Source of the DNA: Naegleria gruberi | Lineage: Eukaryota | Direction: 5' to 3' (one strand) | NCBI GenBank assembly: GCA_000004985.1 | Contig: GG738877.1 | DNA length: 64,000 nucleotides | In this document: positions 1-64,000 of the stretch, one piece after another | Layout of the letters: each line of letters opens with the position of its first letter | Position numbering within the stretch: position 1 is the stretch's first letter | Notes under the pieces: model-generated | Databases searched by the model: none | The model's input: the letters and a program-made list of their open reading frames with translations, nothing else | Told to the model about the DNA's origin: nothing | Made by a program: the position numbers and the translations under genes

Positions 1-926
1 TAACAAGCGGGGCTGAAGACATTGAAACTCCTAACACAACTCCAATCTAGCTCCTCAAGAGTAAAAACATTGATGCCTTACTAAACTCCTTATCACCAAA
101 GTAATCGGATGTTGTTGATCAATTCTCTGAGTTTTGTTTTCGTGGTCACAACTGAAAAATTCTATCCTTCAATTACAAGTAATAATGAAGCCTATCATGT
201 CTTAACGTTTGACTCATCTGTACAATTCCACCATTCAAAAGAACACTTAGTGTCATCAATCAAAATTGTCTGGTAGTTCAAAATGTCAGAAGGAAATTTG
301 AAAGATTTCTCATTTCAGTGTCTATTCATTTTCTAGGAAATGATTCCTCTGTCAAAAATTTGACTTGTTCTGATTTTGTTGAGAGTGAAATATCCTACAC
401 AACGATTCAAGTCTTGAAAAAGCATAAGGGTGAAGAGAAACTTTTATACAACCATTAACGATAGTAATTTGTAACGTGTTTGATTTCAATTTTTCTCTTA
501 ATAAACAAGTCATTCTTCTTCCTTATTTGTCGTAAAACCACAACAAACTCTTCCGATCCAAAACACATGAACCGTCAAAATAATTTCTCAACTGCCTTAC
601 TGGATTCAAATGATCCTGTGCTTCAACAATATGTTTGATACCTTTCCAATAAATTAAATTGCAATTGATGAAATACCTCAATCCAAAACTCATCACTGAC
701 AAAAATCGAAATATCATTCACTTTGAGTAATCAAACGTTTGATTATCGACTAGTTGGGAAAGGCTGATACAAAATGGTCTTGTTTTTAGCGTATGATTGG
801 TTTTGAAATATATTTTTACTCATCAATTTTTTTTTAATTAAAAAATAATCGTCACTTGTTTCGAGCCAACGTCGACACTTCCTGCTTGCCTGGTTTTTAC
901 TTGCTGTAGATTTTAATAACATCAAG

Positions 927-2253
927 ATGAGTGAAGAAATTGATAAACACGTTCTCAGAAAGTACGAAATTGGACCAAAGTTAGGTAAAGGAGTAAGTAA
1001 TTTTTAAATGTAGGAATAATGATCTAATACAATGATCTCTGCTTTTTATGTTCATTACCAATGGTATTATTAATATCACCACTACAACAATATCATCATC
1101 ATCGTCTCTCGTACAATAATACATTACGATACAAAATTTTATTACTTTTTCTATTTTGTATTGGCATATCATCATCATATTAATTTGAATAATTAGGCCT
1201 ACGGTATTGTGTGGAAGGCTGTTGATAAAAAGACTAGACAAACTGTTGCTTTGAAGAAAATCTTTGATGCTTTCCAAAATGCTACCGATGCCCAACGTAC
1301 CTATCGTGAAATCATGCTTCTTCAAAATTTGCACCATGACAATATTGTCCGTTTGTTGAACGTACTCAAAGCTGATAATGACAATGACATTTACTTGATT
1401 TTCGAATTTATGGATACTGACTTGCATGCTGTTATTAGAGCCAATATTTTGGAAGAAATTCACAAACAATACAACATTTATCAATTGTTGAAGACATTGA
1501 AATATATCCATAGTGCCAATTTGCTCCACAGAGACATCAAGCCTTCAAACTTGCTTTTGAATTCTGAATGTCATATGAAATTGGCTGACTTTGGTCTGGC
1601 GAGGAGTGTTACCCAAGTTGATAAGGATCACGGACCTGTTTTGACTGACTATGTTGCAACTCGTTGGTATCGTGCTCCTGAAATTGTAAGTTATTATTTG
1701 AATATTTAATAGTTTTAATGATCAATACTTTCTCCAGTTGTTGGGTTCAACAAAGTATACCAAGGGTGTTGATCTTTGGTCTGTTGGTTGTATATTAGGT
1801 GAATTAATCTGTGGTAAACCAATGTTCCCTGGAACATCAACAATGAATCAATTGCAAAGAATTATTGCTGTGACAGGTCCACCAAGCGCAGAAGATATTG
1901 ATGCTATTCAATCTGCTTTTGCTTCATCTATGCTTGATTCTATTCCAGAAACTGAACAAAAGTCTTTACAAGAAATGTTCCCAAAGGCATCTCCAGAAGC
2001 TTTGGATTTATTATCAAAATTATTACAATTCAATCCTGAAAAGAGAATTGACGCTGAAACTGCTCTCAAACATCCATATGTTGCTCTTTTCCACAATCCT
2101 GCTGAAGAGCCAACTTGTGACAAGCCAATTTCTCTCTTCTTCGATGATAACAAGAAGTACTCCATAAATGAATATCGTGAAAGACTCTATGCTGAAATTA
2201 GAAAGAGAAGAGAAAAGAGACGTGCTAGGACTAAGGAAGATGAAAAGAAATAA
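927..2253 (+). CDS. erkB: ERK-family MAP kinase (ERK2/ErkB-like) with a TDY activation loop. Three exons: 927..992, 1197..1685, 1738..2253.
   Basis: Exon 1 reads [22 protein letters not shown], ends at a GTAAGT donor and is preceded by an A-rich region. Exon 2 resumes in frame ([12 protein letters not shown]...) and carries the kinase motifs [38 protein letters not shown] second GTAAGT intron (1686..1737) joins exon 3 ([22 protein letters not shown]...), which is the ORF-track ORF 1738..2253. The symbol rests on my recollection of Dictyostelium ErkB, not on a search. Confidence 0.85.
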
Positions 2254-2441
2254 CTCTTTTCTAAACAAAATTGTAAAGAAAAATATAAGAATATATAAAC
2301 AAGTGTAATTTATTTGTTGTTATCTACTGTTTGTCTTATTTCCTGGAAATTTGTAATTTGAAGCTGTTTGCCTATTCTATTTTTTGAATTGTTCACACAA
2401 AGCCTTATTCCATTTAAACAAATGGAACTATTCCAAATCGC

Positions 2442-3812
2442 CTAGTCTTCAACTTCCAAGAATTCACTATCGTCTTCAAGATCTTCTGTCATTGATTTTA
2501 ACTGGCCAACAAGTAAGCACATGCTTAAAATCTTTTTCAAAGCCTTCCTTTGTTGTATATCTTTTTCATCCATACTAGAACCCAAAATCTATGAACAATA
2601 ATAGGTAAGAAATCAGTGAGACTATTCCACTTACATTTAAAAGAGCACCTATAGAATTGACTTGAAGGGTTGGGTCTTCTGTTGAGAATATTGCTGTTGT
2701 GAGAACTGCTGTTCCATTATTTTCCTGAATGGCGTCTCTTGCCTTATCAACTCTAGAAATGTTTTGCAAGCATCCAGCAGCTGATGAAGCAATTGCAATA
2801 CTATTCTGTTTAAGAAGAGCAATAATTGAGGGTATTTCTCCCAATTCATGGATAATCTGTACCACTACAATATCAGATGTCAAGTTGTGAATGGTACTAA
2901 TTGTTTTCTTTTGCACATCCTTATTGTTATATTTGAGAAGTTTGCAAAGCTTTGGAATACCATTCGCCTCAGTAATCATTTTCCTTCCAATATCTTGAAA
3001 ACTAATACTCTGAAGTGCACCAACAGCAGCTAGTAACACTTCCTTATTTTGAGAATCGAAAAGTAATTCCACAAGTGCAGGAACACAATTTGTATTCGAA
3101 AGAGACGAAATATTTCTCCCCTCAAAACAAATATTCAACAATACTGAAATGATTCAATAACAATTAGTGAAGGAAAAGAAACATACCATTTGATCCTTCG
3201 GATGCGATTTCTGCATTTTGGTCCTTGTTTTCCTGTAATATTCTAGAAATTGATTGAACTAGTCTAAGAGAGACATTTTCTCTGTTTTGTTTCTTCATTG
3301 TTTCAATGAGCTAATTTATAACAACTATTACTATTTACCTTTCTTGCTAATATTCTCAAAGTCTTTAATGATTGCGTCACAATATCCTCATCATCACAAT
3401 GTAAATCCAAAACGTCAAGAATAATATTCGGTGAGTCAGTTTTCTTACACTTATAGTTGGATGATCTTTTTAATTCCAAATTGTTCCTTACAAACTTTTG
3501 TAGAGCTGCCAAAACTTTTGTAGAACTGTGCATGTATTGAACTAAATGTCGTTCCAATTCTGCATAACTTGAAGAGGATGATGCTGATGGAGCATTGATA
3601 GGAGTTAGTTTTTCTGGTGGTTGACTTTTTGAAAAGAGGCTACCATTCAATCCACCATTTGTATTACTATTATTATTCTTATTCAAAGATGTATTCAAGC
3701 TACTATTCTCACCACTCCTATTCAATGATGATGATCCCGATGATGAAGAACCTCCTCCAATAACAGCAAACTTTGAAGTTTTGCTTGTTGAGGGGAGTGA
3801 GGACATGAGCAT
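2442..3812 (-). CDS. Armadillo (ARM)-repeat protein. Four exons (minus strand): 3339..3812, 3187..3292 (alternatively 3187..3310), 2635..3143, 2442..2588.
   Basis: ATG at 3812 follows an A run. Exon 1 is S/N-rich and then ARM-like (ILDVLDLHCDDEDIVTQSLKTLRIL). Exon 3 has ARM repeats (GALQSIS, AAGCLQNIS, NSIGALLNVSG). Introns have GTAAAT/GTATGT/GTAAGT donors and ..AG acceptors and are 46, 43 and 46 nt long. The terminal exon encodes ...ILGSSMDEKDIQQRKALKKILSMCLLVGQLKSMTEDLEDDSEFLEVED*. The ORF-track tail IVSLISYLLLFIDFGF is intron read-through. Confidence 0.65.
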
Positions 3813-4033
3813 TTTTTTTCGGTTGTTGATGACTTTTTGGCGCCTTAATTTGAAACTGTATTTAATAAAATCTGAATACTATCATCATTCATAATACCAA
3901 TTTATATATTGAAACAAGAATCTATATATGAGTTTGATTCTGCTGAATTGCTTTATTGTCTGATGACATTCCAAAAATCAATATTAAATTTTCAATTCAA
4001 TTTTTGTAATTTTAAAAAAAAATTTGAAAAAAA

Positions 4034-5404
4034 ATGACCACAACAAACAATGCCGGATGGTACCTCATGAAGCACTTCAGAGGTCTCGCTAGTAGAAAAG
4101 GTGCCTACGTTCCTCCACTTATTTATAAATGTATGTTGAAGGTTCCACCACCAGTCAAGTATGGTATTCCTACAGAATTTGGTAAATTGAAGGAACTCAG
4201 CTTCCCTGATGACGCTTTGAAGGGAAAGATTGAAAAGAAATCTAAACACAAGAAGCAACTGATGAAGTCTGGTTTCACACCTCTTCCTTTCTGGTTCACC
4301 CGTAAATTGAGAGACAATGCTGTGTCAAGAGTTCGTGAATTGATGGAACAAGGAATGACCGAAGAAGATGCTATTCAACGTTGGGACGAAGAATTCAGCA
4401 GAGAAATTCAAATACAACAAAGAGAGTGTAATTTGCTCTCCGAAGCTGCTCTTAAAAATAATGAAGTGCTTTCCGTTCAAGATACACTCAACATTTTGAA
4501 GACAATAAGAGATACACAAAAGGAACACGATATTAGACAAGGTAGAAAACTTAGAAAGATTGTAGCTAAACTTGAAATTGAAAGAAGAAAGTTGTTAGGA
4601 CTTGATATTGAAGAATCTTTATTGAGAGAAGCCGAACATGAGGCTGAAGTTTCTTTTGACAAATTATTGGATGTTAAACAAGTTAGTCAAAGAAATGCTA
4701 TCAAGATTGAAAATCGTGTTAACCAAACAGTTTTACGTAAAATTGCTCAAGCCATTGAAATTGAAAAGATTGTGATAGAAATTAGAGAATTGAAGCGTCA
4801 ATATGGTCCACAAAATGCTGCTCTCTCAGAAGGAGAACACATTTCACCATTCGATTTTATTGGAGCTTATGTCAAATCCTTTGATGTTAACAAGATTGGA
4901 GCTACCAGTGCAGAATGGGGCAAGGATCGTGAAATTTACAAGGCTTATATTGATGGCAAGAAGGTTCACGACATTTTGAAAGAAAAATACGAATTATTGA
5001 AAGAAAAATTCTCTCGTTTTGTTAGATTGAAGGAAATTAGAACGGATTTGTCTAAATTCTTAACTTCTATCGATGTTATGAATACTAAGACAGAAATTGA
5101 CATGAATGCACCATTAGCTAAGTACTCTAAACGACCAAACAGTGAAGATGATCTTGAAAAGTTGTTAACTAATTTGAACATTGAATCTATGGATCTCACT
5201 CCAGTTATGGATGAATTGAAACAATTTGGATGGCAAGGAATGTCCAAGATGAAGGAAGACCAAGCCAAGATGGAAGAAATGTTCTTGATGCTCGAGCTTG
5301 GTTGTTATATTTATAATTCTGGAATTGTTGGTGCTTATTCACCAAAGTATGTTTTGAAGAAGGAAAACAACACAACTGATCTCATAAGCTACTTGAAAAA
5401 GTAA
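4034..5404 (+). CDS. Hypothetical basic/coiled-coil protein (456 aa); the N-terminus looks like a mitochondrial presequence.
   Basis: Single long ORF with ATG after a long A run. The N-terminus is K/R-rich without acidic residues, followed by E/K/R-rich heptad-like segments. No family recognised. Confidence 0.6.
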   Translation: MTTTNNAGWYLMKHFRGLASRKGAYVPPLIYKCMLKVPPPVKYGIPTEFGKLKELSFPDDALKGKIEKKSKHKKQLMKSGFTPLPFWFTRKLRDNAVSRVRELMEQGMTEEDAIQRWDEEFSREIQIQQRECNLLSEAALKNNEVLSVQDTLNILKTIRDTQKEHDIRQGRKLRKIVAKLEIERRKLLGLDIEESLLREAEHEAEVSFDKLLDVKQVSQRNAIKIENRVNQTVLRKIAQAIEIEKIVIEIRELKRQYGPQNAALSEGEHISPFDFIGAYVKSFDVNKIGATSAEWGKDREIYKAYIDGKKVHDILKEKYELLKEKFSRFVRLKEIRTDLSKFLTSIDVMNTKTEIDMNAPLAKYSKRPNSEDDLEKLLTNLNIESMDLTPVMDELKQFGWQGMSKMKEDQAKMEEMFLMLELGCYIYNSGIVGAYSPKYVLKKENNTTDLISYLKK

Positions 5405-5470
5405 AAACCAGTTAAAAATTTGTAAAATTTAAAATAATATTTAATTTTTGGATTGTAATTTTATTTACTT

Positions 5471-5854
5471 TTATTGGTCGTGGAAATGGTTGGCACCAAA
5501 TGATGGGTCTGGCATGGCGATATTTCTTGTCCTATTAGTATTTAAACTTTGATTTCTAAACATTCCGCCCACAAATTCCTTAGAGAATGAATGTGAGCTT
5601 CCGAAATATTCTGTTGGTTTATGTACATCTTTTAATGGTTTAGAACCATAACTTGCATTTGAGGTTTGATAGAGTGGATTATTTCCCTTTTCCTTTCGGG
5701 CTTGATAAAGTTGAGAGTTATGAATCTCGGCAGAGTCTAACTGTTGAGTTCCTGATTGTCTTGTCGAGCCTAACGATGATGTTGATTGAGGGAGTGGCTT
5801 TGTCTCCAACCCAAGAGGAGTAATTGCTGCCGAGCTAGTTTGCATTCGAGACAT
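5471..5854 (-). CDS. Hypothetical small S/T/Q-rich protein (127 aa).
   Basis: ORF with ATG in an A-rich context (caaaagaaATGTCT). Low complexity; no family recognised. Confidence 0.4.
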   Translation of the reverse strand: MSRMQTSSAAITPLGLETKPLPQSTSSLGSTRQSGTQQLDSAEIHNSQLYQARKEKGNNPLYQTSNASYGSKPLKDVHKPTEYFGSSHSFSKEFVGGMFRNQSLNTNRTRNIAMPDPSFGANHFHDQ

Positions 5855-6131
5855 TTCTTTTGTTTTTTATTTGAGTTATTTACAAATTTTGGCGCCAATC
5901 CTAACTTACAACTGTATTTTTAAATTCCGAACATTATTCAAGAGATAATGATTACACTTGGTAGAATCACTTCCTCTAAGAAGAATGGGTAGATTCTCTC
6001 GATAGTTCAAATATTATCATGTCAGAATAATAACTCTTGTCTTTCAAGAAGGAGCTGTTGTTAAAAACAGGTCCATACAGTAGGGGTGCAGATGATCTTG
6101 GTGTTTTTTGTTTGTTCAATTAGGTTAAGTT

Positions 6132-6159
6132 GAATTGGTGGGGATGAATTGGTGGGGAT
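6132..6159. repeat. Two exact tandem copies of the 14-bp unit GAATTGGTGGGGAT.
   Basis: Read directly from the sequence. It lies in the divergent intergenic region between genes 5471..5854 (minus) and 6427..7074 (plus), in an otherwise AT-rich context. Confidence 0.5.
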
Positions 6160-6426
6160 GCTTTACAACATTGGAAGGTTATTATTATTCATTGTAAAAT
6201 GTATTTAACACTGTAAAGTACAGAAGCAAGGTGGTGGACAATCTCTAGAGGACTTAACTCCAGGGAGAAGGAAAAAATTAAGAAGGTTACTGATCTTTCC
6301 AAGCTCTCCTTAAACACACCTCTCTTTGATAAATATAAAATGCGCAAGATAACAAATGATCAAAACACAAAACAATAAAAAAACAACAAATCAATAGCAA
6401 CATAATAGCATAATACATTGATAAAG

Positions 6427-7074
6427 ATGAATTTCAATTATAGCTCAAATCAACCTCCTCAACAACAACAACCACAACAACATGGCTTGTATGGTTTCAA
6501 CGCTCAACCTCATCCTGGAGCTACTATTTCAACCACAAATGGAATGTATGTTCATCCACAGCCTTTTGCTCAACCACAAATGTACATTCAACCACAACCA
6601 CAAACCTACGTTCAACCAACTTGTAATTACTCATCAACCGTGTCATGTGGCATCTCTCATCAACCTCAAATGAGTTCTGGTGGCTCATTAGCTCAACAAA
6701 TCCTTGCTGCCTGTAGAAATTCTTCGTTTGACAGTGACAAAGTCAAAGCTGTTCAAAATTGTTCCACCTCTCTATGTTCACCTGTTAGCGCCAATGACTT
6801 GGTTAGCATTTTGCACTTTTTCGGAATGGATAATGATAAAGTTAAGGTTTTGAATCAATTGAAACAAACAAACAACATTGCCTTAATGACAGGATCTGAA
6901 GCTGCCTCAATTATCAGAACTTTCAACTTTGACAATGAAAGAATTAGAGCATTGGATGCAATTGTCAATTCCATTTATGATAGAAAACAAAATCAATCTG
7001 AGGAAGCTGTTGTTGCAGCATTTGGTTTCTCTGATGATATTAATAGAGCTAGAAATTTAATGCAAACTCGTTAA
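6427..7074 (+). CDS. Hypothetical protein with a Q/P-rich N-terminus and an internally duplicated C-terminal domain.
   Basis: ORF 6418..7074. The first ATG is at 6427 (MNFNYSSNQPPQQQQPQQ...). The C-terminus has two similar segments (SFDSDKVKAVQNC... and FNFDNERIRALDAI...). Confidence 0.6.
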   Translation: MNFNYSSNQPPQQQQPQQHGLYGFNAQPHPGATISTTNGMYVHPQPFAQPQMYIQPQPQTYVQPTCNYSSTVSCGISHQPQMSSGGSLAQQILAACRNSSFDSDKVKAVQNCSTSLCSPVSANDLVSILHFFGMDNDKVKVLNQLKQTNNIALMTGSEAASIIRTFNFDNERIRALDAIVNSIYDRKQNQSEEAVVAAFGFSDDINRARNLMQTR

Positions 7075-7194
7075 GGAAGGTTTCATTTTCGAAAAATGTG
7101 TAAATATAAAATTGTTTTGTATTTTTTGTAATTTAATTTACTTTTTAATTTTTAGTTAAATTTCCAAGTTGAAATTGTGAAAGATCTCAAAAAA

Positions 7195-8133
7195 ATGGCA
7201 AAACGTAAAAAGACACCATCAGCACCAACAACGAATAAACCTTCATCACTAATAGAAATTCTGCAAAGTTTCGGAATTATAGTCAAGACAAAAGTAAATT
7301 TTCACGATAGGAGAAAGGTACAAAGTTTAGAACAACAATTTACTGAACACTACATGAATGAAAGTTTATTGATACTTGATGAACCTAATGAAGATCATTT
7401 CGAGGAAATTAATCATCAAATTGTTAATGGAAATTTATATTCAGTTGGTTATCGTAAGAATCAGTTTTTTGTAAATATTAAGAAATCGAAATTACTTATT
7501 CGATTTAAATGTGATTTTGATCATTCAGGTTTATTTGATAAGGTAGATGATTTTTTTTCTGATAAATCTACAGAAATGGTAAAGAAGGAGATGTTCTATT
7601 CGATTGTTAATTCGGAGAGAAAGAATACTAATGTGATGCATATTGAATTTGATTTGAAATTTGATTCTTTTGTGGAGATTGTTAAATATCTGAATATTTC
7701 AGAAAGTAGGATTGGGGATTTCATGTTAGAAAATGAAATTCTTTCAAGATTAGTTGAAATTCTTGATGTTGACCAAGAAAAGAAACAAGTGTATATCAAA
7801 CTCAAGGCATTTGGCATTGATGCAACAGCAAATGTATCAAGTTACTACTTGATGGGAAAAATTGATGGTAGTCAATCATGTTTCATGCTCGATTTATCTT
7901 ATTACATGGACAGAAATCCAAACCTTTCAACCATTGACAGCATTTACAGATTTTTCACACCAATCCATATCAAAAATCGAATTTATGACAAAGGAACACC
8001 ATCTACATTCCATGATTGCAAGAATATTGGAATTTATAGAGTATTAATTGGATATTTCTTTTGTGCAATGACGGATTCAGATGCAGGAAAGCACGTTAAG
8101 AGAAATAACATTCATCCATATGATATTACATGA
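7195..8133 (+). CDS. Hypothetical protein (about 312 aa).
   Basis: ORF 7177..8133. The first ATG is at 7195 after aaaaa (MAKRKKTPSAPTTNKP...). No family recognised. Confidence 0.5.
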   Translation: MAKRKKTPSAPTTNKPSSLIEILQSFGIIVKTKVNFHDRRKVQSLEQQFTEHYMNESLLILDEPNEDHFEEINHQIVNGNLYSVGYRKNQFFVNIKKSKLLIRFKCDFDHSGLFDKVDDFFSDKSTEMVKKEMFYSIVNSERKNTNVMHIEFDLKFDSFVEIVKYLNISESRIGDFMLENEILSRLVEILDVDQEKKQVYIKLKAFGIDATANVSSYYLMGKIDGSQSCFMLDLSYYMDRNPNLSTIDSIYRFFTPIHIKNRIYDKGTPSTFHDCKNIGIYRVLIGYFFCAMTDSDAGKHVKRNNIHPYDIT

Positions 8134-8869
8134 TATGTTGGATCCACAAGCTCTTCTCTCAGGAAAGCACAGAATAATTACAGAACTATCGACCAAAAAA
8201 TATTTTTATGATTTCAGGCACCAATTTTACACATACGGAGGAATAGTTGATACTGGATTTTACAAATTCGAGTTAAAGCCAATGTGTAAATTTGAGAACT
8301 ATTGGGGAATGAATTTTAAGAGAGAAATTTATCATTTTTCATTGTAAAAAGAGTTCTAATGGTAAAATAAATTAAATAGGCTGTTAAAAGCCACTCAATC
8401 ACCAACTTGTTACTCTGACTACTCCACCATCTCTAATAATTTCAGCAAATGCTCCTGTAGTAACTGATTTGTTGGAAGACATACTCGCTATTCCATTAGC
8501 CTTATTTGAAATTGAGTCTTCACAACAGAATCTTGGAAGGAGCGATATTTGCTCGTATTAAGACATCATATCTCCCTGCAGACAATTCTTCAATAAATAT
8601 TATTGACAAGCATTAATCAAATACTATATTAACACATTCTAAATATTAAGGAGAGTCTGATATCGGTTTGATTTCTATCACAGTTCTTTAGAAATCAATT
8701 TTCAAGTCACCAATATCTATAGCTAAAAAGAGTGTTTGGAACCCTGAACATGTATATCCACACCTAGTATTTTCCCTCTGATTGAGGAACTAGTGAAAAA
8801 ACTGCGCACCAGATGCGATAATGCATTGAGATTACGAGTGCTGAAATCAGCAAAAAGAAAAAAAGAGAG

Positions 8870-11020
8870 ATGAAAAATAGTCTCAATACTCAAAATCATC
8901 AAATAATTGATGAAGAGGGCTCTGCTTCCCAATATCAACTCGTCGAAGGAGATCAATCATCCATGGAAATAATTGAAGGGAATGCACAATCAGGCTTCAG
9001 AGGCAAATTTCAAGCTCAAAAGGCAAAATTCATCAAATTTAAGAATAACCTCTATGTTAAACGAGTAACAGCTGTGGTATTGTTCTGGTTCAAGTTATTA
9101 TCTGGACCAGTAATGGCATTGCCATTCTTTTGTGGTGCATTATCTGGCTGGGGATCCACAGTCGATATTGACAGATGTGCTGGAATAACCGCTTGGTTGG
9201 CTTGCTATTGGATTCTTCAACCTGTTCATGTAACAGTAAGTAATCTTCATCATCAATTGTTTAATAATGAACATAATTAGGTAACAAGTTTTATGCCTCT
9301 GATTTTGTTTCCATTATTGGGAACTACAAGTGGAAAGAATATGGCCAGTGCTTACTATAATGACACTTCAATTCTTTGCATTGGTTCGTTTATTGTGGCA
9401 GCAGCAATTGAAAAGTGGAATATTCACAAGAGATTTGCCTTGTTTGTGTTGAGTTTTATTGGATTGAGACCTAGAATACTCTTATTTGCCTTCACATGTT
9501 TGGTTGGATTCATTACCATGTGGATTTCGAATAGTGCAACCACTGCAATGTTTATTCCAATGGCCAATGCTGTTATTACCAGTATTAGAGTTAGAAATGA
9601 AGAGAATCCAAATAAGCAAGAAAGAGAAAGGGAGGAAATCAAGATTAAAAAATTTGCCAAAGCACTTTTCATGATCATTCCATTTGCTAGTTCAATAATG
9701 GGTAGTTCAACCTTAATTGGCACTACAACAAATTTAGTTATTGGACAAGTATTGAATTCTCAATTCAAGAAGCTTGCCACTTCCACTAATAATCCAGTAA
9801 CTTTTCTTAATTGGTTCATTTATGCTTTCCCACCAATGATTGTACTATTAATTATAACATTCCTTTACTTCTTGATTGTATTGGTAAGAACTATTAATCT
9901 CAAAGAGGAAGAACCTATTTTAACAGAAATTGAATTGGGTCAAAATAATTTGAAGGAGAATTTACTTGAAGAATCTGAATACTATGTCGAAAATATCAAC
10001 GAAGACCAAGAACCAATTGAGAACAATGATAAGCTCTTGTCTGTGGCCACAAGCGAGAGTGATTCAAACACTTCCAAAAAGAAGAAGAAAGACAAAAAGA
10101 AGAAACTTCCAAATGTCTTCAAGAAGGAATATAAGAAATTAGGAAAAATCAAGTTTGAAGAAATAGTTATTTCCCTCCTTTTCTTGGTAATGTGCTTGTT
10201 GTGGTTGTTGAGAGATCTCTCATTTGGAACAACTCGAATTTCTTGGTCATACTTGGTGTTTTTCATGAGTGGTAAACCAGTCAAGAAACAAGATACAGTA
10301 ATGGCCTATCCAACGGATGGAACTGTAGCTATAGTTATTGGAATTTTACTATTCTTCATTCCATCTTTCAATAGAGCTGAGGCACCAATTGTTGAACAAG
10401 AAAGTGACAAATCTCTCACTCGCATGCAACGCTTTAAAGCACAGCTTTTTAAATGGAGAAACACAACTGGAAGAATTATGGAATGGAAAGAAGTTCAAGA
10501 AAAGCTTCAGTGGGATATCTTAATCCTATTGGGTGGCGGTTTTGCATTGGCTCAAGCTTTTAGTGATTGTGGATTCTCAGAATTCGTTGTCAATGTTATG
10601 GTCGTTAAACTTGATTTGGCCAATAAGGTAGCTCCATACACATTAATGTTCGTTATTGTTTTTGGTATTAGTTTGTTAACAGAGTTGACTACCAACACAA
10701 GTATTGCTGTTCTTTCAATGCCTGTTTTGGCTGTTCTTGGTCCAAAACTGGGTCAGAATCCAGTTTTCTTCATGGCATCTGCAACATTGGCTTGTTCGAT
10801 GGCTTTCATGACTCCAATTGGTACCGGACCAAATTTGTTAGCATTTTCTGCTAAACATTATTCTATTTTTGATGGTTTATTACATGGTGGTGTGATAAAT
10901 ATCATTGGTGTTGCAGCAATCATGTTGGGTTCTATGGCCATGTTTCCAACCATTGGAGTTGTCCCTAATGTTATACCAGATTGGGGAAAAACAAATTCAA
11001 CTACCCATTCGATATTTTAG
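8870..11020 (+). CDS. SLC13-family Na+-coupled anion (sulfate/di-tricarboxylate) transporter. Two exons: 8870..9235, 9281..11020.
   Basis: Exon 1 ends at ..PVHVT before GTAAGT. The 45-nt intron ends ..aattag. Exon 2 continues VTSFMPLILFPLLGTTSG...NDTSILCIGSFIVAAAIEKWNIHKRFALFVLSF...WISNSATTAMFIPMANAV, which matches the SLC13 signature SNTATTAMMxPI. Multiple transmembrane segments and a C-terminal repeat half (LLGGGFALAQAF...) are present. Confidence 0.85.
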
Positions 11021-11340
11021 TGAACTATAAAAAAGAAGAATTTAAATATTATAAAACTGTAAACCCTATTCAAAAGTCGGAGAATTGTCATTGTAATTGT
11101 TGATTCAAACTAGCACGATAAATATTAAGAATCAGTGAACCCTGTATCACTCTAAATGAAAGTCCTCGGAGTGTATCAAACAAACAATATCCAAATCTCA
11201 TGCATTCATAGAAGTAACAATTGATAATACAATTATTATAATTCCAAGATTGGCTCTATAAAAATCCCGCCATGTCACCTTCAAAACAACTTTAGATTCG
11301 CATACATGCAGAGATTACTTATCAACTTTGAGAAAAAAAG

Positions 11341-12417
11341 ATGGCAACCACTCTTTCCATTGATCTTCTTGCTTCTAATATCTTTGCTTACGCAGTTGAC
11401 CTTGATGATGCTAGTGTTGGAAAGGACATTCTAAACTATAGTTTAGTTTGTTCACATTGGGCTCAATGTTTTATCAATGTGAAGAGAATTGTATCTAATC
11501 AAGATGTTGCTGAAGACATGCAATACGAACAAGAAGCATTCTGGAAATTGTTATTCTCAACTTTACATTCCAGAACAGAATTTGAAAAACATGAAACATT
11601 CAATTATAGAGAATTGTACATGTTGAATACCATCCCAACCTTAGATTTTGAAAATCATGAACAAACTTTTATTGATGGACCATCAGGAAATCATCAATTG
11701 TTCTACAGTGGATCTTTGAATAGTTGCAATCTTCTCTCTAATTCGTTGAAGAATTTGCAAATTCACAAATTGGTGATGAGAAGAGTATTGAGAAGTTCTT
11801 ACGAAACTTTCATCAAGGATGGTAAAATTCTTGAAACAATGGTTGAATTCTTTGCCAATAGAGTGGTCAACCGTGAAGTTCCAAATCAAGAGTTGACTGA
11901 ATTTGATGTTCAATATGCTAAGGATGTTGAAGAAAGAATTACACAACCATTTAAAAAGTATCTCCTCTCCAAAGAATCTAACCCAAGAATTGGAGATTTC
12001 ATTGTTTCAAATGGTGAAAAATTCATTGAGAGATTCGAATATGCTGTCCATTATATGAAAACAGGACACAAGACTTGGGATGATTACTACTTCTTTAGAA
12101 TGAGAAAAGCTCTCTATCTTCTCATCCTTAGTGGAAAGGTTGATAATTTGAGTATTTTCGATAGTGCACTCATCATTCCAAGAGATTTTGATGGAATGGA
12201 AAGAGAAATGGAAGAGATTCCACCTCAACAATATGGAATTCCATTCCCAACCAATATGGAAGAGTTTAAAACATTCCTTGATGAAAATTGTTCCATAATT
12301 TTGGAAAATCCATTTTGTTCTGGTTATCATGGAAGCGTTGATTGTATTAACTTTTTAATCTTTTCTAAAGTTAAAAAGGGTTGTGGTTTTTACATTAACA
12401 TTGAAAGTACATCTTAA
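11341..12417 (+). CDS. Hypothetical protein (358 aa), possibly F-box-like at the N-terminus.
   Basis: ORF with ATG after a long A run. The N-terminus DILNYSLVCSHWAQCF weakly resembles an F-box. No further family assignment. Confidence 0.5.
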   Translation: MATTLSIDLLASNIFAYAVDLDDASVGKDILNYSLVCSHWAQCFINVKRIVSNQDVAEDMQYEQEAFWKLLFSTLHSRTEFEKHETFNYRELYMLNTIPTLDFENHEQTFIDGPSGNHQLFYSGSLNSCNLLSNSLKNLQIHKLVMRRVLRSSYETFIKDGKILETMVEFFANRVVNREVPNQELTEFDVQYAKDVEERITQPFKKYLLSKESNPRIGDFIVSNGEKFIERFEYAVHYMKTGHKTWDDYYFFRMRKALYLLILSGKVDNLSIFDSALIIPRDFDGMEREMEEIPPQQYGIPFPTNMEEFKTFLDENCSIILENPFCSGYHGSVDCINFLIFSKVKKGCGFYINIESTS

Positions 12418-13613
12418 TTTTTAGTGAATTAAAGTGAATTTGATTTAAGTCCAACAGCAATCTTTTAACCTTGCAAAAAGCAAAAAGACAACAGCTACAT
12501 GATCGGGATTGAACTTACAGATGATAAAAGCTTAGTATGATGAAGTGTGTATGAAAATTCCAGTGATTGTATTTGAATGGAAGAAAGTGGAAGAGGACGA
12601 AAACTACCATAATTTCGAGAAGAAGCCATCTTTCAATTTTGCCATTATTACTATTCCGCCCAGTTACTAAAATTGAAATATTCCAAAATGATGATGAGCT
12701 AATTGAAATACTAACAGTGATGAGTTGAGGTATTTGTTATTAAACAACGCTACTAGGAGGACTTACAAATATTTTTGGAAATTTCTTTTCCTTAATAGAA
12801 ATCCAAAAACTAACTAGTTAGTTTTAATTTACATTCCAATGAAATAATGTAGTGTTGAGTATTAAATATGAACCGTTTGTACCGAGTGAAAATTTCAGCG
12901 GTCAATTCTCAACGATCTATTGTAAAGAGTAGAAATTACGTAATCAATGACATCACATTTTCTCTTCTTTCATCATCAATCTTACTTCATCCAATTCAAC
13001 GAACATTGAACCATCCACACAAAGCAACAAATCCAATTCGAAAGTTGTGTGACATTTAGGGCCAACATATTTTATGATTCCACAAGTTCAAACGAATTCC
13101 CTTCGAGAGAATTTATTGTATTCTCAGCATGATTTTGAAGATCTTCCGTGATAATACAAAGTTTCTAAAATATTCATCTTCTCACCAATAAACACAATTG
13201 TTATTTTAGTGAAATCGCAAAGCTCATTGAGGAAGGGTAAATAACGTAATTTATTGGTTGTTTTTAAAATGCAATTTAAAAATAGCATCAAGTGTTGCTT
13301 GCAATGTCGTTCGCATATGTTCTTCTCGCTCAAATCTATCTTGAAAAAAAAGACCAAAACTTCATACCCCCCAAAAGCTTCCCTGCCTTTTTGCAAGCGG
13401 GAACAAGGAACTAAATTGAACCTGAACAAACTGCAAATTCACAAATTAACTAGAAAAACCTTTTGGATTAAAATACGAGAATTGTTTGAACATCAAACTC
13501 ACTCTTGATTGTTACTTTTTGAACAATGCTAAATACTTCATAGTTATTCTCTTCTTTTCCAATCTCTCTCACAACTTTGTAAACACTCCGAACGATAACT
13601 CTCTCCAATAGAA

Positions 13614-15032
13614 ATGAATCCACAAAACAATAACTTATTTGATAATAATCCATCCACACCATCCACTCCAACCTCCTCCTCGAGGAAAGCCAATGGTAAC
13701 AGATACCGTCCAACTAATCTCATAATTCCAAGTGTAATAGATGAAAACCATGTTGTAACGGTGACTTGTTTAACAAACAATAGCTCTGTCACTAGTCACG
13801 GTAATGCCTCAATGACTCCTTGTGAAAGTTGTCATTCGAGTTGCCTTTCTAGTGTTTCCTCTCCTTCTCAAACTCCTTTTGTACAAACATCCACGCTTCT
13901 CAATCAACATGAGAAGGAATTCTACAACTCTATGGGTTTTGAACTGGTAAAATCTTCGGTAGCCAAAGGAATTACAAGTACCGTTAATTTGGTGAGAAGA
14001 ATTGCTCCATTTTCAAATTGCACTGAAGAAGAAGTTGTTGAACAAGAATGTGGTGGAGAAGCTGCTGTTTCCTCAATTCCAACCTCCTCGTCTGGTTCCT
14101 ACTCTAAACCAGATCAATATCCAATCTCTAATTCATCCCTCTCCCCTGATAACGAAGACTCCCAGGAATCTCTCTACGAAGAATCAACTCTCTTCGCTGA
14201 AAAGGTTATTAGTCTCAATTCTGAACATACCAATCACTCACTGACAGACATTGAGCGTGAAGAACGTTGCTTATTAAAGTGTACTTCTTCACCTTACATT
14301 GTCAACTTGTACAAATCAACTCGATCAAGCAAGTACCATCACCGTTTCTTCTTGGAATACATTGATGGGTGTACAATTGCAGATTTAATAGAATCAAGAA
14401 GAGATGCCATTTGTGAGAAGGAACTTGCCTTGATTGCTCAACAATTATTACGAGCTTTAGTATTCCTTAAAGAGAAAGGATTACTTCACAGAGATATTAA
14501 AAGCGAGAATATTATGCTCTGTAAGAATGGTTGTGTCAAGTTGATAGACTTGGGACTTGCCATCGAATTGGACCAAGTCAATAATAACCGAGTTACTTCA
14601 CCTCATTCCAGTTCTACCTCTACAGAACCAGAGTCAGTTATCACAAAAGGTACCTACTCATTCATGTGCCCTAACAAATTACTAACTGGCAAGGAAAGTT
14701 TTGAAAGCGATTTATATAGTATGGGAATGACTCTTTTGGAACTCTTCCTTGGTCATTTACCTTTCGAATTTGATCAACAAGCAAACACTGATAGTTCATT
14801 CCCATTGGCAGACATTGTATCATTCGATATCGAGGAATATTGCATGCCTCTTGTTGAATCTGGAAGAATGAGCAATGAATTGAAACATTTTTTGACTTTG
14901 TGCATGAACAGGGATTGTGAAATGAGACCACACGTCCATTCATTACTTTCTCACCCATTCCTTTCTCATACCTTTGAAATGAGTCATTCTGAATTGTGTA
15001 TTTGCTTGAAAAGGCTTTTTACAGAGCGATGA
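13614..15032 (+). CDS. Ser/Thr protein kinase (472 aa) with an S/T-rich N-terminal region.
   Basis: ATG in an A-rich context. C-terminal kinase motifs: HRDIKSENIML, VKLIDLGLA and subdomain IX-XI-like residues. Confidence 0.8.
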   Translation: MNPQNNNLFDNNPSTPSTPTSSSRKANGNRYRPTNLIIPSVIDENHVVTVTCLTNNSSVTSHGNASMTPCESCHSSCLSSVSSPSQTPFVQTSTLLNQHEKEFYNSMGFELVKSSVAKGITSTVNLVRRIAPFSNCTEEEVVEQECGGEAAVSSIPTSSSGSYSKPDQYPISNSSLSPDNEDSQESLYEESTLFAEKVISLNSEHTNHSLTDIEREERCLLKCTSSPYIVNLYKSTRSSKYHHRFFLEYIDGCTIADLIESRRDAICEKELALIAQQLLRALVFLKEKGLLHRDIKSENIMLCKNGCVKLIDLGLAIELDQVNNNRVTSPHSSSTSTEPESVITKGTYSFMCPNKLLTGKESFESDLYSMGMTLLELFLGHLPFEFDQQANTDSSFPLADIVSFDIEEYCMPLVESGRMSNELKHFLTLCMNRDCEMRPHVHSLLSHPFLSHTFEMSHSELCICLKRLFTER

Positions 15033-15082
15033 AATAAAACTCAAAACAATTCTCAACAAAGCTGAGCGGTATTCTAAATTAT

Positions 15083-16126
15083 TTATCTGTAGAGTTGCAC
15101 TCTATTGTTGTAAGTGTCAGCCACTAGTAACGTCTCACTAGCATCATCAAAATAGACTCCATAGGGTTTTCTGAATTGAGAATTAGTTACTCCAAAAGTT
15201 CCAAAACTGTTTACAAACTCCTCCCTCTTACAATCGAAAAGTTGTACTCTGTGATTCGATTCATCTGCCACAAATATCAAACCTTTCTTTTTTGATAATG
15301 AAATTCCTCTTGGCAATTTTAAATTACAAAATGAAGAGCCTCCCTTACCAAATGATTTCTGGGAATATTCAAGATTATTTGATGTGATAGATTTTTTAAA
15401 TTTCACAATTCTAAGACAATGACCATTCATATCGCTCACATATAGAGATTTTGTAGAATCATCAAAATCTATAGCAAATGGTTTTCTGAATGGATTATTG
15501 TTTTCTAATTGTATATTTCCTATTCTGTTCACTTCTGTTCCATCTTTAGAATTCAACATTATTACTGACTCAGAGGAAGTGTCACAAACTAAAATTATAT
15601 TCGAATTATTTCTATATGAAACACACAACCCAGTTGGATATCCTACACTAATATATTTCCAATATGTATGGCCAGATTTAGTACCCTTACGTATCTTTAG
15701 TTTCAATACTTGATTCATAGAAGTTCCAACAATCAAGGCATCCCTTTCCTCTCCTTTTTCTACACACAACGACAATGGTTGACCACTTAGCAACTGGATA
15801 GTCTCCTCCAAAATCCTTGTCAATAAATTAAATCCCAATATTCTTCCATTGTAATAATCACCAACAAGTATCAATTGTGAAGAATGAGAAACTGTAACAC
15901 ACCAAGGACAAGATATCAATCCATCTCCAATCGTACCAACATATCGGAATCCAATTGCAGAAAGTGATCTCATCCTCGAACAGAGTAACTGAAATAATTC
16001 CCTATCATCAAATAAATGTTGATTACATTGTTTTAATGATGACGATGAATTAATAACTTTTTGATTTGGAATATTTGAATAATTTTCCTTCTGTTGCACA
16101 AAATCCACCAGAATAATTCTTGTCAT
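15083..16126 (-). CDS. NHL-repeat (six-bladed beta-propeller) protein (347 aa).
   Basis: Repeated NHL-type motifs: SNHRVQLFD, YNNRVQLYR, LYVSDMNGHCLRIV, LIFVADESNHRV. ATG follows an 8-A run. Confidence 0.75.
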   Translation of the reverse strand: MTRIILVDFVQQKENYSNIPNQKVINSSSSLKQCNQHLFDDRELFQLLCSRMRSLSAIGFRYVGTIGDGLISCPWCVTVSHSSQLILVGDYYNGRILGFNLLTRILEETIQLLSGQPLSLCVEKGEERDALIVGTSMNQVLKLKIRKGTKSGHTYWKYISVGYPTGLCVSYRNNSNIILVCDTSSESVIMLNSKDGTEVNRIGNIQLENNNPFRKPFAIDFDDSTKSLYVSDMNGHCLRIVKFKKSITSNNLEYSQKSFGKGGSSFCNLKLPRGISLSKKKGLIFVADESNHRVQLFDCKREEFVNSFGTFGVTNSQFRKPYGVYFDDASETLLVADTYNNRVQLYR

Positions 16127-16260
16127 TTTTTTTTGTAACTTGAAATCTTCTACTATTTATACCTTCTAGGTAAGTTTATTATCTTTCCTAGACAAATGTT
16201 AAGAAAATTGTTGTTACTCAAATACTACCAATCAAAGTGTTTACAATTTTTTTGAGATGA

Positions 16261-18792
16261 ATGAACTCTAAACAGCAAAAGGATTTGAAATTTATTTTTA
16301 GATCACAAAAAAATAGCACACAAATGACAACAGAAGCAACAACATTACTTCCTGATTATGTTTTGAGAGCCGAGTGTAAGGGACATATTGATCAGTGTCG
16401 TACGATTTGTGCTAATCCACTTGTGGATGGAGGTATTGTCACAGGATCATTGGATTGTACAGTGAAAACATGGGCTCCTAATCCAAATTATAAGGAGGAA
16501 CAAACTAATATCGAAAATACAATGTTTGATGGTGAGGAATTGAACAATGCTAGAAAGCAAAGTGAATATCAATGCTCTTTGACAATGGTTGGACACGAAA
16601 AATTCATCACATCTATTGATTATCTTCCTGATCATTATGTAGTTTCCGGATCACACGACAAATCACTCATTGTTTGGAATGTTGTTGATGGAACTCCAGT
16701 GAAGAGTTATCCAAATGCTCATAGCAATGCAGTCAGTTGTTTATCTGTTGACAAATATACAAACACTATAATTTCAGGTTCTTGGGATAAGTAAGTACTT
16801 TTAGTTTTTAAAAAATCGATTTATTCACACTTAACAGATCTGCAAAGACATGGCATTTTGATAAGGATGCAGCCATTTCCGAATTGAAGGGACATGAACA
16901 AAACGTTTTGTGTGTTCTAGGCTTACAAAATGGTATTATTATCACTGGTAGTGGCGATGGAAGTATTAAATTCTGGGAAAATGGAAAGGAAACTCGTGAC
17001 ATTGCTGCTGCTCATTCATCATGTGTTAGATCTCTCAAAGAATTACCAGGTATTGGATTTTTATCAGCATCAAATGATGGTACTGTTAAAACCTGGACTT
17101 TACAAGGAGATTGTATTGGACATATTCAAGCACACAATACATTAGTTTATTCTGTTGAAGTAGCACCATCAGGAGAAATCTTGACAGCCAGTGAAGATAA
17201 AACTGTTAAAATTTGGAGAGGTGATTCTTTGGTACAAACCATTGAACACCCAGGATGTGTCTGGCAGGTTGTTTGTCTTCCAAATGGTGATATTGCTACA
17301 GCTTGTTCTGATTGTGTTGCCAGAGTATTTACTAAAAATCCAGAAAAGGTTGCCAATCCACTAATTATTCAAAGCTTTAATGATAATATTGCAAATTCAA
17401 AGAAAAAGAAGAGTGGAGTTGATCCAACTAAATTGACTACAGAATTAGCCTTGCAAAATACAAAGGGTACATCAGATGGTGAAATCAAACTTGTCAATAA
17501 TAGTGGTATTCCAGAAGCTTATTCTTGGAATGCTGCTCAACAAAAGTGGGATAAACTTGGTGAAATTACAGATGGACCAGGTGTAGGAGATGGATTCTCT
17601 CAAAGAACTTTCTACAATGGTAAAATGTATGATTACGTTTTCGATGTAGAACTTGAACATGGAAGTGGAATGAAGACTTTCAAACTTCCATATAATAAGG
17701 GTGATAACCCATATTTTGCTGCTCAACAATTTATTTGGGATAATAATCTTGGACAAAACTATTTGGAACAAATTGCTCGTTTCGTTATGGATAATGCTGA
17801 TGCTCATGATACTGTACCATCAGACTTTGTTGCTGGAGATCCTTATACTGGTCACCAAAGAGAAACTTTCGCTGCCAAGCGTCCAGGTACTGAATCAAAC
17901 CCAACTACTTCCTCTCCATTCTCTCAAGAACAAGATAAATATCAAAAGGAATTAGAAGAAAGAGAAAGACAAAAGAAGGTCAAACATTTCCCAGCTACCA
18001 CCAAGGTCTTTGATCAAGCCAACTATGATGGTATCCTTAAAAAGCTCAATGAATTTAATGAAAATGTAAAGACATCTGATGCATCTCTTGCTCTCTTACC
18101 AACTGAATGCACTACTTTGACACAATTATGTACAATTCTCAAGGCCGGTCAAGGTGAAAAAGTCACTTTAGCACATGTTGCTGTTGTTGAAAAAGATGCT
18201 TAACTGGCCAATTGAAAAAGTTTTCCCAGCTGTAGATTTATTCAGATTATTGATTTTAGCCAACCCAGTTGCTAATCATTACTCTGAACAATATAAGAAT
18301 GGCACCAATATTTTGATCAAATTGGTAACCTTGTGCTTTAACCCAACAACCACATACGCTGCTTTGAAGATGCTGGCTTTTAGAGCTTTAGCTAACATGT
18401 TCTATACACAACAACTTAAATTCATTATTTCCAAGCATGCCCAGATCGTCATTGACAATGCTGCTAAATCTGTTGATACGACCAATGCCAACATGAGAGC
18501 AGCCTATTCATACTTTTTGCTTAATACTGCTGTCAGTATTCACACAAACACTCAATCAGATGCATTGAAAGAGAAACTCTTGGCCTTAATCATCCAAGGT
18601 ATTCCTGATGAAACAGATCACAATATCCTGTATGACTTGTTGTGTGCTGCTGGTACAGTTTTGACAGGAGCTAGCGAATCTATAAAGGCTATTGGAAAAC
18701 AACACATTCAGACATTTGCACAAAAATCAGCCAATCCAACAGCTAGAGTAGCAGCTGCTGCTTTCCAAGTTGTTTCCCTGTTAAACCAATAA
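16261..18792 (+). CDS. PLAA/Doa1/Ufd3 homolog (WD40 + PFU + PUL domains). Exons 16261..16790 and 16838..about 18160, then a frame discontinuity near 18160-18200 before the PUL-domain part 18172/18196..18792.
   Basis: WD40 N-terminus (LRAECKGHIDQCR..., SGSWDK). The GTAAGT intron 16791..16837 (47 nt) restores the frame (..SGSWDKSAKTWHFDKDAAISELKGHEQ). The PUL start LNWPIEKVFPAVDLFRLLIL lies in a +1 frame relative to the PFU part (see findings). Confidence 0.75.
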
Positions 18793-18836
18793 ATTGTACA
18801 TTTACTCATTATCTTTATTTTGGAAGATAATTTAAA

Positions 18837-20196
18837 TTATTCGATTCTCAGTAAATACTCTGATTGAAAAGCCATTGTTACAAAATTTAGATCCTTGTCA
18901 GCTTCAGCTGTTTTCCCAATTCCATTAAGCAATTGAGATCTAAACTCAATTAACGTTAGGAGTTTGTATTCATTTTCAACTGCAGATCCATCAATATTCT
19001 TAATTCCTTGATCAACAATGGAAATAGCGTCTTCAAGTGAATTTGAAGAGCATGCTTGTGTAATGTAAATTGTATAATTTTTTGGGTATTTCTTGCTTAA
19101 TTCCTCTAATTCTTCCTTGAATTTTTGTTTCGAATAGGCTTTATAAGGATTATTCCTTAGCATTTTTTCCAGAGCCGAGATTCGTTCAACTTCCATTACT
19201 TCCACCTGATCAGGGTTTGTGACAAATTTCAATACTGTCTCACTATCTTCCACAATCTGAGCGTAATTATCCGTTCTAGCATTTGTAGACATTCTGTTAG
19301 AGTAAACAAGTATATAGTTAGAGCAATTTTCAACAGCTTTACCTAAATATTTAAGTGCTGTTTCAGATTCCGTGTTAATATAACAACATCCAATATTGTT
19401 ATAGCATAGTGCTCTTCCCACCTTGAGTATTCTTTCTTTATGCTCTGGATAGTAAAAATTTGGAACATTACAACCATTTTCCAAGCTTGTGATTGCATTT
19501 TCAAATTCTTTGATTGCATCAGCATATAAATCAATATCCATCATAACACAACCAGCGTTGAAGATTGAAAAGAATGGTGTAAAAATATCAAACAATGAAT
19601 ACATTGTTTCTGCCATATTTCTTGATATCGAATAAAATGATTGATAATATTCCAATACTGTTTCCTTTTCAATTTTAAAAGCACTCAAATATAAATCTTT
19701 AGATTTTCTATAATTTTGTGCAACCTATTATTATTTAATTTCAATATGAAAGTAAATTAAAAACTGTTGTAATATTATATACATACCTCCTCTATATATC
19801 CATCACATAACAAAGTCCAAAATGGATGTCCTCTACAAACGAATTTTGTGATCGTGACAGCCCGAAGCATTTCCTTTTGATTACTTGTCTGAAAATACAG
19901 TAGTGCTCTCTTATAATAAGCCTCTATTAAATTAATAATAATACCAATATAATTCCTATCATCACTCCGAACTAAAACTAACCTGGTTGGAATGGGCATA
20001 AATCAATAGCCTTCAATAATTCATCATGTGCTGCTTTAAAATTCCTTTCAAACCGAACGGAATCAACAGAAATCATCACTTGACGATACTTTTTTCCGAT
20101 TTCTATTAATTCCTCCTCTTTCCAATCTTTTAGAGATGGTGCTCCATTGATCAATCCAGTTTCAGCGATTGGAGGAGCCAATCCAATGTGTTGCAT
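18837..20196 (-). CDS. Hypothetical TPR-like/helical-repeat protein. Three exons (minus strand): 19983..20196, 19787..19923, 18837..19724.
   Basis: ATG at 20196 follows an 8-A run. The GTTAGT donor plus ..ttaatag acceptor give a 59-nt intron that reconciles ORFs 19978..20196 and 19775..19999. The GTATGT donor plus ..aataatag acceptor give a 62-nt intron joining ORF 18837..19688. Both junctions are in frame. Confidence 0.6.
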
Positions 20197-20250
20197 TTTT
20201 TTTAAATAAATATTAGAAAATATATGTTGTAAATTTTTATTATTTAAAGA

Positions 20251-23200
20251 TTACAATAAATGAGTGATTACTTCCTTGCCACTTCCCTTGATGAGTAATA
20301 TTTTGGAGGAAATATTTTGAGTGAGATGTTTCAAACATAGTACATAATCCAAATTTGAAAGATTTGATGTTAATGAGGGAAGGTTTACAATGACAAGTTG
20401 TGTATCTTTTGGAGTGGAATGTTGTCGAATGATGGTATTGATTCTTGATGAGGTATTCAAATAGTCAGTAATGGTCAGGTTGGGAACATTCGAATATTGA
20501 GTACTCAATTCGTCAGTTGGGGTTGTTGGATTATTTTCAATATTAATGGAAACTTCATCTGCATTTTGTTGCGGTGTCGATGGAAAATTGAAAACCAGAG
20601 AATCTAATCCTTCATGATACGACATGGATCTCACATCTCTAAAGATGGACTTGTTAATTTTGCTTGAGGGTTTCAACATTCGTTCTCTTTCTCTTTGGTC
20701 ATGTGTCACAACGAATGGAGAAACATCGTGTGGTCTCATGTAGAGAACGTGACACTCTGCTTCAAATCTTAAATGATATAGGATATCGTGAACTCCTTCC
20801 TTAATCATTTCTAAACTAGAAGTATCATCAACAACAGTATAGATTCGTATTTTGCACTTTCTCCAAACTTTGTGTTTTTGGAGTAAGAAAGTTATGAGTA
20901 ATTCGAGTCCTCCTTCATAAATAATCCAATAGAGATCTATGAATCCACATTGTTCTTCCTCTCCAAATTCTCCCTTAGCTATAATAACAGCTTTTCTACT
21001 AATTTCTGCGTATTTTAACATTTCAACAAAGTTTCTAGCACTGATCTTGTCATCACTCATTGGGAATCCAGAAACAATTGTATTGGGAGTTAGAGGACCC
21101 AATCCACAATTCTGAATCAAATGATTGATACCCTCCTGAAAATTCTTAGCCACAATGACTTGAGAAAATCCAGTAATTGACTTCTCTTTCATTTTCAGGG
21201 AAAGGGCAAGTTGTTCCTTTCGAGCAATCTTGAACTTTTTCTTGTAATTTCCTTCAATGATGGCTGCAACTACACACAGACCTTGTCCCTTCTTGAGTTG
21301 GTTTGCAACATTGAGAATATCAGCATGTGAAATGGTATTGTTTGGAAGAATCTTTACGAGACACAAGAGTTGAGGTCTCCAATTCGACTTCTCGTGATAG
21401 GAACTGGTGGAGGAGTTAGGGTTTGTTTCACATGAATAGAGAGCATTGAGGGCAGTTTGCAATTTAACTCCACTCATAGCATCGCCAAATGCATTGGTTT
21501 CATTACTGACCTCAATAAGAATGTACAACAAGAGGCCAATGATGGCACATAACAGAGTCCAATACCATCCAATTAAAAACATGCAAATAGCACATACAAA
21601 GAATCCAAATACCCCTAACGACCAATGATAATACATCCACCTAGGCCTCCAATTAGGGCTAATACTGGCAACAAAAGTCGAAATATTGAGGAAAGCAAAT
21701 GAGAAGAGAATGAGCATGGCAATAAACGTTGAGATACTTTCCAAATTACCTAGAAAAAGGGGGATGATAGCAAGGAGAGCAGAAAATAAAGTAGCCTTCC
21801 TCATATTCACTGAACCCTTGCTTGTTAAATAGTGCAATGGAATGAATGAAATAATATTCTCGTCAACAATGGCTTGTACCACTCGAGGTGCAACCACAAG
21901 AGCTTGGATTCCTTCTCCCAATATTGCAATCAACATGCCAACTTTTACAATATAGGTTCCAATCGATAAACCAAAATCTGGAAAGGCAACCAGAGCAAAA
22001 TAAGCTGTATTCTCTCTCATCTCATCTCTCTTTCCAACAAAGCTCAACAGAATGAAAATTAGTACATACACAAAAGTGGAGGTAAGCAGTGAGGCAATAG
22101 TTCCAATAGGAATATTTCTTTGAATATGTTTAACATGCCCTGATCGATTGATTCCTGCCAAAATTCCAACTACACTTGGAAATATGACAGCCATCACTGA
22201 AAAGAAATCTTGTCCATGCTGGAATTGAGGTGGAAAATTTGCAACAAAATTATTCCACTTTGCTGATGTTATATGATATTCTGTTTTGACAGTTACAAAA
22301 CATCCAATGATAAATAACAGAATTGTAATGAATGTTGCAATAATAAAGATCAATTCAAATCTTACAACATGTCTGAAACCAATGAAAACAAGTAGGAATA
22401 TTAAAAATAGGAATCCAATGGCTAGAATAATTAAATCCCAGTAAGGATGTTGTAAATCAGAATCTATCATTTTGAAATACGGATAGTATATTCTGATGGT
22501 TGACATTAATAAATCTGCAGCTGCAAATGAGTGAAGGGACAATAGGAAAATGAAACCAACAAAATAAATCAGACCCAAACTTCCAGCAAATTGATTTCCA
22601 AGCACTCTTGACATAATGGCTATCGTTCCACCAGATTTTAACAATCCATTTGTAACTACACTTGTTAAGCTTAACCATGTTAATATAGCACAAATTACTG
22701 ATATGAAAATATACAAGAGGGAGAATGCCAATCCAGCATTTGCCAAAATCCAAGGTACTTTCAAGAAAAGAATAGTACCAAGCACTGAAGAAATGCAAGG
22801 AATATAAACTCCCTCAATTAGTCCATACTTTTTCTCTTCTTTTGGTTTGGTATTTGGTGAAATAGCAGCAGTACTGGAAGAAGGAGGAATTTGATTGGAA
22901 GGAGATGTTATCGATTCTTGTTGTAGAGAAACCACAGAACTTCTTCTCTTTTCCAGAGTTTGAGACATTCTCGAAAGTGGATCAGTGGAAATAATTTCAT
23001 TGAGGGTACTTTTAGATTTTTCATCTTGTAAAATGTTTACAATAGATGGTCTATTGTAAAACCCTTTCATTTCTTTGTCCAAATTTGAAATAGGTATAAT
23101 ATCGCTTTCCTTAAAACTTGTTTGGGAAATTGCATCCTCATCCTCTGTATGTATAGATAAATCATCACCACCAGAAATTACATTATCTAAATCCCACTTT

Positions 23201-23535
23201 TCCATCAAATCAGTTGTCTTTACACTATCAGCATCACTCAAATTCTCCGATTGTGAATAATCAGTACTAATCTGATTTGGTGGAGGAGAGGGTATTCTAA
23301 CATTTGATTCTTCATTCCATCTCAAAGATTTAGAACCAATAACAGGTTCTGCACTCGTTGCCTCGGCCTTTCTTAAAATCGATGAAGGGGAAGGCCTCAA
23401 AGTGTAACTATCCAATGTATTGTTATCAATTACATTGGTATTATTACTCTCATGAATCTGGGCAGAGTTTATCAAGTCTGGTGTGCTAATCGACCGTCTG
23501 TGTTGATGGATTGGTTGAGGTGATTGTGGCTGCAT
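20251..23535 (-). CDS. SLC12 cation-chloride cotransporter (KCC/NKCC family), 1094 aa, single exon.
   Basis: Long ORF with 12 predicted transmembrane segments. Characteristic CCC segments (GGTIAIMSRVLGNQFAGSLGLIYFVGF, the AAPRVVQAIVDENI region) and a large cytosolic C-terminal domain. ATG in an A-rich context. Confidence 0.85.
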   Translation of the reverse strand: MQPQSPQPIHQHRRSISTPDLINSAQIHESNNTNVIDNNTLDSYTLRPSPSSILRKAEATSAEPVIGSKSLRWNEESNVRIPSPPPNQISTDYSQSENLSDADSVKTTDLMEKWDLDNVISGGDDLSIHTEDEDAISQTSFKESDIIPISNLDKEMKGFYNRPSIVNILQDEKSKSTLNEIISTDPLSRMSQTLEKRRSSVVSLQQESITSPSNQIPPSSSTAAISPNTKPKEEKKYGLIEGVYIPCISSVLGTILFLKVPWILANAGLAFSLLYIFISVICAILTWLSLTSVVTNGLLKSGGTIAIMSRVLGNQFAGSLGLIYFVGFIFLLSLHSFAAADLLMSTIRIYYPYFKMIDSDLQHPYWDLIILAIGFLFLIFLLVFIGFRHVVRFELIFIIATFITILLFIIGCFVTVKTEYHITSAKWNNFVANFPPQFQHGQDFFSVMAVIFPSVVGILAGINRSGHVKHIQRNIPIGTIASLLTSTFVYVLIFILLSFVGKRDEMRENTAYFALVAFPDFGLSIGTYIVKVGMLIAILGEGIQALVVAPRVVQAIVDENIISFIPLHYLTSKGSVNMRKATLFSALLAIIPLFLGNLESISTFIAMLILFSFAFLNISTFVASISPNWRPRWMYYHWSLGVFGFFVCAICMFLIGWYWTLLCAIIGLLLYILIEVSNETNAFGDAMSGVKLQTALNALYSCETNPNSSTSSYHEKSNWRPQLLCLVKILPNNTISHADILNVANQLKKGQGLCVVAAIIEGNYKKKFKIARKEQLALSLKMKEKSITGFSQVIVAKNFQEGINHLIQNCGLGPLTPNTIVSGFPMSDDKISARNFVEMLKYAEISRKAVIIAKGEFGEEEQCGFIDLYWIIYEGGLELLITFLLQKHKVWRKCKIRIYTVVDDTSSLEMIKEGVHDILYHLRFEAECHVLYMRPHDVSPFVVTHDQRERERMLKPSSKINKSIFRDVRSMSYHEGLDSLVFNFPSTPQQNADEVSINIENNPTTPTDELSTQYSNVPNLTITDYLNTSSRINTIIRQHSTPKDTQLVIVNLPSLTSNLSNLDYVLCLKHLTQNISSKILLIKGSGKEVITHLL

Positions 23536-23621
23536 CTTTTTCTGTTTATTTTTTATTATTGGAAAATTGCTTTAAATGGTTGGCGCCAAATGTTATTAAA
23601 GAAATTGTAAAATGAAAAAAA

Positions 23622-25627
23622 ATGCCTTCTTCCAACAATCACAAGAATGAACGACCAATTGGCCTTCATGAGTTGTTTCAAAATTTAAATAGGATTGGCA
23701 AACAAAAGGTGAAGGAAAGATTTTTTGGAAGGTTGAAAACACTTTCTATTGATCCGATTGTGTGGGATGGAAACTCTGCAAATAATATCGTAGATGAACA
23801 AATTATGATTGATTGTTCATCATCTCCAACAGGACAACAAGAAGTAATTAATAGTATTGAACCTGGAGAAAAGATTAATGACTCGACGGGAGAAATTCAG
23901 AATGCAAACTCATCATCACTTGTGGAAATATTAACTTCATCATCTGTTCATTCGGAGGAGCCTTTGGAAATTAGTAGTGTGGAAGAAGTTGAAACCATAC
24001 TTGTTCAACCTACACAAATTGAGGATGTAGGACCAATAGATCCAACAATTTTGGCCCAACACAGTCACCAATATCCTCATCAAAGCTCAACTTTTAAAGG
24101 TTTCAAGGCAAGTGAATTTCAAAAAGCGGTTCTCGACCACTGCGATAAAGTTAGAGGAATACTCAAACATAGTACTGGTTTGATAGTTTTAGCCACAGGA
24201 TTAGGTAATTATTCTCAATATTTGATTTAATCCATTGAGTAGGTAAAACTATTCTTGTTATTTTAGATATTGAACGAGAACTCACAAGGTTGAAGGATAC
24301 TAACGACTTTAAATCCTTTAAATTACTATTTCTTGTACACTCAAAGGTAATTAGAGATGGCACCTACCAAAAATTCAAAACTCAATTTTGTACGGATTTA
24401 GAAAGTGAATGGGATTTTACTGACTCTGATTTTCTAAATATCACAGAGAATGAGACACAAAAGACTATTGATTCAAAGATGAAAAGGGCAAAATTTATAT
24501 TTTGTTTATTTCAATCATTCGATAAGATTTCATCAATCAAATGTACCCATTGTGTAATTGATGAGGTACACCACGTTGTTGCCCAAACATATAATAAGGT
24601 CTTTACACAACTATCCAATTTACCATCTAATCGTTATATGCTAGGGTAAGTATGGAAATTATCCTTTTAATTAATCCAGCCATCTAGCATGACTGCAACT
24701 CTCATTCACAGAGATGATCCAACTGGTGAGAATTTGAAAAAATTATTTAAGGATATTGTCTATGTTGATTTGCCTTGGAGATTAGCTAATAATCTTGGAT
24801 TTTTCCCACCAGTCGAATATCTAGAATATTTGCCATCAACAATCAACTCGTCTTTGGACATTTTAACTTACCAACAAATATTTAAAGAAGCTTTTGATAT
24901 TTACAACAATCCAAAGAGACAACTTCCAAACTTTATTAACAAACTTGAGAAATCCCTCATTCAATTAGGAATGAACACTGACGAGCAAGTGAAGAAAAAA
25001 CTGACACCAGAAAGTGTAACCAACGTTCTCTTTCAATTCTTGCAGGAACAAGTGAATGCAGGACTTGCCGCCAAGAAAAAAATCATAATTGTACGTAATA
25101 TCTCATGTATTTCCAAACTAGAACCCTGTTAGTTCGCTAATAGTTGTGAAAATGCAGACCAAATAGAAGGTCTCATCAACAAGAAATCCAAAACATCTGT
25201 CCTTGCGTTAAAATGCTCATCTGTACATTATAAGAAAGGTACTAAACAAACTAAGCAGATACTTGAGGATTTTGAAACAGGAAAGTTGAATGTTTTAGTG
25301 AATGTAATGATGGTTAGTGAAGGTTATGACGTAAAAGACGTGGATTGTTTGGTTTTGGCAAGACAAACCGAATCTGAAATTGTTTTCTTACAACAACTAG
25401 GAAGAGCACTCAGAAGAAGTACAAACAAGACTGTAATTGTTATTGACCTAGCATTGAATCTTAGAAAAAGATGGAAACGACTCTTTAATGATGAATTCCA
25501 AAATGAAGAGGAGCTTAAAAGGATGATCACCGAGTTTTGGCAAGGTATGTATGATTCTGATGTCATCTCTAACCAATTAAATTCAGTCGAAAACTTTATT
25601 GGAAATCCAAGCTCCCTTATACAATAG
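23622..25627 (+). CDS. SF2 DEVH-box helicase, XPB/ResIII-like. Four exons: 23622..24204, 24243..24645, 24688..25090, 25133..25627 (about 628 aa).
   Basis: Splicing was chosen to restore helicase motifs. Motif I ATGLG|KT spans a 38-nt intron, with GKT encoded by ggtaaaact just after the acceptor. Motif II is DEVHH. Motif III LG|GMTATLIHRDD spans a 42-nt GTAAGT intron. Motif IV KKIII|FANS spans a 42-nt GTACGT intron that removes the in-frame TAG. Motifs V-VI are MVSEGYDV...QQLGRALRR. Confidence 0.75.
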
Positions 25628-25843
25628 AAGAATTGACTGTTAATGGCTCGTGAATTGTAAACATCACTAATGGCACTATGTAGGTACTCATTCCGTTTCT
25701 GTGGAAGGTTACACAACGATGGCAATTTTGTCTGCGATGTATGACGTTTAGTGACAAAGTGGAACGAGTCTATGTGCAAGAATTTCGCTGCATGTAGTTA
25801 GTAAGGCAATGACATTCACAAGACTAAATACACAGAAGAAAAA

Positions 25844-28800
25844 ATGTCTCGCAATAATGTCCACAATGGATCCACTGGTTGGACTCGTCGAGTAACCAAT
25901 CATCCAATGGACCACTCTTCCTCTTCTTCATCGTATAGTAATGGATCACCTGATCAACAACAGCAACAACAAGGAACACTTCCTCCTCCCCTACCACCAA
26001 GACGAGCAACCACAATTTCAACAAGACAGCAAGGGATTGAAATATCGAACGGAAATTCATCAACAAATAATACTTTAGTTTCTCAATTTGGTAATAGAAG
26101 TGATTTTTCTAGTAACATTCTTACAAGAAACAAATACGAACCCCATTCATCAACCGAGAGTAACAACAATCAATCTGCCTTTAATAATGAGAGTTATCAA
26201 AGTTATGCAGGTGTTGATGATCTAAATAGTACTTCTTTCAATAGATTTGAAACAAATCATCCATCTAACCAAACAAATGCTCCACCTAGCATTCCACAAA
26301 GGAAACCCAAATACCATTCACCCTCTCTGCTCAACAAATCTCCTCCTCCACCAATACCTCAAAAATCTATTAACCACATCCAACATGATTCTCCTTCAAA
26401 CAGCTCACCAACCTCTCCAAAATTCCTCAATAGAAATCCTCCCCCACCAATTCCAGGATCCCTCAAAGGGATAGACACTGACATTCGTTTAAAGGATGAT
26501 GAACAAAAGGAGGAGGTATTACCCAAACGTCAAGATATTGTGTCCTCTTCCATCAACATCAACTTTTCGGGTGATAGCACTGATGAGAACCATACGAAAC
26601 CAAAGAAAAATCGACCACCATCCATTCCATCATACTCTAGAGGATTTAATTCTGGTGCTGCTAATAGTAATTATTCTTCTATTGATCAAAGTTTGACTGG
26701 TAATAGTGCTGTTACAACAACTCCACCACCTTTGCCAATCAGAAAGATTGTTAACGATAAGAAACTTCTCGACTCACCAAACAGTGTAAATAGTGTTGGA
26801 AGTAATAGTAGTAGTTGCAGCTCATCTCTCAGTGATTCGTGCAACATTCTCAGTTATTTACATTCCAAACAGGGAGGAAATTTGAATATGGATTACCTAG
26901 ATACAGGCGACGAAGGTTCTCTGATGCAAGATGTGGAGTCAGAAGGAAATGATGAGTTTAGTTTTCCAAGCAATTCATATGAGGCAGAAAACGATCTGTC
27001 ATCACCTGGAAATGGTCAATCAGCCAAACCAATCGATTTTTCAGTAGACGAGGCACTCTTCAGACGAGTCAACTCAAAAGTGAAAACACTCTCTTTAAAT
27101 GGCATTTCTCGTTCTTCTTCATTGACTAGAAAAACATCTAGAACCCTTCACTACTCTTCACAAAACAAATCACACAACACCTCCTTTGTTGAATATCAAC
27201 AACAACATAATCACTCACCAACTGCTGCTTACACCTCTTCCGATCAATTTGGAAGTAGTAGTAATTCAACCAGCACAACAATTTTACCATCCGAAAGAAT
27301 TGAACAAGCAATGGAAATTGAAACGAAAAACAAACCTTGGTCACAAACAGATAAGACCTTGTCAGCTGAGGAAGAAGAATTATTGGCAAATTCAAGAGTT
27401 TCTCAACCTCATCTTCTTCAAGCCTACAAAGTTTTTAACACACCATTCCATATTATGAAACGAGTACCTGTAAAATATATGCGAGCACCTTTCCAGCCTA
27501 CTTTTGATGAAAACGATGGAATTGACCATAGTCATAATTATTGTGATAATTCAGAATCTTCTGTTTCTTCAGCACCAAAACAATCTTCTTCCGACTCCAG
27601 TGATGATGAATCGTCAACTAATACTGAAGAAGAAAGTATTACCACACCAAGAAATAGAAAGAGTTACTTTTTGAAATTGTCAGAAATTGATAAAATTTCT
27701 CTTGGTCAAACAGAAGATTCAGACCATCACACTATTCAGCAATCTCCTAGAAATAGTGTAACACCTAGAGCATCAATAAGAAGTAAAACAATTATTGGTA
27801 TGATAGGAGGAAACACGGAAAAGAAGGCAGTTGACGGTTTTGATGAAATTCAAGTTTTGGAAGCAAAGAAAAGTCTTGTCGAATTTGCCAAATATTCTGC
27901 TGGTAAAAAGAAGACTGACATTATTGAAAATATTGAACCAAAGAATGGAACTGTAATGGTAGTTAAAAACCCAGGATTAGATGCTGTGACAGAGACCATT
28001 ACTTCAAAAACACGTTTGATGAGTTGTTTAAAACCTGATTACATGTTCAAACCTTTGGAAGCTTCAATGTGCCAAAGAGTTTCTGATTTAGCTTATCCAG
28101 TTAAAAGAAAGACCAAATTCTTCCTTCAATGTACAAGTTTAAGATTTGAAAATATTCAAATGAAAGATAGAGAATTATTATTCTCATCAGTTGCCTTATA
28201 CGATATTCAATATGGTAGAAAATTATCAGAAGACTACCATTTCCATTTATTGCCTAATCAACAATTAAGCGATCTTCCACCTCTATTCAGAGATGAACTC
28301 AAAATTTATGAAGATGCAAGAGATATTTATTCTTCAATAATAGTTTCTCCAAAAAAGTTATTCACTGTTAGTTATCCAAATGACGAGGTCTATCTCGTAG
28401 CAACAATCTATAGAATTCCTACATCATCTATCCATGAGGCTGTTAAAATGTATTCTAAAGAAAATAAGAATATTGATAAGTGGTCTGATCAATACAATCA
28501 ACTTAAGGCCAAGCTAATTAGATTCAGACAGCCATTTTTATTTGGATTTACATCTTTATTTGTTAAGGAAATGATCAATGTTAAAGGGAAACAGGTTGAA
28601 TCTTTCAAATTGGAAGGTTCAAGATATGACATCAAACCATTCTATGAAGTTGATGGCGATTTTAAAAATCCAGTAGATTTTGTGACAATTATTAGAAACT
28701 CAATCAAGGATAAGAAAATTAAGAATAATCAAGTTCAAGGATCTATGCTGTTCACTGCTGAACTTCTTTCAAATTCTAGTTCTCAAAGTAATTATGAAAT

Positions 28801-31800
28801 TCAGCAAAAAATCCAAAATTCTAAATCAAGATTCTTAACAAGTCAAGGATCGAGATCTGATTTGGATTCCTCATTTGGGTCCCCAAGCTCAAGCTCTATT
28901 CTCGGATCAAGTACAGCATTCAGCTCACCAAGATCTGTTAATGAAAGTATAATATCTAGTTATGAGCATGATGGAACTGAGAGCCTTGTAAATCAAGAAC
29001 AACTCAATCAAGTTCAAGAATTTCCACTCCTCTCCTCTAACTATCCTAATCTATCCATGCAAAATACTTTGTTTATTTATCCTCAAAGTTTTATTATTGA
29101 AGGTGCATCCTCAGCAAAGAACATTTTTGCTGAAGTTTATTTTAGAGAAACAGACACAGCTCCTCCTAAAGTTGAAGATATTGATGGAAAAGCTGAAAAA
29201 AGATTTATTGCTTGGTTAAAGAAGGAGAGAACAACTTCTTTAATAACTTCCCTTTCGGTCGATTCGAGACAGCAAATATTATTGGATGAATTTAGATTGG
29301 AACTTCCAATGTATCCTATGGAAAAGCACCATTTATTATTTGTCTTTTACCATGTTGATATTGACAATAAGCATTCAAAGAAATTGGAATATGCAAATAG
29401 TTCCTTCGATTCAAGAAAAGAATTCTTTTCAACATCTGATAGAGCTATTATTGGATATGCTTTCCTCCCACTCACTAAGAGTATTCAACCAGATGAATGT
29501 GAGTACACTTTGAAACACAACCTTATCTACTTGCCTGATTGTAATGATGATATTACAATCTACAAGAAGGACTCTTTTAAGAGTAATTATTTGTCTGAGA
29601 ATAGTCTCAAACCTCTAAAGAGTTCAAAAATCAAAGTTAAAACCAATTTAGTATCGACTATACACCCTAGAGATCCAACTCTTGCATTATTTTATGCTTC
29701 TCTGACTGATCTCTACACAGCCGCTCCTGGTAAAACAATTGAAATATTGGATTTCTTGGAAGGTTTTGTTCTTCAAAAGTTTAACGAAATTGAATTCTCA
29801 GAGTTGTTACCTCACTTCCCAATTTTAATGAACCTACTTTTTGAATTGATGTGCAGAGTTTCTGAACTTACAACTGATGAACAACAAATTGAAAGCTTGG
29901 AAAGCTCTGTCTTTGAATCATTACTTGTTTGCCTAAGAGGATCCTACCACTTTACCAAACATCACACAAGAAGTAACAAGTATTTTACTAGTTATGTTAA
30001 ATTCATGTTTGAAAACATCAAGGGTAATCCACTTTTCTTGAATTTACCAAGAATAATAACAAGATTTATTTATGTTCCAGAAGGCAAGGAACTTGAGCCA
30101 GCAGAAGAAGGCAAATATATTAAGGAAATGAACAGGCTCAGTAAAAAGTATGGCAAGTCAGTCATAAAGAAAACTACCAGTTTGGAAAAGGATAAAAAGG
30201 AATACGAAAAGAAAAAGAATGAAGTATCTCCTCATGATCCTATCAGATTTTCTTGGTTCCTTTTCGATATTACTATCAAGAGTATAATTCTTTCAGGAGT
30301 GCCTAGCTCAGAAGATCACCACACTATGGATTACTTTACAGAAGTACCTGAAGACCTATTCTTCATATCATTGAAACAATTAATTGACAACTTTAATACA
30401 TGTGTCAACAAGTTAATGTTGAGTGATGGTACTGGAAGAAATAACATTGGGTTGAATGGTAATAGAAACTTGGCATTGTTCATTAGAGATTTGATCCCTA
30501 TTCTCAAAAGAGAACATGTGCTCAAACTGGTAAAGAAATACTTTAAATTCTTTAATGGATCGGATGAGAAACAACTTCGTTTGAAGAGTGAATTCATTAC
30601 TATCCTCAGTGACTATGAGCATTGGATTCCTATCAACAATTTATCATTGGAAGGAGGAAACTTTGGTGTCAAACATTTCAGCACGTTATTCTATCAAATT
30701 GTGGACAGTAAGAAGGATAGATTAATTAAGAAGATGACAAAGGTCTTACTCAACCACCTTTGTAAACTTGATTTTGACTCTAGATATGTTCATGAAAACT
30801 CAAAAGCCAATGTTTGTGAAATTTATCTCATCTTTGTTGATTTGTTCTTTGAAAAAGATGAGTACCTCACAATTTTCCAAGATGATGAGCTGTTTGTTGT
30901 ATTTTCATGCATTTTGTTGTGGATAATGAGAGGCTTATCAAAGCAAAGGTTAATTTCTTGGTTCAAGGTTCTACCATTCTTCAAGATTTTGAATATTTTG
31001 AACTTTTTGGACTATGTAACTATTGCTATTAACAATCTCGATTATGATCCAAAATCTAGAGTTGAAGATGATAGATCTCTTCGTACCGAAGTTTCCCTTG
31101 TTATTAATTACTTGATTTCTGTAATTGTATCAAATGTCACCTCAGACGGAGGATTTATTGATGAGCTGCAAATGCAAAGCGACAATATTGATCTTCTCTC
31201 TAATATCCAACTTGCTGATCCAAGTTTACTGAGACAAAGACAACTTGTATCCTACTATGAGGCAAAAAGCTTAAAGCAACAAGCTCCTCTTATTGGTCTA
31301 TTCTTTAGACAGATTTGTAGAGTTTTGATGAACAGTGTTCTTCAATTAACCTTGAGAAAGGAATTAGACTTGGTATATATTGTATTTAGAGAATCACTTT
31401 TACCTCTTATCAAAGAATGTACCAGTAAACTTGTGGTAAATGAGCTCTATGATCCAAACATTCCAAAGAAACAGAGAATTCCTATTGCTGAAAAGAGACA
31501 AGTCGAACAAAAGTGGAGATGGTTATTGGGTGCTGTTATGCTTCACTCAGGATTTACATCTGAAGAAGAGCAAAATGCTTATCCAATTGTCAAAGAATGT
31601 CAAAAACTTTTATTAGAACCTTTCAATAATGAACTGTTCAATGTGCAATTAGATAGTACCGATATTGAGGATGGTGATTTGCTATTGAACAATGAAGAGC
31701 ACAATATCAAAGCAGGTACATTCAAAAAACTTGTCGAAAGATTGCTTGACGTGGATACAAATCAAATTGACAAGGAGAGTCACAAGTATGGAGAAATCTT

Positions 31801-32983
31801 CCTCCTCACTTGCGCCTCTTTCACTCAACCAATTAATTTACTCACCCAACTTATTGAAATATTTAAAACAGCCGAAGAAACAGTCATCAAGCTCAGAGTT
31901 GAACAATTTATCAGCAAGTGGGTTAGATTCGGATTCCATGATTTTGACAATAATGTTATTGCCAAGCTTGTTACATTCCTTTCCAATATTTCTGGAGTTA
32001 CTCAAAAGAAGATTAAGAAATACATTATCAAACACTTCTTGAATGTCAAGATGGATATTTACACAGATGTTACAGCAGTACCACCAAATCCTCACATTCC
32101 AAAGAATATTCCAAAAGAAAAATTGGAAGAACCCCAAATGGATATCAGAAAGTGGAAGGAGGCCAAAAAGTTTACCAAACAATTAGATAATCCATTTGAT
32201 GTCAAGTTTGAACTTTTGGATTGGCCAAGTTTAGAAATTGCTAGACAATTGACAATCATTGAGGCAAAACTCTTCAAAAAGATTGAACCAAAAGAATTTT
32301 TCGGCTCAGCTTGGACTGACAAAGAGTACAAGCAAGAACTTGCACCAACACTGTGTGCAATAACTGAGAGAACTAACAATGTTAGTTTCTGGGTTAGAAA
32401 CAAGATACTTTTGGAGCCAAATTTGGAAATTAGAAAGAAAATTATGAAGAAATTTGTGGACATCCTTAGAGAGTTGAAAGAACTTCGAAACTATACCTCA
32501 ATCATTCAAATCACATCTGCATTTAATTCTGCCGAGATTCACAGACTGAAAAAGACAAAAGAAGGACTCAGCAAGCAAGATTTGGAACTTGTTGAAGAAT
32601 GCAGTAATTTGGTGAACAATAATTCCAAGGCATTGAGAGAACAATTGGAACGAGAAGTTATCATTAATGGTGCCCCAGCAGTTCCTGTTGTAGCAATCTA
32701 CTTTACTGATTTGGTATTTATTGAAGATGGTAATTTAGATTATTTTGAGCACAAATTGAACAAGAACAAGAAGCTAATCAACTTCCAAAAGAGAAGACTC
32801 TACTATAATACTGTCAATACTATCAAGACTCTTCAAACCAAATCCAAATACATTCTACAACCTCTTCCTTATCTTCACTATGTACTCAAGGAAGAAATTG
32901 TGCAAAATATCAAGACAGATGAGAAGGCCCTCTTTGATTTATCTCTCAAAGTTGAACCAAGAGCTCCAGCTACTAACAAATAA
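25844..32983 (+). CDS. Ras guanine-nucleotide exchange factor (RasGEF N-terminal domain plus CDC25-homology domain), 2379 aa, single exon.
   Basis: The C-terminus has a RasGEF_N-like block (TFKKLVERLLD...) and a CDC25 catalytic domain (LLDWPSLEIARQLTIIEAKLFKKIEPKEF..., ITSAFNSAEIHRLKKT, VPVVAIYFTDLVFIEDGN). The N-terminal 900 aa are S/N/P-rich with repeated PPPxP motifs. Confidence 0.85.
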   Translation: MSRNNVHNGSTGWTRRVTNHPMDHSSSSSSYSNGSPDQQQQQQGTLPPPLPPRRATTISTRQQGIEISNGNSSTNNTLVSQFGNRSDFSSNILTRNKYEPHSSTESNNNQSAFNNESYQSYAGVDDLNSTSFNRFETNHPSNQTNAPPSIPQRKPKYHSPSLLNKSPPPPIPQKSINHIQHDSPSNSSPTSPKFLNRNPPPPIPGSLKGIDTDIRLKDDEQKEEVLPKRQDIVSSSININFSGDSTDENHTKPKKNRPPSIPSYSRGFNSGAANSNYSSIDQSLTGNSAVTTTPPPLPIRKIVNDKKLLDSPNSVNSVGSNSSSCSSSLSDSCNILSYLHSKQGGNLNMDYLDTGDEGSLMQDVESEGNDEFSFPSNSYEAENDLSSPGNGQSAKPIDFSVDEALFRRVNSKVKTLSLNGISRSSSLTRKTSRTLHYSSQNKSHNTSFVEYQQQHNHSPTAAYTSSDQFGSSSNSTSTTILPSERIEQAMEIETKNKPWSQTDKTLSAEEEELLANSRVSQPHLLQAYKVFNTPFHIMKRVPVKYMRAPFQPTFDENDGIDHSHNYCDNSESSVSSAPKQSSSDSSDDESSTNTEEESITTPRNRKSYFLKLSEIDKISLGQTEDSDHHTIQQSPRNSVTPRASIRSKTIIGMIGGNTEKKAVDGFDEIQVLEAKKSLVEFAKYSAGKKKTDIIENIEPKNGTVMVVKNPGLDAVTETITSKTRLMSCLKPDYMFKPLEASMCQRVSDLAYPVKRKTKFFLQCTSLRFENIQMKDRELLFSSVALYDIQYGRKLSEDYHFHLLPNQQLSDLPPLFRDELKIYEDARDIYSSIIVSPKKLFTVSYPNDEVYLVATIYRIPTSSIHEAVKMYSKENKNIDKWSDQYNQLKAKLIRFRQPFLFGFTSLFVKEMINVKGKQVESFKLEGSRYDIKPFYEVDGDFKNPVDFVTIIRNSIKDKKIKNNQVQGSMLFTAELLSNSSSQSNYEIQQKIQNSKSRFLTSQGSRSDLDSSFGSPSSSSILGSSTAFSSPRSVNESIISSYEHDGTESLVNQEQLNQVQEFPLLSSNYPNLSMQNTLFIYPQSFIIEGASSAKNIFAEVYFRETDTAPPKVEDIDGKAEKRFIAWLKKERTTSLITSLSVDSRQQILLDEFRLELPMYPMEKHHLLFVFYHVDIDNKHSKKLEYANSSFDSRKEFFSTSDRAIIGYAFLPLTKSIQPDECEYTLKHNLIYLPDCNDDITIYKKDSFKSNYLSENSLKPLKSSKIKVKTNLVSTIHPRDPTLALFYASLTDLYTAAPGKTIEILDFLEGFVLQKFNEIEFSELLPHFPILMNLLFELMCRVSELTTDEQQIESLESSVFESLLVCLRGSYHFTKHHTRSNKYFTSYVKFMFENIKGNPLFLNLPRIITRFIYVPEGKELEPAEEGKYIKEMNRLSKKYGKSVIKKTTSLEKDKKEYEKKKNEVSPHDPIRFSWFLFDITIKSIILSGVPSSEDHHTMDYFTEVPEDLFFISLKQLIDNFNTCVNKLMLSDGTGRNNIGLNGNRNLALFIRDLIPILKREHVLKLVKKYFKFFNGSDEKQLRLKSEFITILSDYEHWIPINNLSLEGGNFGVKHFSTLFYQIVDSKKDRLIKKMTKVLLNHLCKLDFDSRYVHENSKANVCEIYLIFVDLFFEKDEYLTIFQDDELFVVFSCILLWIMRGLSKQRLISWFKVLPFFKILNILNFLDYVTIAINNLDYDPKSRVEDDRSLRTEVSLVINYLISVIVSNVTSDGGFIDELQMQSDNIDLLSNIQLADPSLLRQRQLVSYYEAKSLKQQAPLIGLFFRQICRVLMNSVLQLTLRKELDLVYIVFRESLLPLIKECTSKLVVNELYDPNIPKKQRIPIAEKRQVEQKWRWLLGAVMLHSGFTSEEEQNAYPIVKECQKLLLEPFNNELFNVQLDSTDIEDGDLLLNNEEHNIKAGTFKKLVERLLDVDTNQIDKESHKYGEIFLLTCASFTQPINLLTQLIEIFKTAEETVIKLRVEQFISKWVRFGFHDFDNNVIAKLVTFLSNISGVTQKKIKKYIIKHFLNVKMDIYTDVTAVPPNPHIPKNIPKEKLEEPQMDIRKWKEAKKFTKQLDNPFDVKFELLDWPSLEIARQLTIIEAKLFKKIEPKEFFGSAWTDKEYKQELAPTLCAITERTNNVSFWVRNKILLEPNLEIRKKIMKKFVDILRELKELRNYTSIIQITSAFNSAEIHRLKKTKEGLSKQDLELVEECSNLVNNNSKALREQLEREVIINGAPAVPVVAIYFTDLVFIEDGNLDYFEHKLNKNKKLINFQKRRLYYNTVNTIKTLQTKSKYILQPLPYLHYVLKEEIVQNIKTDEKALFDLSLKVEPRAPATNK

Positions 32984-33198
32984 ACATTTATTTATGGTTA
33001 CTGTTGGTTTCAAATTTGGAATCTTTGATGCCTTATTTTTGGGTTGAATTGTGCAGTTCACACACTTTTCGCTCTTTCCTCACTCGTAATAAGTTCTGTT
33101 TTTTCAAGTGGAGTTCGTTGATTCGTTGGTTGCATAAGCAATGCAATTGTATCATTATTCTATTTGATGCACATCACAAGCAACGAGTAGATAACTCC

Positions 33199-33672
33199 TC
33201 AGCAAACCTCTGATGGACTAAGGTAATTCTCATCATCACCATCCATGAAGTAACTATTCGATAATCTCTTATGTGAGGCAAATTGAATGAAAATTGTTGG
33301 AATTGATTTGTTGTGAATAACTGCTCCTTTTTTGATTATTTTACAACCATCATAAGGCTTAGATGATGATTTTGCTGATGAGCCTTCTGATGATGCCGAA
33401 GGATCCACATGGTTATCTATTATACACACCGAGTCAGAACTTTCAGATGAAACTATCGATTCGATGCAGTGTGCCTCATAATGATCGATCTTATTTTCTT
33501 GAGCACATGTGCTTGGGATGGTTTCAACAATTGTAGACTCACCTCTCGAGATTTTCCTTGTTATTCCAGAATGATGTTGCTCCTCTTCTTTTGTCTCACT
33601 AGTTTGTTGTTCTGGACAACATGCCATTATTTGATTCTCGTTCAATGGTTCCATACTCATGCATACTCCCAT
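33199..33672 (-). CDS. Hypothetical small acidic protein (157 aa) with an N-terminal MGxC dual-acylation-like motif.
   Basis: ORF begins MGVCMSMEP (Gly2, Cys4) after an A run, then is S/E-rich. Confidence 0.45.
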   Translation of the reverse strand: MGVCMSMEPLNENQIMACCPEQQTSETKEEEQHHSGITRKISRGESTIVETIPSTCAQENKIDHYEAHCIESIVSSESSDSVCIIDNHVDPSASSEGSSAKSSSKPYDGCKIIKKGAVIHNKSIPTIFIQFASHKRLSNSYFMDGDDENYLSPSEVC

Positions 33673-34886
33673 TTTTTTTCTCTATTTTTTTTATGTTGCG
33701 AGTTTGGATCTGTGAATTGAGTAAAATAATAGTTCTTGATCCTCAAGAAACAGTATTGTTCACCATTTGTGACAAAAAAACACAACATACCAAAAACTGA
33801 CCAAAGATGCGAAAAGAAATTTTCATCTCGTATTCCTAAGTGGATTAAGGAGAGGTAATATTATTGTATGTATTTCACTATAACATGCCACCAGTATTAA
33901 ACAGCAACGTAATTTGAAATGTCAAGTAAAACCATAACTGATTCTTGCTCTTCCTATCCTTTCCCTCTTTTTCGGGCGAAATATCATTGGAGGAAGTAGT
34001 ATATCAAATTAAATTAAGAATCCCTTAATGAGGAAGGTATCATTTCTATCATCCATAAGAATCTTTAAGGAAAATAAAAGAGGATCGTTTTTCACAACTA
34101 CCACAAGCAGCTGAAGTTTATCATCTATTCACGCCTTATCCTTTTTAAAACCAACCTAGGTTCACTGTACATGATCCGTTCCAATTCAATTTTGCTGTTT
34201 TATTTAAAACAGAATTCAGCAAAAAATCAAGAAGCACTGCTAGAACGTGGTGCTTATCCTCAAAAGGCAAAGCAATAAAAAAAATCTTGTTACTATGTCT
34301 CTCGTACTGGTTTTGACTTCCTTCTTCACATATTTCCTTCTTAGGGCTGGTTTTTCAAAGATCTATTTAAGAGAAATCCATTGTAGTGTCTTGTCAACTT
34401 ACCAATCGCCTCCATATTAAGCCCTTTTTATGCCCTTAATGAAAACTCAAAGGTCCCAAAATGTCTTTTTGCTCGGCTTAATATAATTTGAACGAACCCA
34501 TTGTTTTTACTGCTCATACTTTTATGTACCTTACCGTGTCAGAATTAAGAAATAAAATGGAAATAACGAATCAACGAATTAACATTGATTTTTCTTAGGG
34601 CACACAAACCTATTCAGCTCTTAAAAAAAGAAGAGAATAATCTCGCTTCCCATATTTCCTTCTCCTTCTTATTTCCTTAAACCTTGTAAAACACAATTTT
34701 CAAAGCGAATTGTGTTTCTAACATTAGGAAGGTACTGAAATAAGAAAAATTAACTCTATTTTATCCACCTCACTATTAGACTCTCTCTCTTCTCTATAAC
34801 CAAAAATTCTTCATCAAGCACAAACTTGTTGCGAGAACACAAAAAAAGAACCAAAAGAAAAACAGCTCTAATGCTACACTGTGCGT

Positions 34887-36266
34887 ATGACATTAAATAT
34901 TTCACTCGTAGCTTCCTCGTCATCGTCGAATCCACTATATTCACACAAAATGACCAATTCTACAATGAATCATCATTCGGTTCTGATAACCTCCCCAAAA
35001 CACATTAAACCCTCACTAACTCACCAAACTTCATTCACTAACTCATCTCCCAAGCATTTGCACTCAAAATCAACAAATTGCTTGACCATTCCATCTTCAC
35101 CTTCTTCATTCAACCAACAAAGTCCTTCTAATAACAATGCTAACAAACCAACACTAGGTCTCTCACCCAGTAATGGAAGAAGAAGAAATAGTGGTCTCTT
35201 TTCAGAGAAAATTGAGGTTCCAATTCCATCGTTTAACATTTCACCTAGTCATGAAACAACACCAAATCATGCCCAAAAGCTTCGAACATTTTCATTTCAC
35301 TCCTCCACAACAACTTCCTCTCACCTCAATATACAGGAACCATCGTCCAGTACCAAACTTCCTTCACTAGCATCTCCAAAATCTCCCTCTACAACAAACC
35401 AATCCAATACCAAACATTCAGTGCTGAAGAGAAATAATTCAGCACATATTGTCCTTATGAGAGATCATTCTCCAGTTCAAGTGCCAAAAAGACAACAAGT
35501 TTTTGCCTCTCCTTCCCCTACTCCTTCTTCAACTTCCAATATTTCCCCAACCAATCAATACTCGAATCAACAATATATCACTAATAGTATTATGACAAAC
35601 AATACTACAAACAATGTACACAATCAATCCTTAATGCCCCAACAAGATCAATCATCATTTAGTATCAATAGAAAGGTACGATCTGCCTCTCATACTCCTT
35701 CAACAATGCCCCCTGTTATTATAACTAGTGAGTATAATAACGTTACGAGCACAATCTCAAAAGAATCTAAGGGAGTGTTAGGACCAATTGATCGTACCAA
35801 TATGAGAGTAACATTCAGGAAAAAGGCCGCTTCAAAAAAGGACCTCTTTCGTTCAGCAACCCCAAATCAGTCTCCAAAAAAGGAGAATGGATCTGTTTCT
35901 TTTGCTGACAAGTTTACCATTGCTGTAGAAACACAAAAACAAATTGAGGCTCTCACGGATTATGTAAAACTTGATAGTTACTCTTTTGGATTGCAGAACG
36001 AGGAATACAAATCAACGTCAAACTATGATCTCAAGTATGATGAGGAAATGTATAAGGCCTATGTTGATCAAAATCAAGATATGAAGACACTATTTGATGT
36101 ACATAATTTGGTGAGGGAGTATGTTTCTTCACGAGGTGTTTCATCAATTAAGAAAATTGCAATTAAGGATAGTAACAAACTTGTTCTAGATATCATAAGA
36201 CGATACAATCAGAAAACATTGAAAAAGAACAAATCAGAGCAAACTTTAAAATCTCTATTAAAGTAA
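34887..36266 (+). CDS. Hypothetical S/T/N-rich protein (about 460 aa) with a structured C-terminal region.
   Basis: ORF 34881..36266. The first ATG is at 34887. The low-complexity S/T/P N-terminal two-thirds are followed by a non-repetitive C-terminal segment. Confidence 0.5.
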   Translation: MTLNISLVASSSSSNPLYSHKMTNSTMNHHSVLITSPKHIKPSLTHQTSFTNSSPKHLHSKSTNCLTIPSSPSSFNQQSPSNNNANKPTLGLSPSNGRRRNSGLFSEKIEVPIPSFNISPSHETTPNHAQKLRTFSFHSSTTTSSHLNIQEPSSSTKLPSLASPKSPSTTNQSNTKHSVLKRNNSAHIVLMRDHSPVQVPKRQQVFASPSPTPSSTSNISPTNQYSNQQYITNSIMTNNTTNNVHNQSLMPQQDQSSFSINRKVRSASHTPSTMPPVIITSEYNNVTSTISKESKGVLGPIDRTNMRVTFRKKAASKKDLFRSATPNQSPKKENGSVSFADKFTIAVETQKQIEALTDYVKLDSYSFGLQNEEYKSTSNYDLKYDEEMYKAYVDQNQDMKTLFDVHNLVREYVSSRGVSSIKKIAIKDSNKLVLDIIRRYNQKTLKKNKSEQTLKSLLK

Positions 36267-36267
36267 A

Positions 36268-37911
36268 TTATTCTTTACTTGAGGTGAATTCCATTTTCTT
36301 CTTTTTGCTATCACGATAATCTTCAGCATTTAGAGAGCTACTTCCAGCGGCTGCCTTCATGAATCCTCTTTGTCCAATATGATCCAAATTTGATCTCTTT
36401 TTAGAATCTTTAAGAAACTTGGAGAAACCAAAAGGATCATCATCTGAAGGTTCTTCTCTAGCAGCTGGTGCTTTGGATGCTGAAACAGAAGATGCACCAT
36501 CCCTTTCAAATACCACAGGTCCTGCTTGTCTTCTTGATTTAGAGGACTCATCCTCAGTCTCGAACTTGTCTCTCATATTTACATTTTCATCCAATTCTTG
36601 GAACATTTTGATTCTGTCCATATTTGGATTATAGAGTTTGCCATTGTTTGATTCTCCGAATAATGCCTTATCATATACATTGTAGTCATCGTCATCAAAT
36701 GAATCTTTGAGTCCTGATGCACGATTGAGCAATCTGCTATCAATTTGAACCTCTCCTGAAGCGACACTCGATCTTTGTGGTTGGTTAAAGTTGACCTTTT
36801 CAGAGACGGATCTACCCTCCGTTAAACCTCCAGTTCTTCTGTCTTGATTTCTTACCCTAGCTCTGTCCTCTTTATCTTTAATGTCTTTGTGCATCTTTTT
36901 GGCACGATTTGCCAATTCTCTAGTTCTTTGTAATTCTCTTTCTTGTTCCATTTCGTTGAGTCTCATTTGCATTTCAGCTCTTTCCTTAATTTCCAATCTA
37001 GCATTATGTTCAGCCAAATATAATGAAGATGTAAAGTCACCAAATTTAGGATTAACTGTTGATTGTTGTAAATTTCTACCATCAGCAAGAATTCTTTTAT
37101 CCAATGGAATAATAAGACCTTTTCTGTTTGTGTAATTAGAAATACAAGGTGGAATGTCCCAATTATCCTGGTCAGTCTTTGTAAGATTTCTAGGTGGGGA
37201 ATGCATTACAGTTGGAGGAGGAGAAGGTGGCCCAGTTGGCATCTTTTTCATTCGGAATTTAGCTGGTTCTACTGGATCGGTAGGAGCCTCTTCAATTTGT
37301 ATATACTTGATATCATCATCAGTACCTCCTCTAGGTTTATATCTAAAGAATTGTCTCTTTTCTATTTGATTTTCTTTTGATGCAGCAACAGAACGACTAA
37401 CAGCATTTCCAATATGAGCAGCTGTAATTTTACCACCAACTCTTAGTTCGAGTGCTTTCTTAGTTTCGAGTAAATTATCCGAAGTTTCTTCAATTGTTGG
37501 TTTTGCCAATTCATCCTCTTCCACATCAGCGCCGATCATATCTGAAAATTTAGTAAATGTTAAAGCATCCTTTCTCTGTCCTTGAGTAATAATTTTATCA
37601 AAATTAACATTTCCATCCGCATCCACTTGAACAGAAACAACATTTCCTGATGCATTTTTGTATTCCGATTTTCTACCCATATTCATAGGGAATTGAGAAA
37701 CAAATATTTCTGGATAGGCTCCTCCATCAGCAAAATCATCCTCAGTTTGTGGTATCCAATTTGAGTGTTCTCTTTTTCCGTAGAGTGGAATTTTAACTTT
37801 ATCCTTTCCTCGTTTTTCCTTTTGTCTTTGATCGTCCTGATCCGATGATGAATTGTTGTTCAAACCTAATTCTTTATGTTTTGGTGGCGGAAGAACAGCA
37901 AAGAGAGACAT
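36268..37911 (-). CDS. SNW/SKIP-domain splicing factor (SNW1/Prp45 homolog), 547 aa.
   Basis: MSLFAVLPPPKHK...HSNWIPQTEDDFADGGAYPEIFVSQFPMNMGRK matches the SNW-domain core as I recall it (GGAFPEIHVAQYPLDMGRK in human SKIP). ATG follows an A run. Confidence 0.8.
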   Translation of the reverse strand: MSLFAVLPPPKHKELGLNNNSSSDQDDQRQKEKRGKDKVKIPLYGKREHSNWIPQTEDDFADGGAYPEIFVSQFPMNMGRKSEYKNASGNVVSVQVDADGNVNFDKIITQGQRKDALTFTKFSDMIGADVEEDELAKPTIEETSDNLLETKKALELRVGGKITAAHIGNAVSRSVAASKENQIEKRQFFRYKPRGGTDDDIKYIQIEEAPTDPVEPAKFRMKKMPTGPPSPPPTVMHSPPRNLTKTDQDNWDIPPCISNYTNRKGLIIPLDKRILADGRNLQQSTVNPKFGDFTSSLYLAEHNARLEIKERAEMQMRLNEMEQERELQRTRELANRAKKMHKDIKDKEDRARVRNQDRRTGGLTEGRSVSEKVNFNQPQRSSVASGEVQIDSRLLNRASGLKDSFDDDDYNVYDKALFGESNNGKLYNPNMDRIKMFQELDENVNMRDKFETEDESSKSRRQAGPVVFERDGASSVSASKAPAAREEPSDDDPFGFSKFLKDSKKRSNLDHIGQRGFMKAAAGSSSLNAEDYRDSKKKKMEFTSSKE

Positions 37912-37978
37912 TTTTTTTAAATTAAAGTTTGAAGGTGTTGCAATATTTCTCTTGTTCTTTTAAATATTATTAAAACAC

Positions 37979-38001
37979 ATTAGAATGAGCATCATTCTAA
38001 T
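37979..38001. promoter_or_regulatory. Perfect 10-bp-arm palindrome (a TTAGAATGA gca TCATTCTAA t) in a divergent intergenic region.
   Basis: Read directly from the sequence. It lies between the SNW1 start (37911, minus) and the 38352 gene start (plus). Confidence 0.4.
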
Positions 38002-38351
38002 AAATAATACTCTCTTGGAGATATATCTGATTAATTTGTTTCATCATATTAACTTGGTTGATGATTGACTTGCTTGGAAAAATTTTATGCAAAAAATAAC
38101 GGAAAGGAAAATAAAGTTTTATTCAATTTCAAAATTATGCAACAATTGATTATTACACAATTAATATCATAAACAATTTCATCATCATTAAGTATCACTT
38201 TCAATGCAATTAATACTTTTATTGCAATTTACCTTCAGTGTGCCTCCGACAGGAATGAAGGCTAGAAGAAATGGTATTGTAAAAAAAAATATCAGCGAGG
38301 CTCGTCATCTTCTCTCACTCTACCGCTCCGCTTCAAGAAAATATTTATAAG

Positions 38352-39956
38352 ATGAAGACAAGAAATACCCAAAAACTTCTTCTCTCTGTTGTTGGTAACA
38401 ATGGAAAATGTTGTTATTCCACAACAAATAGTAATCTTTCATTGAATGCTCTTAGACAACATCTTTCGAACCAACAACAATCAATGGAAAAAGCTAAAGT
38501 CTCCTACAATGAAAAAGTTGTTAATAACGCTGTTAATTTATATGAAGATAGAAAAGGTGATGAAGCTAAACACAACTGGAGTCTTTCTAAAGGATTAATT
38601 TTCCCACAATATGATGCTTATCGTAACGCTGATAATGAAACTTTATTGAAAAAGTCTTTTGGACAAGTCGACAGTGAAAAACAATTCTTGAAAGTCAAGG
38701 AAATTGCCAGTACCGAGTATGATAAGTATGTTGCCCATGCCGACAAAACTACACCTCTTGTTACATATACTGCCAAGGATGAAAAGTTCCACAAGCGTTC
38801 ACAACGTGAAGTTGGCTGGTATTTGTCATATGCTCCAAACTCTTTCACTCAAGATGGTTGTTTTGGTTCTGCCAATCAAAACACTTGTCTTGTTAGAGTT
38901 GTTACTGATAATAGTGTTTCTGGCTTGTTTTTGAAGAATATGATCTTGCCAACTAGAAAATTGGATTCCTCTGTTTTCAAATATGATTCTCTCGTTCTTC
39001 ACACTCCAGGTTTCCAATTTGTTCCAACTCACGTTGTTCAAGAATTTGGTGGTCCACTTCCAAAAGATTTGGGTTTGACAAAGGAACAATTTGTTTTTGA
39101 AAATGATCAAACCAATTCATCAGTAGTCAGTGGTGTTTTTAATCAAAATGTATTGTTGGATAATCTGGCCTTCTTTGGTGCTAGAACCATTTTCACAAAG
39201 AGTGGAGGAGCTGCTATTGTTTTGCCATCTGATTCTTTCATCAATAGTGACAAGTCATCAACAACTTTAATTATTAATTCTAATAATATTACTCGTACAG
39301 CTTTGACTGCTAGTAATATTACATTATACGGAGCTCACTACAATGTTCTCTCTGAATTAGGATTGAGTAGAGGTGTTGGTGGTGTTTTGGTTGAAGTTGA
39401 CGTTAACTCTGAATTGGCCAAGTCTCTCAAGAAGGGTGATTTGGTTGAAGAATCTGCTGATGGAAAGACTGTCAAGATTTCCACCAAAGTTTCTTCTACT
39501 GTTTTACCAAATATTGCACACACTCCAAAGAATATTGTTTTTGTTGTTGAAGATGCCAACTTTATTGTTCCAGTCCTTGGTAAGGTGAAGAATGCTCAAC
39601 AATTCTTCCAATCTGGTTTGGTTTCTGTTGGTAAGGACGCTACTTTCAACAAGTCATTCACTACTTTCGGAGCTCAAAGAGCTTATGCTGATGCCAAACA
39701 AGTTGCTGAATCATTTGCTAAACTTAACAAGGCTGCTAATGTATACATTGTCAATGGATCGTATGATGCCACCAAGATTCAACAAGCTCTCTCTTTGATT
39801 TCATCCGGTGAAGCTGCCTCCCTCAAGGAAGATCTTTCAAACTCTCTCTTCTCCACTCTTTCTCACAAAAGTCTTGAAAATAAGGCTTGGAAGGATCAAT
39901 CCAAGTATGCTGCTGCTATTAAGCAACTCGAAGAAAACGTTTCCAAAAGTTTGTAA
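38352..39956 (+). CDS. Hypothetical protein (534 aa) with a mitochondrial-presequence-like N-terminus.
   Basis: Single ORF with ATG in tataagATG. The N-terminus is basic/hydroxylated without acidic residues. I had only a weak, unverified recollection of PEPCK(ATP)-like N-domain motifs (FGSANQNTCLVRVVTD...FLKNM), and there is no P-loop. Confidence 0.5.
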   Translation: MKTRNTQKLLLSVVGNNGKCCYSTTNSNLSLNALRQHLSNQQQSMEKAKVSYNEKVVNNAVNLYEDRKGDEAKHNWSLSKGLIFPQYDAYRNADNETLLKKSFGQVDSEKQFLKVKEIASTEYDKYVAHADKTTPLVTYTAKDEKFHKRSQREVGWYLSYAPNSFTQDGCFGSANQNTCLVRVVTDNSVSGLFLKNMILPTRKLDSSVFKYDSLVLHTPGFQFVPTHVVQEFGGPLPKDLGLTKEQFVFENDQTNSSVVSGVFNQNVLLDNLAFFGARTIFTKSGGAAIVLPSDSFINSDKSSTTLIINSNNITRTALTASNITLYGAHYNVLSELGLSRGVGGVLVEVDVNSELAKSLKKGDLVEESADGKTVKISTKVSSTVLPNIAHTPKNIVFVVEDANFIVPVLGKVKNAQQFFQSGLVSVGKDATFNKSFTTFGAQRAYADAKQVAESFAKLNKAANVYIVNGSYDATKIQQALSLISSGEAASLKEDLSNSLFSTLSHKSLENKAWKDQSKYAAAIKQLEENVSKSL

Positions 39957-40094
39957 AGGGAATTTTAAAATATAATAAAAAGGGCCCAGACTATAGAATA
40001 TAAAGTTCTTCCCAACCAAATAAAAAAACAATAAATTAAAAAAATTAATTCAATCAAATTTAAAATCAAAAATGGAAAAATAACAATTTAAAAA

Positions 40095-40394
40095 ATGAGC
40101 AAATTACTTGCTGTTGTTGTCGGCGCAGCTATTGTTGTTAGTGCAGCTGGTGGATGGAAGAAATTGTTGAGTGCTAGAAATGTTCAAAATGCTGCCAAAC
40201 ATATTCGTGAAACAAAGGAAGTTTTCTTGTCCGAACTTAGCAATAAGCCAACCACCGGAGAAACATCATCTCAAACTACTCTCCCACCAAATTATACTTT
40301 TACAAATCCATCGGAGACACCTAAACCACAAGAAAATGTGTCACCTACTACAAATTCATCCACAACAACAACAACACCTGAGAAGAAGGAATAA
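40095..40394 (+). CDS. Hypothetical small membrane-anchored S/T/P-rich protein (99 aa).
   Basis: ATG after aaaaa. N-terminal hydrophobic segment LLAVVVGAAIVVSAAGG, then a T/S/P-rich tail. Confidence 0.4.
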   Translation: MSKLLAVVVGAAIVVSAAGGWKKLLSARNVQNAAKHIRETKEVFLSELSNKPTTGETSSQTTLPPNYTFTNPSETPKPQENVSPTTNSSTTTTTPEKKE

Positions 40395-40539
40395 TTTTAC
40401 TTTTTTTGTTGTTTTGCTTCCTGTTGCTGTTTAACGAGCATTTTCTGTTTCTTGTCTCGCTCCACCATTTTCAAATATTGATCAAATTCAAAACTATGAT
40501 TATTTGAGGATAATTGGAATAAATATTTTGGATTATTAC

Positions 40540-41940
40540 TTACTCTTTCTTGGATTTCATTTCATCAACAACCTCTTCAGCATATTCTGAGAAATTGAGA
40601 TCCATCACTTCCTTGTTTGAATCATCTTCGTTTCCTTCATCCACTTCAGCAAACATTGCTTGATAAGAGTCAAACCATTTTTCAATATCCTTATCACCAA
40701 ACATTTTCATGATTTTTTCCTTAATTCTCTTTGGCTTTTCACTTAATTGTAAACTCTTAGATTGTACAGGAGGGTTTCCAATATTCTTATAGCTATCCTT
40801 TCCACAAATTACTTTCAATGGTTTTACAGGATCTTTTAGATTAAAATCACTCGTTGACAATTTGCCTCCCAGAATGAAATAATTGATAAAGTTTCTGAAA
40901 GAGGAATCGTTATTTTCGTTAATTTTCATGTCATTGTAAATTCCCATAAACATTGGACTTGTTGAGAAGGTATGACACAAAAATCTAAATGTTTGATTGA
41001 GTTGCTTGAGTTGTAAACTGTTGAAATATTATTATTTACGACTGGATTGATTTTTCAACTTACGGATTGTACTTTTCAGAAGCCTTATCAAAAGACGTTC
41101 CCACAAAGATTGTTTGAATGCCATTGAATTTGATTTTCTCTCTTTTTAAAGTAGTAGATCAATAATCATAAAATCAATTCAAAATACCTACATGTCTTCA
41201 TGTTGTTCTCCGAATCTTTTCTTGGCTCTTGATATCATCTTATCAGGAATATCAGAACCTTTTTGTTTAAGTACACTGTATAAATCCTCAGTAATCTTTG
41301 AAAGAATGTATTGGAAATAAATAAAATCCTCAAATAATTGCATTGGTTTTGTCAAATCCAATACAATAACAGCAATCATTGTATGAATATTTTCAGCTGT
41401 CACTGTTTCTTTCAATAATTTTACAAGAGAACGTCCTCCGGCTAATTCCCAAATGTTTGCTACATAGGTTTTTAATCCTTCGTCCTTCTTACCGAAGGTA
41501 AATTCCAGAGCAGTACTCCTCTCTGGGCGGTCCTTAATATACTCTCTCTTTAAAATTCTATGTACAATACTACTCTTTCCGGATCGTTCTCCTCCGAGTA
41601 CAAAAACATTACTCTCCACTGGATCACTATTACTTGCAATTACATCCTTTTTAGTTTCTAGAATTACATCCCACAGTGTTTTAATGTTTCTTGAGGCTGT
41701 AGGATTTGATGATGGTGGACCTCCGGAGGATGATGTAGTAGAGCCACCTGAGGTTACAACAACACTTCTTCTTTGGGTAACAGCACTACTGGTTGGTCTT
41801 CCTACTGATGATCCTGGTCTTCTTGATGCAGAACCAGGTCTGTTTTGAGTCATTGAAGGTCTCATTGTTGGTTTTTGACCTCCAGCTGTAGATGAATTGG
41901 CGCCATTCACACCGGTTGGTGAGGTTGGAGATTCAGACAT
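40540..41940 (-). CDS. Dynein light intermediate chain (DLIC family; motifs closest to the dynein-2 LIC type). Three exons (minus strand): 41192..41940, 41064..41141, 40540..41017.
   Basis: First ATG at 41940 (MSESPTSPTG) after aaaa. Family motifs: TLWDVILETKKD, P-loop-like VLGGERSGKSSIV, ALEFTFGKK, IWELAGGRSL, IAVIVLDLTKP. Exon 2 (IQTIFVGTSFD) and exon 3 (ICGKDSYKNIGNPPVQ) are joined through GTAGGT (50-nt) and GTAAGT (46-nt) introns. Confidence 0.7.
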
Positions 41941-42111
41941 TTTTATTTGAGGTTTATTGAAAATTTTGTTCGTTGTGTTGGTTGTATTATTAAATGTTTT
42001 TGGCACAACTGTTTGTTTTACAAGCTGCTTTGTTATCAATCAAATCAGTAATGTTGTATGTGTGCCTTGCAAATATTGGAACAAGATAAATTAATCCTTT
42101 TGTTTTTTTAT

Positions 42112-43471
42112 TTAAATCCAATTGAGAGAGTTAATGTACTTTTGTTTCTTGAAAGAAATGCCTTGATAGACCTTATGCTTCTTGACAATTTCCTTATGGA
42201 CAACATCTGGTGGAACATAGAAAGGTTCCTTCCATTGATTCTTTTGATAGAGTTCAGAAACACTCATATCATATTCAGTTCTGAAGAAACTCATACCTGA
42301 TGGCTTCTTGCTTTCACTGATCAACTTGCTCAAATCGAAATATCTTCTTTGATTAATTTCAAAAGTCTTTGCTGTTTGTTCTGGTGTTTGAATTGGTCTG
42401 TAATCACTTCCCTTAATTTCATAACCAGTTTCTCCATCTATCGAGACCAAGTTACTATGGGCTTTGAATTTCTTATCTATAATTTGGTCAATATATTCAT
42501 ATTCGTATTGGTAAGCATTTCTTCTCATCTTTTCCTTCATTTTCTTGTTAAGTTCTTGATCTTGCTTCAAAACTTCATATTGTTGTGGTTGTTTGTATGA
42601 TTCAGTAGTCAACAAAGTTTCTCTAACTTTTTCAACATTTTCAATCTTTCCATTTTGTTTGTACAATAAGAAAATATAACGGAATGTACCAGCACATTCA
42701 GTTGGCAATGGTGGAATGTATGAACAAACAGTTTCACCCTTTGTAGCATCAGCACTTTCACCAGGAATATTGGCAACCATCCAGTGAATGAAACTACCCT
42801 TATCAGGAATGAGTCTGAATGGATAATCAGGTGTCAACATTACCAATGTATAAAAAGCTCCCTTTTCTCCTTCAAATGAAACTTTTGGTACTTGTTCAGT
42901 TGTCTTTGATTCAATGAAATTACCAAGCAATGAAGTATTTGAGAAAGTCTTGGTTTCGTTTTCTTTAGCAAAGGTAACATTGAGTGGAGTAGAAAGATTA
43001 GAAAGCAAGTCTTGTTTGAAGGTAGATTCTTCAACTTGCTTTGGGAAAAGATCAACATGAAGATCCAATTGTTCAAAAGCAGTAGCAGTCTATATAATTT
43101 TCATCGATTAAATTAATCATTGTTATCATCACTTCCGCAAATATTAAACTCACCTGTTGTTTCTTCTTTTCTTGCCATTCCTTTCCCGATACTTCCTTAA
43201 CTACAGGCATGTTTGATGGAGCCTTGCCCATATTCAAAACATCAATTCTAGCGAGCAAGTATCTATTTTCCTTTTGGAAGTCTGGATGGTCAAAAAATTG
43301 TTGAGTACTTTCTTCAATCTTTTCGGTTTTTACGAAAGATTGTTGATGATGTTGTTTAGTTCCGTTGGTTGCCTTTGTTGACTTTTTAATTTTAACCCTG
43401 TAGGTCGAATATGGTCTAGCGCCGGCTGGTGCTGATGAGGCGGAGCGCAAAAGGGTAGAGAATTTCTTCAT
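42112..43471 (-). CDS. PEBP-family protein, probably mitochondrial ribosomal protein L38-like. Two exons (minus strand): 43154..43471, 42112..43089.
   Basis: Exon 1 has a presequence-like start MKKFSTLLRSASSAPAGARPYSTYRVKIKK and ends at ..KKKQQ before GTGAGT. The 64-nt intron ends tatatag. Exon 2 carries the PEBP core YTLVMLTPDYP...GSFIHWMVANIPG. The ORF-track tail ..LIFAEVMITMINLIDENYIDCYCF is intron read-through. Confidence 0.7.
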
Positions 43472-43574
43472 TTTTTTATTTGCAAATTACAAAATATTTT
43501 TTAATTAAAATTTTAATTTTTACTTTCCATTGGCAAGAATATTAGGACCATGCTCAAAGAATTGAATTAATATT

Positions 43575-46324
43575 TTATATGGAATAGTCCTTAAGATTAA
43601 TACCATATTTTTTACAAATGGCTTTCACTGTAAGTCCTTTCTCATTTTTGATATCAGTTTTACATGCTTTGCTACTTGTTATGAAGGTTATCATTGCCTT
43701 CTCAGAGTTTGTGAGGTCTCTATCTTTGACATCAATGAAACAATAGTGGAGAGGTGTATTTCCTTTCTTGTCTGCAATATTAACATCTATGGCTCTGTAA
43801 AGTTTCTTCTTCTTGTCAATTAGTTCACCAGAATGACTCAAAGTTGTAAGTCTCAGTAATTCTCTTACCATGACTGCTTTCTTTGTCTTGGCAGCAATGT
43901 GGAGAGGTGTCATTTTTCTCATATTGTCCTGATAGTTCAGTAAGGTTTGGACTCGTTGACTCACCATATTCTTCTTATAGTTTGGTACATTGCTCATTGT
44001 TTGCTGCAATAACATTTTATGCTCTTGCGATTCTCGTTCATTGAAAATGTTAATTAACTCTGACAACATGTCAACATCGCCTGACTTGGCTACTATGTGG
44101 AATACGTTCTCTCCACTATTGGAAGAGTTGGAAAGTGAATTAAAGATTTGGGTTTGATATTTGGAAGTTAAGAGATACCTAATGACATCAATTTGTGAGT
44201 TCTGAATTGCACAAAATAATGCTGACCAACCATGATCATTTCTTACCATGGTCAACAGAGTATGTGAATCTGGAAGATCGTTAATGAGAAATTTAACAAC
44301 TTCCATATCTCCATTTCCGAAAAAGTCGTGTAAAATTGTGCTACCATCATAGAGCTTGAGATTTACATCTGCTCCAAACAATAGTAAATCCTTAGCCATG
44401 TCAAAATGATGTTGTTTCAAAGCTAATCCAAGTGGTGAGAATCCATATTCATCTCTCACATTTGGCTAATTGGTGGAGTATGAAACAGGGTTTAGAATAA
44501 TTGACAAATATAAAAACTTACACTAGCATCATGACCTAACAGTAAAACCATACAAAAGTGGGATCCTGATGAACAAGCAACATGAAGTGGTGTTCTTGAC
44601 ACTTTGTCTTTCATATTGGGATCAGCATTACGATCGAGCAATAATTCCATTAGCTCAGTATTGTTCTCCCTTGCGCAAAGATGGAGGAAGCCTTTCTCCA
44701 TATCTTGAGTATTTTTCCAATTAATATCTACATTAAATTCATCCAAAATGAGTGTAGATGTAATAGCATCATTTTCTTTACAGGCAGCATATAACCTTTG
44801 ATTGAGCTGCATCTTGTCAAATCCCGCCATCTCTTTTCTGAGTACATTCTTCTTTCGTTCCAGTTCCTCTGACTCCTTTTGCTCAATGGTTTTTTCAGGC
44901 ATTGGGGTGTCTTTTCTCTCTTGTTGTAACTGTAAAACAGCTTGCAATAAATCAGAACCCTTCATAGAGGTTTTTGCAAGTAAATTATTAGTACTGCTCC
45001 TATGTTCCAGTACTATTCCAATTGTTTCCAAACTCATAGAAAGTCTGTGATCATCTATAACAGATTTTGAGAACTTGCTTCGAGATCCAGCCTTGGAGTA
45101 TTTTCTCTTTAAGCTTTGAGTGATTGAGTCCTTTGTTTGAGGATCGAGATGGAAACTAGTAGAAAGAGCGGCTGGTGAATCTACACTTCCAGTGGTTTCT
45201 ACGCTCATAGCACCTGGTGATGCAGAAGGAGTATTGCTAAATTTTGTTTGCAAATGAGGAGGTAATGTATGCTTAAGAGAACTGTTTGTGGCATTTCTCA
45301 AAATAGCAAGCTTGGTTGGAGTAATTGGACTCATTTGATTCATAACTTCATTTTTCATAGGAGTAGCAGCACTGATGGTTGACTTGCTTCTTGATTTTCT
45401 TCCTCGATTATTTCCTTCCAAAAATTCATCAATAACCTTGTCGTCAGACGATGGAGATGGATAGACAGGAGTTACAACAAGAGTGGTTTGTTCCTGTTGT
45501 AATTTTGTTGGAGTGCATTCATGTTGATGAGACATTCTCCTTTTTGAGTTTAAATTTGGTGATTGTGTTGTTCCATGAAGTGGTAAAAAATCAATATTTT
45601 CTTCTTGCTTTTTTGGAGTTTGCTTAGAAATGGCTGGTGATGAAACTTTTTGTCCCATTGAAAGGAGCATAGTTGAGTTGCCAAATATTGATTCTTCATT
45701 TGTTCCAAATGTATAATCACCCAAGTTGTTTTCACTCATCACGAATGCAATATTTACAGCAGATAAAGCACTGGTTAAATTAGGAGCTGATTTGGACAAT
45801 AATTCATTCAAATCCCTTTTTCCAATTGATGAAGCACTCAATCTTTCATCATCCTCCAGTGGTATATTTACATTGGCAAATACTGGATCATTATCTGTAA
45901 TTCTTGGCGAGGGAGCTCCTGAATACAAGAGCTGTCCTGAAATATCCATCATTCCATTTTCCGATGATGTAAATTGGTATAAATTAACTTGAGAATTACC
46001 CAAACTACTATTACTACTGCTATTACTGCTTGTTCCACTCCTTGATGTTTCTTCTGATGATTTTGTTGTTAGAGATTTGCCACTATTTGATGGATAAATA
46101 GGCGACGAGATGGTAATATTTTCCATGGTCATCACGACAGGTTCATTTCGAATGAATGTTGAATTATTAGAAACTCGAGCTTCATCATTAGATGATGAAG
46201 TATTTTGTTTTAGTGCTACACTCAACTCGAGAGAAGGTTGATAGACTTTGTGTGTCTCCCTCATTGTAGTTGTATCATTCCTTGAGTATTGTTGTGTTGT
46301 TTCTTCATGTTGGTGGGATGACAT
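43575..46324 (-). CDS. Ankyrin-repeat protein (about 898 aa). Two exons (minus strand): 44522..46324, 43575..44465.
   Basis: The N-terminal 400 aa are S/T-rich. ANK repeats span both exons (TPLHVACSSGSHFCMVLLLGHDAS | PNVRDEYGFSPLGLALKQHHFDMAKDLLLFGADVN...). A 56-nt GTAAGT...aattag intron joins them in frame. Confidence 0.7.
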
Positions 46325-46871
46325 TTTTTATTTAAAATTAGCCTTTGTTTTTTCAAATTCCCAATTGGGTGACACTACAACATACAGACGCTTTTATGCA
46401 CTTCCTAATTGGCATAATACACATCAGAGTCACGCAAAGTATCAACTGGTTCGAGGGCATAGAGAATGGAATTGTCAACTTGTTGCTCAAAGAGGGAGGA
46501 ATGTTTCATTTCTGATAATTCTCAATGTGATTTTGTATTAATTGTAAAGTGTTGAGAATGTTCATAGTGCATGGAATTTGAAAATGCAAAAAATACATTC
46601 GAATCATTTTAGTGTTTCTGTGAATAGGAAGATATGTGACTCTAGGTTTTCATAGAGATGGATTCGAATAATCTCTATGAAATTGAGCCTCTGCAAATGA
46701 GCAAGAAAATTTCCTTGTTCGAATTGAAGCACAAAACTGTTTGGTTCAAAATTGGAAAATCTAAAAAAAAATTGCTAAACATTTCTGCCAAGCCTTCCTC
46801 TAATTCTTAAGAATTTGTGAACAAAAAACAATTCCGAAGATTTCGGTTTTGATTCGGAAAAGAAAATCATC

Positions 46872-47738
46872 ATGTTTATGCAGCAACAAGAGCAGCAACC
46901 TCAGCAACAGTATGGAAATTATTGGGTGGACTATCAAGGCAGAAACAATGTGCAAACAGATTATTCTTCTGCACCTAACATGATGAATAATGATCATCAA
47001 AGAACTGATAGTCAAGAAAATGCATCGCGGACTTATGTCTATCGAGATAACTATTCAGGTCCTGAGAATGGTTGTGAGTATGTCTATCACCAAACACAAC
47101 CACATATTTATGAAAATGCAAATTACAATGTAAATAATAATCAACCTAATCTCATCATGACCCAGAATTTTGTCAACCAAAATGAAATTGTAAATAGTAA
47201 CAGTTCTTTGAGAGGATGTTTGGAGGAAAATATTCATAAGAGAAAATTCGATTCAATAGATGAAAAAGATGAAATCCTTGAAGATGACGAAGATCAATCA
47301 CCAACAGTAGCAAACAATGAATTTGCGAGAGATGCAAAAAGAGTGAAAAAGAGTCTTAGCTCTATTTTGGCAAACTTACAGGTTTCCGAAGAGGATAAAC
47401 CTCAACCTAATTCTAAATGCACACAATTAATGTGCTACAATGAAAATATTTCAACTCAAACACCTAAGATATTGAACCAACCAACCATAGATGAAACTGT
47501 GAATGATCTCCTTCGTAAAAAATTACTTTCCTCAATAATGGCTCAACCAAATGGAAAGTACATTCCAGATCCAAAAACTGACTTGAAACTTCAATCCACC
47601 AATGAGGAAGAAGAGGATGATAACCAAACAGCAGTTGTTCTTTACCGAGATGTAATTGGAAGAGATGAAGTATTAAGAAAACTTGCAGGACAACAAAATG
47701 AAAACCCTCAATCAACAAACCAAATGTCAGACGAATAA
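46872..47738 (+). CDS. Hypothetical Q/N-rich acidic protein (288 aa).
   Basis: ORF with ATG. Low complexity; no family recognised. Confidence 0.45.
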   Translation: MFMQQQEQQPQQQYGNYWVDYQGRNNVQTDYSSAPNMMNNDHQRTDSQENASRTYVYRDNYSGPENGCEYVYHQTQPHIYENANYNVNNNQPNLIMTQNFVNQNEIVNSNSSLRGCLEENIHKRKFDSIDEKDEILEDDEDQSPTVANNEFARDAKRVKKSLSSILANLQVSEEDKPQPNSKCTQLMCYNENISTQTPKILNQPTIDETVNDLLRKKLLSSIMAQPNGKYIPDPKTDLKLQSTNEEEEDDNQTAVVLYRDVIGRDEVLRKLAGQQNENPQSTNQMSDE

Positions 47739-47995
47739 ATTATCATCATGTAAATATTACTCAAACAAAATTCCAGAAAAGTCATTTGCCAACAAGTCCA
47801 ATTTTGTACATATCATCCATAACAGATCCAGCAATGTTCTTATCTCACATCTTGCCAACAAATGCTCTAGCAACAACAACAATAAGTTAAATAGTGTGAC
47901 ACTCAACACTTCCTTTCAAATTGAAAAAATCCACCTTCACGTTCTCTCTCCAATTCATAACGTTCACTTCATCATCAAATTAAAAAGAAGAAAAA

Positions 47996-49573
47996 ATGTT
48001 TAGGCGTTTGCTGAGTATGATTGGTGTTACACCCAAGCAAGATACGACCCGAACCAATCTTCAGATCCTTGCTGATCAAGAGGCAAATTCACCTGAAGAT
48101 CAAGAAGCATCTAAAAGGAAACGAGAGTATGAATTAATAGAGGATTGTCCACCTAATTCAATAGTATTTCTTTTCGGAACAGAAAGTAATAGTGTTTATA
48201 ATCGATTGGTTAAATATATTGTCAAACAGGATAAGAGTAAGAAGGAAAATAGTGATAATTTATTATTTAATTCAGATTCTGTTGTTCAGTATGCTCCTCT
48301 TCCTTGTTCATCACATTCTATCATTCTTCTTCCTAAAATTGATGATGAGAAAAATCAGTTACAAGCCTCAAAGAGAATAATCATTTGGGGAGGAAAGAAA
48401 AATGTTCGTGATATTACTTCTAATATGAGTACAGCTTTAACGGTTAAAGAAGATAGTTTATTAACTTATTATGATTGTGATTTAAATATGTGGCGATATG
48501 CTGAAAGTGTTAGACATACTTATTCAAATAATCCTTATAGACCAAATCCGAGCCTATTCTATCATACAACAACATTGAATCCAAACAATATGTGTATTTA
48601 TATATTTGGAGGAAGTTCTAATGATAGCTCTTCTGCTGACACCTTAGTTTCAAACAAACTCTATTGTGTGAGCATTGCTGAAGATTGGAAATGGAGGTTT
48701 ATTCCACTTGAATCTCTTTATTTTCAAACAGCACCACCCGATTATGTAAAACCAGAGGATGAAGAACCTGTAACTAAAATTGTTGGAGTGAGAGGTCATT
48801 CATGTGTTTATAGAAGTCGTAAAAACAGTTTGATAGTTTATGGAGGTAATTTTGGTGGATCTAAACTTTCGTCCAATATGTTTGAGTTTGATTGTAACAC
48901 TGAAACTTGGTCCCTCATCCCTCAAGTTAATAAGGTTGCTCCAAGGGCATATCATAATGCTATTTATTGTAAAAACAGAGATTGTATGATAGTGTTTGGT
49001 GGTGAAGTGTTTGATAATACAACAGGAAGACTGGAAATCATCAAGGATATGTGTTTATTCTATTTCGAAGAGAAGAGATGGTATAATATATTATTTAGAG
49101 GCGATGTCCCTTCTCCAATTTGTACATTTGGTCACTGTACTACGATTGTGTATGATAGATTTATAATTTCATATGGAGGCTGTAACAGAGAATTCCAACC
49201 AAAGAATCAATGTTTAGTTTTCGACTTATTCGAGAGAAGGTGGATAAAGTTAAATGTAAAGCTTAAAGCTGTGGAAGTGAGTGCCAAGCATACTTTGGAA
49301 AATTCACAGAATGAAGAATATTGGGATTTATCCTACTCGACCATTTTACCACCACTTAATTGTTCTGCAATGACATATGATGAAGAAGCTGAATGCTTAG
49401 TATTTTATGGAGGTTATGTAACAGATAAGGAAAAGTGTGCTTCATTATTCAGAGTTAAATTGGATTTCTCTCTATTTTTTGTTGAGAAGCATTTTGTTTA
49501 CTGGAATTATATTCGATCCACGTTGAGCAATCCAGACAGATTTAATGACTTGGTTATTAAAGTGTCGAATTAA
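47996..49573 (+). CDS. Kelch-repeat beta-propeller protein (525 aa).
   Basis: Repeated Kelch-like blades (IFGGSS, IVYGGNFGG, IVFGGEVFD, ISYGGCN, VFYGGYV) with W/Y spacing. ATG after aaaaa. Confidence 0.7.
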   Translation: MFRRLLSMIGVTPKQDTTRTNLQILADQEANSPEDQEASKRKREYELIEDCPPNSIVFLFGTESNSVYNRLVKYIVKQDKSKKENSDNLLFNSDSVVQYAPLPCSSHSIILLPKIDDEKNQLQASKRIIIWGGKKNVRDITSNMSTALTVKEDSLLTYYDCDLNMWRYAESVRHTYSNNPYRPNPSLFYHTTTLNPNNMCIYIFGGSSNDSSSADTLVSNKLYCVSIAEDWKWRFIPLESLYFQTAPPDYVKPEDEEPVTKIVGVRGHSCVYRSRKNSLIVYGGNFGGSKLSSNMFEFDCNTETWSLIPQVNKVAPRAYHNAIYCKNRDCMIVFGGEVFDNTTGRLEIIKDMCLFYFEEKRWYNILFRGDVPSPICTFGHCTTIVYDRFIISYGGCNREFQPKNQCLVFDLFERRWIKLNVKLKAVEVSAKHTLENSQNEEYWDLSYSTILPPLNCSAMTYDEEAECLVFYGGYVTDKEKCASLFRVKLDFSLFFVEKHFVYWNYIRSTLSNPDRFNDLVIKVSN

Positions 49574-49667
49574 ACTTGAATATTGTAAATAAGTATCACG
49601 AACTGATCTTTAAGGATTTTATAGAGAAGTTAGTCCTTTCTATCCAACAGCTTGAGTTTACAAAAAA

Positions 49668-50561
49668 ATGACCGAAAGAGAAACTTGTCTTCGTTTGCAT
49701 TTTCCATTGTGGCAAGGTGGAAATAATCCTGCCTATTACTTTGGTGCTTCTTTATTGGCATGGCTAGCCCCCCAGAATACCACTGATGTGATTGAAACAG
49801 TGAATGTTACTGAACCTTTGGACGAAACTAATTGCTCATCTTTGGAAAAGGTTGAAGGTATAGTTGGTAAACATGAGATTCAACAACAACTCAGTAAGGC
49901 CAGATATATTATTGAACAACATTCTCCAGAAAAGATTGTCACTCTTGGAGGTGATTGTTTAGTTGATTTGGTTGAATTTGCACATTTATGTGAGAAATAT
50001 GGAGATGAATTAGGAATTCTTTGGATAGATACCCATCCAGATGTAATGACATCAAAGGAGTTTCAACACGCCCATGCCATGGTATTATCTGCATTGATGG
50101 GAAAGAATGACGAATGGTTAGTTGACTATGTCAAGAAACCAATTGCATCCAATCGAGTTATGATTGCTGGTTTAAATAATGAAACTGAGTATGAAAAGCA
50201 ATTCATTAAGGATAATTCTTTGAGAGTTTATAGACCAGAGGATATCAAAACGAAATTGGGATTAATCAAAAAGTGGATAGCTGAGGAAAAGATCAAATAT
50301 TTGGCAATTCATATAGATTTGGATGTATTAAGCACAATGCACTTTAAATCACTTTTATTCTCAAATCCAAATGTCCCTCTTAACCACTATGATGGTATTG
50401 CTCAAGGTCTTCTTTCATTAGAAGATGTTTCAGGTTTAATTGAAGAAGCCTCCGAAAATTCTAAAGTTGTAGGATTGGGCATTACAGAATTTTTACCTTG
50501 GGATTGTCTGAATTTGAGAAACATGTTGGCAAAGTTTCCTCTGTTCAACAATAATAAATAA
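49668..50561 (+). CDS. Arginase/agmatinase-fold (ureohydrolase superfamily) protein with a non-canonical first metal-binding motif (297 aa).
   Basis: LGGDCLVDL (versus canonical GGDHS), IDTHPDV (DxHxD) and HIDLDVLS (SxDxD-like) appear in the canonical order and spacing. Confidence 0.6.
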   Translation: MTERETCLRLHFPLWQGGNNPAYYFGASLLAWLAPQNTTDVIETVNVTEPLDETNCSSLEKVEGIVGKHEIQQQLSKARYIIEQHSPEKIVTLGGDCLVDLVEFAHLCEKYGDELGILWIDTHPDVMTSKEFQHAHAMVLSALMGKNDEWLVDYVKKPIASNRVMIAGLNNETEYEKQFIKDNSLRVYRPEDIKTKLGLIKKWIAEEKIKYLAIHIDLDVLSTMHFKSLLFSNPNVPLNHYDGIAQGLLSLEDVSGLIEEASENSKVVGLGITEFLPWDCLNLRNMLAKFPLFNNNK

Positions 50562-50610
50562 TCAACAAATAGGGATATCACGGTTTGAATTATTTGCTGT
50601 TTATATACAA

Positions 50611-51594
50611 TTAAGCTTCGATTTGTGTATTATTTACATTTTTCATTTCAACTTCATTATCATTTGAATAGTTAGAATCATTGTTAGAAAATAATTGAAT
50701 GAATAGGTAGGAAAGTGGCTGAGCAAAGCACCAAACATTGCATTCATAATCGAATGATTCATTAACATCTGAGCTGTCTTGCTTTTTCTTTCCCTTTTTT
50801 TGAGGAGTTCCATCATTTCCTAGAGAAATTTCATGGAAATCATCATATTCATCGTCGTGTATTTGTTGATGTTCATCAATTGGTGGATTGGGTAACATGG
50901 TTGACCCTCTCAATGCACTTAGTCCAGGTATTATCGATTTTCCTATTTGTCTTGGAGAAAGTGATACTTCTACAGGTATCTCAACCTTGTTTTCCTGTAT
51001 TTCCAAATCGTCAGTCGAGCTACTCTCTGATATTACTGACGTATTAATGTTGACTGAACTGAATGGGTGAGTTGTTGTAATTGTATAATTTGTTGTAATT
51101 GTATATTCCTCACTTTCTACAGTATTCGAAACACTAATTTGACTATGAATCAATGGTTGCTCAACTGATTCATCCAAATTAGCAGAAGAATTCCCAAATG
51201 ATTCATTATGATTAATCGATGATGTTGTTGCTTGTTCTTTCTTTTCAGTTTCATAGTCTAATTGAGCCAAATGCTCAAACATTTTCAATTCATCATCGTT
51301 TAAAAGTTGTGGCGATGCTGTTCTATCATTACTGAGTTGAGATTCATCATCACTTCTCCCAACATTATTTGTACTTTCAATTTTCAATTCGGATAGTCGT
51401 TGATCATTATCAATTTGTTCTTCTTCATTATCATCCCGAACCACATCAAATGTTTGACTATCATCTGATGATCCATCCATTATTTTGTTTGATTCTTCCA
51501 TTGTTGTAGTTGAATGATTCGTTGTTGTTGTAGTAGCATCTTCTTCAGCAGCCACAATATCATCACTATCAACCATTACTACACTCTCGGTCAT
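50611..51594 (-). CDS. Hypothetical acidic S/T/N-rich protein (327 aa).
   Basis: ORF with ATG after an A-rich stretch. Low complexity. Confidence 0.45.
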   Translation of the reverse strand: MTESVVMVDSDDIVAAEEDATTTTTNHSTTTMEESNKIMDGSSDDSQTFDVVRDDNEEEQIDNDQRLSELKIESTNNVGRSDDESQLSNDRTASPQLLNDDELKMFEHLAQLDYETEKKEQATTSSINHNESFGNSSANLDESVEQPLIHSQISVSNTVESEEYTITTNYTITTTHPFSSVNINTSVISESSSTDDLEIQENKVEIPVEVSLSPRQIGKSIIPGLSALRGSTMLPNPPIDEHQQIHDDEYDDFHEISLGNDGTPQKKGKKKQDSSDVNESFDYECNVWCFAQPLSYLFIQLFSNNDSNYSNDNEVEMKNVNNTQIEA

Positions 51595-51845
51595 TTACAA
51601 AGGGTTTGAGTTGTTGTCTTTTTTTATTTTAGTTGAAAAACTAATAATAGCCAAAGACAAGATCTACGATAATAATATTTGAGGAGAATTGATGCGAAAG
51701 TGTGTTGATGATTGAAAGCTGCACTGTAGTACATGACAAACTTCAATCTTATTTTCCAAATTGTTACAAACATGACAATACAGAATGTTTTGGTAATATT
51801 TAATTCTGCAATAGTTGACTAGAGTCAATAAAAAAATAGCGCCAA

Positions 51846-52754
51846 ATGATTTCTTGTTTGTGCTCCGATTTGTGGTTGGAAATATTGAGTTTCATTCCTA
51901 TTGGTGATAGGAAAAGAGAGTGGAAGATGAGAGTGAAGGAAGTGGTCAATTTGGAACGAGTTTGTTCGGAAATTGCTGAAAAAGTGAATTGGCAAGTGGT
52001 GTTTTATCAGATTGCCAAAAGGTTGATGATGGAATGTGCTTCCGAATTTTGGATTAATTATTCTTCTTCCTTTCAATTGATGCAATCAATAGAGGAGGAA
52101 TGTTTATTAGGTAGAAGGGAAGGTAATTTGATTAAGAAGAAGTATGATAGAGGAGAATTGATGGAGATGTTTAATGACTTTAGGAGTGATATTGATTGGA
52201 GAAGAGTTGTGAAATTAATATTGCAGGAATCATTTGTGGAGAGCTATTTGGTTCGATTGACTGAAACATTGATATCAAAGATTTATAGTTGTGGATTCTT
52301 TTTGCGATGTCTATCGTGTGGATTTGTAACAACTAGAGAAAAGAAAGATTTACTTGAATTTAGGGAAAATTTGAATGAATTCAATCAGGATTTTGTATTG
52401 TCCTTTATGAACCAATTTATTGAATCAAAATTCAATTATAGATTATTAGACATTGCTCTTGTCTCAGAATGCATTACAGAATTTGATTATGATGAAATTA
52501 GTGAGGATGAGAGATTTAGGAGAAGGTTATTGGATTGGTGGTTTAACATTGCACGAGGTTGTTTCAAAGAATTAAGACAATGTATGAAAAGAAGGAGATT
52601 TGGAAAGTATCAAGAATTGAAACTTGTAGGAACAATTCAAAACTCAAATGTTGATAGAAACTACCCGACCTATCATTTCAAAGTTTCTTGCATATTAATG
52701 ATGAATAATAATTTTCTGATAGCGCTCATAATTCCTCGCAAAATGTTAATGTAA
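51846..52754 (+). CDS. F-box-like protein (302 aa).
   Basis: The N-terminus CSDLWLEILSFIPIGDRKREWKMRVKEVVNLERVC fits an F-box consensus (LxxEILxxIxxxxxxxxxxVCKxW). Confidence 0.5.
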   Translation: MISCLCSDLWLEILSFIPIGDRKREWKMRVKEVVNLERVCSEIAEKVNWQVVFYQIAKRLMMECASEFWINYSSSFQLMQSIEEECLLGRREGNLIKKKYDRGELMEMFNDFRSDIDWRRVVKLILQESFVESYLVRLTETLISKIYSCGFFLRCLSCGFVTTREKKDLLEFRENLNEFNQDFVLSFMNQFIESKFNYRLLDIALVSECITEFDYDEISEDERFRRRLLDWWFNIARGCFKELRQCMKRRRFGKYQELKLVGTIQNSNVDRNYPTYHFKVSCILMMNNNFLIALIIPRKMLM

Positions 52755-53045
52755 TGATGTTCCAAACCTTGGACAGTCAACCTAGGTTTTGAAATCTTTC
52801 CCGATTGTAAAGGTTGGAGCTATAAATAGTAGGTTGTAATTGGAAAAATATCTTGTTGAAGGAGAACAAAAAAAACCATCAACTTCAAGACACAAGCCAG
52901 AGGCTAGTATTGTTGTTTGGAAGCAATTATAAACATGTTTATATGTTGACATTTCTGTTAGTGGCCTTGAGCATTAGCGGGAATGTCTTCGATATAAACT
53001 GTGATATAATCTGAAACATCTCTTATTAAGAGCGAAATAAATAAT

Positions 53046-54245
53046 TTATTTCAATTCTCTTCTTTTAATTTCTGCTTGAATAAGCTTGTTAACATAATAT
53101 TGGTCATCTCTTATGAAATCCAAGGCATAAGCGTTCACTATGAATGAATCCAAGTACACACTTTGATCAAGAGGCTCCATTGTATTTACACTTCTGAGAT
53201 CTACAATGCCTTTGAGTGGAAATTCAGCATAAACTGATACATTGTCATCAAAGAAGATCTGCATTACATCATTATCATTTTCATCAATGAGGAAAATCTT
53301 ACCAGAATGAGTATACATACTATTGGCACACCACCAATAGTAAAAGTCACGAATTAATCTACTCTCACCAGTCTTTGACTTTTCAACGATATTATTGTAA
53401 ATATCTTTGAAACCACTAATTACTTTTCTAGAACCAAGATTCAATTTTTCCACTGGAGTAAATGAAAGCATTCCATCAACAAATTCCAAATGATTTGGAA
53501 TGAAATATGCATTCGTAGGACTATTTCTATACACATGACCAACCATTTCATCCTTGTCAGCAAGGATTTGCTTATTTTGGAAAAATTCTTTTTGCAAATC
53601 TGTAAGAGAAAAATCAGGATGGCTACCAGCACAAAAACTGTTAAATTCCTCAATCACTGAATCGATATCCTCTTTGGAGCCAAAAGTTCTAATAATTAAT
53701 TGAAAATCTCTCCTTGTTTCACATAAATGAAGCATTAATTGGAAGAATGCAGGTATAATATTTACAAAATCCTTTTCAGTTGCATTATCTATTGTTACTC
53801 CTCTATCCATAGAGCTCTTTCTCAAAAGTAATTTCTTCAATTGTTCAAAATCTCTCTTAAATTCACTTCCCAACTTGGAATCCAAAAATGTTTTAATCTT
53901 TTCAGTTCTCATTTGTTTAATTATTGCATTATTCTTTTTACGTTCAATCATTGAAACAGACTCGTCATATTCTGGATACGGATGAACATCATATTCCAAA
54001 TAATCATAATAACTCTTAATATTTTCATCATTTCCATCATTATATTTAGATTTCAACTCTGGATCCAAAAGTTTAAATTGTTTATCTTCGGAAACAACAC
54101 CCCACACAGAGGACATGATAATTTGATTTAAAATATCATCCATAGATTTTCCGGCAGCTGCATCAGCAATGAGCATTGTTTTGTTGACATCAAAATGGAG
54201 AATTAATTGTTTGTGTTGGAGGGAAGAAGGAGCTTGTTGGGACAT
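53046..54245 (-). CDS. Hypothetical protein (399 aa).
   Basis: Single ORF with ATG after a 7-A run. No family recognised. Confidence 0.5.
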   Translation of the reverse strand: MSQQAPSSLQHKQLILHFDVNKTMLIADAAAGKSMDDILNQIIMSSVWGVVSEDKQFKLLDPELKSKYNDGNDENIKSYYDYLEYDVHPYPEYDESVSMIERKKNNAIIKQMRTEKIKTFLDSKLGSEFKRDFEQLKKLLLRKSSMDRGVTIDNATEKDFVNIIPAFFQLMLHLCETRRDFQLIIRTFGSKEDIDSVIEEFNSFCAGSHPDFSLTDLQKEFFQNKQILADKDEMVGHVYRNSPTNAYFIPNHLEFVDGMLSFTPVEKLNLGSRKVISGFKDIYNNIVEKSKTGESRLIRDFYYWWCANSMYTHSGKIFLIDENDNDVMQIFFDDNVSVYAEFPLKGIVDLRSVNTMEPLDQSVYLDSFIVNAYALDFIRDDQYYVNKLIQAEIKRRELK

Positions 54246-54276
54246 TTTTTTTGAATAATAAATAGATTACAACATT

Positions 54277-57200
54277 TTATTCTACATCATCACTATCTTC
54301 ATCATCGCTATCTTCCAAAAGGATTTGCAAGGCCTCTTCTTTGGCTCTATTCTTTCCTGAATTCATAAATCCAAAGAAATCATCATCTTGTTTCACTTTG
54401 GATGAACTTCTCTCAATTTCATAATCTTGGAGAGAGGTTGAATGGACTTTCATGATTTCATCCTTTTCAAAATCTGATAAATAAGTTAGTACAATTACAT
54501 CGCCATCACTGAGATTGATTCTTCTCATTAAGTGAACTGGTTTTTTGATTTCTCCATGTTCTTCGACTTTTTCTATTGGTTTATCCTCTTCTATTCTAAT
54601 GATTCTACTGTCACCAAAGCTGAATTTGGACACTATGAATTCAGATACTGATCCAGAAGTATCAGAAATTGAGAGAATTCCTGCTTTGAAAGTGTCTACA
54701 GTATCCCATGATGAAATTTGAGAAATATTTACAATCAACTCCTTAGCTTCCATATATTCAAAATTACTTTCTGACCCTCTCTCAACGATCTTTCTCAATC
54801 TTACAATGATATGAAGTGGTGGAGGAATAACAAGTTTCTTCTTCTTTGCCTTTGGATCAATAACCTCAGGAGCAGAGGACAGCTTTTCATAAACATCGAC
54901 ATCATTATCCGTTAGTATCTTTACGGCAATTACCTTAGTATCTCTCCATCTTAGCTTTCCAAGAGATTTGTTCAAGTGAATTTTATCAGAGTAAACCTTG
55001 GTCATTCTCTTGAAACCTCCAGTGAAAGTGCAATCTCTTATTTGAAGATATTTGATATTTTCTACACTCTTGAAAGCATCAAGAGTTTTGAGTAAATAAA
55101 TTTTCAAGAACTCCAAAGACCAACTTTCAGAAGCTGTTATATTGGTATGGTGATAAATTTGGTTTTCATTCTCATTCCTAAAATATGAAAAGTGTTAAAA
55201 AAGTTAATAATTGAAACGTACAATATTCTTGAGGAACAAGTTTTTGGTGGGAAGTTGTGAACCAAATTAACTTTGACATGTATTTGGTTATTCAAAGGAG
55301 GCTTTCCAATTTCAATATATATTGTCTTTTCATTTGTTTGTTCGATCAATAAGGTAGAGAGGAGAGTTTCTTCATCCTTTATAATTTCTCGAGGTCTTTG
55401 GTTATGACATCCCCTAAATCTGAAATTATAGACATTGTCATACTGCCAATTTTCCTTTTTGAACTTTTGGGATAGTTTAGATTTGCTACCAATATTAGCA
55501 GATAAATTATTTTGTACACTTACATTATTTTAAGAGATGCCTCTTGGTCAACCTTTAACTCGAACATGTTAAGATAGTTGAATATTGGGCGTTCAGTCGT
55601 TTCATCATAGCCAGTATTCTTGGCTTCAATTTCAATGAACTTGATATCGACCTCCTTTTCTATGGAAAGCTTGATAATAATCTCTATTCTTTCTCCATCA
55701 CCAATATCTAAATCAGAGAGACTCTTTGTAGAATCCTCGTTTTTAAAGAATTGCTTCTTTTGCTTTCTTAACATCACACATTCTTTAATCCAATTTTCAC
55801 CTCCATATTTATGCAATTCTGATACAATACAATGAGAAGAGAACATTTCATCGAGAATTTTCTTCTTGAGTTGTTCCAGAGTGAAATTCAAATCCACTCG
55901 TACAATTTTTTCTCTATCTCCAAACTTTACAATTACAATATCTTCACAATCTTCGTTGGTTAGAGCTGCCTTGACGTTATGCTTTTGTCTTTCCAACTCC
56001 TGATATAATTCCTCTATTATAGAGAATTCATTGAATTCAAATTCTAGCCCTATGGAATCAAAGCCATCCAAAAAGTTTAGCATTTTCTTGTTCATATCTG
56101 TTACAAATATTGGCTTTTTGTTCTTATATCTGAGGTATGCCTTTAAAGGAAGGTCATCAATATAACCCATTCTTATTTTGGCCTGTCTGATAACATCTCC
56201 AATTGACATATCTACTCGGTATTCAATATCGAAAATGTTAGAATCCGTAAGTGTTTCATACATGGCACAAGTGACAGTCAATTTTTCAGGTGTGCTAAGG
56301 TTGAATCTTGGATCTGATACTGAGTGATCTGATTGATCCTCACTAGGCAGAACCAAAAGATACAAATATTTTGACTCCTTATCGCAATATTTTCTGATCA
56401 CTAAATCATCATCGTCAGAGTTTTTAGGAAGCGTTTGGTCTGAAATGGAATAAACTTTTCCTTCCTTGTTGAGCACTCGGAGTGAGAATGTATCGCCAAG
56501 CTTATCACCAAACTTTTCTCTAGTGATTTGATAAAATTCATCTATGTTAGAATCGTAATGAAATTCGAAAGATCTATATAAATTCTTCAAGTCTGATAAG
56601 TTGATTGGTGCTAGATGATTCTTCTCCACGGAGAAAAAGTTTGGAAGATAAACTACAGCTGTTCCAGTATTTTCTCTAAGAGAGTCTGTTTGCCTCTTCA
56701 TGTCAACCTGTTGTTCCTGATATTCTCTCATTACTTTAATTCCTTCATTCTCCCTATCAATATCATCTTTGAAATAAGATGGTATTGGAAAATCAAACTT
56801 GGTATTTTCGAAATCCATTTCCTTTCGTTTGTAGACCAACATGTATGCAGAGGCTCCCTTTCCACCATAATACTTTGGAATTTCCTCCTTTGGATCGATT
56901 TCAAAAACTCTCTCATCATTAAACTCGAACCAATGAGTTTGTCCTTCGAACTCCATTGCAAATTTCTTCTTTTTCTTTTCATTAGAAGTGTCCTCCTCTT
57001 CCAATAATCCAGTTCTTCCCTCCATTAAATGATCATGAATTAAGGAATAGTAGTGTCCACTATATGGACTACCACTGTGTATAATTATACCTATTAATTC
57101 ATACTCCTCTGGTTCACCTGGGTACTCTTTATATGGTGACATGTCTAGTACTGATTCAAATTTGATTTCCTTTTTAATTTTAATTCTGGACTCGGTTTTG

Positions 57201-58349
57201 AAGTCATAATCAAATCTTGTCAAGCTAAAGAATATTATTGGTGGGATAGCTCTCAAAGATGTGTTTCTAAATGCAAGATCCACCTGCTTGTTACATTTAG
57301 AACATGAATATTTGTTGTTTCCTTCGAATCGTTCAACTTCAACAAATTTTTCAAGACTTTCTCTCAAAGTATTTTCTACAGTGATAGTAATATCGTAGAA
57401 ATCCTCTTTTACACAGCTTGTATTTCCACATTCATTGCAGACAATCTTATTTACAGACACTCCTGCAAAGGTGTTCTTAATAAAATTGTCAATTTTCATT
57501 TTGGACAATTTAGTTTCCAAAGCACTGAAAAATACTCTACTCAATTCTTGAATATCATGTTGTACAGAAACTTGCCTAGATCTCCATCCAAATGCATCCG
57601 TTAGCTCTGTAGTTTCAATTGAAGGTTTCTCAATAGCCATCATGTAAGAAAATAATTTTTGCATTACAAAGAGTAAATTAGGTTGTTTTTGAGCTTTCTT
57701 TTTCTTGACAATCCTCTTACTTGAAAGTTTTTCATCATCGACTGAACATGGAATGCACGTATTGTCAAACAATGATCCAATCACACCATCTCGAGGTGGT
57801 ATGAAATCTTGCATTGTTGATTGTCTTTCTTGTTCTTCAAAGAGCCACATGATCATGTTTTCCTGAGTTCTGGTGTTCACATCTGTTGATCCAAAGGTAG
57901 GTTCTACAAATTTATGAAAGCATCTATTAATTAGACTGATTTCAAAACCCATATCAATCAATTGGCCATAATACGGAAAATCAGCAAAATCAATAGTAAC
58001 ATCCTCATATTCAGAATCAGATTGTTTTCCACTAACTTTCTTATATTTTTCCAAATTTAAATTCAAAATATTTGATCTAAAATGTGGGATCATATACAAT
58101 ATCTGGATCAAAGAGTTCAAGTAGCATGTAGCACCTCTTCTCAAAATTAAATATTGATCATGAATGTAATAGTACATACTGATTTCTAAGCCCAACAAAA
58201 TTCGAAGCTTGTCTTTTTAATTGATCCATAGAAGTTGAAACTCTGTAGGACTGATTAACTCCTTCCGATTCACTTGATGATGCAACATGTTGTTCAAACT
58301 CATCCATACCTCCAGCACCTGCAAAAATATCACCAAACAATTCAGACAT
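54277..58349 (-). CDS. USP-family ubiquitin carboxyl-terminal hydrolase with a long C-terminal extension (USP7/USP47-like architecture), about 1294 aa. Four exons (minus strand): 58180..58349, 55524..58136, 55222..55419, 54277..55177.
   Basis: Exon 1 (MSELFGDIFAGAGG...NFVGLRN) plus exon 2 across a 43-nt GTATGT intron yields the USP Cys box GLRNQ|GATCYLNSLIQ. The QDIQELSRVFFSALE box and the His box YELIGIIIHSGSPYSGHYYS are in exon 2. Donors AT|GTAAGT (104-nt intron) and TT|GTACGT (44-nt intron) join the in-frame ORFs 55137..55349 and 54277..55116, ending in an acidic tail DSDDEDSDDVE. Confidence 0.75.
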
Positions 58350-58870
58350 TTTTTCTATTGGTATTTTTAGATGTAATTTGCATGGAAAGTTGAACTTTGA
58401 TTCAATACTGAAATCACAAGTTACAACATTTGTTTGCCATGGGAGATGACTTTTTTTAATTATTCAATTCTTAATCCCAAAGTGACCTTATATGCATGCA
58501 TATGATTCATGCACAATATCGATGTAACATTCAGATTCTTCCTTAAGGACCACCTCACAATTGTAAGCCAATCAACATTGAGTCAAAGTGAATGTAACAT
58601 TGCATTATTTCCTCAACAAAAACCTCAAAAGCTCTTTTCCAAGGTGACTTGTATGACGTTGGCAAAAACATATTTACGGCGTTGAATTTTTATTTTCACA
58701 GGTTGCTTCAGTCCACAACCCTTCACAGCTAAAAGATAAACAAAAAAATTCCACGGGTTGCGTTCCAACAATTTTAATAGAGAGTCACTTCTTCTGATTT
58801 TTGCTTTTTGTTGATAATACCATTTGAACCCGAAGAGATTTTGACGAGTTGATTTTAATATCTGATCAAG

Positions 58871-61135
58871 ATGTTCGATATTGCTATTGCTAGTCATACA
58901 CTCGTAACAACATCTACACCCTATGTACTATATTGTATTGCTATAAAAGTTGATGATATTGCTGAATGGAGTTTGGAACGTCGTTACTCTCAATTGAGAG
59001 ATCTACACACAGAGTTGTCATATTACTATCAAAATTTACCAGATTTTCCACCAAAGGTTTGTTTATTGTTGTTAGATATTTGATGAACTGACATTTTATC
59101 ATCATTATTATGATTATAATAATAATATTATTATTGTTATTATTGATTTTATATACAGTATTGGAAAGGAAACTTTAAAGAACAAAAGATCTCTGAGAGA
59201 CAAACATTACTCAATCAATACTTTAAAACTCTTACAAGAAGAGATGATATTTTCAAACCGGGTATGATTCCTCTCTTTGTTCTTCAATTCTTCTCCTCTC
59301 CAACACCTGTAAAGGAGGCATACCAGAACACATCCATAGTCATTCGTAAAAGTAGTGAAAAGTTAATTCAAAACGTACTTGGAGAATCTGATAAATCAGC
59401 AGCCAGTCCTTCTAGTAGCAACAATAAGAAAGAAGGATCTTCTGGACCTAGAAAATCAGGTGCTTCCGACTTGGAATACGAAAAAGCTATCAATGATTGG
59501 AGTGTTGATGATGTCGCTTCTTGGATCCTTCTTCTCAATCATCAATATAACAGTAATAATTCAATTATTCAATCCAAATTCACAGAAGTTTTAAAAACTG
59601 AGTCAATCGATGGTAGCGTTTTAATTTATTTAACAACAAGAGATTTTGTCAAAATGGGTACTAGAATTAGTGTACAAACAACTCCTCAGGTGAATTCAGC
59701 TGTTTCAGATGCTTTTGCAAGTGTTATTATAGAAAATATTTTGCGAGTGAAAGAACAACAAACAGAATCTGGTCTCTACAGAATTGACAAGAGAGACGAA
59801 ATGAATGATGAAGATGAAGATTATGAAGATGATCGTACACCATCATACATGACAACAACAACAACTACAACAACTGCTCAAGCTAATGATGATTATGACG
59901 ATGACGATGATGATGATTTGAAGCAGGATTTAATTGGAACTGTTGTCACTGGTTCTACAACTTCAAGATCTGATACTACATCAATTAGTACACCTACTGG
60001 TCAAAGTTTTTCTGGTCGTATTTGTCCTGAATTTAACTTGGATAGTGAATTAACAAAGGAGGAACAAGAAAGTTACAGTTATTGTATGAAAAAGATTATG
60101 AATTTGAAAGATCCTGTACCAGAAAGTATTAGAAGAAGATTATGTCAAGATCTTGTTATTCCACAAAGATTCAAATTTAAATATTTGAATCCAAGTTCAA
60201 TTCCTCAAGAAGTTTTAATGATGAATAGTCGTAGAAAAGAAGGTCCATATCTTAAAATCAAGTTAATCATCACAGAATTAGGTGAAGGATTTACTCACCG
60301 TACAATCCGTAGATTGGGTTCTTTAGTTGGTCACAATGAAATCAAGAGTTCAGAGTTCGGTCTTTTCCACAGTTCACTCATTATTGGACCTGTACAATTA
60401 GAATGGACAGATAACTCTATTGTTGTTCCAAGAAAGGAGAAGAGTAGTTCAAAGGCTGTTTTTGCTGTTGATGTTTGTAAAATTAGAGGTCAAGAAAATC
60501 TCAATGATGTTTATGACAAATTAGCTCACTTTTGCACGTTTTGGAATGGCCATCGTCTCTACGTACAAAAAGATACAAATTGTCAACATTTTGTTGTTGA
60601 ACTTCTTAAAGCTATTGGTGTTTACAATCAATTTAAAAAGAATATTGAATCAACAATCTTAGGAAAGTACTTGAACAGACTGAGGGAATATGGTACATGT
60701 GAAATGTCTTATATCATTCCTGAACATTTAGCTCAAAGAATGTTAAAGGAATGTAAGGATGAAATTTCTTCACAGCTCAAACAACTCTTACAAACTTCTC
60801 TCAAAGGAAAGGAAATTATTTTCGATTCTCATTGTGTTCTCGATGAATATTATGAAACTGTTTTGAGGATAGAACCAACTTACTTTGATTTGGGTGATCA
60901 CAAGAAAGAAGAAGAACTTCTTAAGGCATACGATCGTGCTTTCTGGCTTAGACGTCAATCAACCAAAATGGCCAATGATCCAAGAGTTAAACCACTTCAT
61001 GATCCATGTCCATTTGATACAAATGGAGGTGCAAATACTGTTAAGGAAGGTGCTTTTTATCTTGGAGATTACGCACCAGAATATCCAGTACCAACAACTG
61101 TTCTCAATCAACTCAAACAACAACGAAGGAGGTAA
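58871..61135 (+). CDS. PX-domain + SAM-domain protein (about 721 aa). Two exons: 58871..59056, 59159..61135.
   Basis: Exon 1 reads RRYSQLRDLHTELSYYYQNLPDFPPK (PX core) and ends before GTTTGT. A 102-nt AT-rich intron ends atatacag. Exon 2 continues the PX domain (YWKGNFKEQKISERQTLLNQYF), followed by a SAM-like segment (WSVDDVASWILLL...IDGSVLIYLTTRDFVKMG). Confidence 0.7.
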
Positions 61136-61231
61136 AAAACTTTGTAATTTATGTAAATTTATTGAGTTCTTCTTGTTTTAGTACTGGAAAGATCATATTA
61201 AAAATAGACCAATACAATTCAAACAAAAAAA

Positions 61232-62362
61232 ATGCAAATAGTAGTTGTCTTTGAAGATAGTGGTGATATTTTTAATTTTGATGTGGATCCCAAGTCGGAT
61301 AATGTTGAGAATTTGAAAGCACTTTGCGAGATTGAAACCAAAATACCAATTTTGCAACAGGAAATGTTCTATCAGAATTTCCCTCTCAAAGACGATAATT
61401 TATTGGAAAAGTATGCCATTTCAGAGTCTGACATTATTGTTTTAAAAAAGAAGGCTCCACCAAGACAATCCCATCCAACTCCACAATCTCATCAATCCAA
61501 TGTAAATAGAAATCAACCACAACTAGTCGGCACTAATAATGTTGTCACTGAACAACAATTGCTTGACATATTCGGTGGTATTAATCATACTCCTCAATTA
61601 ACCAGACAACAAGAACTTGAAAGAAGAATACAAAACAATCCATTCGATATTGAAGCACAAAAATTATTGGAAGAGGAAATTCAAAGAAAGGAAATTGAGG
61701 AAAATTATTTGCAAGCTCTTGAACATACTCCTGAAACCTTTTTTGCTGTTCATATGTTATATGTTCCAGCTAAAATTAATGGTCATGACCTTAAGGCTTT
61801 TGTCGATTCAGGTGCTCAAATGTCAATCATGTCAAAACAATGTGCTGAAAAGTGTGGATTAATGAGACTTCTAGATAAGAGATATAAGGGTGTTGCAAAA
61901 GGTGTTGGATCTTGTGAAATTATGGGAAGAATTCACTTGACTTTGATGATTCTTGGCAAAACAGCTCTTCCTGTTACAATTACAGTTTTAAATCAAACAG
62001 GAATGAGCTTTCTGTTGGGCTTAGATATGCTCAAAAGGCACCAAATGATGATTGATTTGAAGGATAACTGCTTACGTGTTGGTGATGAACAGATTAAATT
62101 CTTGCCTCAAAATGAATGTCCAAATGAAATGACTGATTTGGAGAGTCCAAAACCGACTTCTGCTGATATATCCAGACCGAATCCATTCGATATGACTCCT
62201 TCCAATTCTAACAATACAGAAAGAGAAATAGTCATAACACAATTGATGGAAACAATTGGAATAGATAGAGAAAGCGTAATGAGGGCATTGGAAATGGCAA
62301 AAGGTAATGCTGAAGTTGCAGCCTCAATTCTTTTTGACATGAAGGAAAGAATGCAAAAGTAA
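61232..62362 (+). CDS. DDI1-family shuttle protein (ubiquitin-like domain + retropepsin-like aspartyl protease + UBA), 376 aa.
   Basis: N-terminal UBL-like fold; FVDSGAQMSIMS (the D-S/T-G-A protease motif typical of DDI1); C-terminal UBA-like VMRALEMAKGNAEVAASILFD. Confidence 0.85.
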   Translation: MQIVVVFEDSGDIFNFDVDPKSDNVENLKALCEIETKIPILQQEMFYQNFPLKDDNLLEKYAISESDIIVLKKKAPPRQSHPTPQSHQSNVNRNQPQLVGTNNVVTEQQLLDIFGGINHTPQLTRQQELERRIQNNPFDIEAQKLLEEEIQRKEIEENYLQALEHTPETFFAVHMLYVPAKINGHDLKAFVDSGAQMSIMSKQCAEKCGLMRLLDKRYKGVAKGVGSCEIMGRIHLTLMILGKTALPVTITVLNQTGMSFLLGLDMLKRHQMMIDLKDNCLRVGDEQIKFLPQNECPNEMTDLESPKPTSADISRPNPFDMTPSNSNNTEREIVITQLMETIGIDRESVMRALEMAKGNAEVAASILFDMKERMQK

Positions 62363-62404
62363 ATATTGTACATAAGCCTAGATTGTTTTATTGTATATTT
62401 ACAC

Positions 62405-64000
62405 TTAGATGTTCTTTACTTTCAGTGGAGCTCTTTCTTGATTATTGTTGCTTGGTTGTTGCAAATAGAGATTCTTATATTTTCTCAAATCCAAGTTCTC
62501 CTTTTCTAATTGTAAAATGTCTCTTGAATAAGTATTCTTAATTAATTCGTGGTTTTCTTCCTCCAATTCACGAATTCTCTTTTCCATCTCCACAAAATCT
62601 TCATTACATCTTCCTAACTCTGATTGTTGGGTTATTACTTGTTCGTGAAGCAGCTTGTTTTGAGCTGTCAACTTTTCAATCATGTCTGACATGGCAGTAA
62701 ACTTTTCTTGCTGTTGGAGCTCTTGAGGTCTTGCAATACTTCTCTTTTCGTTTAGCATTACTTCATATGTTTCCTTAGATCTCTTCAGAATCAAGTTGGA
62801 AGCCTCTAATTGTTCAACCTTGTCCTTCATACCTTTCATATCTTCAACTGTAAGTTTGAGATGATCATTTTGCTTGAGAAGAGTTTCAATTGTAACTTCA
62901 TTTGAGAGTCTCTTGGCTTCACTCTTTTCCAAACTAGATTTTAAGAGATCAATCTCTGCAGTCAAATTATGAATACGTTCGTTGAGCTCTGATGTGTCAG
63001 ATACTGAGACTGCTGGTCTTGAGGACAGATAATCATTAACACTTTCCAGTTCTGTAATTGTCTTCTTCAAATTTTGATTATTTCTTTCTAGGTGATCAAT
63101 CTTTTGGGATTGAGTAGTAAGCAACGAGTTTAACCTTGTATTAGCTTCTGTGAGTTCAGAATTACGAGTTTGCTCATTGAGGAGGTTCGACCCAACAATT
63201 TGTAACTCTGCTTCCTTTTGTTTGAGAGTAACAATTTGACCTTCATAAATATTAATTTGTGATTGCTTTTCTTGGTTGTCTCTGATTGCTCTTTGAAGTT
63301 GGTCTTGTAGTTGATCGAGTTCAGCAGCAAAAGACTTGGTTTGCTCTTCACGTTCTTCCAAAGAACGGATAGCAGCATGTAATTGAAGAGTGGCTTCCTC
63401 CAACTTGCAAGAAATATTTTCACAAAAAGCTGACTTTTCTTTGAGTTCTGATTCCACTGCTTCACAATGTTGTCTTCCACTGTTGAGTTCTTCACTCAAA
63501 TGATTAATATCAGATTGCTTGTTATCAATTTCTGACATTAATTGCTTATTGTGAGCATCTAATTGGTCAAGAGCAGACTCTAACATCTTTGTGTGGTTTG
63601 TAGCAGATTGGTATTCTTGAATAAATGCAGATAAGTGAGCTTGTTTTTCTTCATTTTCTCTTGTGAGTGTTTCATTAATTTCTCTATACTTTTCAGAAGC
63701 TTCTCTTTCTCTTTCGAATGAATTTTTCACTTCTTCAAGCTCATTTGTCATTCTTTCCAAGTCTTTGAGCAACTTTTGTTGATTCAAAATCTTTTCTTGA
63801 TGTCCCTCAAGCTTGACATTCTTTTTCTTCAATTCTTTGAGCTCCTTATCAAGGACTTGTTGAGTCTTTTGGAGATCTGATTTCTCTTGAGTGATTTTCT
63901 TACACTTCTCTTCAATCTTTGCATACTTCTTCTTCATATCAGCTATTTCAACAGCAAGTGGATTCTTTTTCTTTTCCTTCTCAAGTAAATTCTTTTGCTT
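62405..64000 (-). CDS. Long coiled-coil protein, 5'-truncated by the window edge (at least 531 aa in the window).
   Basis: Continuous E/K/L/Q-rich heptad-repeat ORF on the minus strand. It is open upstream of the ORF-track start at 63937 through position 64000. Confidence 0.65.
   Translation of the reverse strand, partial: KQKNLLEKEKKKNPLAVEIADMKKKYAKIEEKCKKITQEKSDLQKTQQVLDKELKELKKKNVKLEGHQEKILNQQKLLKDLERMTNELEEVKNSFEREREASEKYREINETLTRENEEKQAHLSAFIQEYQSATNHTKMLESALDQLDAHNKQLMSEIDNKQSDINHLSEELNSGRQHCEAVESELKEKSAFCENISCKLEEATLQLHAAIRSLEEREEQTKSFAAELDQLQDQLQRAIRDNQEKQSQINIYEGQIVTLKQKEAELQIVGSNLLNEQTRNSELTEANTRLNSLLTTQSQKIDHLERNNQNLKKTITELESVNDYLSSRPAVSVSDTSELNERIHNLTAEIDLLKSSLEKSEAKRLSNEVTIETLLKQNDHLKLTVEDMKGMKDKVEQLEASNLILKRSKETYEVMLNEKRSIARPQELQQQEKFTAMSDMIEKLTAQNKLLHEQVITQQSELGRCNEDFVEMEKRIRELEEENHELIKNTYSRDILQLEKENLDLRKYKNLYLQQPSNNNQERAPLKVKNI

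What the first reader, a model, noticed from the sequence alone, without database searches (positions are those of the whole stretch)
18140..18200. Frame discontinuity (+1) inside the conserved PLAA/Doa1 gene between the PFU and PUL domains
The PFU-containing frame (..TQLCTILKAGQGEKVTLAHVAVVEKDA*) stops at 18203. The PUL start LNWPIEKVFPAVDLFRLL, which resembles human ..INCPEDIVFPALDILRL.., is in the +1 frame, open from 18172. No canonical intron of normal size fixes it. The only GT..AG solution is a 34-nt intron (18162..18195, GTCACT...aaaaag), shorter and weaker than every other intron here. A 1-nt error in the A5 run at 18190-18194 would also restore the frame (..VAVVEKMLNWPIEK..). So the locus is either an assembly indel, a pseudogenising frameshift, or an exceptionally small non-consensus intron.
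Basis: seen in the sequence. Interest (0 to 1): 0.5.

Follow-up and report, generated by a model that had tools for sequence, protein, structure and literature searches.

The report
One extra A truncates Naegleria PLAA
The reference genome of the amoeba Naegleria gruberi carries one extra A in a five-A run that breaks the reading frame of an otherwise intact PLAA/Doa1 gene; this is most likely a sequencing error or a strain-specific mutation, not an intron or any unusual biology.

Summary
The frame break is real in the sequence. The 0 frame stops at TAA 18201-18203. The rest of the PUL domain continues in the +1 frame, open from 18172 to the stop at 18790-18792.

The window is Naegleria gruberi NEG-M, a Sanger draft. 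The reference annotation (XP_002675538.1/D2VK35, 610 aa) ends at that premature stop, so most of the PUL domain appears unannotated.

An independent metagenome contig (L006) is 99.36% identical over 2.96 kb. It has A4 where the window has A5 (18190-18194) and reads through as one ORF. N. fowleri and a third related species also have one continuous ORF here. Removing one A gives ..VAVVEKMLNWPIEK.., an 806-aa protein colinear with orthologs and with the solved human PUL structure 3EBB.

The 34-nt intron is rejected: its donor is poor (GTCACT) and it would delete conserved residues. An old pseudogene is rejected: the downstream part shows no excess change. Programmed +1 frameshifting is very unlikely: the site is not conserved, the A-site codon is common, and there is no RNA structure.

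What remains is a consensus error (about 0.62) or a recent, possibly heterozygous, NEG-M allele (about 0.33). NEG-M reads would settle it. Low interest; useful as an annotation fix.

The parts
16324..18792 (+). PLAA/Doa1/Ufd3 ortholog of Naegleria gruberi NEG-M. It encodes 806 aa once one A of the 18190-18194 run is removed.
   Evidence: reconstruction; 75% identity to N. fowleri P0001 and 64% to Willaertia P0002. WD40 + PFU + PUL; the window is N. gruberi NEG-M.
16324..16790 (+). Exon 1 (ATG 16324-16326), the N-terminal part of the WD40 propeller. It ends in phase 2 (AA|A).
   Evidence: Its 156-aa read-through ORF is identical to P0129.
16791..16837 (+). Intron 1, 47 nt, GTAAGT...CTTAACAG. 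This is the only real intron of the gene.
   Evidence: sequence. The frame changes from pos%3=1 to pos%3=0 and the joined peptide SGSWDK-SAKTWHF is colinear with N. fowleri SGSWDKTAKCWNL.
16838..18203 (+). Exon 2 as read in the annotated frame. It holds the rest of the WD40 propeller, PFU (17463-17804) and the first ~60 residues of PUL (from 18009), and ends ..VAVVEKDA*.
   Evidence: Exon 1 plus this stretch equals the annotated 610-aa protein EFC42794.1/XP_002675538.1/D2VK35.
18169..18171 (+). TAG that closes the +1 frame upstream. Any frame change must therefore occur within 18172-18200.
18190..18194 (+). A5 run (GTT GAA AAA G ATG). One A is in excess relative to the sister-strain contig (GTT GAA AAG ATG). 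This is the lesion.
   Evidence: L006 lacks one A exactly here. L001/L002 read GTGGAAAAGATG and N. fowleri reads GTCGAGAAAATC.
18201..18203 (+). Premature TAA in the 0 frame, used as the stop codon of the reference gene model.
18196..18792 (+). +1-frame continuation MLNWPIEKVFPAVDLFRLL...SLLNQ* (198 aa plus stop 18790-18792). It holds the remaining ~180 residues of the PUL (armadillo-like) domain. No separate gene model for it was found.
   Evidence: about 76% identity to the same continuous ORFs of N. fowleri and L001. PUL residues 547-788, 137.7 bits; aligns to human PLAA PUL 3EBB. Neither this ORF nor its 205-aa extended form is in the protein collection as a separate protein.
18162..18195 (+). 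The 34-nt GT..AG interval proposed as an intron. Rejected: it is coding sequence (VTLAHVAVVEK).

Best explanation
The window is the Sanger draft reference of Naegleria gruberi NEG-M. The gene at 16324-18792 is an ordinary two-exon ortholog of PLAA/Doa1/Ufd3, with a WD40 propeller, a PFU domain and a PUL domain.

Shown: the frame break is caused by one extra A in the run at 18190-18194. The window reads GAA AAA G ATG where the functional gene reads GAA AAG ATG.

Inferred: the extra A is most likely a consensus or base-calling error in the 2010 draft. The organism then makes a normal 806-aa protein reading ..GEKVTLAHVAVVEKMLNWPIEKVFP... The annotation pipeline took the sequence at face value and ended the model at the resulting TAA, giving the 610-aa 'WD-40 repeat-containing protein' and losing about three quarters of the p97/Cdc48-binding PUL domain.

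No splicing or recoding is involved.
For: Identity of the window: five window ORFs are exact matches to N. gruberi NEG-M proteins on a 394,700-nt scaffold. The assembly is listed as Sanger, 40.9 Mb, 35% GC (PMC9928731).

Annotation: exon 1 plus exon 2 up to TAA 18203 is exactly EFC42794.1/XP_002675538.1/D2VK35.

Independent sequence: ENA metagenome contig L006 (ERZ929261, k127_210463) is 99.36% identical over window 15715-18675, with 16 mismatches and 3 one-base gaps. One of those gaps is the missing A at 18190. Its gene call 1168-2958 is one 597-aa ORF running across the junction.

Relatives: the single ORFs of N. fowleri (L003 11176-12708) and a third species (L001 3260-4762) align to the window in frame 3 up to about 18250-18270 and in frame 1 from about 18202. 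At the DNA level the window differs from L001 by exactly one extra base.

Repaired product: 806 aa, against 807 in N. fowleri. PUL scores 137.7 bits over profile positions 9-263, whereas the truncated model scores 29.6 bits over positions 9-54. The repaired protein aligns without a gap to the solved human PUL domain 3EBB across the junction.

No decay downstream: N. gruberi-unique substitutions are 15/254 upstream and 11/195 downstream. The two downstream differences from L006 are both synonymous in the +1 frame.

Error versus real mutation is a prior argument, not a measurement. Draft 8x Sanger consensus error rates of roughly 1e-5 to 1e-4 per base (my own knowledge) predict about 0.01-0.1 indel errors in a 2.4-kb CDS. 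That is somewhat more than I expect for a surviving real frameshift in a conserved gene.
Against: No NEG-M read data could be examined, so the extra A may be real.

Sanger chemistry has no systematic homopolymer bias at A4/A5.

Across 11.1 kb compared with the sister strain there are 16 indel events. Only this one is a frameshift in clear coding sequence, and most of the others lie outside clear coding sequence, as real polymorphisms would. This shows that real one-base indels between these strains are common and does not point to a high error rate in this assembly.

Naegleria is described as mainly a heterozygous diploid (PMC9928731), which can shelter recessive loss-of-function alleles.
Confidence: 0.62

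Rival explanations
1. The extra A is a genuine, very recent mutation of strain NEG-M, the axenic laboratory derivative, or of one of its haplotypes. That allele then encodes a 610-aa Doa1/PLAA that keeps WD40 and PFU but lacks most of the PUL domain. In yeast and human (established knowledge) PUL is the part that binds Cdc48/p97. An intact second allele may complement it.
For: The lesion is absent from a 99.36%-identical strain, so it arose within very little divergence, as a new laboratory or allelic mutation would. Real one-base indels between the two strains are frequent (6 single-base events in 11.1 kb). Naegleria is described as a heterozygous diploid. The intact downstream ORF is what a very young lesion would look like.
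Against: PLAA/Doa1 is conserved with all three domains across eukaryotes (one search lists hundreds of full-length homologs). A homozygous frameshift is therefore a priori rarer than a draft consensus error. No second lesion is present. No read-level evidence is available.
Confidence: 0.33
2. Recoding. The A5 is real and the full-length protein is still made, either by +1 ribosomal slippage of tRNA-Lys on A_AAA_G (AAA to AAG) or by transcriptional slippage that drops one A. Either route yields exactly ..VEKMLNWP...
For: A +1 shift at AAA-G would reproduce the ortholog-like peptide exactly. The shift window is bounded by stops in both frames (18169-18171 and 18201-18203), as at known recoding sites.
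Against: The site is not conserved: a 99.36%-identical strain, N. fowleri and a third species all encode the region in one frame. The A-site codon GAU is the commonest Asp codon, at 45 per 1000 against 10 for GAC, so there is no slow codon. In-frame A_AAA_G occurs 11 times in five intact annotated ORFs of this window. There is no downstream RNA structure: z = -0.14 and 81 of 200 shuffles fold as well. A shift at the stop itself (GCU UAA C) would replace the conserved hydrophobic pair ML/IL/LL with DA. A5 is far shorter than the runs known to give efficient transcriptional slippage (my own knowledge). A full-text search for Naegleria plus 'ribosomal frameshifting' returned one paper, whose title and abstract concern wybutosine hydroxylation of tRNA-Phe and not recoding in Naegleria; I did not open it.
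Confidence: 0.02
3. A very small spliceosomal intron (18162-18195, 34 nt), or another GT/GC..AG interval, restores the frame.
For: GT..AG boundaries exist and the frame is restored. Introns as short as 38 and 47 nt occur in this window.
Against: The donor GTCACT lacks the A at +3 and G at +5 found in all four introns inspected here (GTAAGT, GTATGT, GTACGT, GTAAGT). The interval encodes VTLAHVAVVEK, which aligns with VTTSHIVVVEK (N. fowleri), VTTNHISIVEK (Willaertia), VNNSHIAIVEK (P0003) and PTVQQLQILWK of human PLAA 3EBB. Relatives, including the 99.36% strain, have uninterrupted ORFs. In total 75 alternative intervals restore the frame equally well, so the match carries no information.
Confidence: 0.01
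4. An old, decaying pseudogene of PLAA.
For: There is a premature stop in the annotated frame.
Against: There is only a single lesion. The 199 downstream codons are open in a 34% GC genome. There is no excess of lineage-specific substitutions downstream (11/195 against 15/254). Of 8 coding differences from the sister strain, 5 are synonymous, including both that lie downstream.
Confidence: 0.01

Closest known systems
PLAA / Doa1 / Ufd3 family (human PLAA, PUL structure PDB 3EBB; yeast Doa1), the ubiquitin-binding cofactor of Cdc48/p97
   Same: The domain order WD40 propeller - PFU - PUL is the same, and both PFU and PUL score far above the Pfam thresholds. The protein is 75% identical to the N. 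fowleri ortholog and colinear with plant, fungal and animal homologs. The PUL region aligns to 3EBB at E = 7.7e-16.
   Different: Nothing differs at the protein level once one A is removed. As deposited, the reference sequence splits PUL between two frames and the annotated protein stops 60 residues into PUL.
Single-base homopolymer indels in draft assemblies that truncate gene models
   Same: There is one extra base in a short A run, a single lesion, an intact downstream frame, the correct length in a near-identical independent assembly, and a gene model that ends at the artefactual stop. Comparable frameshift corrections in heterolobosean genome and transcript sequences are described in bioRxiv 10.64898/2026.08.18.745565.
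   Different: The assembly is Sanger-based, where A5 runs are not a notorious error source, so a real allele remains a serious alternative.
Programmed +1 ribosomal frameshifting (antizyme UCC-UGA-U, yeast Ty1 CUU-AGG-C, Euplotes AAA-UAA); these motifs are from my own knowledge
   Same: A +1 change of frame is needed within a short window bounded by stop codons, and an AAA codon is available for re-pairing on AAG.
   Different: The site is not conserved even at 99.36% identity. There is no slow A-site codon or stop at the position the protein alignment requires, and no RNA structure. It fails every defining feature that was tested.

Membership tests
PLAA/Doa1/Ufd3 | N-terminal WD40 beta-propeller | tested here: met
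   Pfam WD40 scores 120 bits (cut-off 27), and many beta-propeller families match residues ~34-314.
PLAA/Doa1/Ufd3 | Central PFU (PLAA family ubiquitin-binding) domain | tested here: met
   PF09070 scores 124.5 bits against a cut-off of 26.2, over residues 365-478 and profile positions 2-111 of 113.
PLAA/Doa1/Ufd3 | C-terminal PUL domain, complete and in one reading frame | tested here: inconclusive
   With one A removed, PF08324 scores 137.7 bits over residues 547-788 and profile positions 9-263 of 277. In the sequence as deposited, only profile positions 9-54 are in frame, scoring 29.6 bits. The sister-strain contig has the domain in one frame as far as the contig runs (window 18675). Whether NEG-M itself does depends on read data.
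PLAA/Doa1/Ufd3 | Binding of ubiquitin (WD40/PFU) and of Cdc48/p97 (PUL) | not testable with these tools
   This is a biochemical property, inferred only from homology to human PLAA 3EBB.
Spliceosomal intron (18162-18195) | Donor matching the local consensus GTAAGT/GTATGT/GTACGT | tested here: not met
   The donor is GTCACT. Four introns inspected in the window all have GTA.GT.
Spliceosomal intron (18162-18195) | The excised sequence is not part of the conserved protein | tested here: not met
   It encodes VTLAHVAVVEK, which aligns with orthologs and with human 3EBB. Relatives have a continuous ORF here.
Programmed +1 ribosomal frameshift | Shift site and two-frame organisation conserved in relatives | tested here: not met
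   L006 (99.36% identical), L001/L002 and N. fowleri all use a single frame.
Programmed +1 ribosomal frameshift | Slow-to-decode A-site codon or stop codon at the shift position | tested here: not met
   The protein alignment places the shift at AAA|G. The A-site codon GAU occurs 45 times per 1000 and is the major Asp codon. The TAA lies two codons further on, and shifting there would give DA instead of the conserved ML.
Programmed +1 ribosomal frameshift | Stimulatory RNA element | tested here: not met
   Window 18186-18305 folds at -18.6 kcal/mol with z = -0.14. Rfam finds nothing in the window.
Processed or decaying pseudogene | Several disabling lesions or relaxed constraint after the lesion | tested here: not met
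   There is a single lesion. N. gruberi-unique substitutions are 11/195 downstream against 15/254 upstream. Both downstream differences from L006 are synonymous.

The most novel reading that the evidence does not exclude
The A5 run is real in NEG-M DNA, and a full-length PLAA/Doa1 is still produced by +1 ribosomal slippage of tRNA-Lys on A_AAA_G or by polymerase slippage. This would be a newly arisen, strain-specific recoding event in a heterolobosean. A more modest variant, with probability about 0.3 and low interest, is that the axenic laboratory strain NEG-M carries a true loss-of-function allele that removes the Cdc48-binding PUL domain.
Probability: 0.02. Interest if true: 0.55.

Novelty: not a real feature. 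Interest (0 to 1): 0.1.

Why it matters
The main value is in curation. The reference protein for N. gruberi PLAA/Doa1 (XP_002675538.1 / D2VK35, named only 'WD-40 repeat-containing protein') is truncated. It lacks most of the PUL domain, which in other organisms binds Cdc48/p97. Domain-based surveys of the ubiquitin/Cdc48 system could therefore wrongly score this model heterolobosean as lacking a complete Doa1/PLAA. The repaired 806-aa sequence can replace it.

If the extra A proves real in NEG-M, users of this standard laboratory strain should know that it carries a disrupted allele of a ubiquitin-homeostasis and endolysosomal quality-control factor. No new biological mechanism is indicated.

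Tried and rejected
- tRNA scan and Rfam scan of the whole window found nothing.
- Exact look-up of the +1 ORF (205 aa from the first ATG) as a separately called gene: not on record. The 198-aa MLNWP... form, the repaired 806-aa protein and three fake-intron models are not in the collection.
- I tried to retrieve the NCBI annotation around the locus through neighbouring proteins (P0126, and ORF 13614-15032): not on record.
- One scan of JGI metagenome contigs with a degenerate pattern across the junction allowing A4 or A5 gave two identical chance hits in an unrelated sequence.
- A 149-aa query centred on the junction returned only 18 word-sharing candidates and no hit. So no near-identical protein fragment spanning the junction is in that database. 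The search was otherwise uninformative.
- The first homology search did not show the organism's own protein. Its 90% cluster is represented by a 156-aa exon-1 fragment (P0129) that my query did not overlap. I had first taken this to mean there was no model.
- Literature searches for PRJEB11402 and ERR1078381, to learn what the metagenome sample is, found no papers.
- I considered Euplotes-like frameshifting at stop codons and ciliate stop-codon reassignment at the outset. I dropped both once the organism was identified as Naegleria, where TAA is the stop of all six sampled genes.

Full report
**Observation**

Reading the sequence and translating all three forward frames confirm the finding.
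- The frame that carries the WD40 and PFU regions reads ..TQLCTILKAGQGEKVTLAHVAVVEKDA and stops at TAA 18201-18203.
- The +1 frame is closed by TAG 18169-18171. From 18172 it is open and reads ..KKMLNWPIEKVFPAVDLFRLL.. down to TAA 18790-18792.
- The A5 run is at 18190-18194.
- Any frame change must therefore occur within 18172-18200.

**Organism and annotation**

Five intron-free ORFs of the window are exact matches to Naegleria gruberi NEG-M RefSeq/GenBank proteins on a 394,700-nt scaffold. This assembly is listed as Sanger-sequenced, 40.9 Mb, 35% GC (PMC9928731).

The gene has two exons.
- Exon 1 is 16324-16790.
- The intron is 47 nt, GTAAGT...AACAG, at 16791-16837.
- Exon 2 starts at 16838.

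Exon 1 plus exon 2 up to the TAA at 18203 gives a 610-aa protein. It is exactly EFC42794.1 / XP_002675538.1 / D2VK35, 'WD-40 repeat-containing protein'. The reference annotation therefore accepts the premature stop. From the order of accession numbers along the scaffold, I infer that the downstream PUL-encoding ORF has no model of its own. Consistent with this, the downstream ORF is not in the protein collection as a separate protein, either as the 198-aa form from ATG 18196 or as the 205-aa form from the first ATG at 18175.

**What the gene is**

The best homologs are the full-length PLAA/Doa1 proteins of N. fowleri (75% identity, 807 aa), Willaertia magna (64%) and Acrasis kona (47%). Hundreds of plant, fungal and animal PLAA proteins follow.

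In the repaired protein, Pfam finds WD40 repeats, PFU at residues 365-478 (124.5 bits) and PUL at residues 547-788 (137.7 bits). In the annotated 610-aa protein only PUL profile positions 9-54 remain (29.6 bits). The break at residue 608/609 thus lies about 60 residues inside PUL, not between PFU and PUL as the finding's title says.

**Where the frame changes**

The orthologs read as follows at the junction:
- N. fowleri: ..GEKVTTSHIVVVEKILQWPIDKIFP..
- Willaertia: ..GDKVTTNHISIVEKLLQWPSDKVFP..
- P0003, an unnamed related species: ..GEKVNNSHIAIVEKMLNWPIEKVFP..

The window gives ..GEKVTLAHVAVVEK in frame 0 and MLNWPIEKVFP in frame +1. The switch therefore falls between the Lys codon and the ATG, which is in or next to the A run.

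At the DNA level L001/L002 read GTG GAA AAG ATG TTG AAT TGG and the window reads GTT GAA AAA G ATG CTT AAC TGG, exactly one extra base. In tblastn, the single continuous ORFs of N. fowleri (L003 11176-12708) and L001 (3260-4762) hit the window in frame 3 up to about 18250-18270 and in frame 1 from about 18202.

**Decisive comparison**

The 90% cluster of the annotated protein is represented by a 156-aa fragment, P0129, which is the exon-1 ORF. Its contig L006 (ENA ERZ929261, run ERR1078381, PRJEB11402, k127_210463, 2,958 nt) is 99.36% identical to window 15715-18675, with 16 mismatches and three one-base gaps. The gaps are at:
- 16189, upstream of the start codon;
- 16810, in an A run inside the intron;
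- 18190, where L006 has A4 and the window has A5.

The gene called on L006 at 1168-2958 is one 597-aa ORF that runs through the junction to the end of the contig.

The eight coding substitutions between the two sequences are five synonymous and three non-synonymous. The three non-synonymous ones lie at codons 510, 544 and 576, two of them in the linker between PFU and PUL. The two substitutions downstream of the break are both synonymous in the +1 frame.

**Rejected readings**

*Intron.* The 34-nt interval 18162-18195 starts with GTCACT. The four introns inspected in this window start with GTAAGT, GTATGT, GTACGT and GTAAGT and are 47, 62, about 45 and 38 nt long. The interval encodes VTLAHVAVVEK, which is conserved in all relatives and aligns with PTVQQLQILWK of the solved human PUL domain 3EBB. 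The relatives have no intron at this site. In addition, 75 GT/GC..AG intervals restore the frame, so the existence of one carries no weight.

*Old pseudogene.* There is only one lesion. N. gruberi-specific amino-acid changes are 15/254 upstream and 11/195 downstream.

*Programmed +1 frameshift or transcriptional slippage.*
- The two-frame arrangement is absent even at 99.36% identity.
- The A-site codon GAU is the commonest Asp codon, at 45 per 1000.
- In-frame A_AAA_G occurs 11 times in five intact ORFs of the window.
- The downstream 120 nt fold no better than shuffles, z = -0.14.
- Shifting at the TAA itself would replace the conserved ML with DA.

**What remains**

Either the extra A is a consensus error of the draft, or it is a real, very recent and possibly heterozygous mutation of the laboratory strain NEG-M.

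Two further contigs from the same metagenome sample were compared: L007 (window 34304-40215, 98.6% identical) and L008 (window 18632-20883, 98.8%). Across the 11.1 kb covered by the three contigs there are 16 indel events. Only the PLAA one is a frameshift in clear coding sequence, and most of the others lie outside clear coding sequence. Real indels are therefore common between these strains, and the assembly shows no sign of a high indel error rate.

Weighing typical draft Sanger error rates (my own knowledge, roughly 1e-5 to 1e-4 per base) against the small fraction of frameshifts that survive selection in a conserved gene, I put the odds at about 2:1 in favour of an error. This is a prior argument, not a measurement. 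NEG-M reads would settle it, and a large NEG-M RNA-seq data set exists.

**Verdict**

This is an ordinary single-base lesion in a reference sequence, with a truncated reference protein as its consequence. It is not a new kind of intron or recoding signal. Interest is low. The practical result is a corrected 806-aa PLAA/Doa1 model for N. gruberi.

Noticed in passing
L006 (window 15715-18675), L008 (window 18632-20883), L007 (window 34304-40215): One ENA metagenome assembly (ERZ929261, run ERR1078381, PRJEB11402) holds at least three contigs that are 98.6-99.4% identical to N. gruberi NEG-M. This looks like a closely related wild strain, or another haplotype, present in an environmental or mixed sample. 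No paper mentioning the project or the run was found.
   Followed up: partly
window 55486-55523 (- strand): A 38-nt intron (GTAAGT...GGTAG) sits in a ubiquitin-hydrolase (UCH)-like gene, at a position where N. fowleri also changes ORF. Very short introns with a canonical donor therefore do exist in this genome. A second intron of about 45 nt (GTACGT..TTTTAG) lies near 55180-55225.
   Followed up: partly
window 19725-19786 (- strand): The gene downstream of PLAA on the minus strand, whose N. fowleri counterpart has a faint TPR_2 Pfam hit, has a 62-nt intron (GTATGT...AATAG) in N. gruberi. The N. fowleri ortholog has one continuous ORF there (L003 13836..12796). This is an intron presence/absence difference between the two species. 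The sister strain has a 2-nt indel inside this intron.
   Followed up: partly
window 35522, inside ORF 34881-36266: There is a 12-nt in-frame indel (CCCTCTCAAACA) between NEG-M and the sister-strain contig L007 inside a coding ORF. Three more indels (1, 2 and 6 nt) lie at 34402-34651, upstream of that ORF, where the coding status is unknown.
   Followed up: no
window 36271-37920 and 54322-56803, compared with L003: Gene order differs from N. fowleri. The SKIP_SNW gene lies about 7 kb upstream of PLAA in N. fowleri but about 18 kb downstream in N. gruberi. The UCH gene is about 36 kb downstream. The HEAT-repeat gene that directly precedes PLAA in N. fowleri and in L001 has no tblastn match anywhere in the window.
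   Followed up: no
window 25844-32983 (+ strand): A 2,379-aa uninterrupted ORF whose exact translation is not in the protein collection. The annotated model presumably differs in its start codon or introns. I did not examine it.
   Followed up: no

What the first reader, a model, noticed from the sequence alone, without database searches (positions are those of the whole stretch)
23622..25627. XPB/ResIII-like DEVH helicase whose Walker A, motif III and motif IV are each encoded across a 38-42 nt intron
The four ORF-track pieces become a complete SF2 helicase only when three mini-introns are removed. ATGLG|KT spans a 38-nt intron, the shortest in the window, and the GKT is encoded by ggtaaaact immediately after the acceptor. 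LG|GMTATLIHRDD spans a second intron. The third intron removes an in-frame TAG and gives the motif-IV-like KKIII|FANS. The motif set (GKT, DEVH, TAT, QxxGRxxRR) is XPB/Rad25- or type-III-restriction-like, not DEAD-box. The protein is short (about 628 aa) with a novel 190-aa N-terminus, so it is not canonical XPB. It may be an uncharacterised paralog or an old horizontal acquisition.
Basis: partly seen in the sequence, partly recalled or inferred. Interest (0 to 1): 0.6.

Follow-up and report, generated by a model that had tools for sequence, protein, structure and literature searches.

The report
Intron-split orphan helicase gene in Naegleria
This is a real, intact gene of the amoeba Naegleria gruberi for an uncharacterised ATP-driven DNA-motor protein, cut by four (not three) tiny introns. 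It belongs to a small protist-only helicase family whose nearest relatives are bacterial and phage restriction-type helicases. It is a sound gene-model correction, not a surprising discovery.

Summary
Removing them restores sequence that is contiguous in the genomic DNA of relatives. It splits the family's conserved C-terminal FWxVxNF motif. The protein is therefore 613 aa, not 628, and junction 2 reads YMLG|MTAT, not LG|GMTAT.

The window is Naegleria gruberi. The orthologue in N. lovaniensis is a 'hypothetical protein' in conserved synteny. It shares introns 2 and 3 at the same site and phase and lacks introns 1 and 4. A third Naegleria-like contig has only intron 3, and Acrasis has none. 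Introns of 38-64 nt are usual in this window.

The protein is a ResIII + Helicase_C SF2 ATPase with all motifs intact. It belongs to a small family found only in protists: Heterolobosea, Giardia, Skoliomonas-type metamonads and foraminifera. Every named member found carries an uninformative name. The closest characterised relative is the helicase module of the type IV restriction enzyme SauUSI, along with PHROG 16 phage helicases. XPB is only second tier, so the protein is not XPB.

The most likely function is a nuclear duplex-DNA translocase. That is inference, not a test. Interest is modest.

The parts
23622..24204 (+). Exon 1 (aa 1-194 plus the first base of G195). It starts at the ATG, and the MP start is conserved with N. 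lovaniensis. It holds the N-terminal helical motif, a disordered acidic linker, the Q-motif region and the first half of Walker A.
23664..23735 (+). N-terminal motif LHELFQNLNRIGKQKVKERFFGRL, predicted as helices 15-20 and 27-40. Conserved in heterolobosean relatives; weak or unalignable elsewhere in the family.
   Evidence: Alignment A1; AF2 model; tblastn to L001 and L002
24102..24134 (+). Q-motif-like segment FKASEFQKAVL. Q167 is nearly invariant in the family.
24189..24250 (+). Motif I / Walker A, LATGLG|KT, split by intron 1.
   Evidence: contiguous in L001, L002 and L003 DNA
24205..24242 (+). Intron 1: 38 nt, GTAATT...TTAAT...TAG, phase 1. Present only in N. gruberi among the loci compared.
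24243..24645 (+). Exon 2 (aa 195-328 plus two bases). It holds KT of Walker A, motif Ia LFLVHSKVIRD and motif II VIDEVHH.
24554..24574 (+). Motif II, VIDEVHH (DEVH box). D301, E302, V303, H304 and H305 are invariant in the family.
24646..24687 (+). Intron 2: 42 nt, GTAAGT...TTAAT...TAG, phase 2. N. lovaniensis has a 62-nt intron at the same site and phase. Absent in L002 and Acrasis.
24641..24718 (+). Motif III plus a RED-like motif, LG|MTATLIHRDD. The RDD aligns with RED of A. fulgidus XPB and RDD of S. tokodaii XPBII.
24688..25090 (+). Exon 3 (aa 329-463). It holds motif III, the end of RecA1 (DLPWRLA..GFFPPVEYLEY), a helical insertion at about aa 390-452, and the first half of motif IV.
25091..25132 (+). 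Intron 3: 42 nt, GTACGT...TAG, phase 0, with an in-frame TAG. The same site and phase are used in N. lovaniensis (60 nt) and in L002 (37 nt). Absent in Acrasis.
25073..25144 (+). Motif IV strand, KKKIII|FANS, split by intron 3.
25133..25544 (+). Exon 4 (aa 464-600 plus one base). It holds RecA2 with motif V VLVNVMMVSEGYDV (25292-25333), motif VI QQLGRALRR (25391-25417) and the basic helix LNLRKRWKRL (25454-25483).
25545..25586 (+). It splits the conserved C-terminal FW.V.NF motif. Absent in N. lovaniensis and Acrasis DNA.
25587..25627 (+). Exon 5 (aa 601-613, VENFIGNPSSLIQ, plus the TAG stop).

Best explanation
Window 23622-25627(+) is a functional, single-copy nuclear gene of Naegleria gruberi with five exons and four spliceosomal mini-introns of 38, 42, 42 and 42 nt. 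It encodes a 613-aa superfamily-2 ATPase of the ResIII/Helicase_C type.

The protein has these parts:
- a short N-terminal helical motif, conserved in heterolobosean relatives;
- a disordered acidic linker of about 80 aa;
- two RecA-like lobes carrying intact motifs Q, I, Ia, II (DEVH), III (TAT followed by an RDD 'RED-like' motif), IV, V and VI;
- a helical insertion between the lobes;
- a family-specific C-terminal tail (basic helix LNLRKRWKRL, then FWxVxNF).

It is the N. gruberi orthologue of N. lovaniensis C9374_003281. It belongs to a small protist-only family seen in Heterolobosea, Giardia, Skoliomonas-type metamonads, foraminifera and one MMETSP transcript. The nearest outgroups are prokaryotic and phage restriction-type DNA helicases: the motor of the type IV enzyme SauUSI, PHROG 16, PbeA and type I HsdR.

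Inferred mechanism (not shown): ATP hydrolysis in the cleft between the RecA lobes drives translocation along duplex or branched DNA, as in its characterised relatives. It has no fused nuclease or modification-reading domain, so it would act as a stand-alone nuclear DNA motor in repair, recombination or remodelling. The N-terminal motif and C-terminal tail would serve as partner or substrate-binding elements.

The placing of three introns inside helicase motifs has no functional meaning. It reflects ordinary intron turnover in Naegleria. By parsimony against intronless relatives, intron 3 is genus-wide, intron 2 is shared with N. lovaniensis, and introns 1 and 4 are N. gruberi-specific.

My confidence in the parts: gene structure about 0.9; family placement about 0.85; DNA-translocase function about 0.5.
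For: Gene structure. All four introns have GT..AG ends with GTAnkT donors, and three have YTRAY branch-like motifs. The spliced product is 63-66% identical over 98% of its length to N. lovaniensis P0001. Junction peptides are contiguous in genomic DNA of relatives, and the shared introns have identical site and phase. Intronless ORF relatives P0004, P0005 and P0007 and contigs L084 and L085 agree. Other 38-64 nt intron candidates occur in the window.

Organism and synteny. The neighbouring ORF is exactly N. gruberi XP_002675623.1. The order SLC12(-) / helicase(+) / DOCK-RasGEF(+) is conserved in N. lovaniensis.

Family. Pfam ResIII scores 1.7e-17 and Helicase_C 1e-15. In a search of 1.84 billion protein representatives, about 35-40 scored above 300 bits, with a clear drop in score below them. 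The signature motifs TATLxHRxD, L[RK]x[RK]W and FWxVxxF are almost entirely confined to the higher-scoring hits. No extra Pfam domains occur in family members, while the prokaryotic neighbours carry nuclease, DUF3427 or HNH-repeat modules.

Not organellar. Giardia has this family, and from established knowledge its mitosomes carry no genome. That argues against a role dedicated to organellar DNA.
Against: No transcript evidence was available, so splicing is inferred from comparative sequence only. Intron 4 is in frame and stop-free, so its retention would still give a protein with 14 extra residues.

No biochemical data exist for any family member. SF2 cores of RIG-I, Dicer and Hef type (duplex-RNA or branched-DNA motors) also match at 1e-11 to 1e-19, so the nucleic-acid substrate is not settled. 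Localisation was not tested.

The apparent absence of an N. gruberi gene model rests only on that model not appearing.
Confidence: 0.75

Rival explanations
1. It is a divergent XPB/Rad25 paralogue, a TFIIH-type DNA-opening translocase.
Against: The NCBIfam XPB model scores 24.6 bits against a cut-off of 610, and only over residues 285-375. Pfam ERCC3_RAD25_C and the XPB N-terminal domain do not hit. SauUSI scores 26 or more orders of magnitude better than any XPB. Eukaryotic XPB scores only 5e-10. An R-acidic-D motif after TAT is also present in SauUSI (RSD), so it is not diagnostic.
Confidence: 0.05
2. It is a duplex-RNA motor (RIG-I, Dicer or DRH-like) and not a DNA translocase.
Against: All the best matches are DNA motors: SauUSI, RadD, XPB, HsdR, PbeA and the PHROG 16 DNA helicases. 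There is no RIG-I-type insertion (Hel2i) or C-terminal RNA-binding domain recognisable by Pfam.
Confidence: 0.15
3. The 42 nt at 25545-25586 is not an intron, or is only facultatively spliced, and encodes a lineage-specific 14-aa insertion (GMYDSDVISNQLNS).
For: It is a multiple of three and stop-free. N. lovaniensis has no intron there. So nothing in the reading frame forces its removal.
Against: It has a canonical GTATGT donor, a CTAAC branch motif 18 nt from the 3' end and a CAG acceptor. Its length equals that of introns 2 and 3. It would break the FWxVxNF motif, which is uninterrupted in all 20 homologues whose C-terminus is present in the alignment, including a transcript-derived sequence and intron-poor Giardia.
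Confidence: 0.12
4. It is a recent bacterial or viral insertion, a contaminant, or a decaying pseudogene, and the 'introns' are disabling insertions.
For: The nearest characterised relatives are prokaryotic and phage helicases.
Against: The GC content equals that of the flanks. Synteny is conserved in N. lovaniensis. There are four precise GT-AG interruptions and no other frame defects. All catalytic motifs are intact. The closest viral and metagenomic non-family relatives are only 22-28% identical. The eukaryote-only clade scores about 300-760 bits, against 250 bits or less for prokaryotic hits.
Confidence: 0.03

Closest known systems
N. lovaniensis hypothetical protein C9374_003281 (P0001), with the unnamed protist family that includes Giardia 'Helicase-related protein', Acrasis kona AKO1_012650, Willaertia magna ABK040_013832, Skoliomonas-type metamonad proteins KAL0246165 / KAL0214444 / KAL0212662, and foraminiferal transcripts
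   Same: It is 63-66% identical over the full length to P0001. Synteny is the same, and introns 2 and 3 are shared. It shares the signature motifs TATLxHRDD, LNLR(K/R)RWKRL and C-terminal FWxVxNF, and the same domain layout with no accessory domains.
   Different: The N. gruberi copy has two extra introns (1 and 4). The acidic linker is not conserved in sequence. No family member has a known function.
Helicase/translocase module of SauUSI, a type IV modification-dependent restriction endonuclease of Staphylococcus aureus (PDB 7CLG); PADLOC mREase_IV
   Same: It is the best solved-structure match by sequence (phmmer 4.5e-21, family profile 3e-51). The match covers RecA1, RecA2 and the segment after motif VI. 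The motif set is the same, including TAT-x-R-x-D and QQLGRgLR.
PHROG 16 phage 'DNA helicase' and PbeA (PADLOC)
   Same: PHROG 16 is the strongest profile-library match to the single protein, at 8e-50 over residues 167-592. PbeA scores 4e-21 over residues 145-569.
   Different: These are prokaryotic and phage proteins. They lack the protist N-terminal motif and the RWKR / FWxVxNF tail. IMG/VR relatives are 28% identical or less.
XPB/Rad25/Ssl2 (TFIIH) and archaeal XPB
   Same: It has a ResIII-type SF2 core, a DExH box and a RED-like motif after motif III. Archaeal XPBs score 1e-21 to 7e-25.
   Different: There is no ERCC3_RAD25_C hit and no XPB N-terminal (DRD) hit. The NCBIfam XPB score is far below its cut-off. 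Eukaryotic XPB scores only 5e-10.
Type I restriction HsdR motor, RadD and Hef/FANCM
   Different: Sequence identity is 15-20%. The accessory domains differ (nuclease, zinc finger, ERCC4) and are absent here.

Membership tests
SF2 helicase, ResIII + Helicase_C architecture | Pfam ResIII (PF04851) and Helicase_C (PF00271) score above their gathering thresholds. | tested here: met
   ResIII scores 64.3 bits (cut-off 22.5). Helicase_C scores 58.3 bits (cut-off 23.5).
SF2 helicase, ResIII + Helicase_C architecture | Intact catalytic motifs I (GxGKT), II (DExH), III (TAT) and VI (QxxGRxxR). | tested here: met
   ATGLGKT, DEVH, TAT and QQLGRALRR are all present after splicing. They are invariant or nearly invariant in the family alignment.
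Protist orphan helicase family (N. lovaniensis C9374_003281 / Giardia 'Helicase-related protein') | Full-length similarity plus the signature motifs TATLxHRxD, L[RK]x[RK]W and C-terminal FWxVxxF. | tested here: met
   E-value 4e-243 with 98% coverage to P0001. All three motifs are present. Apart from a few isolated single-motif matches, they are confined to the high-scoring family hits among 208 proteins examined.
Protist orphan helicase family | Orthology supported by conserved gene neighbourhood within the genus. | tested here: met
   The order SLC12(-) / helicase(+) / DOCK-RasGEF(+) is found in both N. gruberi and N. lovaniensis.
XPB/Rad25 (TFIIH helicase) | A match to XPB-specific models (Pfam ERCC3_RAD25_C; NCBIfam repair_heli_XPB) at their thresholds. 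| tested here: not met
   ERCC3_RAD25_C gives no hit at E <= 0.1. NF045503 scores 24.6 bits against a cut-off of 610.
XPB/Rad25 (TFIIH helicase) | A RED motif after motif III. | tested here: inconclusive
   RDD aligns with RED of A. fulgidus XPB and RDD of S. tokodaii XPBII. SauUSI has RSD at the same place, so the feature is not specific to XPB.
XPB/Rad25 (TFIIH helicase) | An N-terminal damage-recognition domain and a thumb (ThM) insertion. | not tested
   No Pfam hit in the N-terminus. No residue-level structural superposition onto the XPB DRD or ThM was done.
SauUSI-type type IV restriction enzyme (mREase_IV) | A PLD-family nuclease domain N-terminal to the helicase. | tested here: not met
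   No PLD (PF13091) hit. The N-terminus is a short helical motif followed by a disordered linker.
SauUSI-type type IV restriction enzyme (mREase_IV) | A C-terminal DUF3427 target-recognition domain. | tested here: not met
   No PF11907 hit. The protein ends about 45 aa after motif VI.
SauUSI-type type IV restriction enzyme (mREase_IV) | A homologous helicase/translocase motor. | tested here: met
   Scores are 4.5e-21 (phmmer), 3e-51 (family profile) and PADLOC mREase_IV 3e-25.
DEAD-box RNA helicases | A D-E-A-D motif II and the DEAD Pfam model as the best N-lobe model. | tested here: not met
   Motif II is DEVH. Pfam DEAD scores 38 bits against 64 bits for ResIII.
Spliceosomal (U2-type GT-AG) introns | GT..AG boundaries, a 5' consensus, and precise restoration of a conserved reading frame. 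| tested here: met
   All four introns qualify. Restoration was checked against contiguous orthologous DNA.
Spliceosomal (U2-type GT-AG) introns | Removal from mRNA. | not testable with these tools
   No N. gruberi transcript data were reachable. Public RNA-seq exists under PRJEB23822, cited in PMC6142364.

The most novel reading that the evidence does not exclude
The gene represents a previously unrecognised eukaryotic helicase family. A restriction- or phage-type duplex-DNA motor would have been acquired early from prokaryotes, or spread among protists. It lost any nuclease or reader modules, gained its own N- and C-terminal elements, and was kept in anaerobic and free-living protists across at least Discoba, Metamonada and Rhizaria for a nuclear genome-maintenance or genome-defence role. 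In addition, the N. gruberi copy may be missing from the public protein set, and it carries two lineage-specific introns inserted into catalytic motifs. That would make it a clean natural case of recent intron gain.
Probability: 0.3. Interest if true: 0.45.

Novelty: new member of a known kind. Interest (0 to 1): 0.3.

Why it matters
The practical value is a corrected five-exon model, giving a 613-aa protein, for a gene whose product did not surface from the public N. gruberi protein set. It also shows that in-frame, stop-free mini-introns such as intron 4 are missed when a gene is read from ORF tracks alone.

Biologically, the work defines a compact helicase family restricted to protists, with diagnostic motifs and restriction-type bacterial and phage relatives. 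The family includes a Giardia member, where genetics is possible, so a functional study would be feasible.

The pattern of introns across Naegleria species and Acrasis (4, 2, at least 1, and 0) is a small, well-resolved data point on intron turnover in Heterolobosea.

None of this overturns current understanding.

Tried and rejected
1. Origin of intron 1 by tandem duplication of an AGGT-containing exon segment. By eye the intron resembled the start of exon 2. Local alignment of each intron to its flanking exons was no better than to random windows (intron 1: p = 0.32 downstream, 0.65 upstream). Rejected.

2. Giant-virus or viral origin. An IMG/VR scan found only phage-sized contigs, 28% identical or less. 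The PHROG 16 match is a distant one to a phage helicase family. There is no close viral relative.

3. Checking how N. gruberi annotates this locus. Neighbour P0070 is not on record in the contig index. The exact 627-aa and 613-aa products are not in the protein collection. No near-identical N. gruberi protein appeared. So the gene is probably unannotated or differently modelled, but this is unproven.

4. Willaertia genomic DNA is not on record, so its intron state is unknown.

5. The literature search for the Naegleria intron-length distribution yielded only a mean of 203 bp for N. gruberi, and a 30-bp minimum intron setting used for N. fowleri read mapping (PMC8296547). The local distribution was instead estimated heuristically.

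6. The afdb50 fold library was unavailable.

7. Extra domains in longer family members (P0072, P0088, P0081-83, P0087). Pfam finds none beyond ResIII and Helicase_C, so there are no fusion clues to function.

8. The metagenome scan added only two true family loci, L084 and L085. L084 matches in a single, essentially ungapped stretch, so it carries no intron at any of the four sites. L085 also matches as a single stretch.
Full report
**What is in the sequence**

The region 23622-25627(+) lies in AT-rich DNA. GC is about 34-35%, the same as the flanks. On an ORF track it shows four same-strand pieces.

The introns are 24205-24242 (38 nt), 24646-24687 (42 nt) and 25091-25132 (42 nt, with an in-frame TAG). 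This gives an open 627-codon frame carrying a full set of SF2 helicase motifs.

First, junction 2 reads YMLG|MTAT. The split codon gg|c supplies the G of LG, so there is no second glycine. Second, a fourth intron-like segment lies at 25545-25586. It has a GTATGT donor, a CTAAC branch motif 18 nt from its 3' end and a CAG acceptor. It is 42 nt, a multiple of three, and has no stop, so it cannot be seen on an ORF track.

**Are the introns real?**

The window is Naegleria gruberi. The neighbouring 1094-aa ORF (20254-23535, minus strand) is exactly XP_002675623.1 / NAEGRDRAFT_69257.

The spliced product matches a N. lovaniensis hypothetical protein (C9374_003281, 619 aa) at E = 4e-243 with 98% coverage. 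Gene order is conserved in that species: SLC12 transporter(-), helicase(+), DOCK/RasGEF(+).

I compared my protein with genomic DNA of relatives by tblastn.

| Locus | Site 1 (Walker A) | Site 2 (motif III) | Site 3 (motif IV) | Site 4 (C-terminus) |
|---|---|---|---|---|
| N. gruberi (window) | intron, 38 nt | intron, 42 nt | intron, 42 nt | intron, 42 nt |
| N. lovaniensis (L001) | none; LATGLGKTILVILDIEREL contiguous | intron, 62 nt, same codon and phase (GG\|A vs gg\|c) | intron, 60 nt, same phase-0 site | none; EFWNVENFVGDP contiguous |
| Naegleria-like metagenome contig (L002) | none | none | intron, 37 nt, same site | contig ends before the site |
| Acrasis kona (L003) | none | none | none | none |

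L002 is 71-72% identical to both Naegleria species. Acrasis kona reads as a single uninterrupted frame.

Several other relatives come from contiguous ORFs (P0004, P0005, P0007; contigs L084 and L085) or from transcripts (MMETSP P0010; foraminiferal EukProt entries). Their motifs are uninterrupted as well.

All 20 aligned homologues whose C-terminus is present read FWxVxNF-like sequence without the 14 residues that 25545-25586 would add.

So all four interruptions are precisely delimited introns. I put intron 4 at about 0.88. Because it is in frame and stop-free, only RNA can exclude facultative retention.

Mini-introns are not unusual here. A heuristic scan finds other ORF-restoring GT..AG segments of 38-64 nt in the window. 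A published N. fowleri analysis set its minimum intron length to 30 bp (PMC8296547).

**What the protein is**

Pfam gives ResIII (1.7e-17) and Helicase_C (1e-15). DEAD is weaker, and nothing hits in the first 160 residues. NCBIfam models all score far below their cut-offs. The XPB model gives 24.6 bits against 610.

The AlphaFold model was built on a 22-sequence family alignment. Mean pLDDT is 78 and the core is mostly above 90. It shows:
- two short N-terminal helices (residues 15-40);
- a disordered acidic linker (residues 51-132);
- RecA1 (about residues 140-377);
- a helical insertion (about residues 390-452);
- RecA2 (residues 461-568);
- two C-terminal helices and a terminal strand.

A profile search of 1.84 billion protein representatives finds only about 35-40 clusters scoring above 300 bits. 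Below them the score drops clearly, to a further large set of more distant helicases at about 255 bits or less; the few checked carry prokaryotic nuclease or DUF3427 modules. The motifs TATLxHRxD, L[RK]x[RK]W and C-terminal FWxVxxF are almost entirely confined to the higher-scoring hits.

Named members come from these groups:
- Naegleria, Willaertia and Acrasis (Heterolobosea);
- Giardia;
- the isolates GEM-RC1, TZLM1-RC and TZLM3-RCL, which from my own knowledge are Skoliomonas-type metamonads;
- the foraminifera Bolivina and Nonionella;
- one MMETSP transcript.

Those with a descriptive name are called 'hypothetical protein', 'Helicase-related protein' or generic 'superfamily II DNA or RNA helicase'. 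Longer members carry no additional Pfam domains. The nearest prokaryotic hits carry nuclease, HNH-repeat or DUF3427 modules.

**Closest characterised relatives**

Family profile against PDB sequences:

| Target | E-value |
|---|---|
| SauUSI helicase module (7CLG) | 3e-51 |
| RadD | 1e-25 |
| S. tokodaii XPBII | 7e-25 |
| A. fulgidus XPB | 1e-21 |
| Hef | 5e-19 |
| HsdR | 2e-17 |
| Dicer / RIG-I-like | 1e-11 to 4e-14 |
| eukaryotic XPB | 5e-10 |

Other libraries agree:
- PADLOC ranks mREase_IV (the SauUSI type) first and PbeA second.
- PHROG 16 'DNA helicase' matches at 8e-50.
- Foldseek ranks RadD, Hef, SauUSI, FANCM and XPB together.

The RDD after TAT aligns with the XPB RED motif. SauUSI has RSD at the same place, so this does not mark XPB membership.

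'XPB-like' is only true at the level of the wider ResIII assemblage.

**Origin**

A recent bacterial or viral insertion is excluded by four observations:
- the gene has spliceosomal introns;
- it sits in conserved synteny;
- its composition is native to the genome;
- non-family relatives in IMG/VR and in metagenomes are only 22-28% identical.

The protist members score as one coherent group with prokaryotic and phage outgroups. This fits an old acquisition, or an old eukaryotic gene with many losses. A proper phylogeny was not run.

**How it most likely works (inference)**

All the best-matching characterised relatives are ATP-driven motors on duplex or branched DNA. The catalytic motifs here are intact and conserved. 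The family is present in Giardia, whose mitosomes have no genome (established knowledge), which argues against a role dedicated to organellar DNA.

I therefore propose a stand-alone nuclear duplex-DNA translocase or helicase. Its family-specific N-terminal helices and basic/aromatic C-terminal tail would recruit partners or substrates. I put this at about 0.5. A duplex-RNA motor is the main functional rival, at about 0.15.

**Introns in motifs**

Three of the four introns fall within motifs I, III and IV. I see no functional implication. The pattern across species (4, 2, at least 1, and 0 introns) points to ordinary intron turnover. By parsimony, intron 3 is genus-wide and introns 1 and 4 are specific to the N. 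gruberi lineage.

An origin of intron 1 by tandem duplication was tested and rejected.

**Verdict**

This is a correct and careful first-stage observation that needed one more intron. It identifies an uncharacterised but conventional SF2 helicase of a small protist family. It is a new member of a known kind, and interest is about 0.3.

Noticed in passing
window 23612-23650 (+): An out-of-frame upstream ATG at 23612 opens a 12-codon uORF (MKKNAFFQQSQE*). It overlaps the helicase start codon at 23622 and might affect translation initiation.
   Followed up: no
L003 5013-6719 (Acrasis kona JAOPGA020000734.1): The annotated A. kona model (P0006, 574 aa) removes 45 nt as an intron. The genomic DNA is one open frame, and the removed piece encodes the conserved ...YSFSQSHFIFCLFQS segment. 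This is probably a false intron in the public annotation.
   Followed up: partly
P0002 (Willaertia magna ABK040_013832): The public model diverges from the family straight after motif V (…ESETVFIYLQFTTNWEGASKG…) and lacks motif VI and the C-terminal tail. It is probably an unrecognised intron or a truncated model. No DNA was available to check.
   Followed up: no
L001 8020-9067 (N. lovaniensis); window 25628-25843; L003 1-182: N. lovaniensis has a DcpS gene between the helicase and the DOCK/RasGEF gene. In N. gruberi the two genes are only 217 nt apart, and no DcpS is found anywhere in the window. Acrasis has a DcpS_C/HIT gene about 4.8 kb upstream of its helicase. One distant relative from a metagenome source (P0030) has DcpS_C/HIT Pfam hits fused to the helicase. 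This may be coincidence.
   Followed up: partly
window 1686-1737(+), 9236-9280(+), 16791-16837(+), 19725-19786(-), 43090-43153(-), 44466-44521(-), 55178-55221(-), 55486-55523(-): A heuristic scan finds further ORF-restoring GT..AG segments of 38-64 nt. Mini-introns are therefore the local norm, and the 38-nt intron is not uniquely the shortest. These candidates were not verified against homologues.
   Followed up: no
window 25844-32983 (+): A 2379-codon uninterrupted ORF matches the N. lovaniensis DOCK-C2/RasGEF protein. Its exact translation is not in the protein collection, so the public N. gruberi model probably differs in start site or in introns.
   Followed up: no
window 23622-25627 (whole gene): No N. 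gruberi protein covering this gene appeared in the 5.8-billion-sequence homology search. Neither exact product is in the collection, although the neighbouring N. gruberi protein is. The gene may be unannotated or mis-modelled in the public N. gruberi set.
   Followed up: partly
window 25324-25779 (-): A 151-codon antisense ORF overlaps the 3' end of the helicase gene and the intergenic spacer. It is low-complexity and has no support, so it is probably spurious.
   Followed up: no

What the first reader, a model, noticed from the sequence alone, without database searches (positions are those of the whole stretch)
40540..41940. Dynein light intermediate chain whose motifs look dynein-2 (IFT dynein) type rather than dynein-1 type
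The reconstructed 3-exon protein has TLWDVILETKKD, VLGGERSGKSSIV, IWELAGGRSL, IQTIFVGTSFD and ICGKDSYKNIGNPPVQ. From memory these align better with DYNC2LI1/XBX-1 (FWELGGGTSL, IIGSKYD, IGSPPVP) than with DYNC1LI (VWILDGD.., VVCTKCD). If this is a true dynein-2 LIC, the source organism has, or recently had, cilia/flagella. That would argue against a non-flagellate dictyostelid and hint at an amoeboflagellate lineage. Otherwise this is a divergent dynein-1 LIC.
Basis: inference. Interest (0 to 1): 0.55.

Follow-up and report, generated by a model that had tools for sequence, protein, structure and literature searches.

The report
Naegleria gruberi dynein-2 light intermediate chain

Summary
The window is Naegleria gruberi NEG-M: nine window ORFs are exact matches to its reference proteins. 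The minus-strand gene has four exons, not three. The CDS runs 41940..40397 and encodes 465 aa.

My spliced protein is residue-for-residue identical to EFC42882.1 / XP_002675626.1 / UniProt D2VK43 (NAEGRDRAFT_80259). [quoted passage not shown]

All five quoted motifs are present. The dynein-2 assignment holds:
- It scores 103 bits over the full length against human DYNC2LI1, and 23 bits over the N-terminus only against DYNC1LI2.
- Its motifs are dynein-2 type in a 102-sequence family alignment.
- In a neighbour-joining tree, a dynein-1 clade (vertebrates plus a fungus) separates from Naegleria plus human DYNC2LI1 in 200/200 bootstraps.
- An AlphaFold model (pLDDT 82) has the LIC Ras-like fold.

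Published N. gruberi data list a DHC1b (dynein-2 heavy chain) gene that is induced during flagellate differentiation.

Small oddities: the G4 lysine is replaced (GTSFD), and there is an 85-aa disordered N-terminal extension. Whether Naegleria also has a separate dynein-1 LIC could not be tested. Already known; low interest.

The parts
41192..41940 (-). Exon 1 (749 nt), with ATG at 41940-41938. It encodes residues 1-249 plus two bases of codon 250: a disordered S/T/P/G-rich N-terminal extension (residues 1-~85) and the first half of the Ras-like domain.
   Evidence: It is identical to metagenome ORF P0002. The spliced protein equals EFC42882.1. pLDDT is <50 for residues 1-81.
41572..41595 (-). 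P-loop / Walker A codons, GGERSGKS (residues 116-123, GxxxxGK[ST]).
   Evidence: Read from the sequence. G116, G121 and K122 are invariant in the 60-sequence alignment; G and K are present in 99/102 dynein-2-type sequences.
41142..41191 (-). Intron 1, 50 nt, GTAGGT...AAAAAG, phase 2.
   Evidence: It is needed to skip an in-frame TAG. The junction ...HEDIEKIKF... matches N. lovaniensis ...HEDIDKLKL....
41064..41141 (-). Exon 2 (78 nt), encoding EKIKFNGIQTIFVGTSFDKASEKYN, including the degenerate G4 motif GTSFD.
41018..41063 (-). Intron 2, 46 nt, GTAAGT...CAACAG, using the upstream of two in-phase acceptors.
   Evidence: The longer exon 3 gives PLQLKQLNQTFRFLCH, matching N. lovaniensis PLQLKQLNQTMRFLCH and human EKRKVICKTLRFVAH. 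It also matches the reference protein exactly.
40544..41017 (-). Exon 3 (474 nt), encoding the second half of the Ras-like domain, the GKDSYKNIGNPPV motif and most of the C-terminal helices.
40494..40543 (-). Intron 3, 50 nt, GTAAGT...ATCATAG.
   Evidence: Splicing restores DFEFDQYLKMVERDKK, matching N. lovaniensis and human DLELEQYKR.
40397..40493 (-). Exon 4 (97 nt), encoding the last 31 residues, with the stop codon TAA at 40399-40397.
   Evidence: It extends the alignment with human DYNC2LI1 to residue 346 of 351 and raises the score from 93.8 to 103.3 bits.

Best explanation
The locus is the N. gruberi orthologue of DYNC2LI1 (also called D1bLIC, XBX-1 or LIC3), the light intermediate chain of dynein-2, the motor for retrograde intraflagellar transport. 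Shown here: it is a 465-aa protein with a disordered N-terminal extension, a Ras-like domain with an intact P-loop, and C-terminal helices collinear with human DYNC2LI1. Inferred from what is known of LIC3 (review PMC10886578, section 3.4): the Ras-like domain binds the tail of the dynein-2 heavy chain (helical bundle 6) and stabilises it. Two copies sit in the dynein-2 dimer and contact the intermediate and light chains in the autoinhibited form. The complex rides IFT-B trains to the flagellar tip as cargo and then drives trains back to the base. In Naegleria the protein would be needed when amoebae build two flagella de novo.
For: Organism: nine window ORFs are exact matches to N. gruberi NEG-M proteins on a 394.7-kb scaffold. 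[quoted passage not shown] Family: Pfam DLIC PF05783, 30.2 bits against a cut-off of 19.7. Subfamily by score: 103 bits full length against human DYNC2LI1 versus 23 bits N-terminal only against DYNC1LI2. In a local phmmer run the scores were 102 versus 26 bits, and all 150 best representatives of the family also score higher against dynein-2 than dynein-1 LIC. Control separation of the two subfamilies. Tree: dynein-1 (5 vertebrate plus Chaetomium) versus the rest in 200/200 bootstraps, with Naegleria on the human DYNC2LI1 side. Motifs: WELAGG (E in 101/102 dynein-2-type sequences; dynein-1 has WILDGD), FRFLCH (H in 90/102; dynein-1 has L), GKDSYKNIGNPPV, and the C-terminal YAEEVVDEMKSKKDFEFDQY. 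Structure: AlphaFold pLDDT 82, pTM 0.71. All of the top 24 PDB matches are LIC chains; 6rlb_F (dynein-2) has the highest TM-scores (0.50/0.72) and 6rlb_E/F the highest identity (23%) and the most aligned columns (359-367). Partner: N. gruberi 'Dynein DHC1b' at scaffold_33:280350-293193 is up in differentiation, log2FC 3.1-4.0 at 40-60 min. Conservation: 71-73% identity to N. lovaniensis C9374_003332.
Against: No functional or localisation data exist for this protein. I could not retrieve its expression profile because the held copy of Data S2 is cut. The dynein-1 comparison set is opisthokont only, and the dynein-2 set was chosen as the best hits of the Naegleria orthologue, so the tree is not an unbiased family phylogeny. 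Foldseek E-values do not separate dynein-1 from dynein-2 LIC (rank 1 is a dynein-1 chain, 9.7e-15 versus 1.4e-14). The lysine of the G4 motif ([ST]K[YF]D, K in 93/102 relatives) is serine here, so nucleotide binding may differ from that of other members. I could not check whether Naegleria has a separate dynein-1 LIC.
Confidence: 0.93

Rival explanations
1. It is the only LIC in Naegleria. It is dynein-2 type by descent but serves both cytoplasmic dynein-1 and dynein-2 heavy chains.
For: I found no Naegleria dynein-1 LIC, but I had no means to search the assembly for one. A preprint states that Naegleria lacks dynactin, which hints at a reduced dynein-1 accessory set. The LIC-binding site is one of the few tail regions conserved between the dynein-1 and dynein-2 heavy chains (PMC10886578).
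Against: Absence of a dynein-1 LIC was not shown. The 471 family hits are anonymous, and only the top 150 were visible. The protein has no counterpart of the dynein-1 LIC C-terminal adaptor-binding helix: the PDB searches gave no match to the 6b9h/6psd peptides that the hamster dynein-1 LIC matched.
Confidence: 0.05
2. It is a highly divergent dynein-1 LIC, the fallback reading of the first reader.
For: Pfam has one model for both subfamilies. Foldseek E-values for dynein-1 and dynein-2 chains are similar.
Against: The score gap is about 80 bits in favour of dynein-2, with full-length collinearity. The motifs are dynein-2 type. The dynein-1 clade excludes it in 200/200 bootstraps. There is no hit to fungal dynein-1 LIC.
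Confidence: 0.01
3. It is a decaying or non-functional gene copy.
For: The G4 lysine is lost.
Against: The open reading frame is intact across four exons with canonical GT..AG introns. It is 71-73% identical to N. lovaniensis over the whole structured part. The P-loop and nearly all family-invariant positions are kept. The G4 change is shared by the related clade (Y in N. lovaniensis, H in P0133/P0135), so it is a lineage trait and not decay.
Confidence: 0.01

Closest known systems
Human DYNC2LI1 (LIC3), chains E/F of PDB 6RLB, 6SC2 and 8RGH
   Same: Collinear over essentially the whole human protein (residues 4-346 of 351; 103 bits, E=1.5e-28). It shares the P-loop, WELxGG, LRFxAH, GxDSxxxIGxPPV and the C-terminal YAExxVDEMxxxKDxExxQY. 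It gives the best TM-score and identity in the fold search.
   Different: Identity is only about 23-28%. Naegleria has an extra ~85-residue disordered S/T/P-rich N-terminus and a longer lysine/glutamine-rich C-terminal helix. The G4 motif is GTSFD instead of GSKYD.
Naegleria lovaniensis C9374_003332 (P0001, 507 aa; UniRef name 'Cytoplasmic dynein 2 light int...' as shown truncated)
   Same: Orthologue with 71-73% identity. The sequence is continuous across all three splice junctions proposed here. It shares the N-terminal RPGSASRRPG motif and the loss of the G4 lysine.
   Different: It has a longer low-complexity N-terminus, and its G4 residue is Y rather than S.
Chlamydomonas D1bLIC and C. 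elegans XBX-1 (functionally characterised dynein-2 LICs; from general knowledge, sequences not retrieved here)
   Same: They are expected orthologues with a role in retrograde IFT and stabilisation of DHC1b.
Dynein-1 LICs (human DYNC1LI1/2; Chaetomium thermophilum LIC, PDB 4W7G)
   Same: They share the same Pfam family (PF05783), the same Ras-like fold and heavy-chain-binding role, and similar Foldseek E-values.
   Different: Similarity is limited to the N-terminal ~130 residues (23-26 bits). Dynein-1 motifs are WILDGD, VVCTKCD and LRxFCLQ, and there is a long disordered C-terminal adaptor-binding region that this protein lacks (PMC10886578).

Membership tests
Dynein light intermediate chain superfamily (Pfam PF05783, DLIC) | Significant match to the family profile | tested here: met
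   30.2 bits against a gathering cut-off of 19.7, E=2.8e-7, profile positions 4-135.
Dynein light intermediate chain superfamily (Pfam PF05783, DLIC) | Ras-like fold with a P-loop GxxxxGK[ST] | tested here: met
   GGERSGKS at residues 116-123. AlphaFold model has pLDDT 82. All 24 top PDB fold matches are LIC chains, followed by Rab GTPases.
Dynein light intermediate chain superfamily (Pfam PF05783, DLIC) | G4 guanine-specificity motif [NTS]KxD | tested here: not met
   The motif is GTSFD: serine where 93/102 dynein-2-type relatives and the vertebrate dynein-1 LICs have lysine. N. lovaniensis has Y and P0133/P0135 have H. The fungal LIC 4w7g also lacks it (QNAE), so this is not a strict family requirement.
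Dynein-2 LIC (DYNC2LI1 / D1bLIC / XBX-1) | Scores higher against dynein-2 LIC than dynein-1 LIC, with full-length collinearity | tested here: met
   103 versus 23 bits against PDB sequences and 102 versus 26 bits locally. Control separation is shown.
Dynein-2 LIC (DYNC2LI1 / D1bLIC / XBX-1) | Groups with dynein-2 LIC and outside the dynein-1 LIC clade in a phylogeny | tested here: met
   Neighbour-joining tree, 108 sequences, 344 columns: dynein-1 versus rest in 200/200 bootstraps. Caveat: the dynein-1 sample is opisthokont only, the method is distance-based, and the dynein-2 sample is made of the query's own best hits.
Dynein-2 LIC (DYNC2LI1 / D1bLIC / XBX-1) | Subfamily motifs: WELGGG, LRFxAH, GxDSxxxIGxPP, and C-terminal YxExxVDxMRxQKDxEL | tested here: met
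   The protein has IWELAGG, FRFLCH, GKDSYKNIGNPPV and YAEEVVDEMKSKKDFEF.
Dynein-2 LIC (DYNC2LI1 / D1bLIC / XBX-1) | No long disordered C-terminal adaptor-binding region (a feature of LIC1/2) | tested here: met
   The C-terminus is predicted helical (H369-402, H423-464) and aligns with the human DYNC2LI1 C-terminus. There is no match to the dynein-1 LIC helix-1 peptides. The criterion comes from PMC10886578.
Dynein-2 LIC (DYNC2LI1 / D1bLIC / XBX-1) | A dynein-2 heavy chain (DHC1b/DYNC2H1) and flagella in the same organism | tested here: met
   From the literature, not from the window. N. gruberi 'Dynein DHC1b' at scaffold_33:280350-293193 is induced in differentiation. Amoeboflagellate biology is described in PMC4819266.
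Dynein-2 LIC (DYNC2LI1 / D1bLIC / XBX-1) | Binds the dynein-2 heavy chain tail and is needed for retrograde IFT | not testable with these tools
   This needs co-purification, localisation or knock-down in Naegleria.
Dynein-1 LIC (DYNC1LI1/2) | Full-length similarity including WILDGD, VVCTKCD and the C-terminal adaptor-binding helices | tested here: not met
   Only N-terminal similarity of 23-26 bits. The motifs differ. The protein is excluded from the dynein-1 clade.

The most novel reading that the evidence does not exclude
The Naegleria-like clade of dynein-2 LICs (N. gruberi, N. lovaniensis, P0133-P0136, P0139) may have changed how the subunit is regulated. N. gruberi, N. lovaniensis, P0133 and P0135 have lost the G4 lysine. 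The Naegleria sequences, P0133 and P0135 carry a disordered N-terminal extension with a conserved RPGSA.R motif, a possible phosphorylation or docking site. These changes might tie dynein-2 assembly to the very rapid de novo building of flagella. Alternatively, this protein could be the sole LIC in Naegleria and serve both dynein-1 and dynein-2.
Probability: 0.1. Interest if true: 0.35.

Novelty: already known. Interest (0 to 1): 0.08.

Why it matters
It matters little beyond quality control. The gene is in the N. gruberi reference annotation, and UniRef already names it as the dynein-2 LIC. Naegleria is known to build flagella and to carry the dynein-2 heavy chain. The case does show that motif-level reading of raw sequence can correctly infer both the subfamily of a protein and the lifestyle of the source organism. 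NCBI still labels the protein 'hypothetical', and that label could be updated.

Tried and rejected
1. After one search returned no N. gruberi protein, I inferred that the gene was unannotated. That was wrong. The exact look-up showed the reference protein is hidden in a 90% cluster whose representative is the exon-1 fragment P0002.
2. The shorter intron-2 acceptor (423-aa model) and the 3-exon model ending at 40540 (434 aa) were rejected in favour of the 4-exon model.
4. The search with a 126-aa DYNC1LI2 fragment returned only short vertebrate fragments. Listing their clusters gave no full-length members. A 283-aa query then gave full-length dynein-1 LICs, but vertebrates only. No protist dynein-1 LIC was obtained, so the tree's dynein-1 clade is opisthokont only.
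5. The look-up of encoding contigs for N. gruberi neighbour genes found nothing on record.
6. The bacterial promoter/terminator scan is not meaningful for this eukaryote.
7. Foldseek E-values do not discriminate dynein-1 from dynein-2 LIC. Only TM-score, identity and aligned length lean towards dynein-2.
8. Literature searches for Naegleria plus DYNC2LI1, D1bLIC or the locus tag found nothing specific. The expression table held for the 2024 preprint is cut before the jgi_80259 row.

Full report
**Observation**

The region 40397-41940 carries a minus-strand gene.

The gene model needed two corrections:
- Intron 2 has two in-phase acceptors. The upstream one (intron 41063-41018) adds PLQLKQLNQTF. 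This aligns with human EKRKVICKTLRF and with N. lovaniensis PLQLKQLNQTM.
A 50-nt intron leads to a fourth exon (40493-40397) that encodes DFEFDQYLKMVERDKKQKMLVKQQQEAKQQKK.

With the fourth exon, the alignment to human DYNC2LI1 extends to residue 346 of 351, and the score rises from 93.8 to 103.3 bits.

The final model has four exons (749, 78, 474 and 97 nt) and three GT..AG introns of 50, 46 and 50 nt. It encodes 465 aa.

**Source organism and annotation status**

Nine ORFs of the window are exact matches to Naegleria gruberi NEG-M proteins on a 394.7-kb scaffold. Window G+C is 34%.

My 465-aa spliced protein is an exact full-length match to EFC42882.1 / XP_002675626.1 / UniProt D2VK43 (NAEGRDRAFT_80259). 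NCBI calls it 'hypothetical protein'. [quoted passage not shown]

I first thought the gene was unannotated, because the homologue search listed only N. lovaniensis and three metagenome fragments. That was an artefact. The reference protein sits in a cluster represented by the exon-1 fragment P0002.

**Dynein-2 or dynein-1 type**

Pfam has one model for both subfamilies, and the protein passes it (PF05783, 30.2 bits).

*Score against solved structures.* The protein matches human DYNC2LI1 at E=1.5e-28 (103 bits) across residues 87-450. It matches full-length human DYNC1LI2 only at E=2.6e-4 (23 bits), over the N-terminal ~130 residues. The fungal dynein-1 LIC 4w7g is not hit at all.

*Control.* A hamster dynein-1 LIC scores 105 bits against the fungal dynein-1 LIC and only 28 bits against human DYNC2LI1. 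Subfamily membership is therefore visible at this evolutionary distance.

*Wider family.* An exhaustive HMMER search with the N. lovaniensis orthologue found 471 relatives at E<=1e-3. All 150 listed representatives, and both Naegleria proteins, score higher against human dynein-2 LIC than against vertebrate dynein-1 LICs (median 156 versus 28 bits).

*Tree.* I built a neighbour-joining tree of 108 sequences on 344 columns. The dynein-1 set (five vertebrate sequences plus Chaetomium) separates from everything else, including human DYNC2LI1 and Naegleria, in 200/200 bootstraps. N. gruberi pairs with N. lovaniensis (200/200). Both sit in a small clade with P0133-P0136 and P0139 (194/200).

*Motif columns*:

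| Motif in N. gruberi | Dynein-2-type sequences | Dynein-1 LIC |
|---|---|---|
| IWELAGG | E in 101/102 | WILDGD |
| FRFLCH | H in 90/102 | L at that position |
| GKDSYKNIGNPPV | GxDSxxxIGxPP | not shared |
| YAEEVVDEMKSKKDFEFDQY (C-terminal) | YxExxVDxMRxQKDxEL | absent |

*Caveats.* The dynein-1 sample is opisthokont only. The dynein-2 sample consists of the query's own best hits. The tree uses a distance method.

**Structure**

An AlphaFold2 model built on a 60-sequence alignment has mean pLDDT 82 and pTM 0.71. Its parts are:
- a disordered N-terminus (residues 1-81);
- a Ras-like alpha/beta core from about residue 88 to about 360;
- C-terminal helices at 369-402 and 423-464.

In the Foldseek search of the PDB, the top 24 matches are all dynein LIC chains, followed by Rab GTPases. 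Dynein-1 and dynein-2 chains have similar E-values. The dynein-2 chain 6rlb_F has the highest TM-scores (0.50/0.72). Chains 6rlb_E/F have the highest identity (23%) and the most aligned columns (359-367). The fold confirms the family but only weakly discriminates the subfamily.

**Mechanism**

*Shown here.* The protein has every sequence and fold feature of a dynein-2 LIC.

*Inferred from the literature on LIC3* (review PMC10886578, section 3.4):
- The Ras-like domain binds helical bundle 6 of the dynein-2 heavy-chain tail and stabilises the heavy chain.
- It contacts WDR60, Roadblock and LC8 in the autoinhibited complex.
- It contacts a neighbouring motor domain and IFT54 when dynein-2 is carried on anterograde IFT-B trains.
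- It lacks the disordered adaptor-binding tail of the dynein-1 LICs.

*Partner in Naegleria.* The heavy chain exists. 'Dynein DHC1b' at scaffold_33:280350-293193 is flagged as up in differentiation, with log2FC 3.1-4.0 at 40-60 min (bioRxiv 10.1101/2024.01.08.573270, Data S2). Naegleria builds basal bodies and two flagella de novo during the switch from amoeba to flagellate (PMC4819266).

**Deviations worth noting**

- The lysine of the G4 motif ([ST]K[YF]D, K in 93/102 relatives) is serine in N. gruberi, tyrosine in N. lovaniensis and histidine in P0133/P0135.
- The ~85-residue disordered N-terminal extension is absent from human DYNC2LI1. It carries an RPGSA.R motif shared by the Naegleria sequences, P0133 and P0135.
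- These are lineage traits and not signs of decay. The frame is intact, and identity to N. lovaniensis is 71-73%.

**Open point**

I could not search the N. gruberi assembly for a separate dynein-1 LIC. A reading in which this is the only LIC and serves both cytoplasmic dyneins is therefore not excluded. I give it about 5%.

**Verdict**

Its interpretation is supported on both counts: the protein is dynein-2 type and the source is an amoeboflagellate. The gene is already annotated and named in public databases, and its presence in Naegleria is expected. Already known; low interest.

Noticed in passing
window 40095-40394 (+): A 99-aa ATG ORF (MSKLLAVVVGAAIVVSAAGGW..., with a hydrophobic N-terminus and an S/T/P-rich tail) converges on the LIC gene. 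Its stop codon (40392-40394) is 2 nt from the LIC stop (40397-40399), so the 3' UTRs must overlap if both are expressed. It has no Pfam match, and the exact sequence is absent from the protein collection, so it appears unannotated in N. gruberi.
   Followed up: partly
window 41139-41141 (-), codon for Ser266 in exon 2: The G4 nucleotide-specificity lysine of the LIC Ras-like domain is replaced: GTSFD here, GTYFD in N. lovaniensis, ATH[YS]D in P0133/P0135. K is present in 93/102 dynein-2-type LICs. This may mean altered or lost guanine-nucleotide binding in this lineage.
   Followed up: partly
window 41686-41940 (-), residues 1-85: A disordered S/T/P/G-rich N-terminal extension (pLDDT ~40) that human DYNC2LI1 lacks. 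It carries a short motif, RPGSASRRPGS, conserved in three other Naegleria-like sequences and seen as RPGSAARR / RPGSAMR in P0133/P0135.
   Followed up: partly
L001 1-3252 = window 43514-40264; L002: Metagenome contigs from run ERR1078381 (PRJEB11402, ENA ERZ929261) are 99.5% and 99.1% identical to the window over 3252 and 1399 bp. A close N. gruberi strain is therefore present in that sample.
   Followed up: partly
window 25844-32983 (+): A 2379-aa uninterrupted ORF combines a DOCK-type C2 (DHR-1) domain (residues 1071-1278) with RasGEF_N and a Cdc25-type RasGEF domain (1954-2318). DOCK C2 domains normally go with a DHR-2 Rho-GEF, so this pairing looks unusual. The exact ORF is not in the protein collection, so the reference model probably differs.
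   Followed up: no
window 43575-46324 (-): Two adjacent same-strand ankyrin-repeat ORFs (294 aa and 610 aa) are separated by 32 nt. They are probably one spliced gene. The 610-aa ORF alone is not in the collection.
   Followed up: no
window 41941-42111: Only 171 bp separate the LIC start codon from the stop of the upstream PBP-domain gene (42112-43068, -). The LIC promoter and 5' UTR must lie in this short spacer or overlap the neighbouring gene.
   Followed up: no

What the first reader, a model, noticed from the sequence alone, without database searches (positions are those of the whole stretch)
54277..58349. A roughly 1300-aa USP7/USP47-like deubiquitinase assembled from four ORFs, with the catalytic Cys box created by splicing
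The main ORF (55520..58198) lacks a proper N-terminus. Joining an upstream 170-nt exon (ATG at 58349) through a 43-nt GTATGT..gaag intron creates GLRNQGATCYLNSLIQ, a textbook USP Cys box, from pieces that are individually out of frame. Two further introns extend the C-terminus by about 370 aa (IFRGCHNQRPREIIKDEETLLSTLLIEQTNEK...DSDDEDSDDVE). A catalytic domain with a large insertion plus a long C-terminal tail is the USP7/USP47 layout. I did not see a MATH domain.
Basis: partly seen in the sequence, partly recalled or inferred. Interest (0 to 1): 0.55.

Follow-up and report, generated by a model that had tools for sequence, protein, structure and literature searches.

The report
Naegleria USP40-like deubiquitinase gene, mis-spliced models

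Summary
The window is Naegleria gruberi reference sequence. The finding is a real minus-strand gene of four exons (58349-58180, 58136-55524, 55485-55222, 55177-54277) encoding a 1315-aa ubiquitin-specific protease. It has a Cys box, His box, an Asn-Asp pair and a four-Cys zinc ribbon (Pfam UCH, E=3.8e-46).

It improves on the public N. gruberi protein, whose 103-nt intron deletes the catalytic Cys box. The real intron is 38 nt, and the longer version removes 22 conserved residues inside a ubiquitin-like domain. Intron 3 is correct. Colinear orthologues in N. lovaniensis and Willaertia magna, with introns at the same positions and phases, support this model.

The closest family is USP40, not USP7 or USP47. 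Catalytic-core HMM scores are 188-207 bits (USP40), 153 (USP47) and 146 (USP7). The C-terminal half aligns with USP40 tails to their ends (hhalign E=1.8e-10). The predicted tail is about six tandem ubiquitin-like domains resembling the USP7 HUBL. There is no MATH domain.

A 118-aa insert after the Cys box contains a possible UBA-like three-helix unit, also present in amoebozoan USP40-like proteins.

Overall this is an ordinary, already annotated gene. Its value is in curation.

The parts
58180..58349 (-). Exon 1 (170 nt). ATG at 58349; encodes MSELFGD...NFVGLRN plus the first two bases of the Gln codon.
   Evidence: The N-terminus MSELFGD is conserved in N. lovaniensis P0002.
58137..58179 (-). 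Intron 1, 43 nt, GTATGT...GAAG, phase 2. It sits directly before the Cys box.
   Evidence: An intron at the same position and phase is present in N. lovaniensis (102 nt) and W. magna (53 nt).
58077..58136 (-). 60 nt encoding GATCYLNSLIQILYMIPHFR (catalytic Cys61 codon at 58126-58124). The public annotation treats this stretch as intron because it uses the alternative in-frame acceptor at 58077.
   Evidence: P0001 equals the translation with the 103-nt intron. Codon comparison with the orthologues gives 7-10 synonymous-only codons against 5 amino-acid-changing codons out of 19, and only one frame is open.
55524..58136 (-). Exon 2 (2613 nt): the catalytic domain with its insert, the connector helix and UBL-like domains 1-3 and the start of domain 4.
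   Evidence: Pfam UCH E=3.8e-46; structure model.
57824..57979 (-). Possible UBA-like three-helix unit (residues 110-161, FPYYGQLIDMGFE...ENMIMWLFEEQER) inside a roughly 118-aa insertion after the Cys-box helix.
   Evidence: Strongly conserved in Heterolobosea. Similar motifs occur at the same site in amoebozoan USP40-like proteins. AF2 model has pLDDT 84.8 and three helices. Only weak or sub-threshold UBA hits.
56906..57103 (-). His box (YELIGIIIHSGSPYSGHYYSLI, His418) and WFEFNDERV with Asn463-Asp464. The zinc-ribbon CxxC pairs lie upstream at 57439-57428 and 57304-57293.
   Evidence: Human USP40 carries the same N-D pair (N452/D453; PMC10867860).
55486..55523 (-). Intron 2, 38 nt, GTAAGT...GGTAG, phase 2. 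This is the correct version.
   Evidence: Same position and phase as N. lovaniensis intron 2. W. magna has no intron here and reads straight through the homologous residues.
55420..55485 (-). 66 nt encoding KSKLSQKFKKENWQYDNVYNFR (residues 929-950).
   Evidence: Conserved in P0002, P0003 and P0124. It lies inside the segment that aligns with the USP40 UBL region.
55222..55485 (-). Exon 3 (264 nt): most of UBL-like domain 4, the region matching Pfam UBL_USP40 in animal USP40.
55178..55221 (-). Intron 3, 44 nt, GTACGT...TTTAG, phase 2.
   Evidence: Same position as N. lovaniensis intron 3. ORF fragment P0124 from another species ends exactly at ...TRIL.
54277..55177 (-). Exon 4 (901 nt including the stop codon): UBL-like domains 5-6, the conserved ...SDGDVIVL... 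motif, a C-terminal helix, the KEEALQILLED motif and an acidic tail.

Best explanation
This is a single, intact, four-exon Naegleria gruberi gene on the minus strand (58349-54277; introns of 43, 38 and 44 nt). It encodes a 1315-aa cysteine deubiquitinase of the USP family, most closely related to USP40.

Shown by sequence: a papain-like USP catalytic domain (residues about 50-495) with Cys61 and His418, the Asn463-Asp464 pair typical of USP40, and a four-cysteine zinc ribbon in the fingers.

Inferred from the family: the enzyme hydrolyses the (iso)peptide bond after ubiquitin Gly76.

Inferred from the structure model and profile homology: after a long connector helix come about six tandem ubiquitin-like (beta-grasp) domains and a conserved C-terminal motif. 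By analogy with the USP7 HUBL, these probably bind substrates or partners and may regulate the catalytic domain. That step is not tested.

A conserved insert after the Cys-box helix may form a UBA-like three-helix unit that could add a ubiquitin-binding site. This is tentative.
For: Gene model. The spliced ORF is open over 3948 nt. It is colinear end to end with N. lovaniensis (1358 aa) and W. magna (1324 aa) orthologues. Intron 1 has the same position and phase in all three species, and introns 2 and 3 are shared with N. lovaniensis. ORF fragments from another species end and start at the same junctions. The disputed 60-nt and 66-nt stretches show excess synonymous change and only one open frame.

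Family. Pfam UCH E=3.8e-46. Among 5.8 billion proteins, the best hits outside Heterolobosea are all USP40 (about 1e-53 to 1e-61). Core-region HMM scores for N. gruberi are 188 bits (animal USP40), 207 (protist USP40-like), 153 (USP47) and 146 (USP7). BLAST gives the same order. In the NJ tree the heteroloboseans sit inside USP40; groupings with USP47 or USP7 appeared in 0 of 100 bootstraps. Full-length hhalign against USP40 gives E=1.8e-84 and is colinear to the last residues. Tails alone give E=1.8e-10, against 0.12 for a reversed control.

Fold. The tail model (pLDDT 72.8) shows repeated beta-grasp units. Its best solved matches are the USP7 HUBL five-UBL structures (E=8e-18 to 2e-16), followed by linear tetra-ubiquitin.
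Against: No transcript data could be consulted, so the splice junctions rest on comparative evidence only. The intron 1 acceptor (GAGAAG) looks weaker than the in-frame TTTTAG 60 nt downstream that the public annotation uses.

Pfam UBL_USP40, USP47_C, USP7_C2 and USP7_ICP0_bdg are all not hit by the single sequence. An exhaustive HMMER search with the tail profile finds only heterolobosean-type proteins, so the tail is very divergent. Bootstrap support for the Heterolobosea+USP40 split is only 49/100. No USP7 or USP47 tails were available as hhalign controls.

Enzyme activity and the roles of the UBL array and the insert are inferred, not tested.
Confidence: 0.85

Rival explanations
1. The public annotation is right. 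Intron 1 is 103 nt (acceptor at 58077) and the product lacks the Cys box, making it a catalytically dead pseudo-deubiquitinase. Alternatively, both acceptors are used and a Cys-less isoform is made by alternative splicing.
For: P0001, the reference protein, is exactly this model. The downstream acceptor CATTTTAG resembles the other acceptors of this gene and its orthologues more than GAGAAG does. Both choices stay in frame.
Against: The 60 nt encode GATCYLNSLIQILYMIPHFR, which is 14-15/20 identical to the orthologues, with 7-10 synonymous-only codon changes and stops in the other two frames. Gene models in N. lovaniensis and W. magna keep the Cys box with the intron at the identical position. 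His418, Asn463-Asp464 and the zinc ribbon are all intact. This argues for an active enzyme under selection.
Confidence: 0.08
2. It is an orthologue of USP47, or of USP7 after loss of the MATH domain, rather than of USP40.
For: Best solved-structure sequence hits are USP47 (7.5e-40) and USP7 (4e-38). The tail model matches the USP7 HUBL best among solved structures. USP47 also has an N-D pair (alignment). Bootstrap support for the USP40 grouping is modest.
Against: The PDB contains no USP40 structure, so those rankings cannot test USP40. USP40 scores are 35-60 bits higher on the same core region. No bootstrap replicate grouped the protein with USP47 or USP7. There is no MATH domain, and no USP7_ICP0_bdg, USP7_C2 or USP47_C hit. 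The roughly 75-aa USP47 insertion before the His box is absent. USP7 has D-D, not N-D. The tail aligns to the very C-terminus of USP40.
Confidence: 0.1
3. One reading: a 104-nt intron 2 and a 1293-aa protein.
For: The GT...AG boundaries are canonical and in frame, and the acceptor TAATTTCAG looks strong.
Against: It deletes 22 residues that are conserved in three or four other species. W. magna has no intron at all here and reads straight through the homologous residues, and N. lovaniensis has its intron at the position of the 38-nt version. The public annotation also uses the 38-nt intron. The deletion would cut into the helix region of a predicted beta-grasp domain.
Confidence: 0.04

Closest known systems
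USP40 (ubiquitin carboxyl-terminal hydrolase 40) of animals, choanoflagellates and amoebozoans
   Same: Similar size (about 1250-1300 aa). The USP domain starts about 40-50 residues from the N-terminus. Highest catalytic-core similarity (36-42% identity). Asn-Asp third and fourth critical residues. Four-Cys zinc ribbon. Long tail of UBL domains that is colinear to the last residues, including the DGD-containing strand and the terminal [KR]xE.L.I..D motif.
   Different: The Pfam UBL_USP40 model is not matched by the single sequence. The roughly 130-aa insert that animal USP40 carries between the His box and the Asp box is reduced to about 35 aa. A roughly 118-aa insert with a possible UBA-like unit follows the Cys box; it is absent from animal and choanoflagellate USP40 but present in amoebozoan relatives.
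USP7/HAUSP
   Same: Catalytic domain followed by a connector helix and a C-terminal array of UBL domains. The predicted tail aligns over about 610 columns with the five-UBL HUBL structures.
   Different: No N-terminal MATH/TRAF domain and no USP7_ICP0_bdg or USP7_C2 match. N-D instead of D-D. A zinc-ribbon cysteine set is present. Core HMM score is about 42-61 bits lower than for USP40.
USP47
   Same: Member of the same USP7/USP40/USP47 group with multiple UBLs (PMC8484750). Best solved-structure sequence hit (8itn, 7.5e-40). N-D pair.
   Different: No USP47_C match. The USP47-specific insertion before the His box is absent. Core HMM score is 35-54 bits lower than for USP40. Never groups with USP47 in bootstraps.
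USP5/USP13 (USPs with UBA domains inserted in the catalytic domain)
   Same: If the insert is a UBA, this would be a second case of a ubiquitin-binding helical domain embedded inside a USP catalytic domain. The comparison draws on my own knowledge of USP5. The USP5 UBA structure 2dak is among the sub-threshold hits.
   Different: Different insertion site (directly after the Cys-box helix), a single unit, a long helix 2-helix 3 loop, and no significant sequence match to UBA models.

Membership tests
USP (peptidase C19) deubiquitinases | USP catalytic domain with Cys box and His box (Pfam UCH/PF00443 above threshold) | tested here: met
   UCH 158.2 bits against a cutoff of 23.9, E=3.8e-46; UCH_1 E=1.1e-16. 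Cys61, His418 and Asn463-Asp464 are present and are invariant in the heterolobosean orthologues that cover those positions.
USP (peptidase C19) deubiquitinases | Ubiquitin-hydrolase activity | not testable with these tools
   Needs a Ub-AMC or Ub-PA assay on recombinant protein.
USP40 | Catalytic domain more similar to USP40 than to any other USP subfamily | tested here: met
   All top non-heterolobosean hits are USP40. Core HMM scores are 188-207 bits (USP40), 153 (USP47) and 146 (USP7). BLAST gives the same order.
USP40 | Phylogenetic placement inside the USP40 clade with good support | tested here: inconclusive
   The NJ tree places Heterolobosea inside USP40. The split (Heterolobosea+USP40 | USP47+USP7) has 49/100 bootstrap support, and the alternatives have 0/100. 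The tree uses a 192-column core and a distance method only.
USP40 | USP40-type ubiquitin-like domain (Pfam UBL_USP40, PF25822) | tested here: inconclusive
   Not hit by hmmscan at E<=1 in any of the three heteroloboseans. However, the tail-only profile-profile alignment (Prob 96.9%, E=1.8e-10; reversed control E=0.12) begins within the region where PF25822 sits in animal USP40 and continues to the C-terminus.
USP40 | Asn-Asp as third and fourth critical catalytic residues | tested here: met
   FNDERV, N463-D464. Human USP40 has N452/D453 and USP7 has D481/D482 (PMC10867860). The pair is also present in USP47, so it discriminates only against USP7.
USP7 | N-terminal MATH/TRAF domain | tested here: not met
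   Only about 50 residues precede the Cys box, and there is no MATH hit in Pfam.
USP7 | HUBL tail recognised by USP7_ICP0_bdg and USP7_C2 | tested here: not met
   No Pfam hit. There is fold-level resemblance only: Foldseek E=8e-18 to USP7 UBL1-5, with low TM-scores because the domain orientations differ.
USP47 | USP47_C domain (PF19718) and the USP47-specific catalytic-domain insertion | tested here: not met
   No USP47_C hit. In the alignment to 8itn the query has 8 residues where USP47 has about 75.
UBA domain (for the insert at residues 110-161) | Significant match to a UBA-clan profile, or clear top structural matches to UBA domains | tested here: inconclusive

The most novel reading that the evidence does not exclude
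USP40-type enzymes of deep-branching protists (Heterolobosea, Amoebozoa and at least one other lineage) may carry a ubiquitin-binding UBA-like module embedded in the catalytic domain directly after the Cys-box helix. This would be an ancestral feature lost in animals and choanoflagellates, giving these enzymes an extra ubiquitin-binding site for chain recognition. In addition, the in-frame alternative acceptor 60 nt into exon 2 might be used to make a Cys-less, ubiquitin-binding but inactive isoform.
Probability: 0.25. Interest if true: 0.4.

Novelty: already known. Interest (0 to 1): 0.2.

Why it matters
The value is mainly in curation. The public N. gruberi protein for this gene ('ubiquitin specific protease', 1295 aa) lacks the catalytic Cys box because of a mis-called acceptor, so a survey of deubiquitinases would score it as a pseudoenzyme. 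The corrected 1315-aa model restores an intact active site.

The result also shows that a USP40-like enzyme with its full multi-UBL tail exists in Discoba. This implies that the USP7/USP40/USP47-type architecture is old among eukaryotes. It also flags a conserved insert, possibly UBA-like, that animal USP40 lacks. None of this changes how USPs are understood.

Tried and rejected
- Pfam scan of the joined protein for USP7_ICP0_bdg, USP7_C2, USP47_C, UBL_USP40, DUSP and MATH: only UCH and UCH_1 hit.
- Exhaustive HMMER search of 1.84 billion representatives with the tail profile: only 8 proteins, all heterolobosean-type or ORF fragments. HMMER alone therefore gives no link to USP40 tails.
- PDB profile searches with the insert: the top 'RecA' hits are artefacts of repeated fusion chains, and the UBA hits are all sub-threshold.
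- Foldseek against afdb50 for the tail: the library was unavailable, so no structural comparison with predicted USP40 or USP47 models was possible.
- Searches with 200-aa USP7 and USP47 fragments, intended to obtain full-length proteins as tail controls, returned only short fragments. These were used for a catalytic-core comparison instead.
- The idea that 54277-55116 is a separate gene was rejected because of the colinear orthologues and the conserved intron 3.
- The 90-aa ORF at 58625-58897 (-) upstream has no Pfam hit and lies partly in the intergenic region, overlapping the start of the divergent PX gene (from 58871). I consider it probably spurious.
Full report
**Origin and observation**

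The window has 34% G+C. The public protein 'ubiquitin specific protease [Naegleria gruberi]' (P0001, 1295 aa) is exactly the translation of minus-strand exons 58349-58180, 58076-55524, 55485-55222 and 55177-54277. The window is therefore N. gruberi reference sequence.

Removing a 43-nt GTATGT...GAAG intron (58179-58137) joins exon 1 (170 nt from the ATG at 58349) to the long ORF and produces GLRNQGATCYLNSLIQ. A 44-nt intron (55221-55178) joins the last two pieces.

**Three competing gene models**

The public annotation has 103, 38 and 44 nt and gives 1295 aa. It uses an in-frame acceptor 60 nt further downstream for intron 1 and so deletes GATCYLNSLIQILYMIPHFR, including the catalytic cysteine. 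A third model, with introns of 43, 38 and 44 nt, gives 1315 aa.

The orthologues decide between them.
They are colinear with the 1315-aa model from Met1 to the acidic C-terminus.
- Their genomic loci (L001, L002) have an intron at exactly the intron 1 position and phase (phase 2, inside the Gln codon of LRNQ|GATCY; 102 and 53 nt).
- N. lovaniensis also has introns at the positions of the 38-nt intron 2 and of intron 3. W. magna has no intron at either site and reads straight through the homologous residues.
- ORF fragments of another Naegleria-like genome end at ...SLKAW (the intron 2 donor), contain ...KKENWEYDNIHNFRFR... contiguously, and end at ...TRIL (the intron 3 donor).
- The disputed 60-nt stretch shows 7-10 synonymous-only codon differences against 5 amino-acid-changing ones when compared with the orthologues, and it has stops in the other two frames. 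It is coding sequence under purifying selection.

No transcript data were available, so this conclusion is comparative. The weak-looking GAGAAG acceptor of intron 1 leaves room for some alternative use of the downstream TTTTAG.

**What the protein is**

Pfam reports only UCH (E=3.8e-46) and UCH_1. Cys61, His418, Asn463-Asp464 and two CxxC pairs (290-293, 335-338) are present and are invariant in the heterolobosean orthologues that cover those positions. I infer an active zinc-ribbon-containing USP.

The PDB has no USP40, however. In the 5.8-billion-protein search, every top hit outside Heterolobosea is USP40 or an unnamed USP40-like protist protein (E about 1e-53 to 1e-61).

I compared a common 191-aa core between the Cys box and the His box.
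- BLAST ranks USP40 (135-154 bits, 36-42% identity) above USP47 (113-129) and USP7 (79-107).
- Family HMMs score the N. gruberi core at 188 bits (animal and choanoflagellate USP40), 207 (protist USP40-like), 153 (USP47) and 146 (USP7).
- An NJ tree places the heteroloboseans inside USP40. The USP40+Heterolobosea split has only 49/100 bootstrap support, but groupings with USP47 or USP7 never occur.
- The Asn-Asp pair is the USP40 (and USP48) type, whereas USP7 has Asp-Asp (PMC10867860).

**The tail**

Single-sequence Pfam finds no UBL_USP40, USP47_C or USP7 tail domains. An exhaustive HMMER search with a three-species tail profile finds only heterolobosean-type proteins. The tail is therefore highly divergent.

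Profile-profile comparison still detects homology.
- Full-length heterolobosean against USP40 alignments give E=1.8e-84, colinear from residue 224 to 1313 against USP40 95-1253 of 1255.
- Tails alone give Prob 96.9% and E=1.8e-10 over 341 columns reaching the last residues of both. A reversed-template control gives E=0.12.
- The aligned segment begins in the region where Pfam UBL_USP40 lies in animal USP40. This is N. gruberi residues from about 915 onward, the region interrupted by intron 2.
- Shared landmarks include the ...L.DGD.I.V... strand and a terminal [KR]xE.L.I..D motif (KEEALQILLED in Naegleria, PERELKIQLDEY in Amoebozoa, RPEVGLTIKVD in animals).

An AlphaFold2 model of the 820-aa tail (17-sequence alignment, mean pLDDT 72.8) shows a 36-residue connector helix, about six beta-grasp units and a C-terminal helix. 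Its best solved matches are the USP7 HUBL five-UBL structures (E=8e-18 to 2e-16, about 610 aligned columns), followed by linear tetra-ubiquitin. This confirms the USP7/USP40/USP47-type layout described in the literature (PMC8484750). There is no MATH domain.

**The insertion**

The catalytic domain has a roughly 118-aa insertion directly after the Cys-box helix: query residues 80-199 correspond to 11 residues in USP47. This is not the USP47 insertion site, which lies before the His box and is short here.

The core of the insertion (residues 110-161, FPYYGQLIDMGFEISLINRCF...ENMIMWLFEEQER) is among the most conserved parts of the heterolobosean proteins. At the same site, amoebozoan USP40-like proteins have ...SVLAFGFDESRVLEGL...ERLINWILS, and another protist protein has ...ALEALGLDAASITRAL...TIVEWIF. 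Animal and choanoflagellate USP40 have nothing there.

- An AF2 model (pLDDT 84.8) gives three helices.
- Sequence evidence for UBA is only suggestive. There is no Pfam hit for Naegleria. The amoebozoan and other inserts give sub-threshold UBA, UBA_3, UBA_7 and RuvA_C hits (E 0.009-0.09). In a PDB profile search, 7 of 17 hits are UBA domains, all at E>0.3.

I treat the UBA-like reading as a tentative hypothesis at roughly even odds.

**Mechanism**

Shown: an intact USP active-site signature and a multi-UBL tail architecture.

Inferred from family knowledge: thiol-protease cleavage of ubiquitin conjugates, and the UBL array acting in partner binding and possibly in self-regulation, as in USP7.

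Speculative: the insert as an additional ubiquitin-binding site, and the C-terminal motif folding back onto the catalytic domain.

**Verdict**

This is a real but ordinary gene that is already annotated as a USP. Interest is low.

Noticed in passing
window 58871-61135 (+): A divergently transcribed neighbour. The exon from ATG 58871 to 59056 encodes the start of a PX domain (Pfam PX E=2.1e-5, above threshold). A GT...AG intron (59057-59158, 102 nt) joins it in frame to 59159 onward and into the 623-aa ORF at 59264-61135, giving a roughly 720-aa PX-domain protein. About 520 nt separate its ATG from the USP ATG.
   Followed up: partly
window 53046-54245 (-): A 399-aa ORF on the same strand starts only 31 nt after the USP stop codon (54277-54279). 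It has no Pfam hit. The spacing implies overlapping or extremely short UTRs.
   Followed up: partly
window 58077-58136 and 55420-55485 (-): Introns 1 and 2 each have a second, in-frame AG acceptor 60 and 66 nt downstream with a more T-rich tract. Alternative splicing to a Cys-less isoform, or to one with a damaged UBL domain, is not excluded.
   Followed up: partly
P0001 (public N. gruberi protein) against window 58077-58136: The reference annotation of this gene lacks the catalytic Cys box, so the deposited protein looks like a pseudoenzyme.
   Followed up: yes
L001 and L002 (N. lovaniensis and W. magna loci): Flanking genes differ between the species. In N. lovaniensis they are actin and alpha-amylase; in W. 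magna they are LUC7, ribosomal L30 and ferritin. Neither set was found next to the gene in N. gruberi, so synteny around this gene is not conserved. W. magna has lost introns 2 and 3 and has a different 49-nt phase-0 intron further 3'.
   Followed up: no
P0010, P0012, P0016 (amoebozoan USP40-like proteins): The insertion after the Cys box is 240-380 aa long in these proteins and is rich in Asn and Thr low-complexity runs around the UBA-like motif. The site appears to tolerate large insertions.
   Followed up: no
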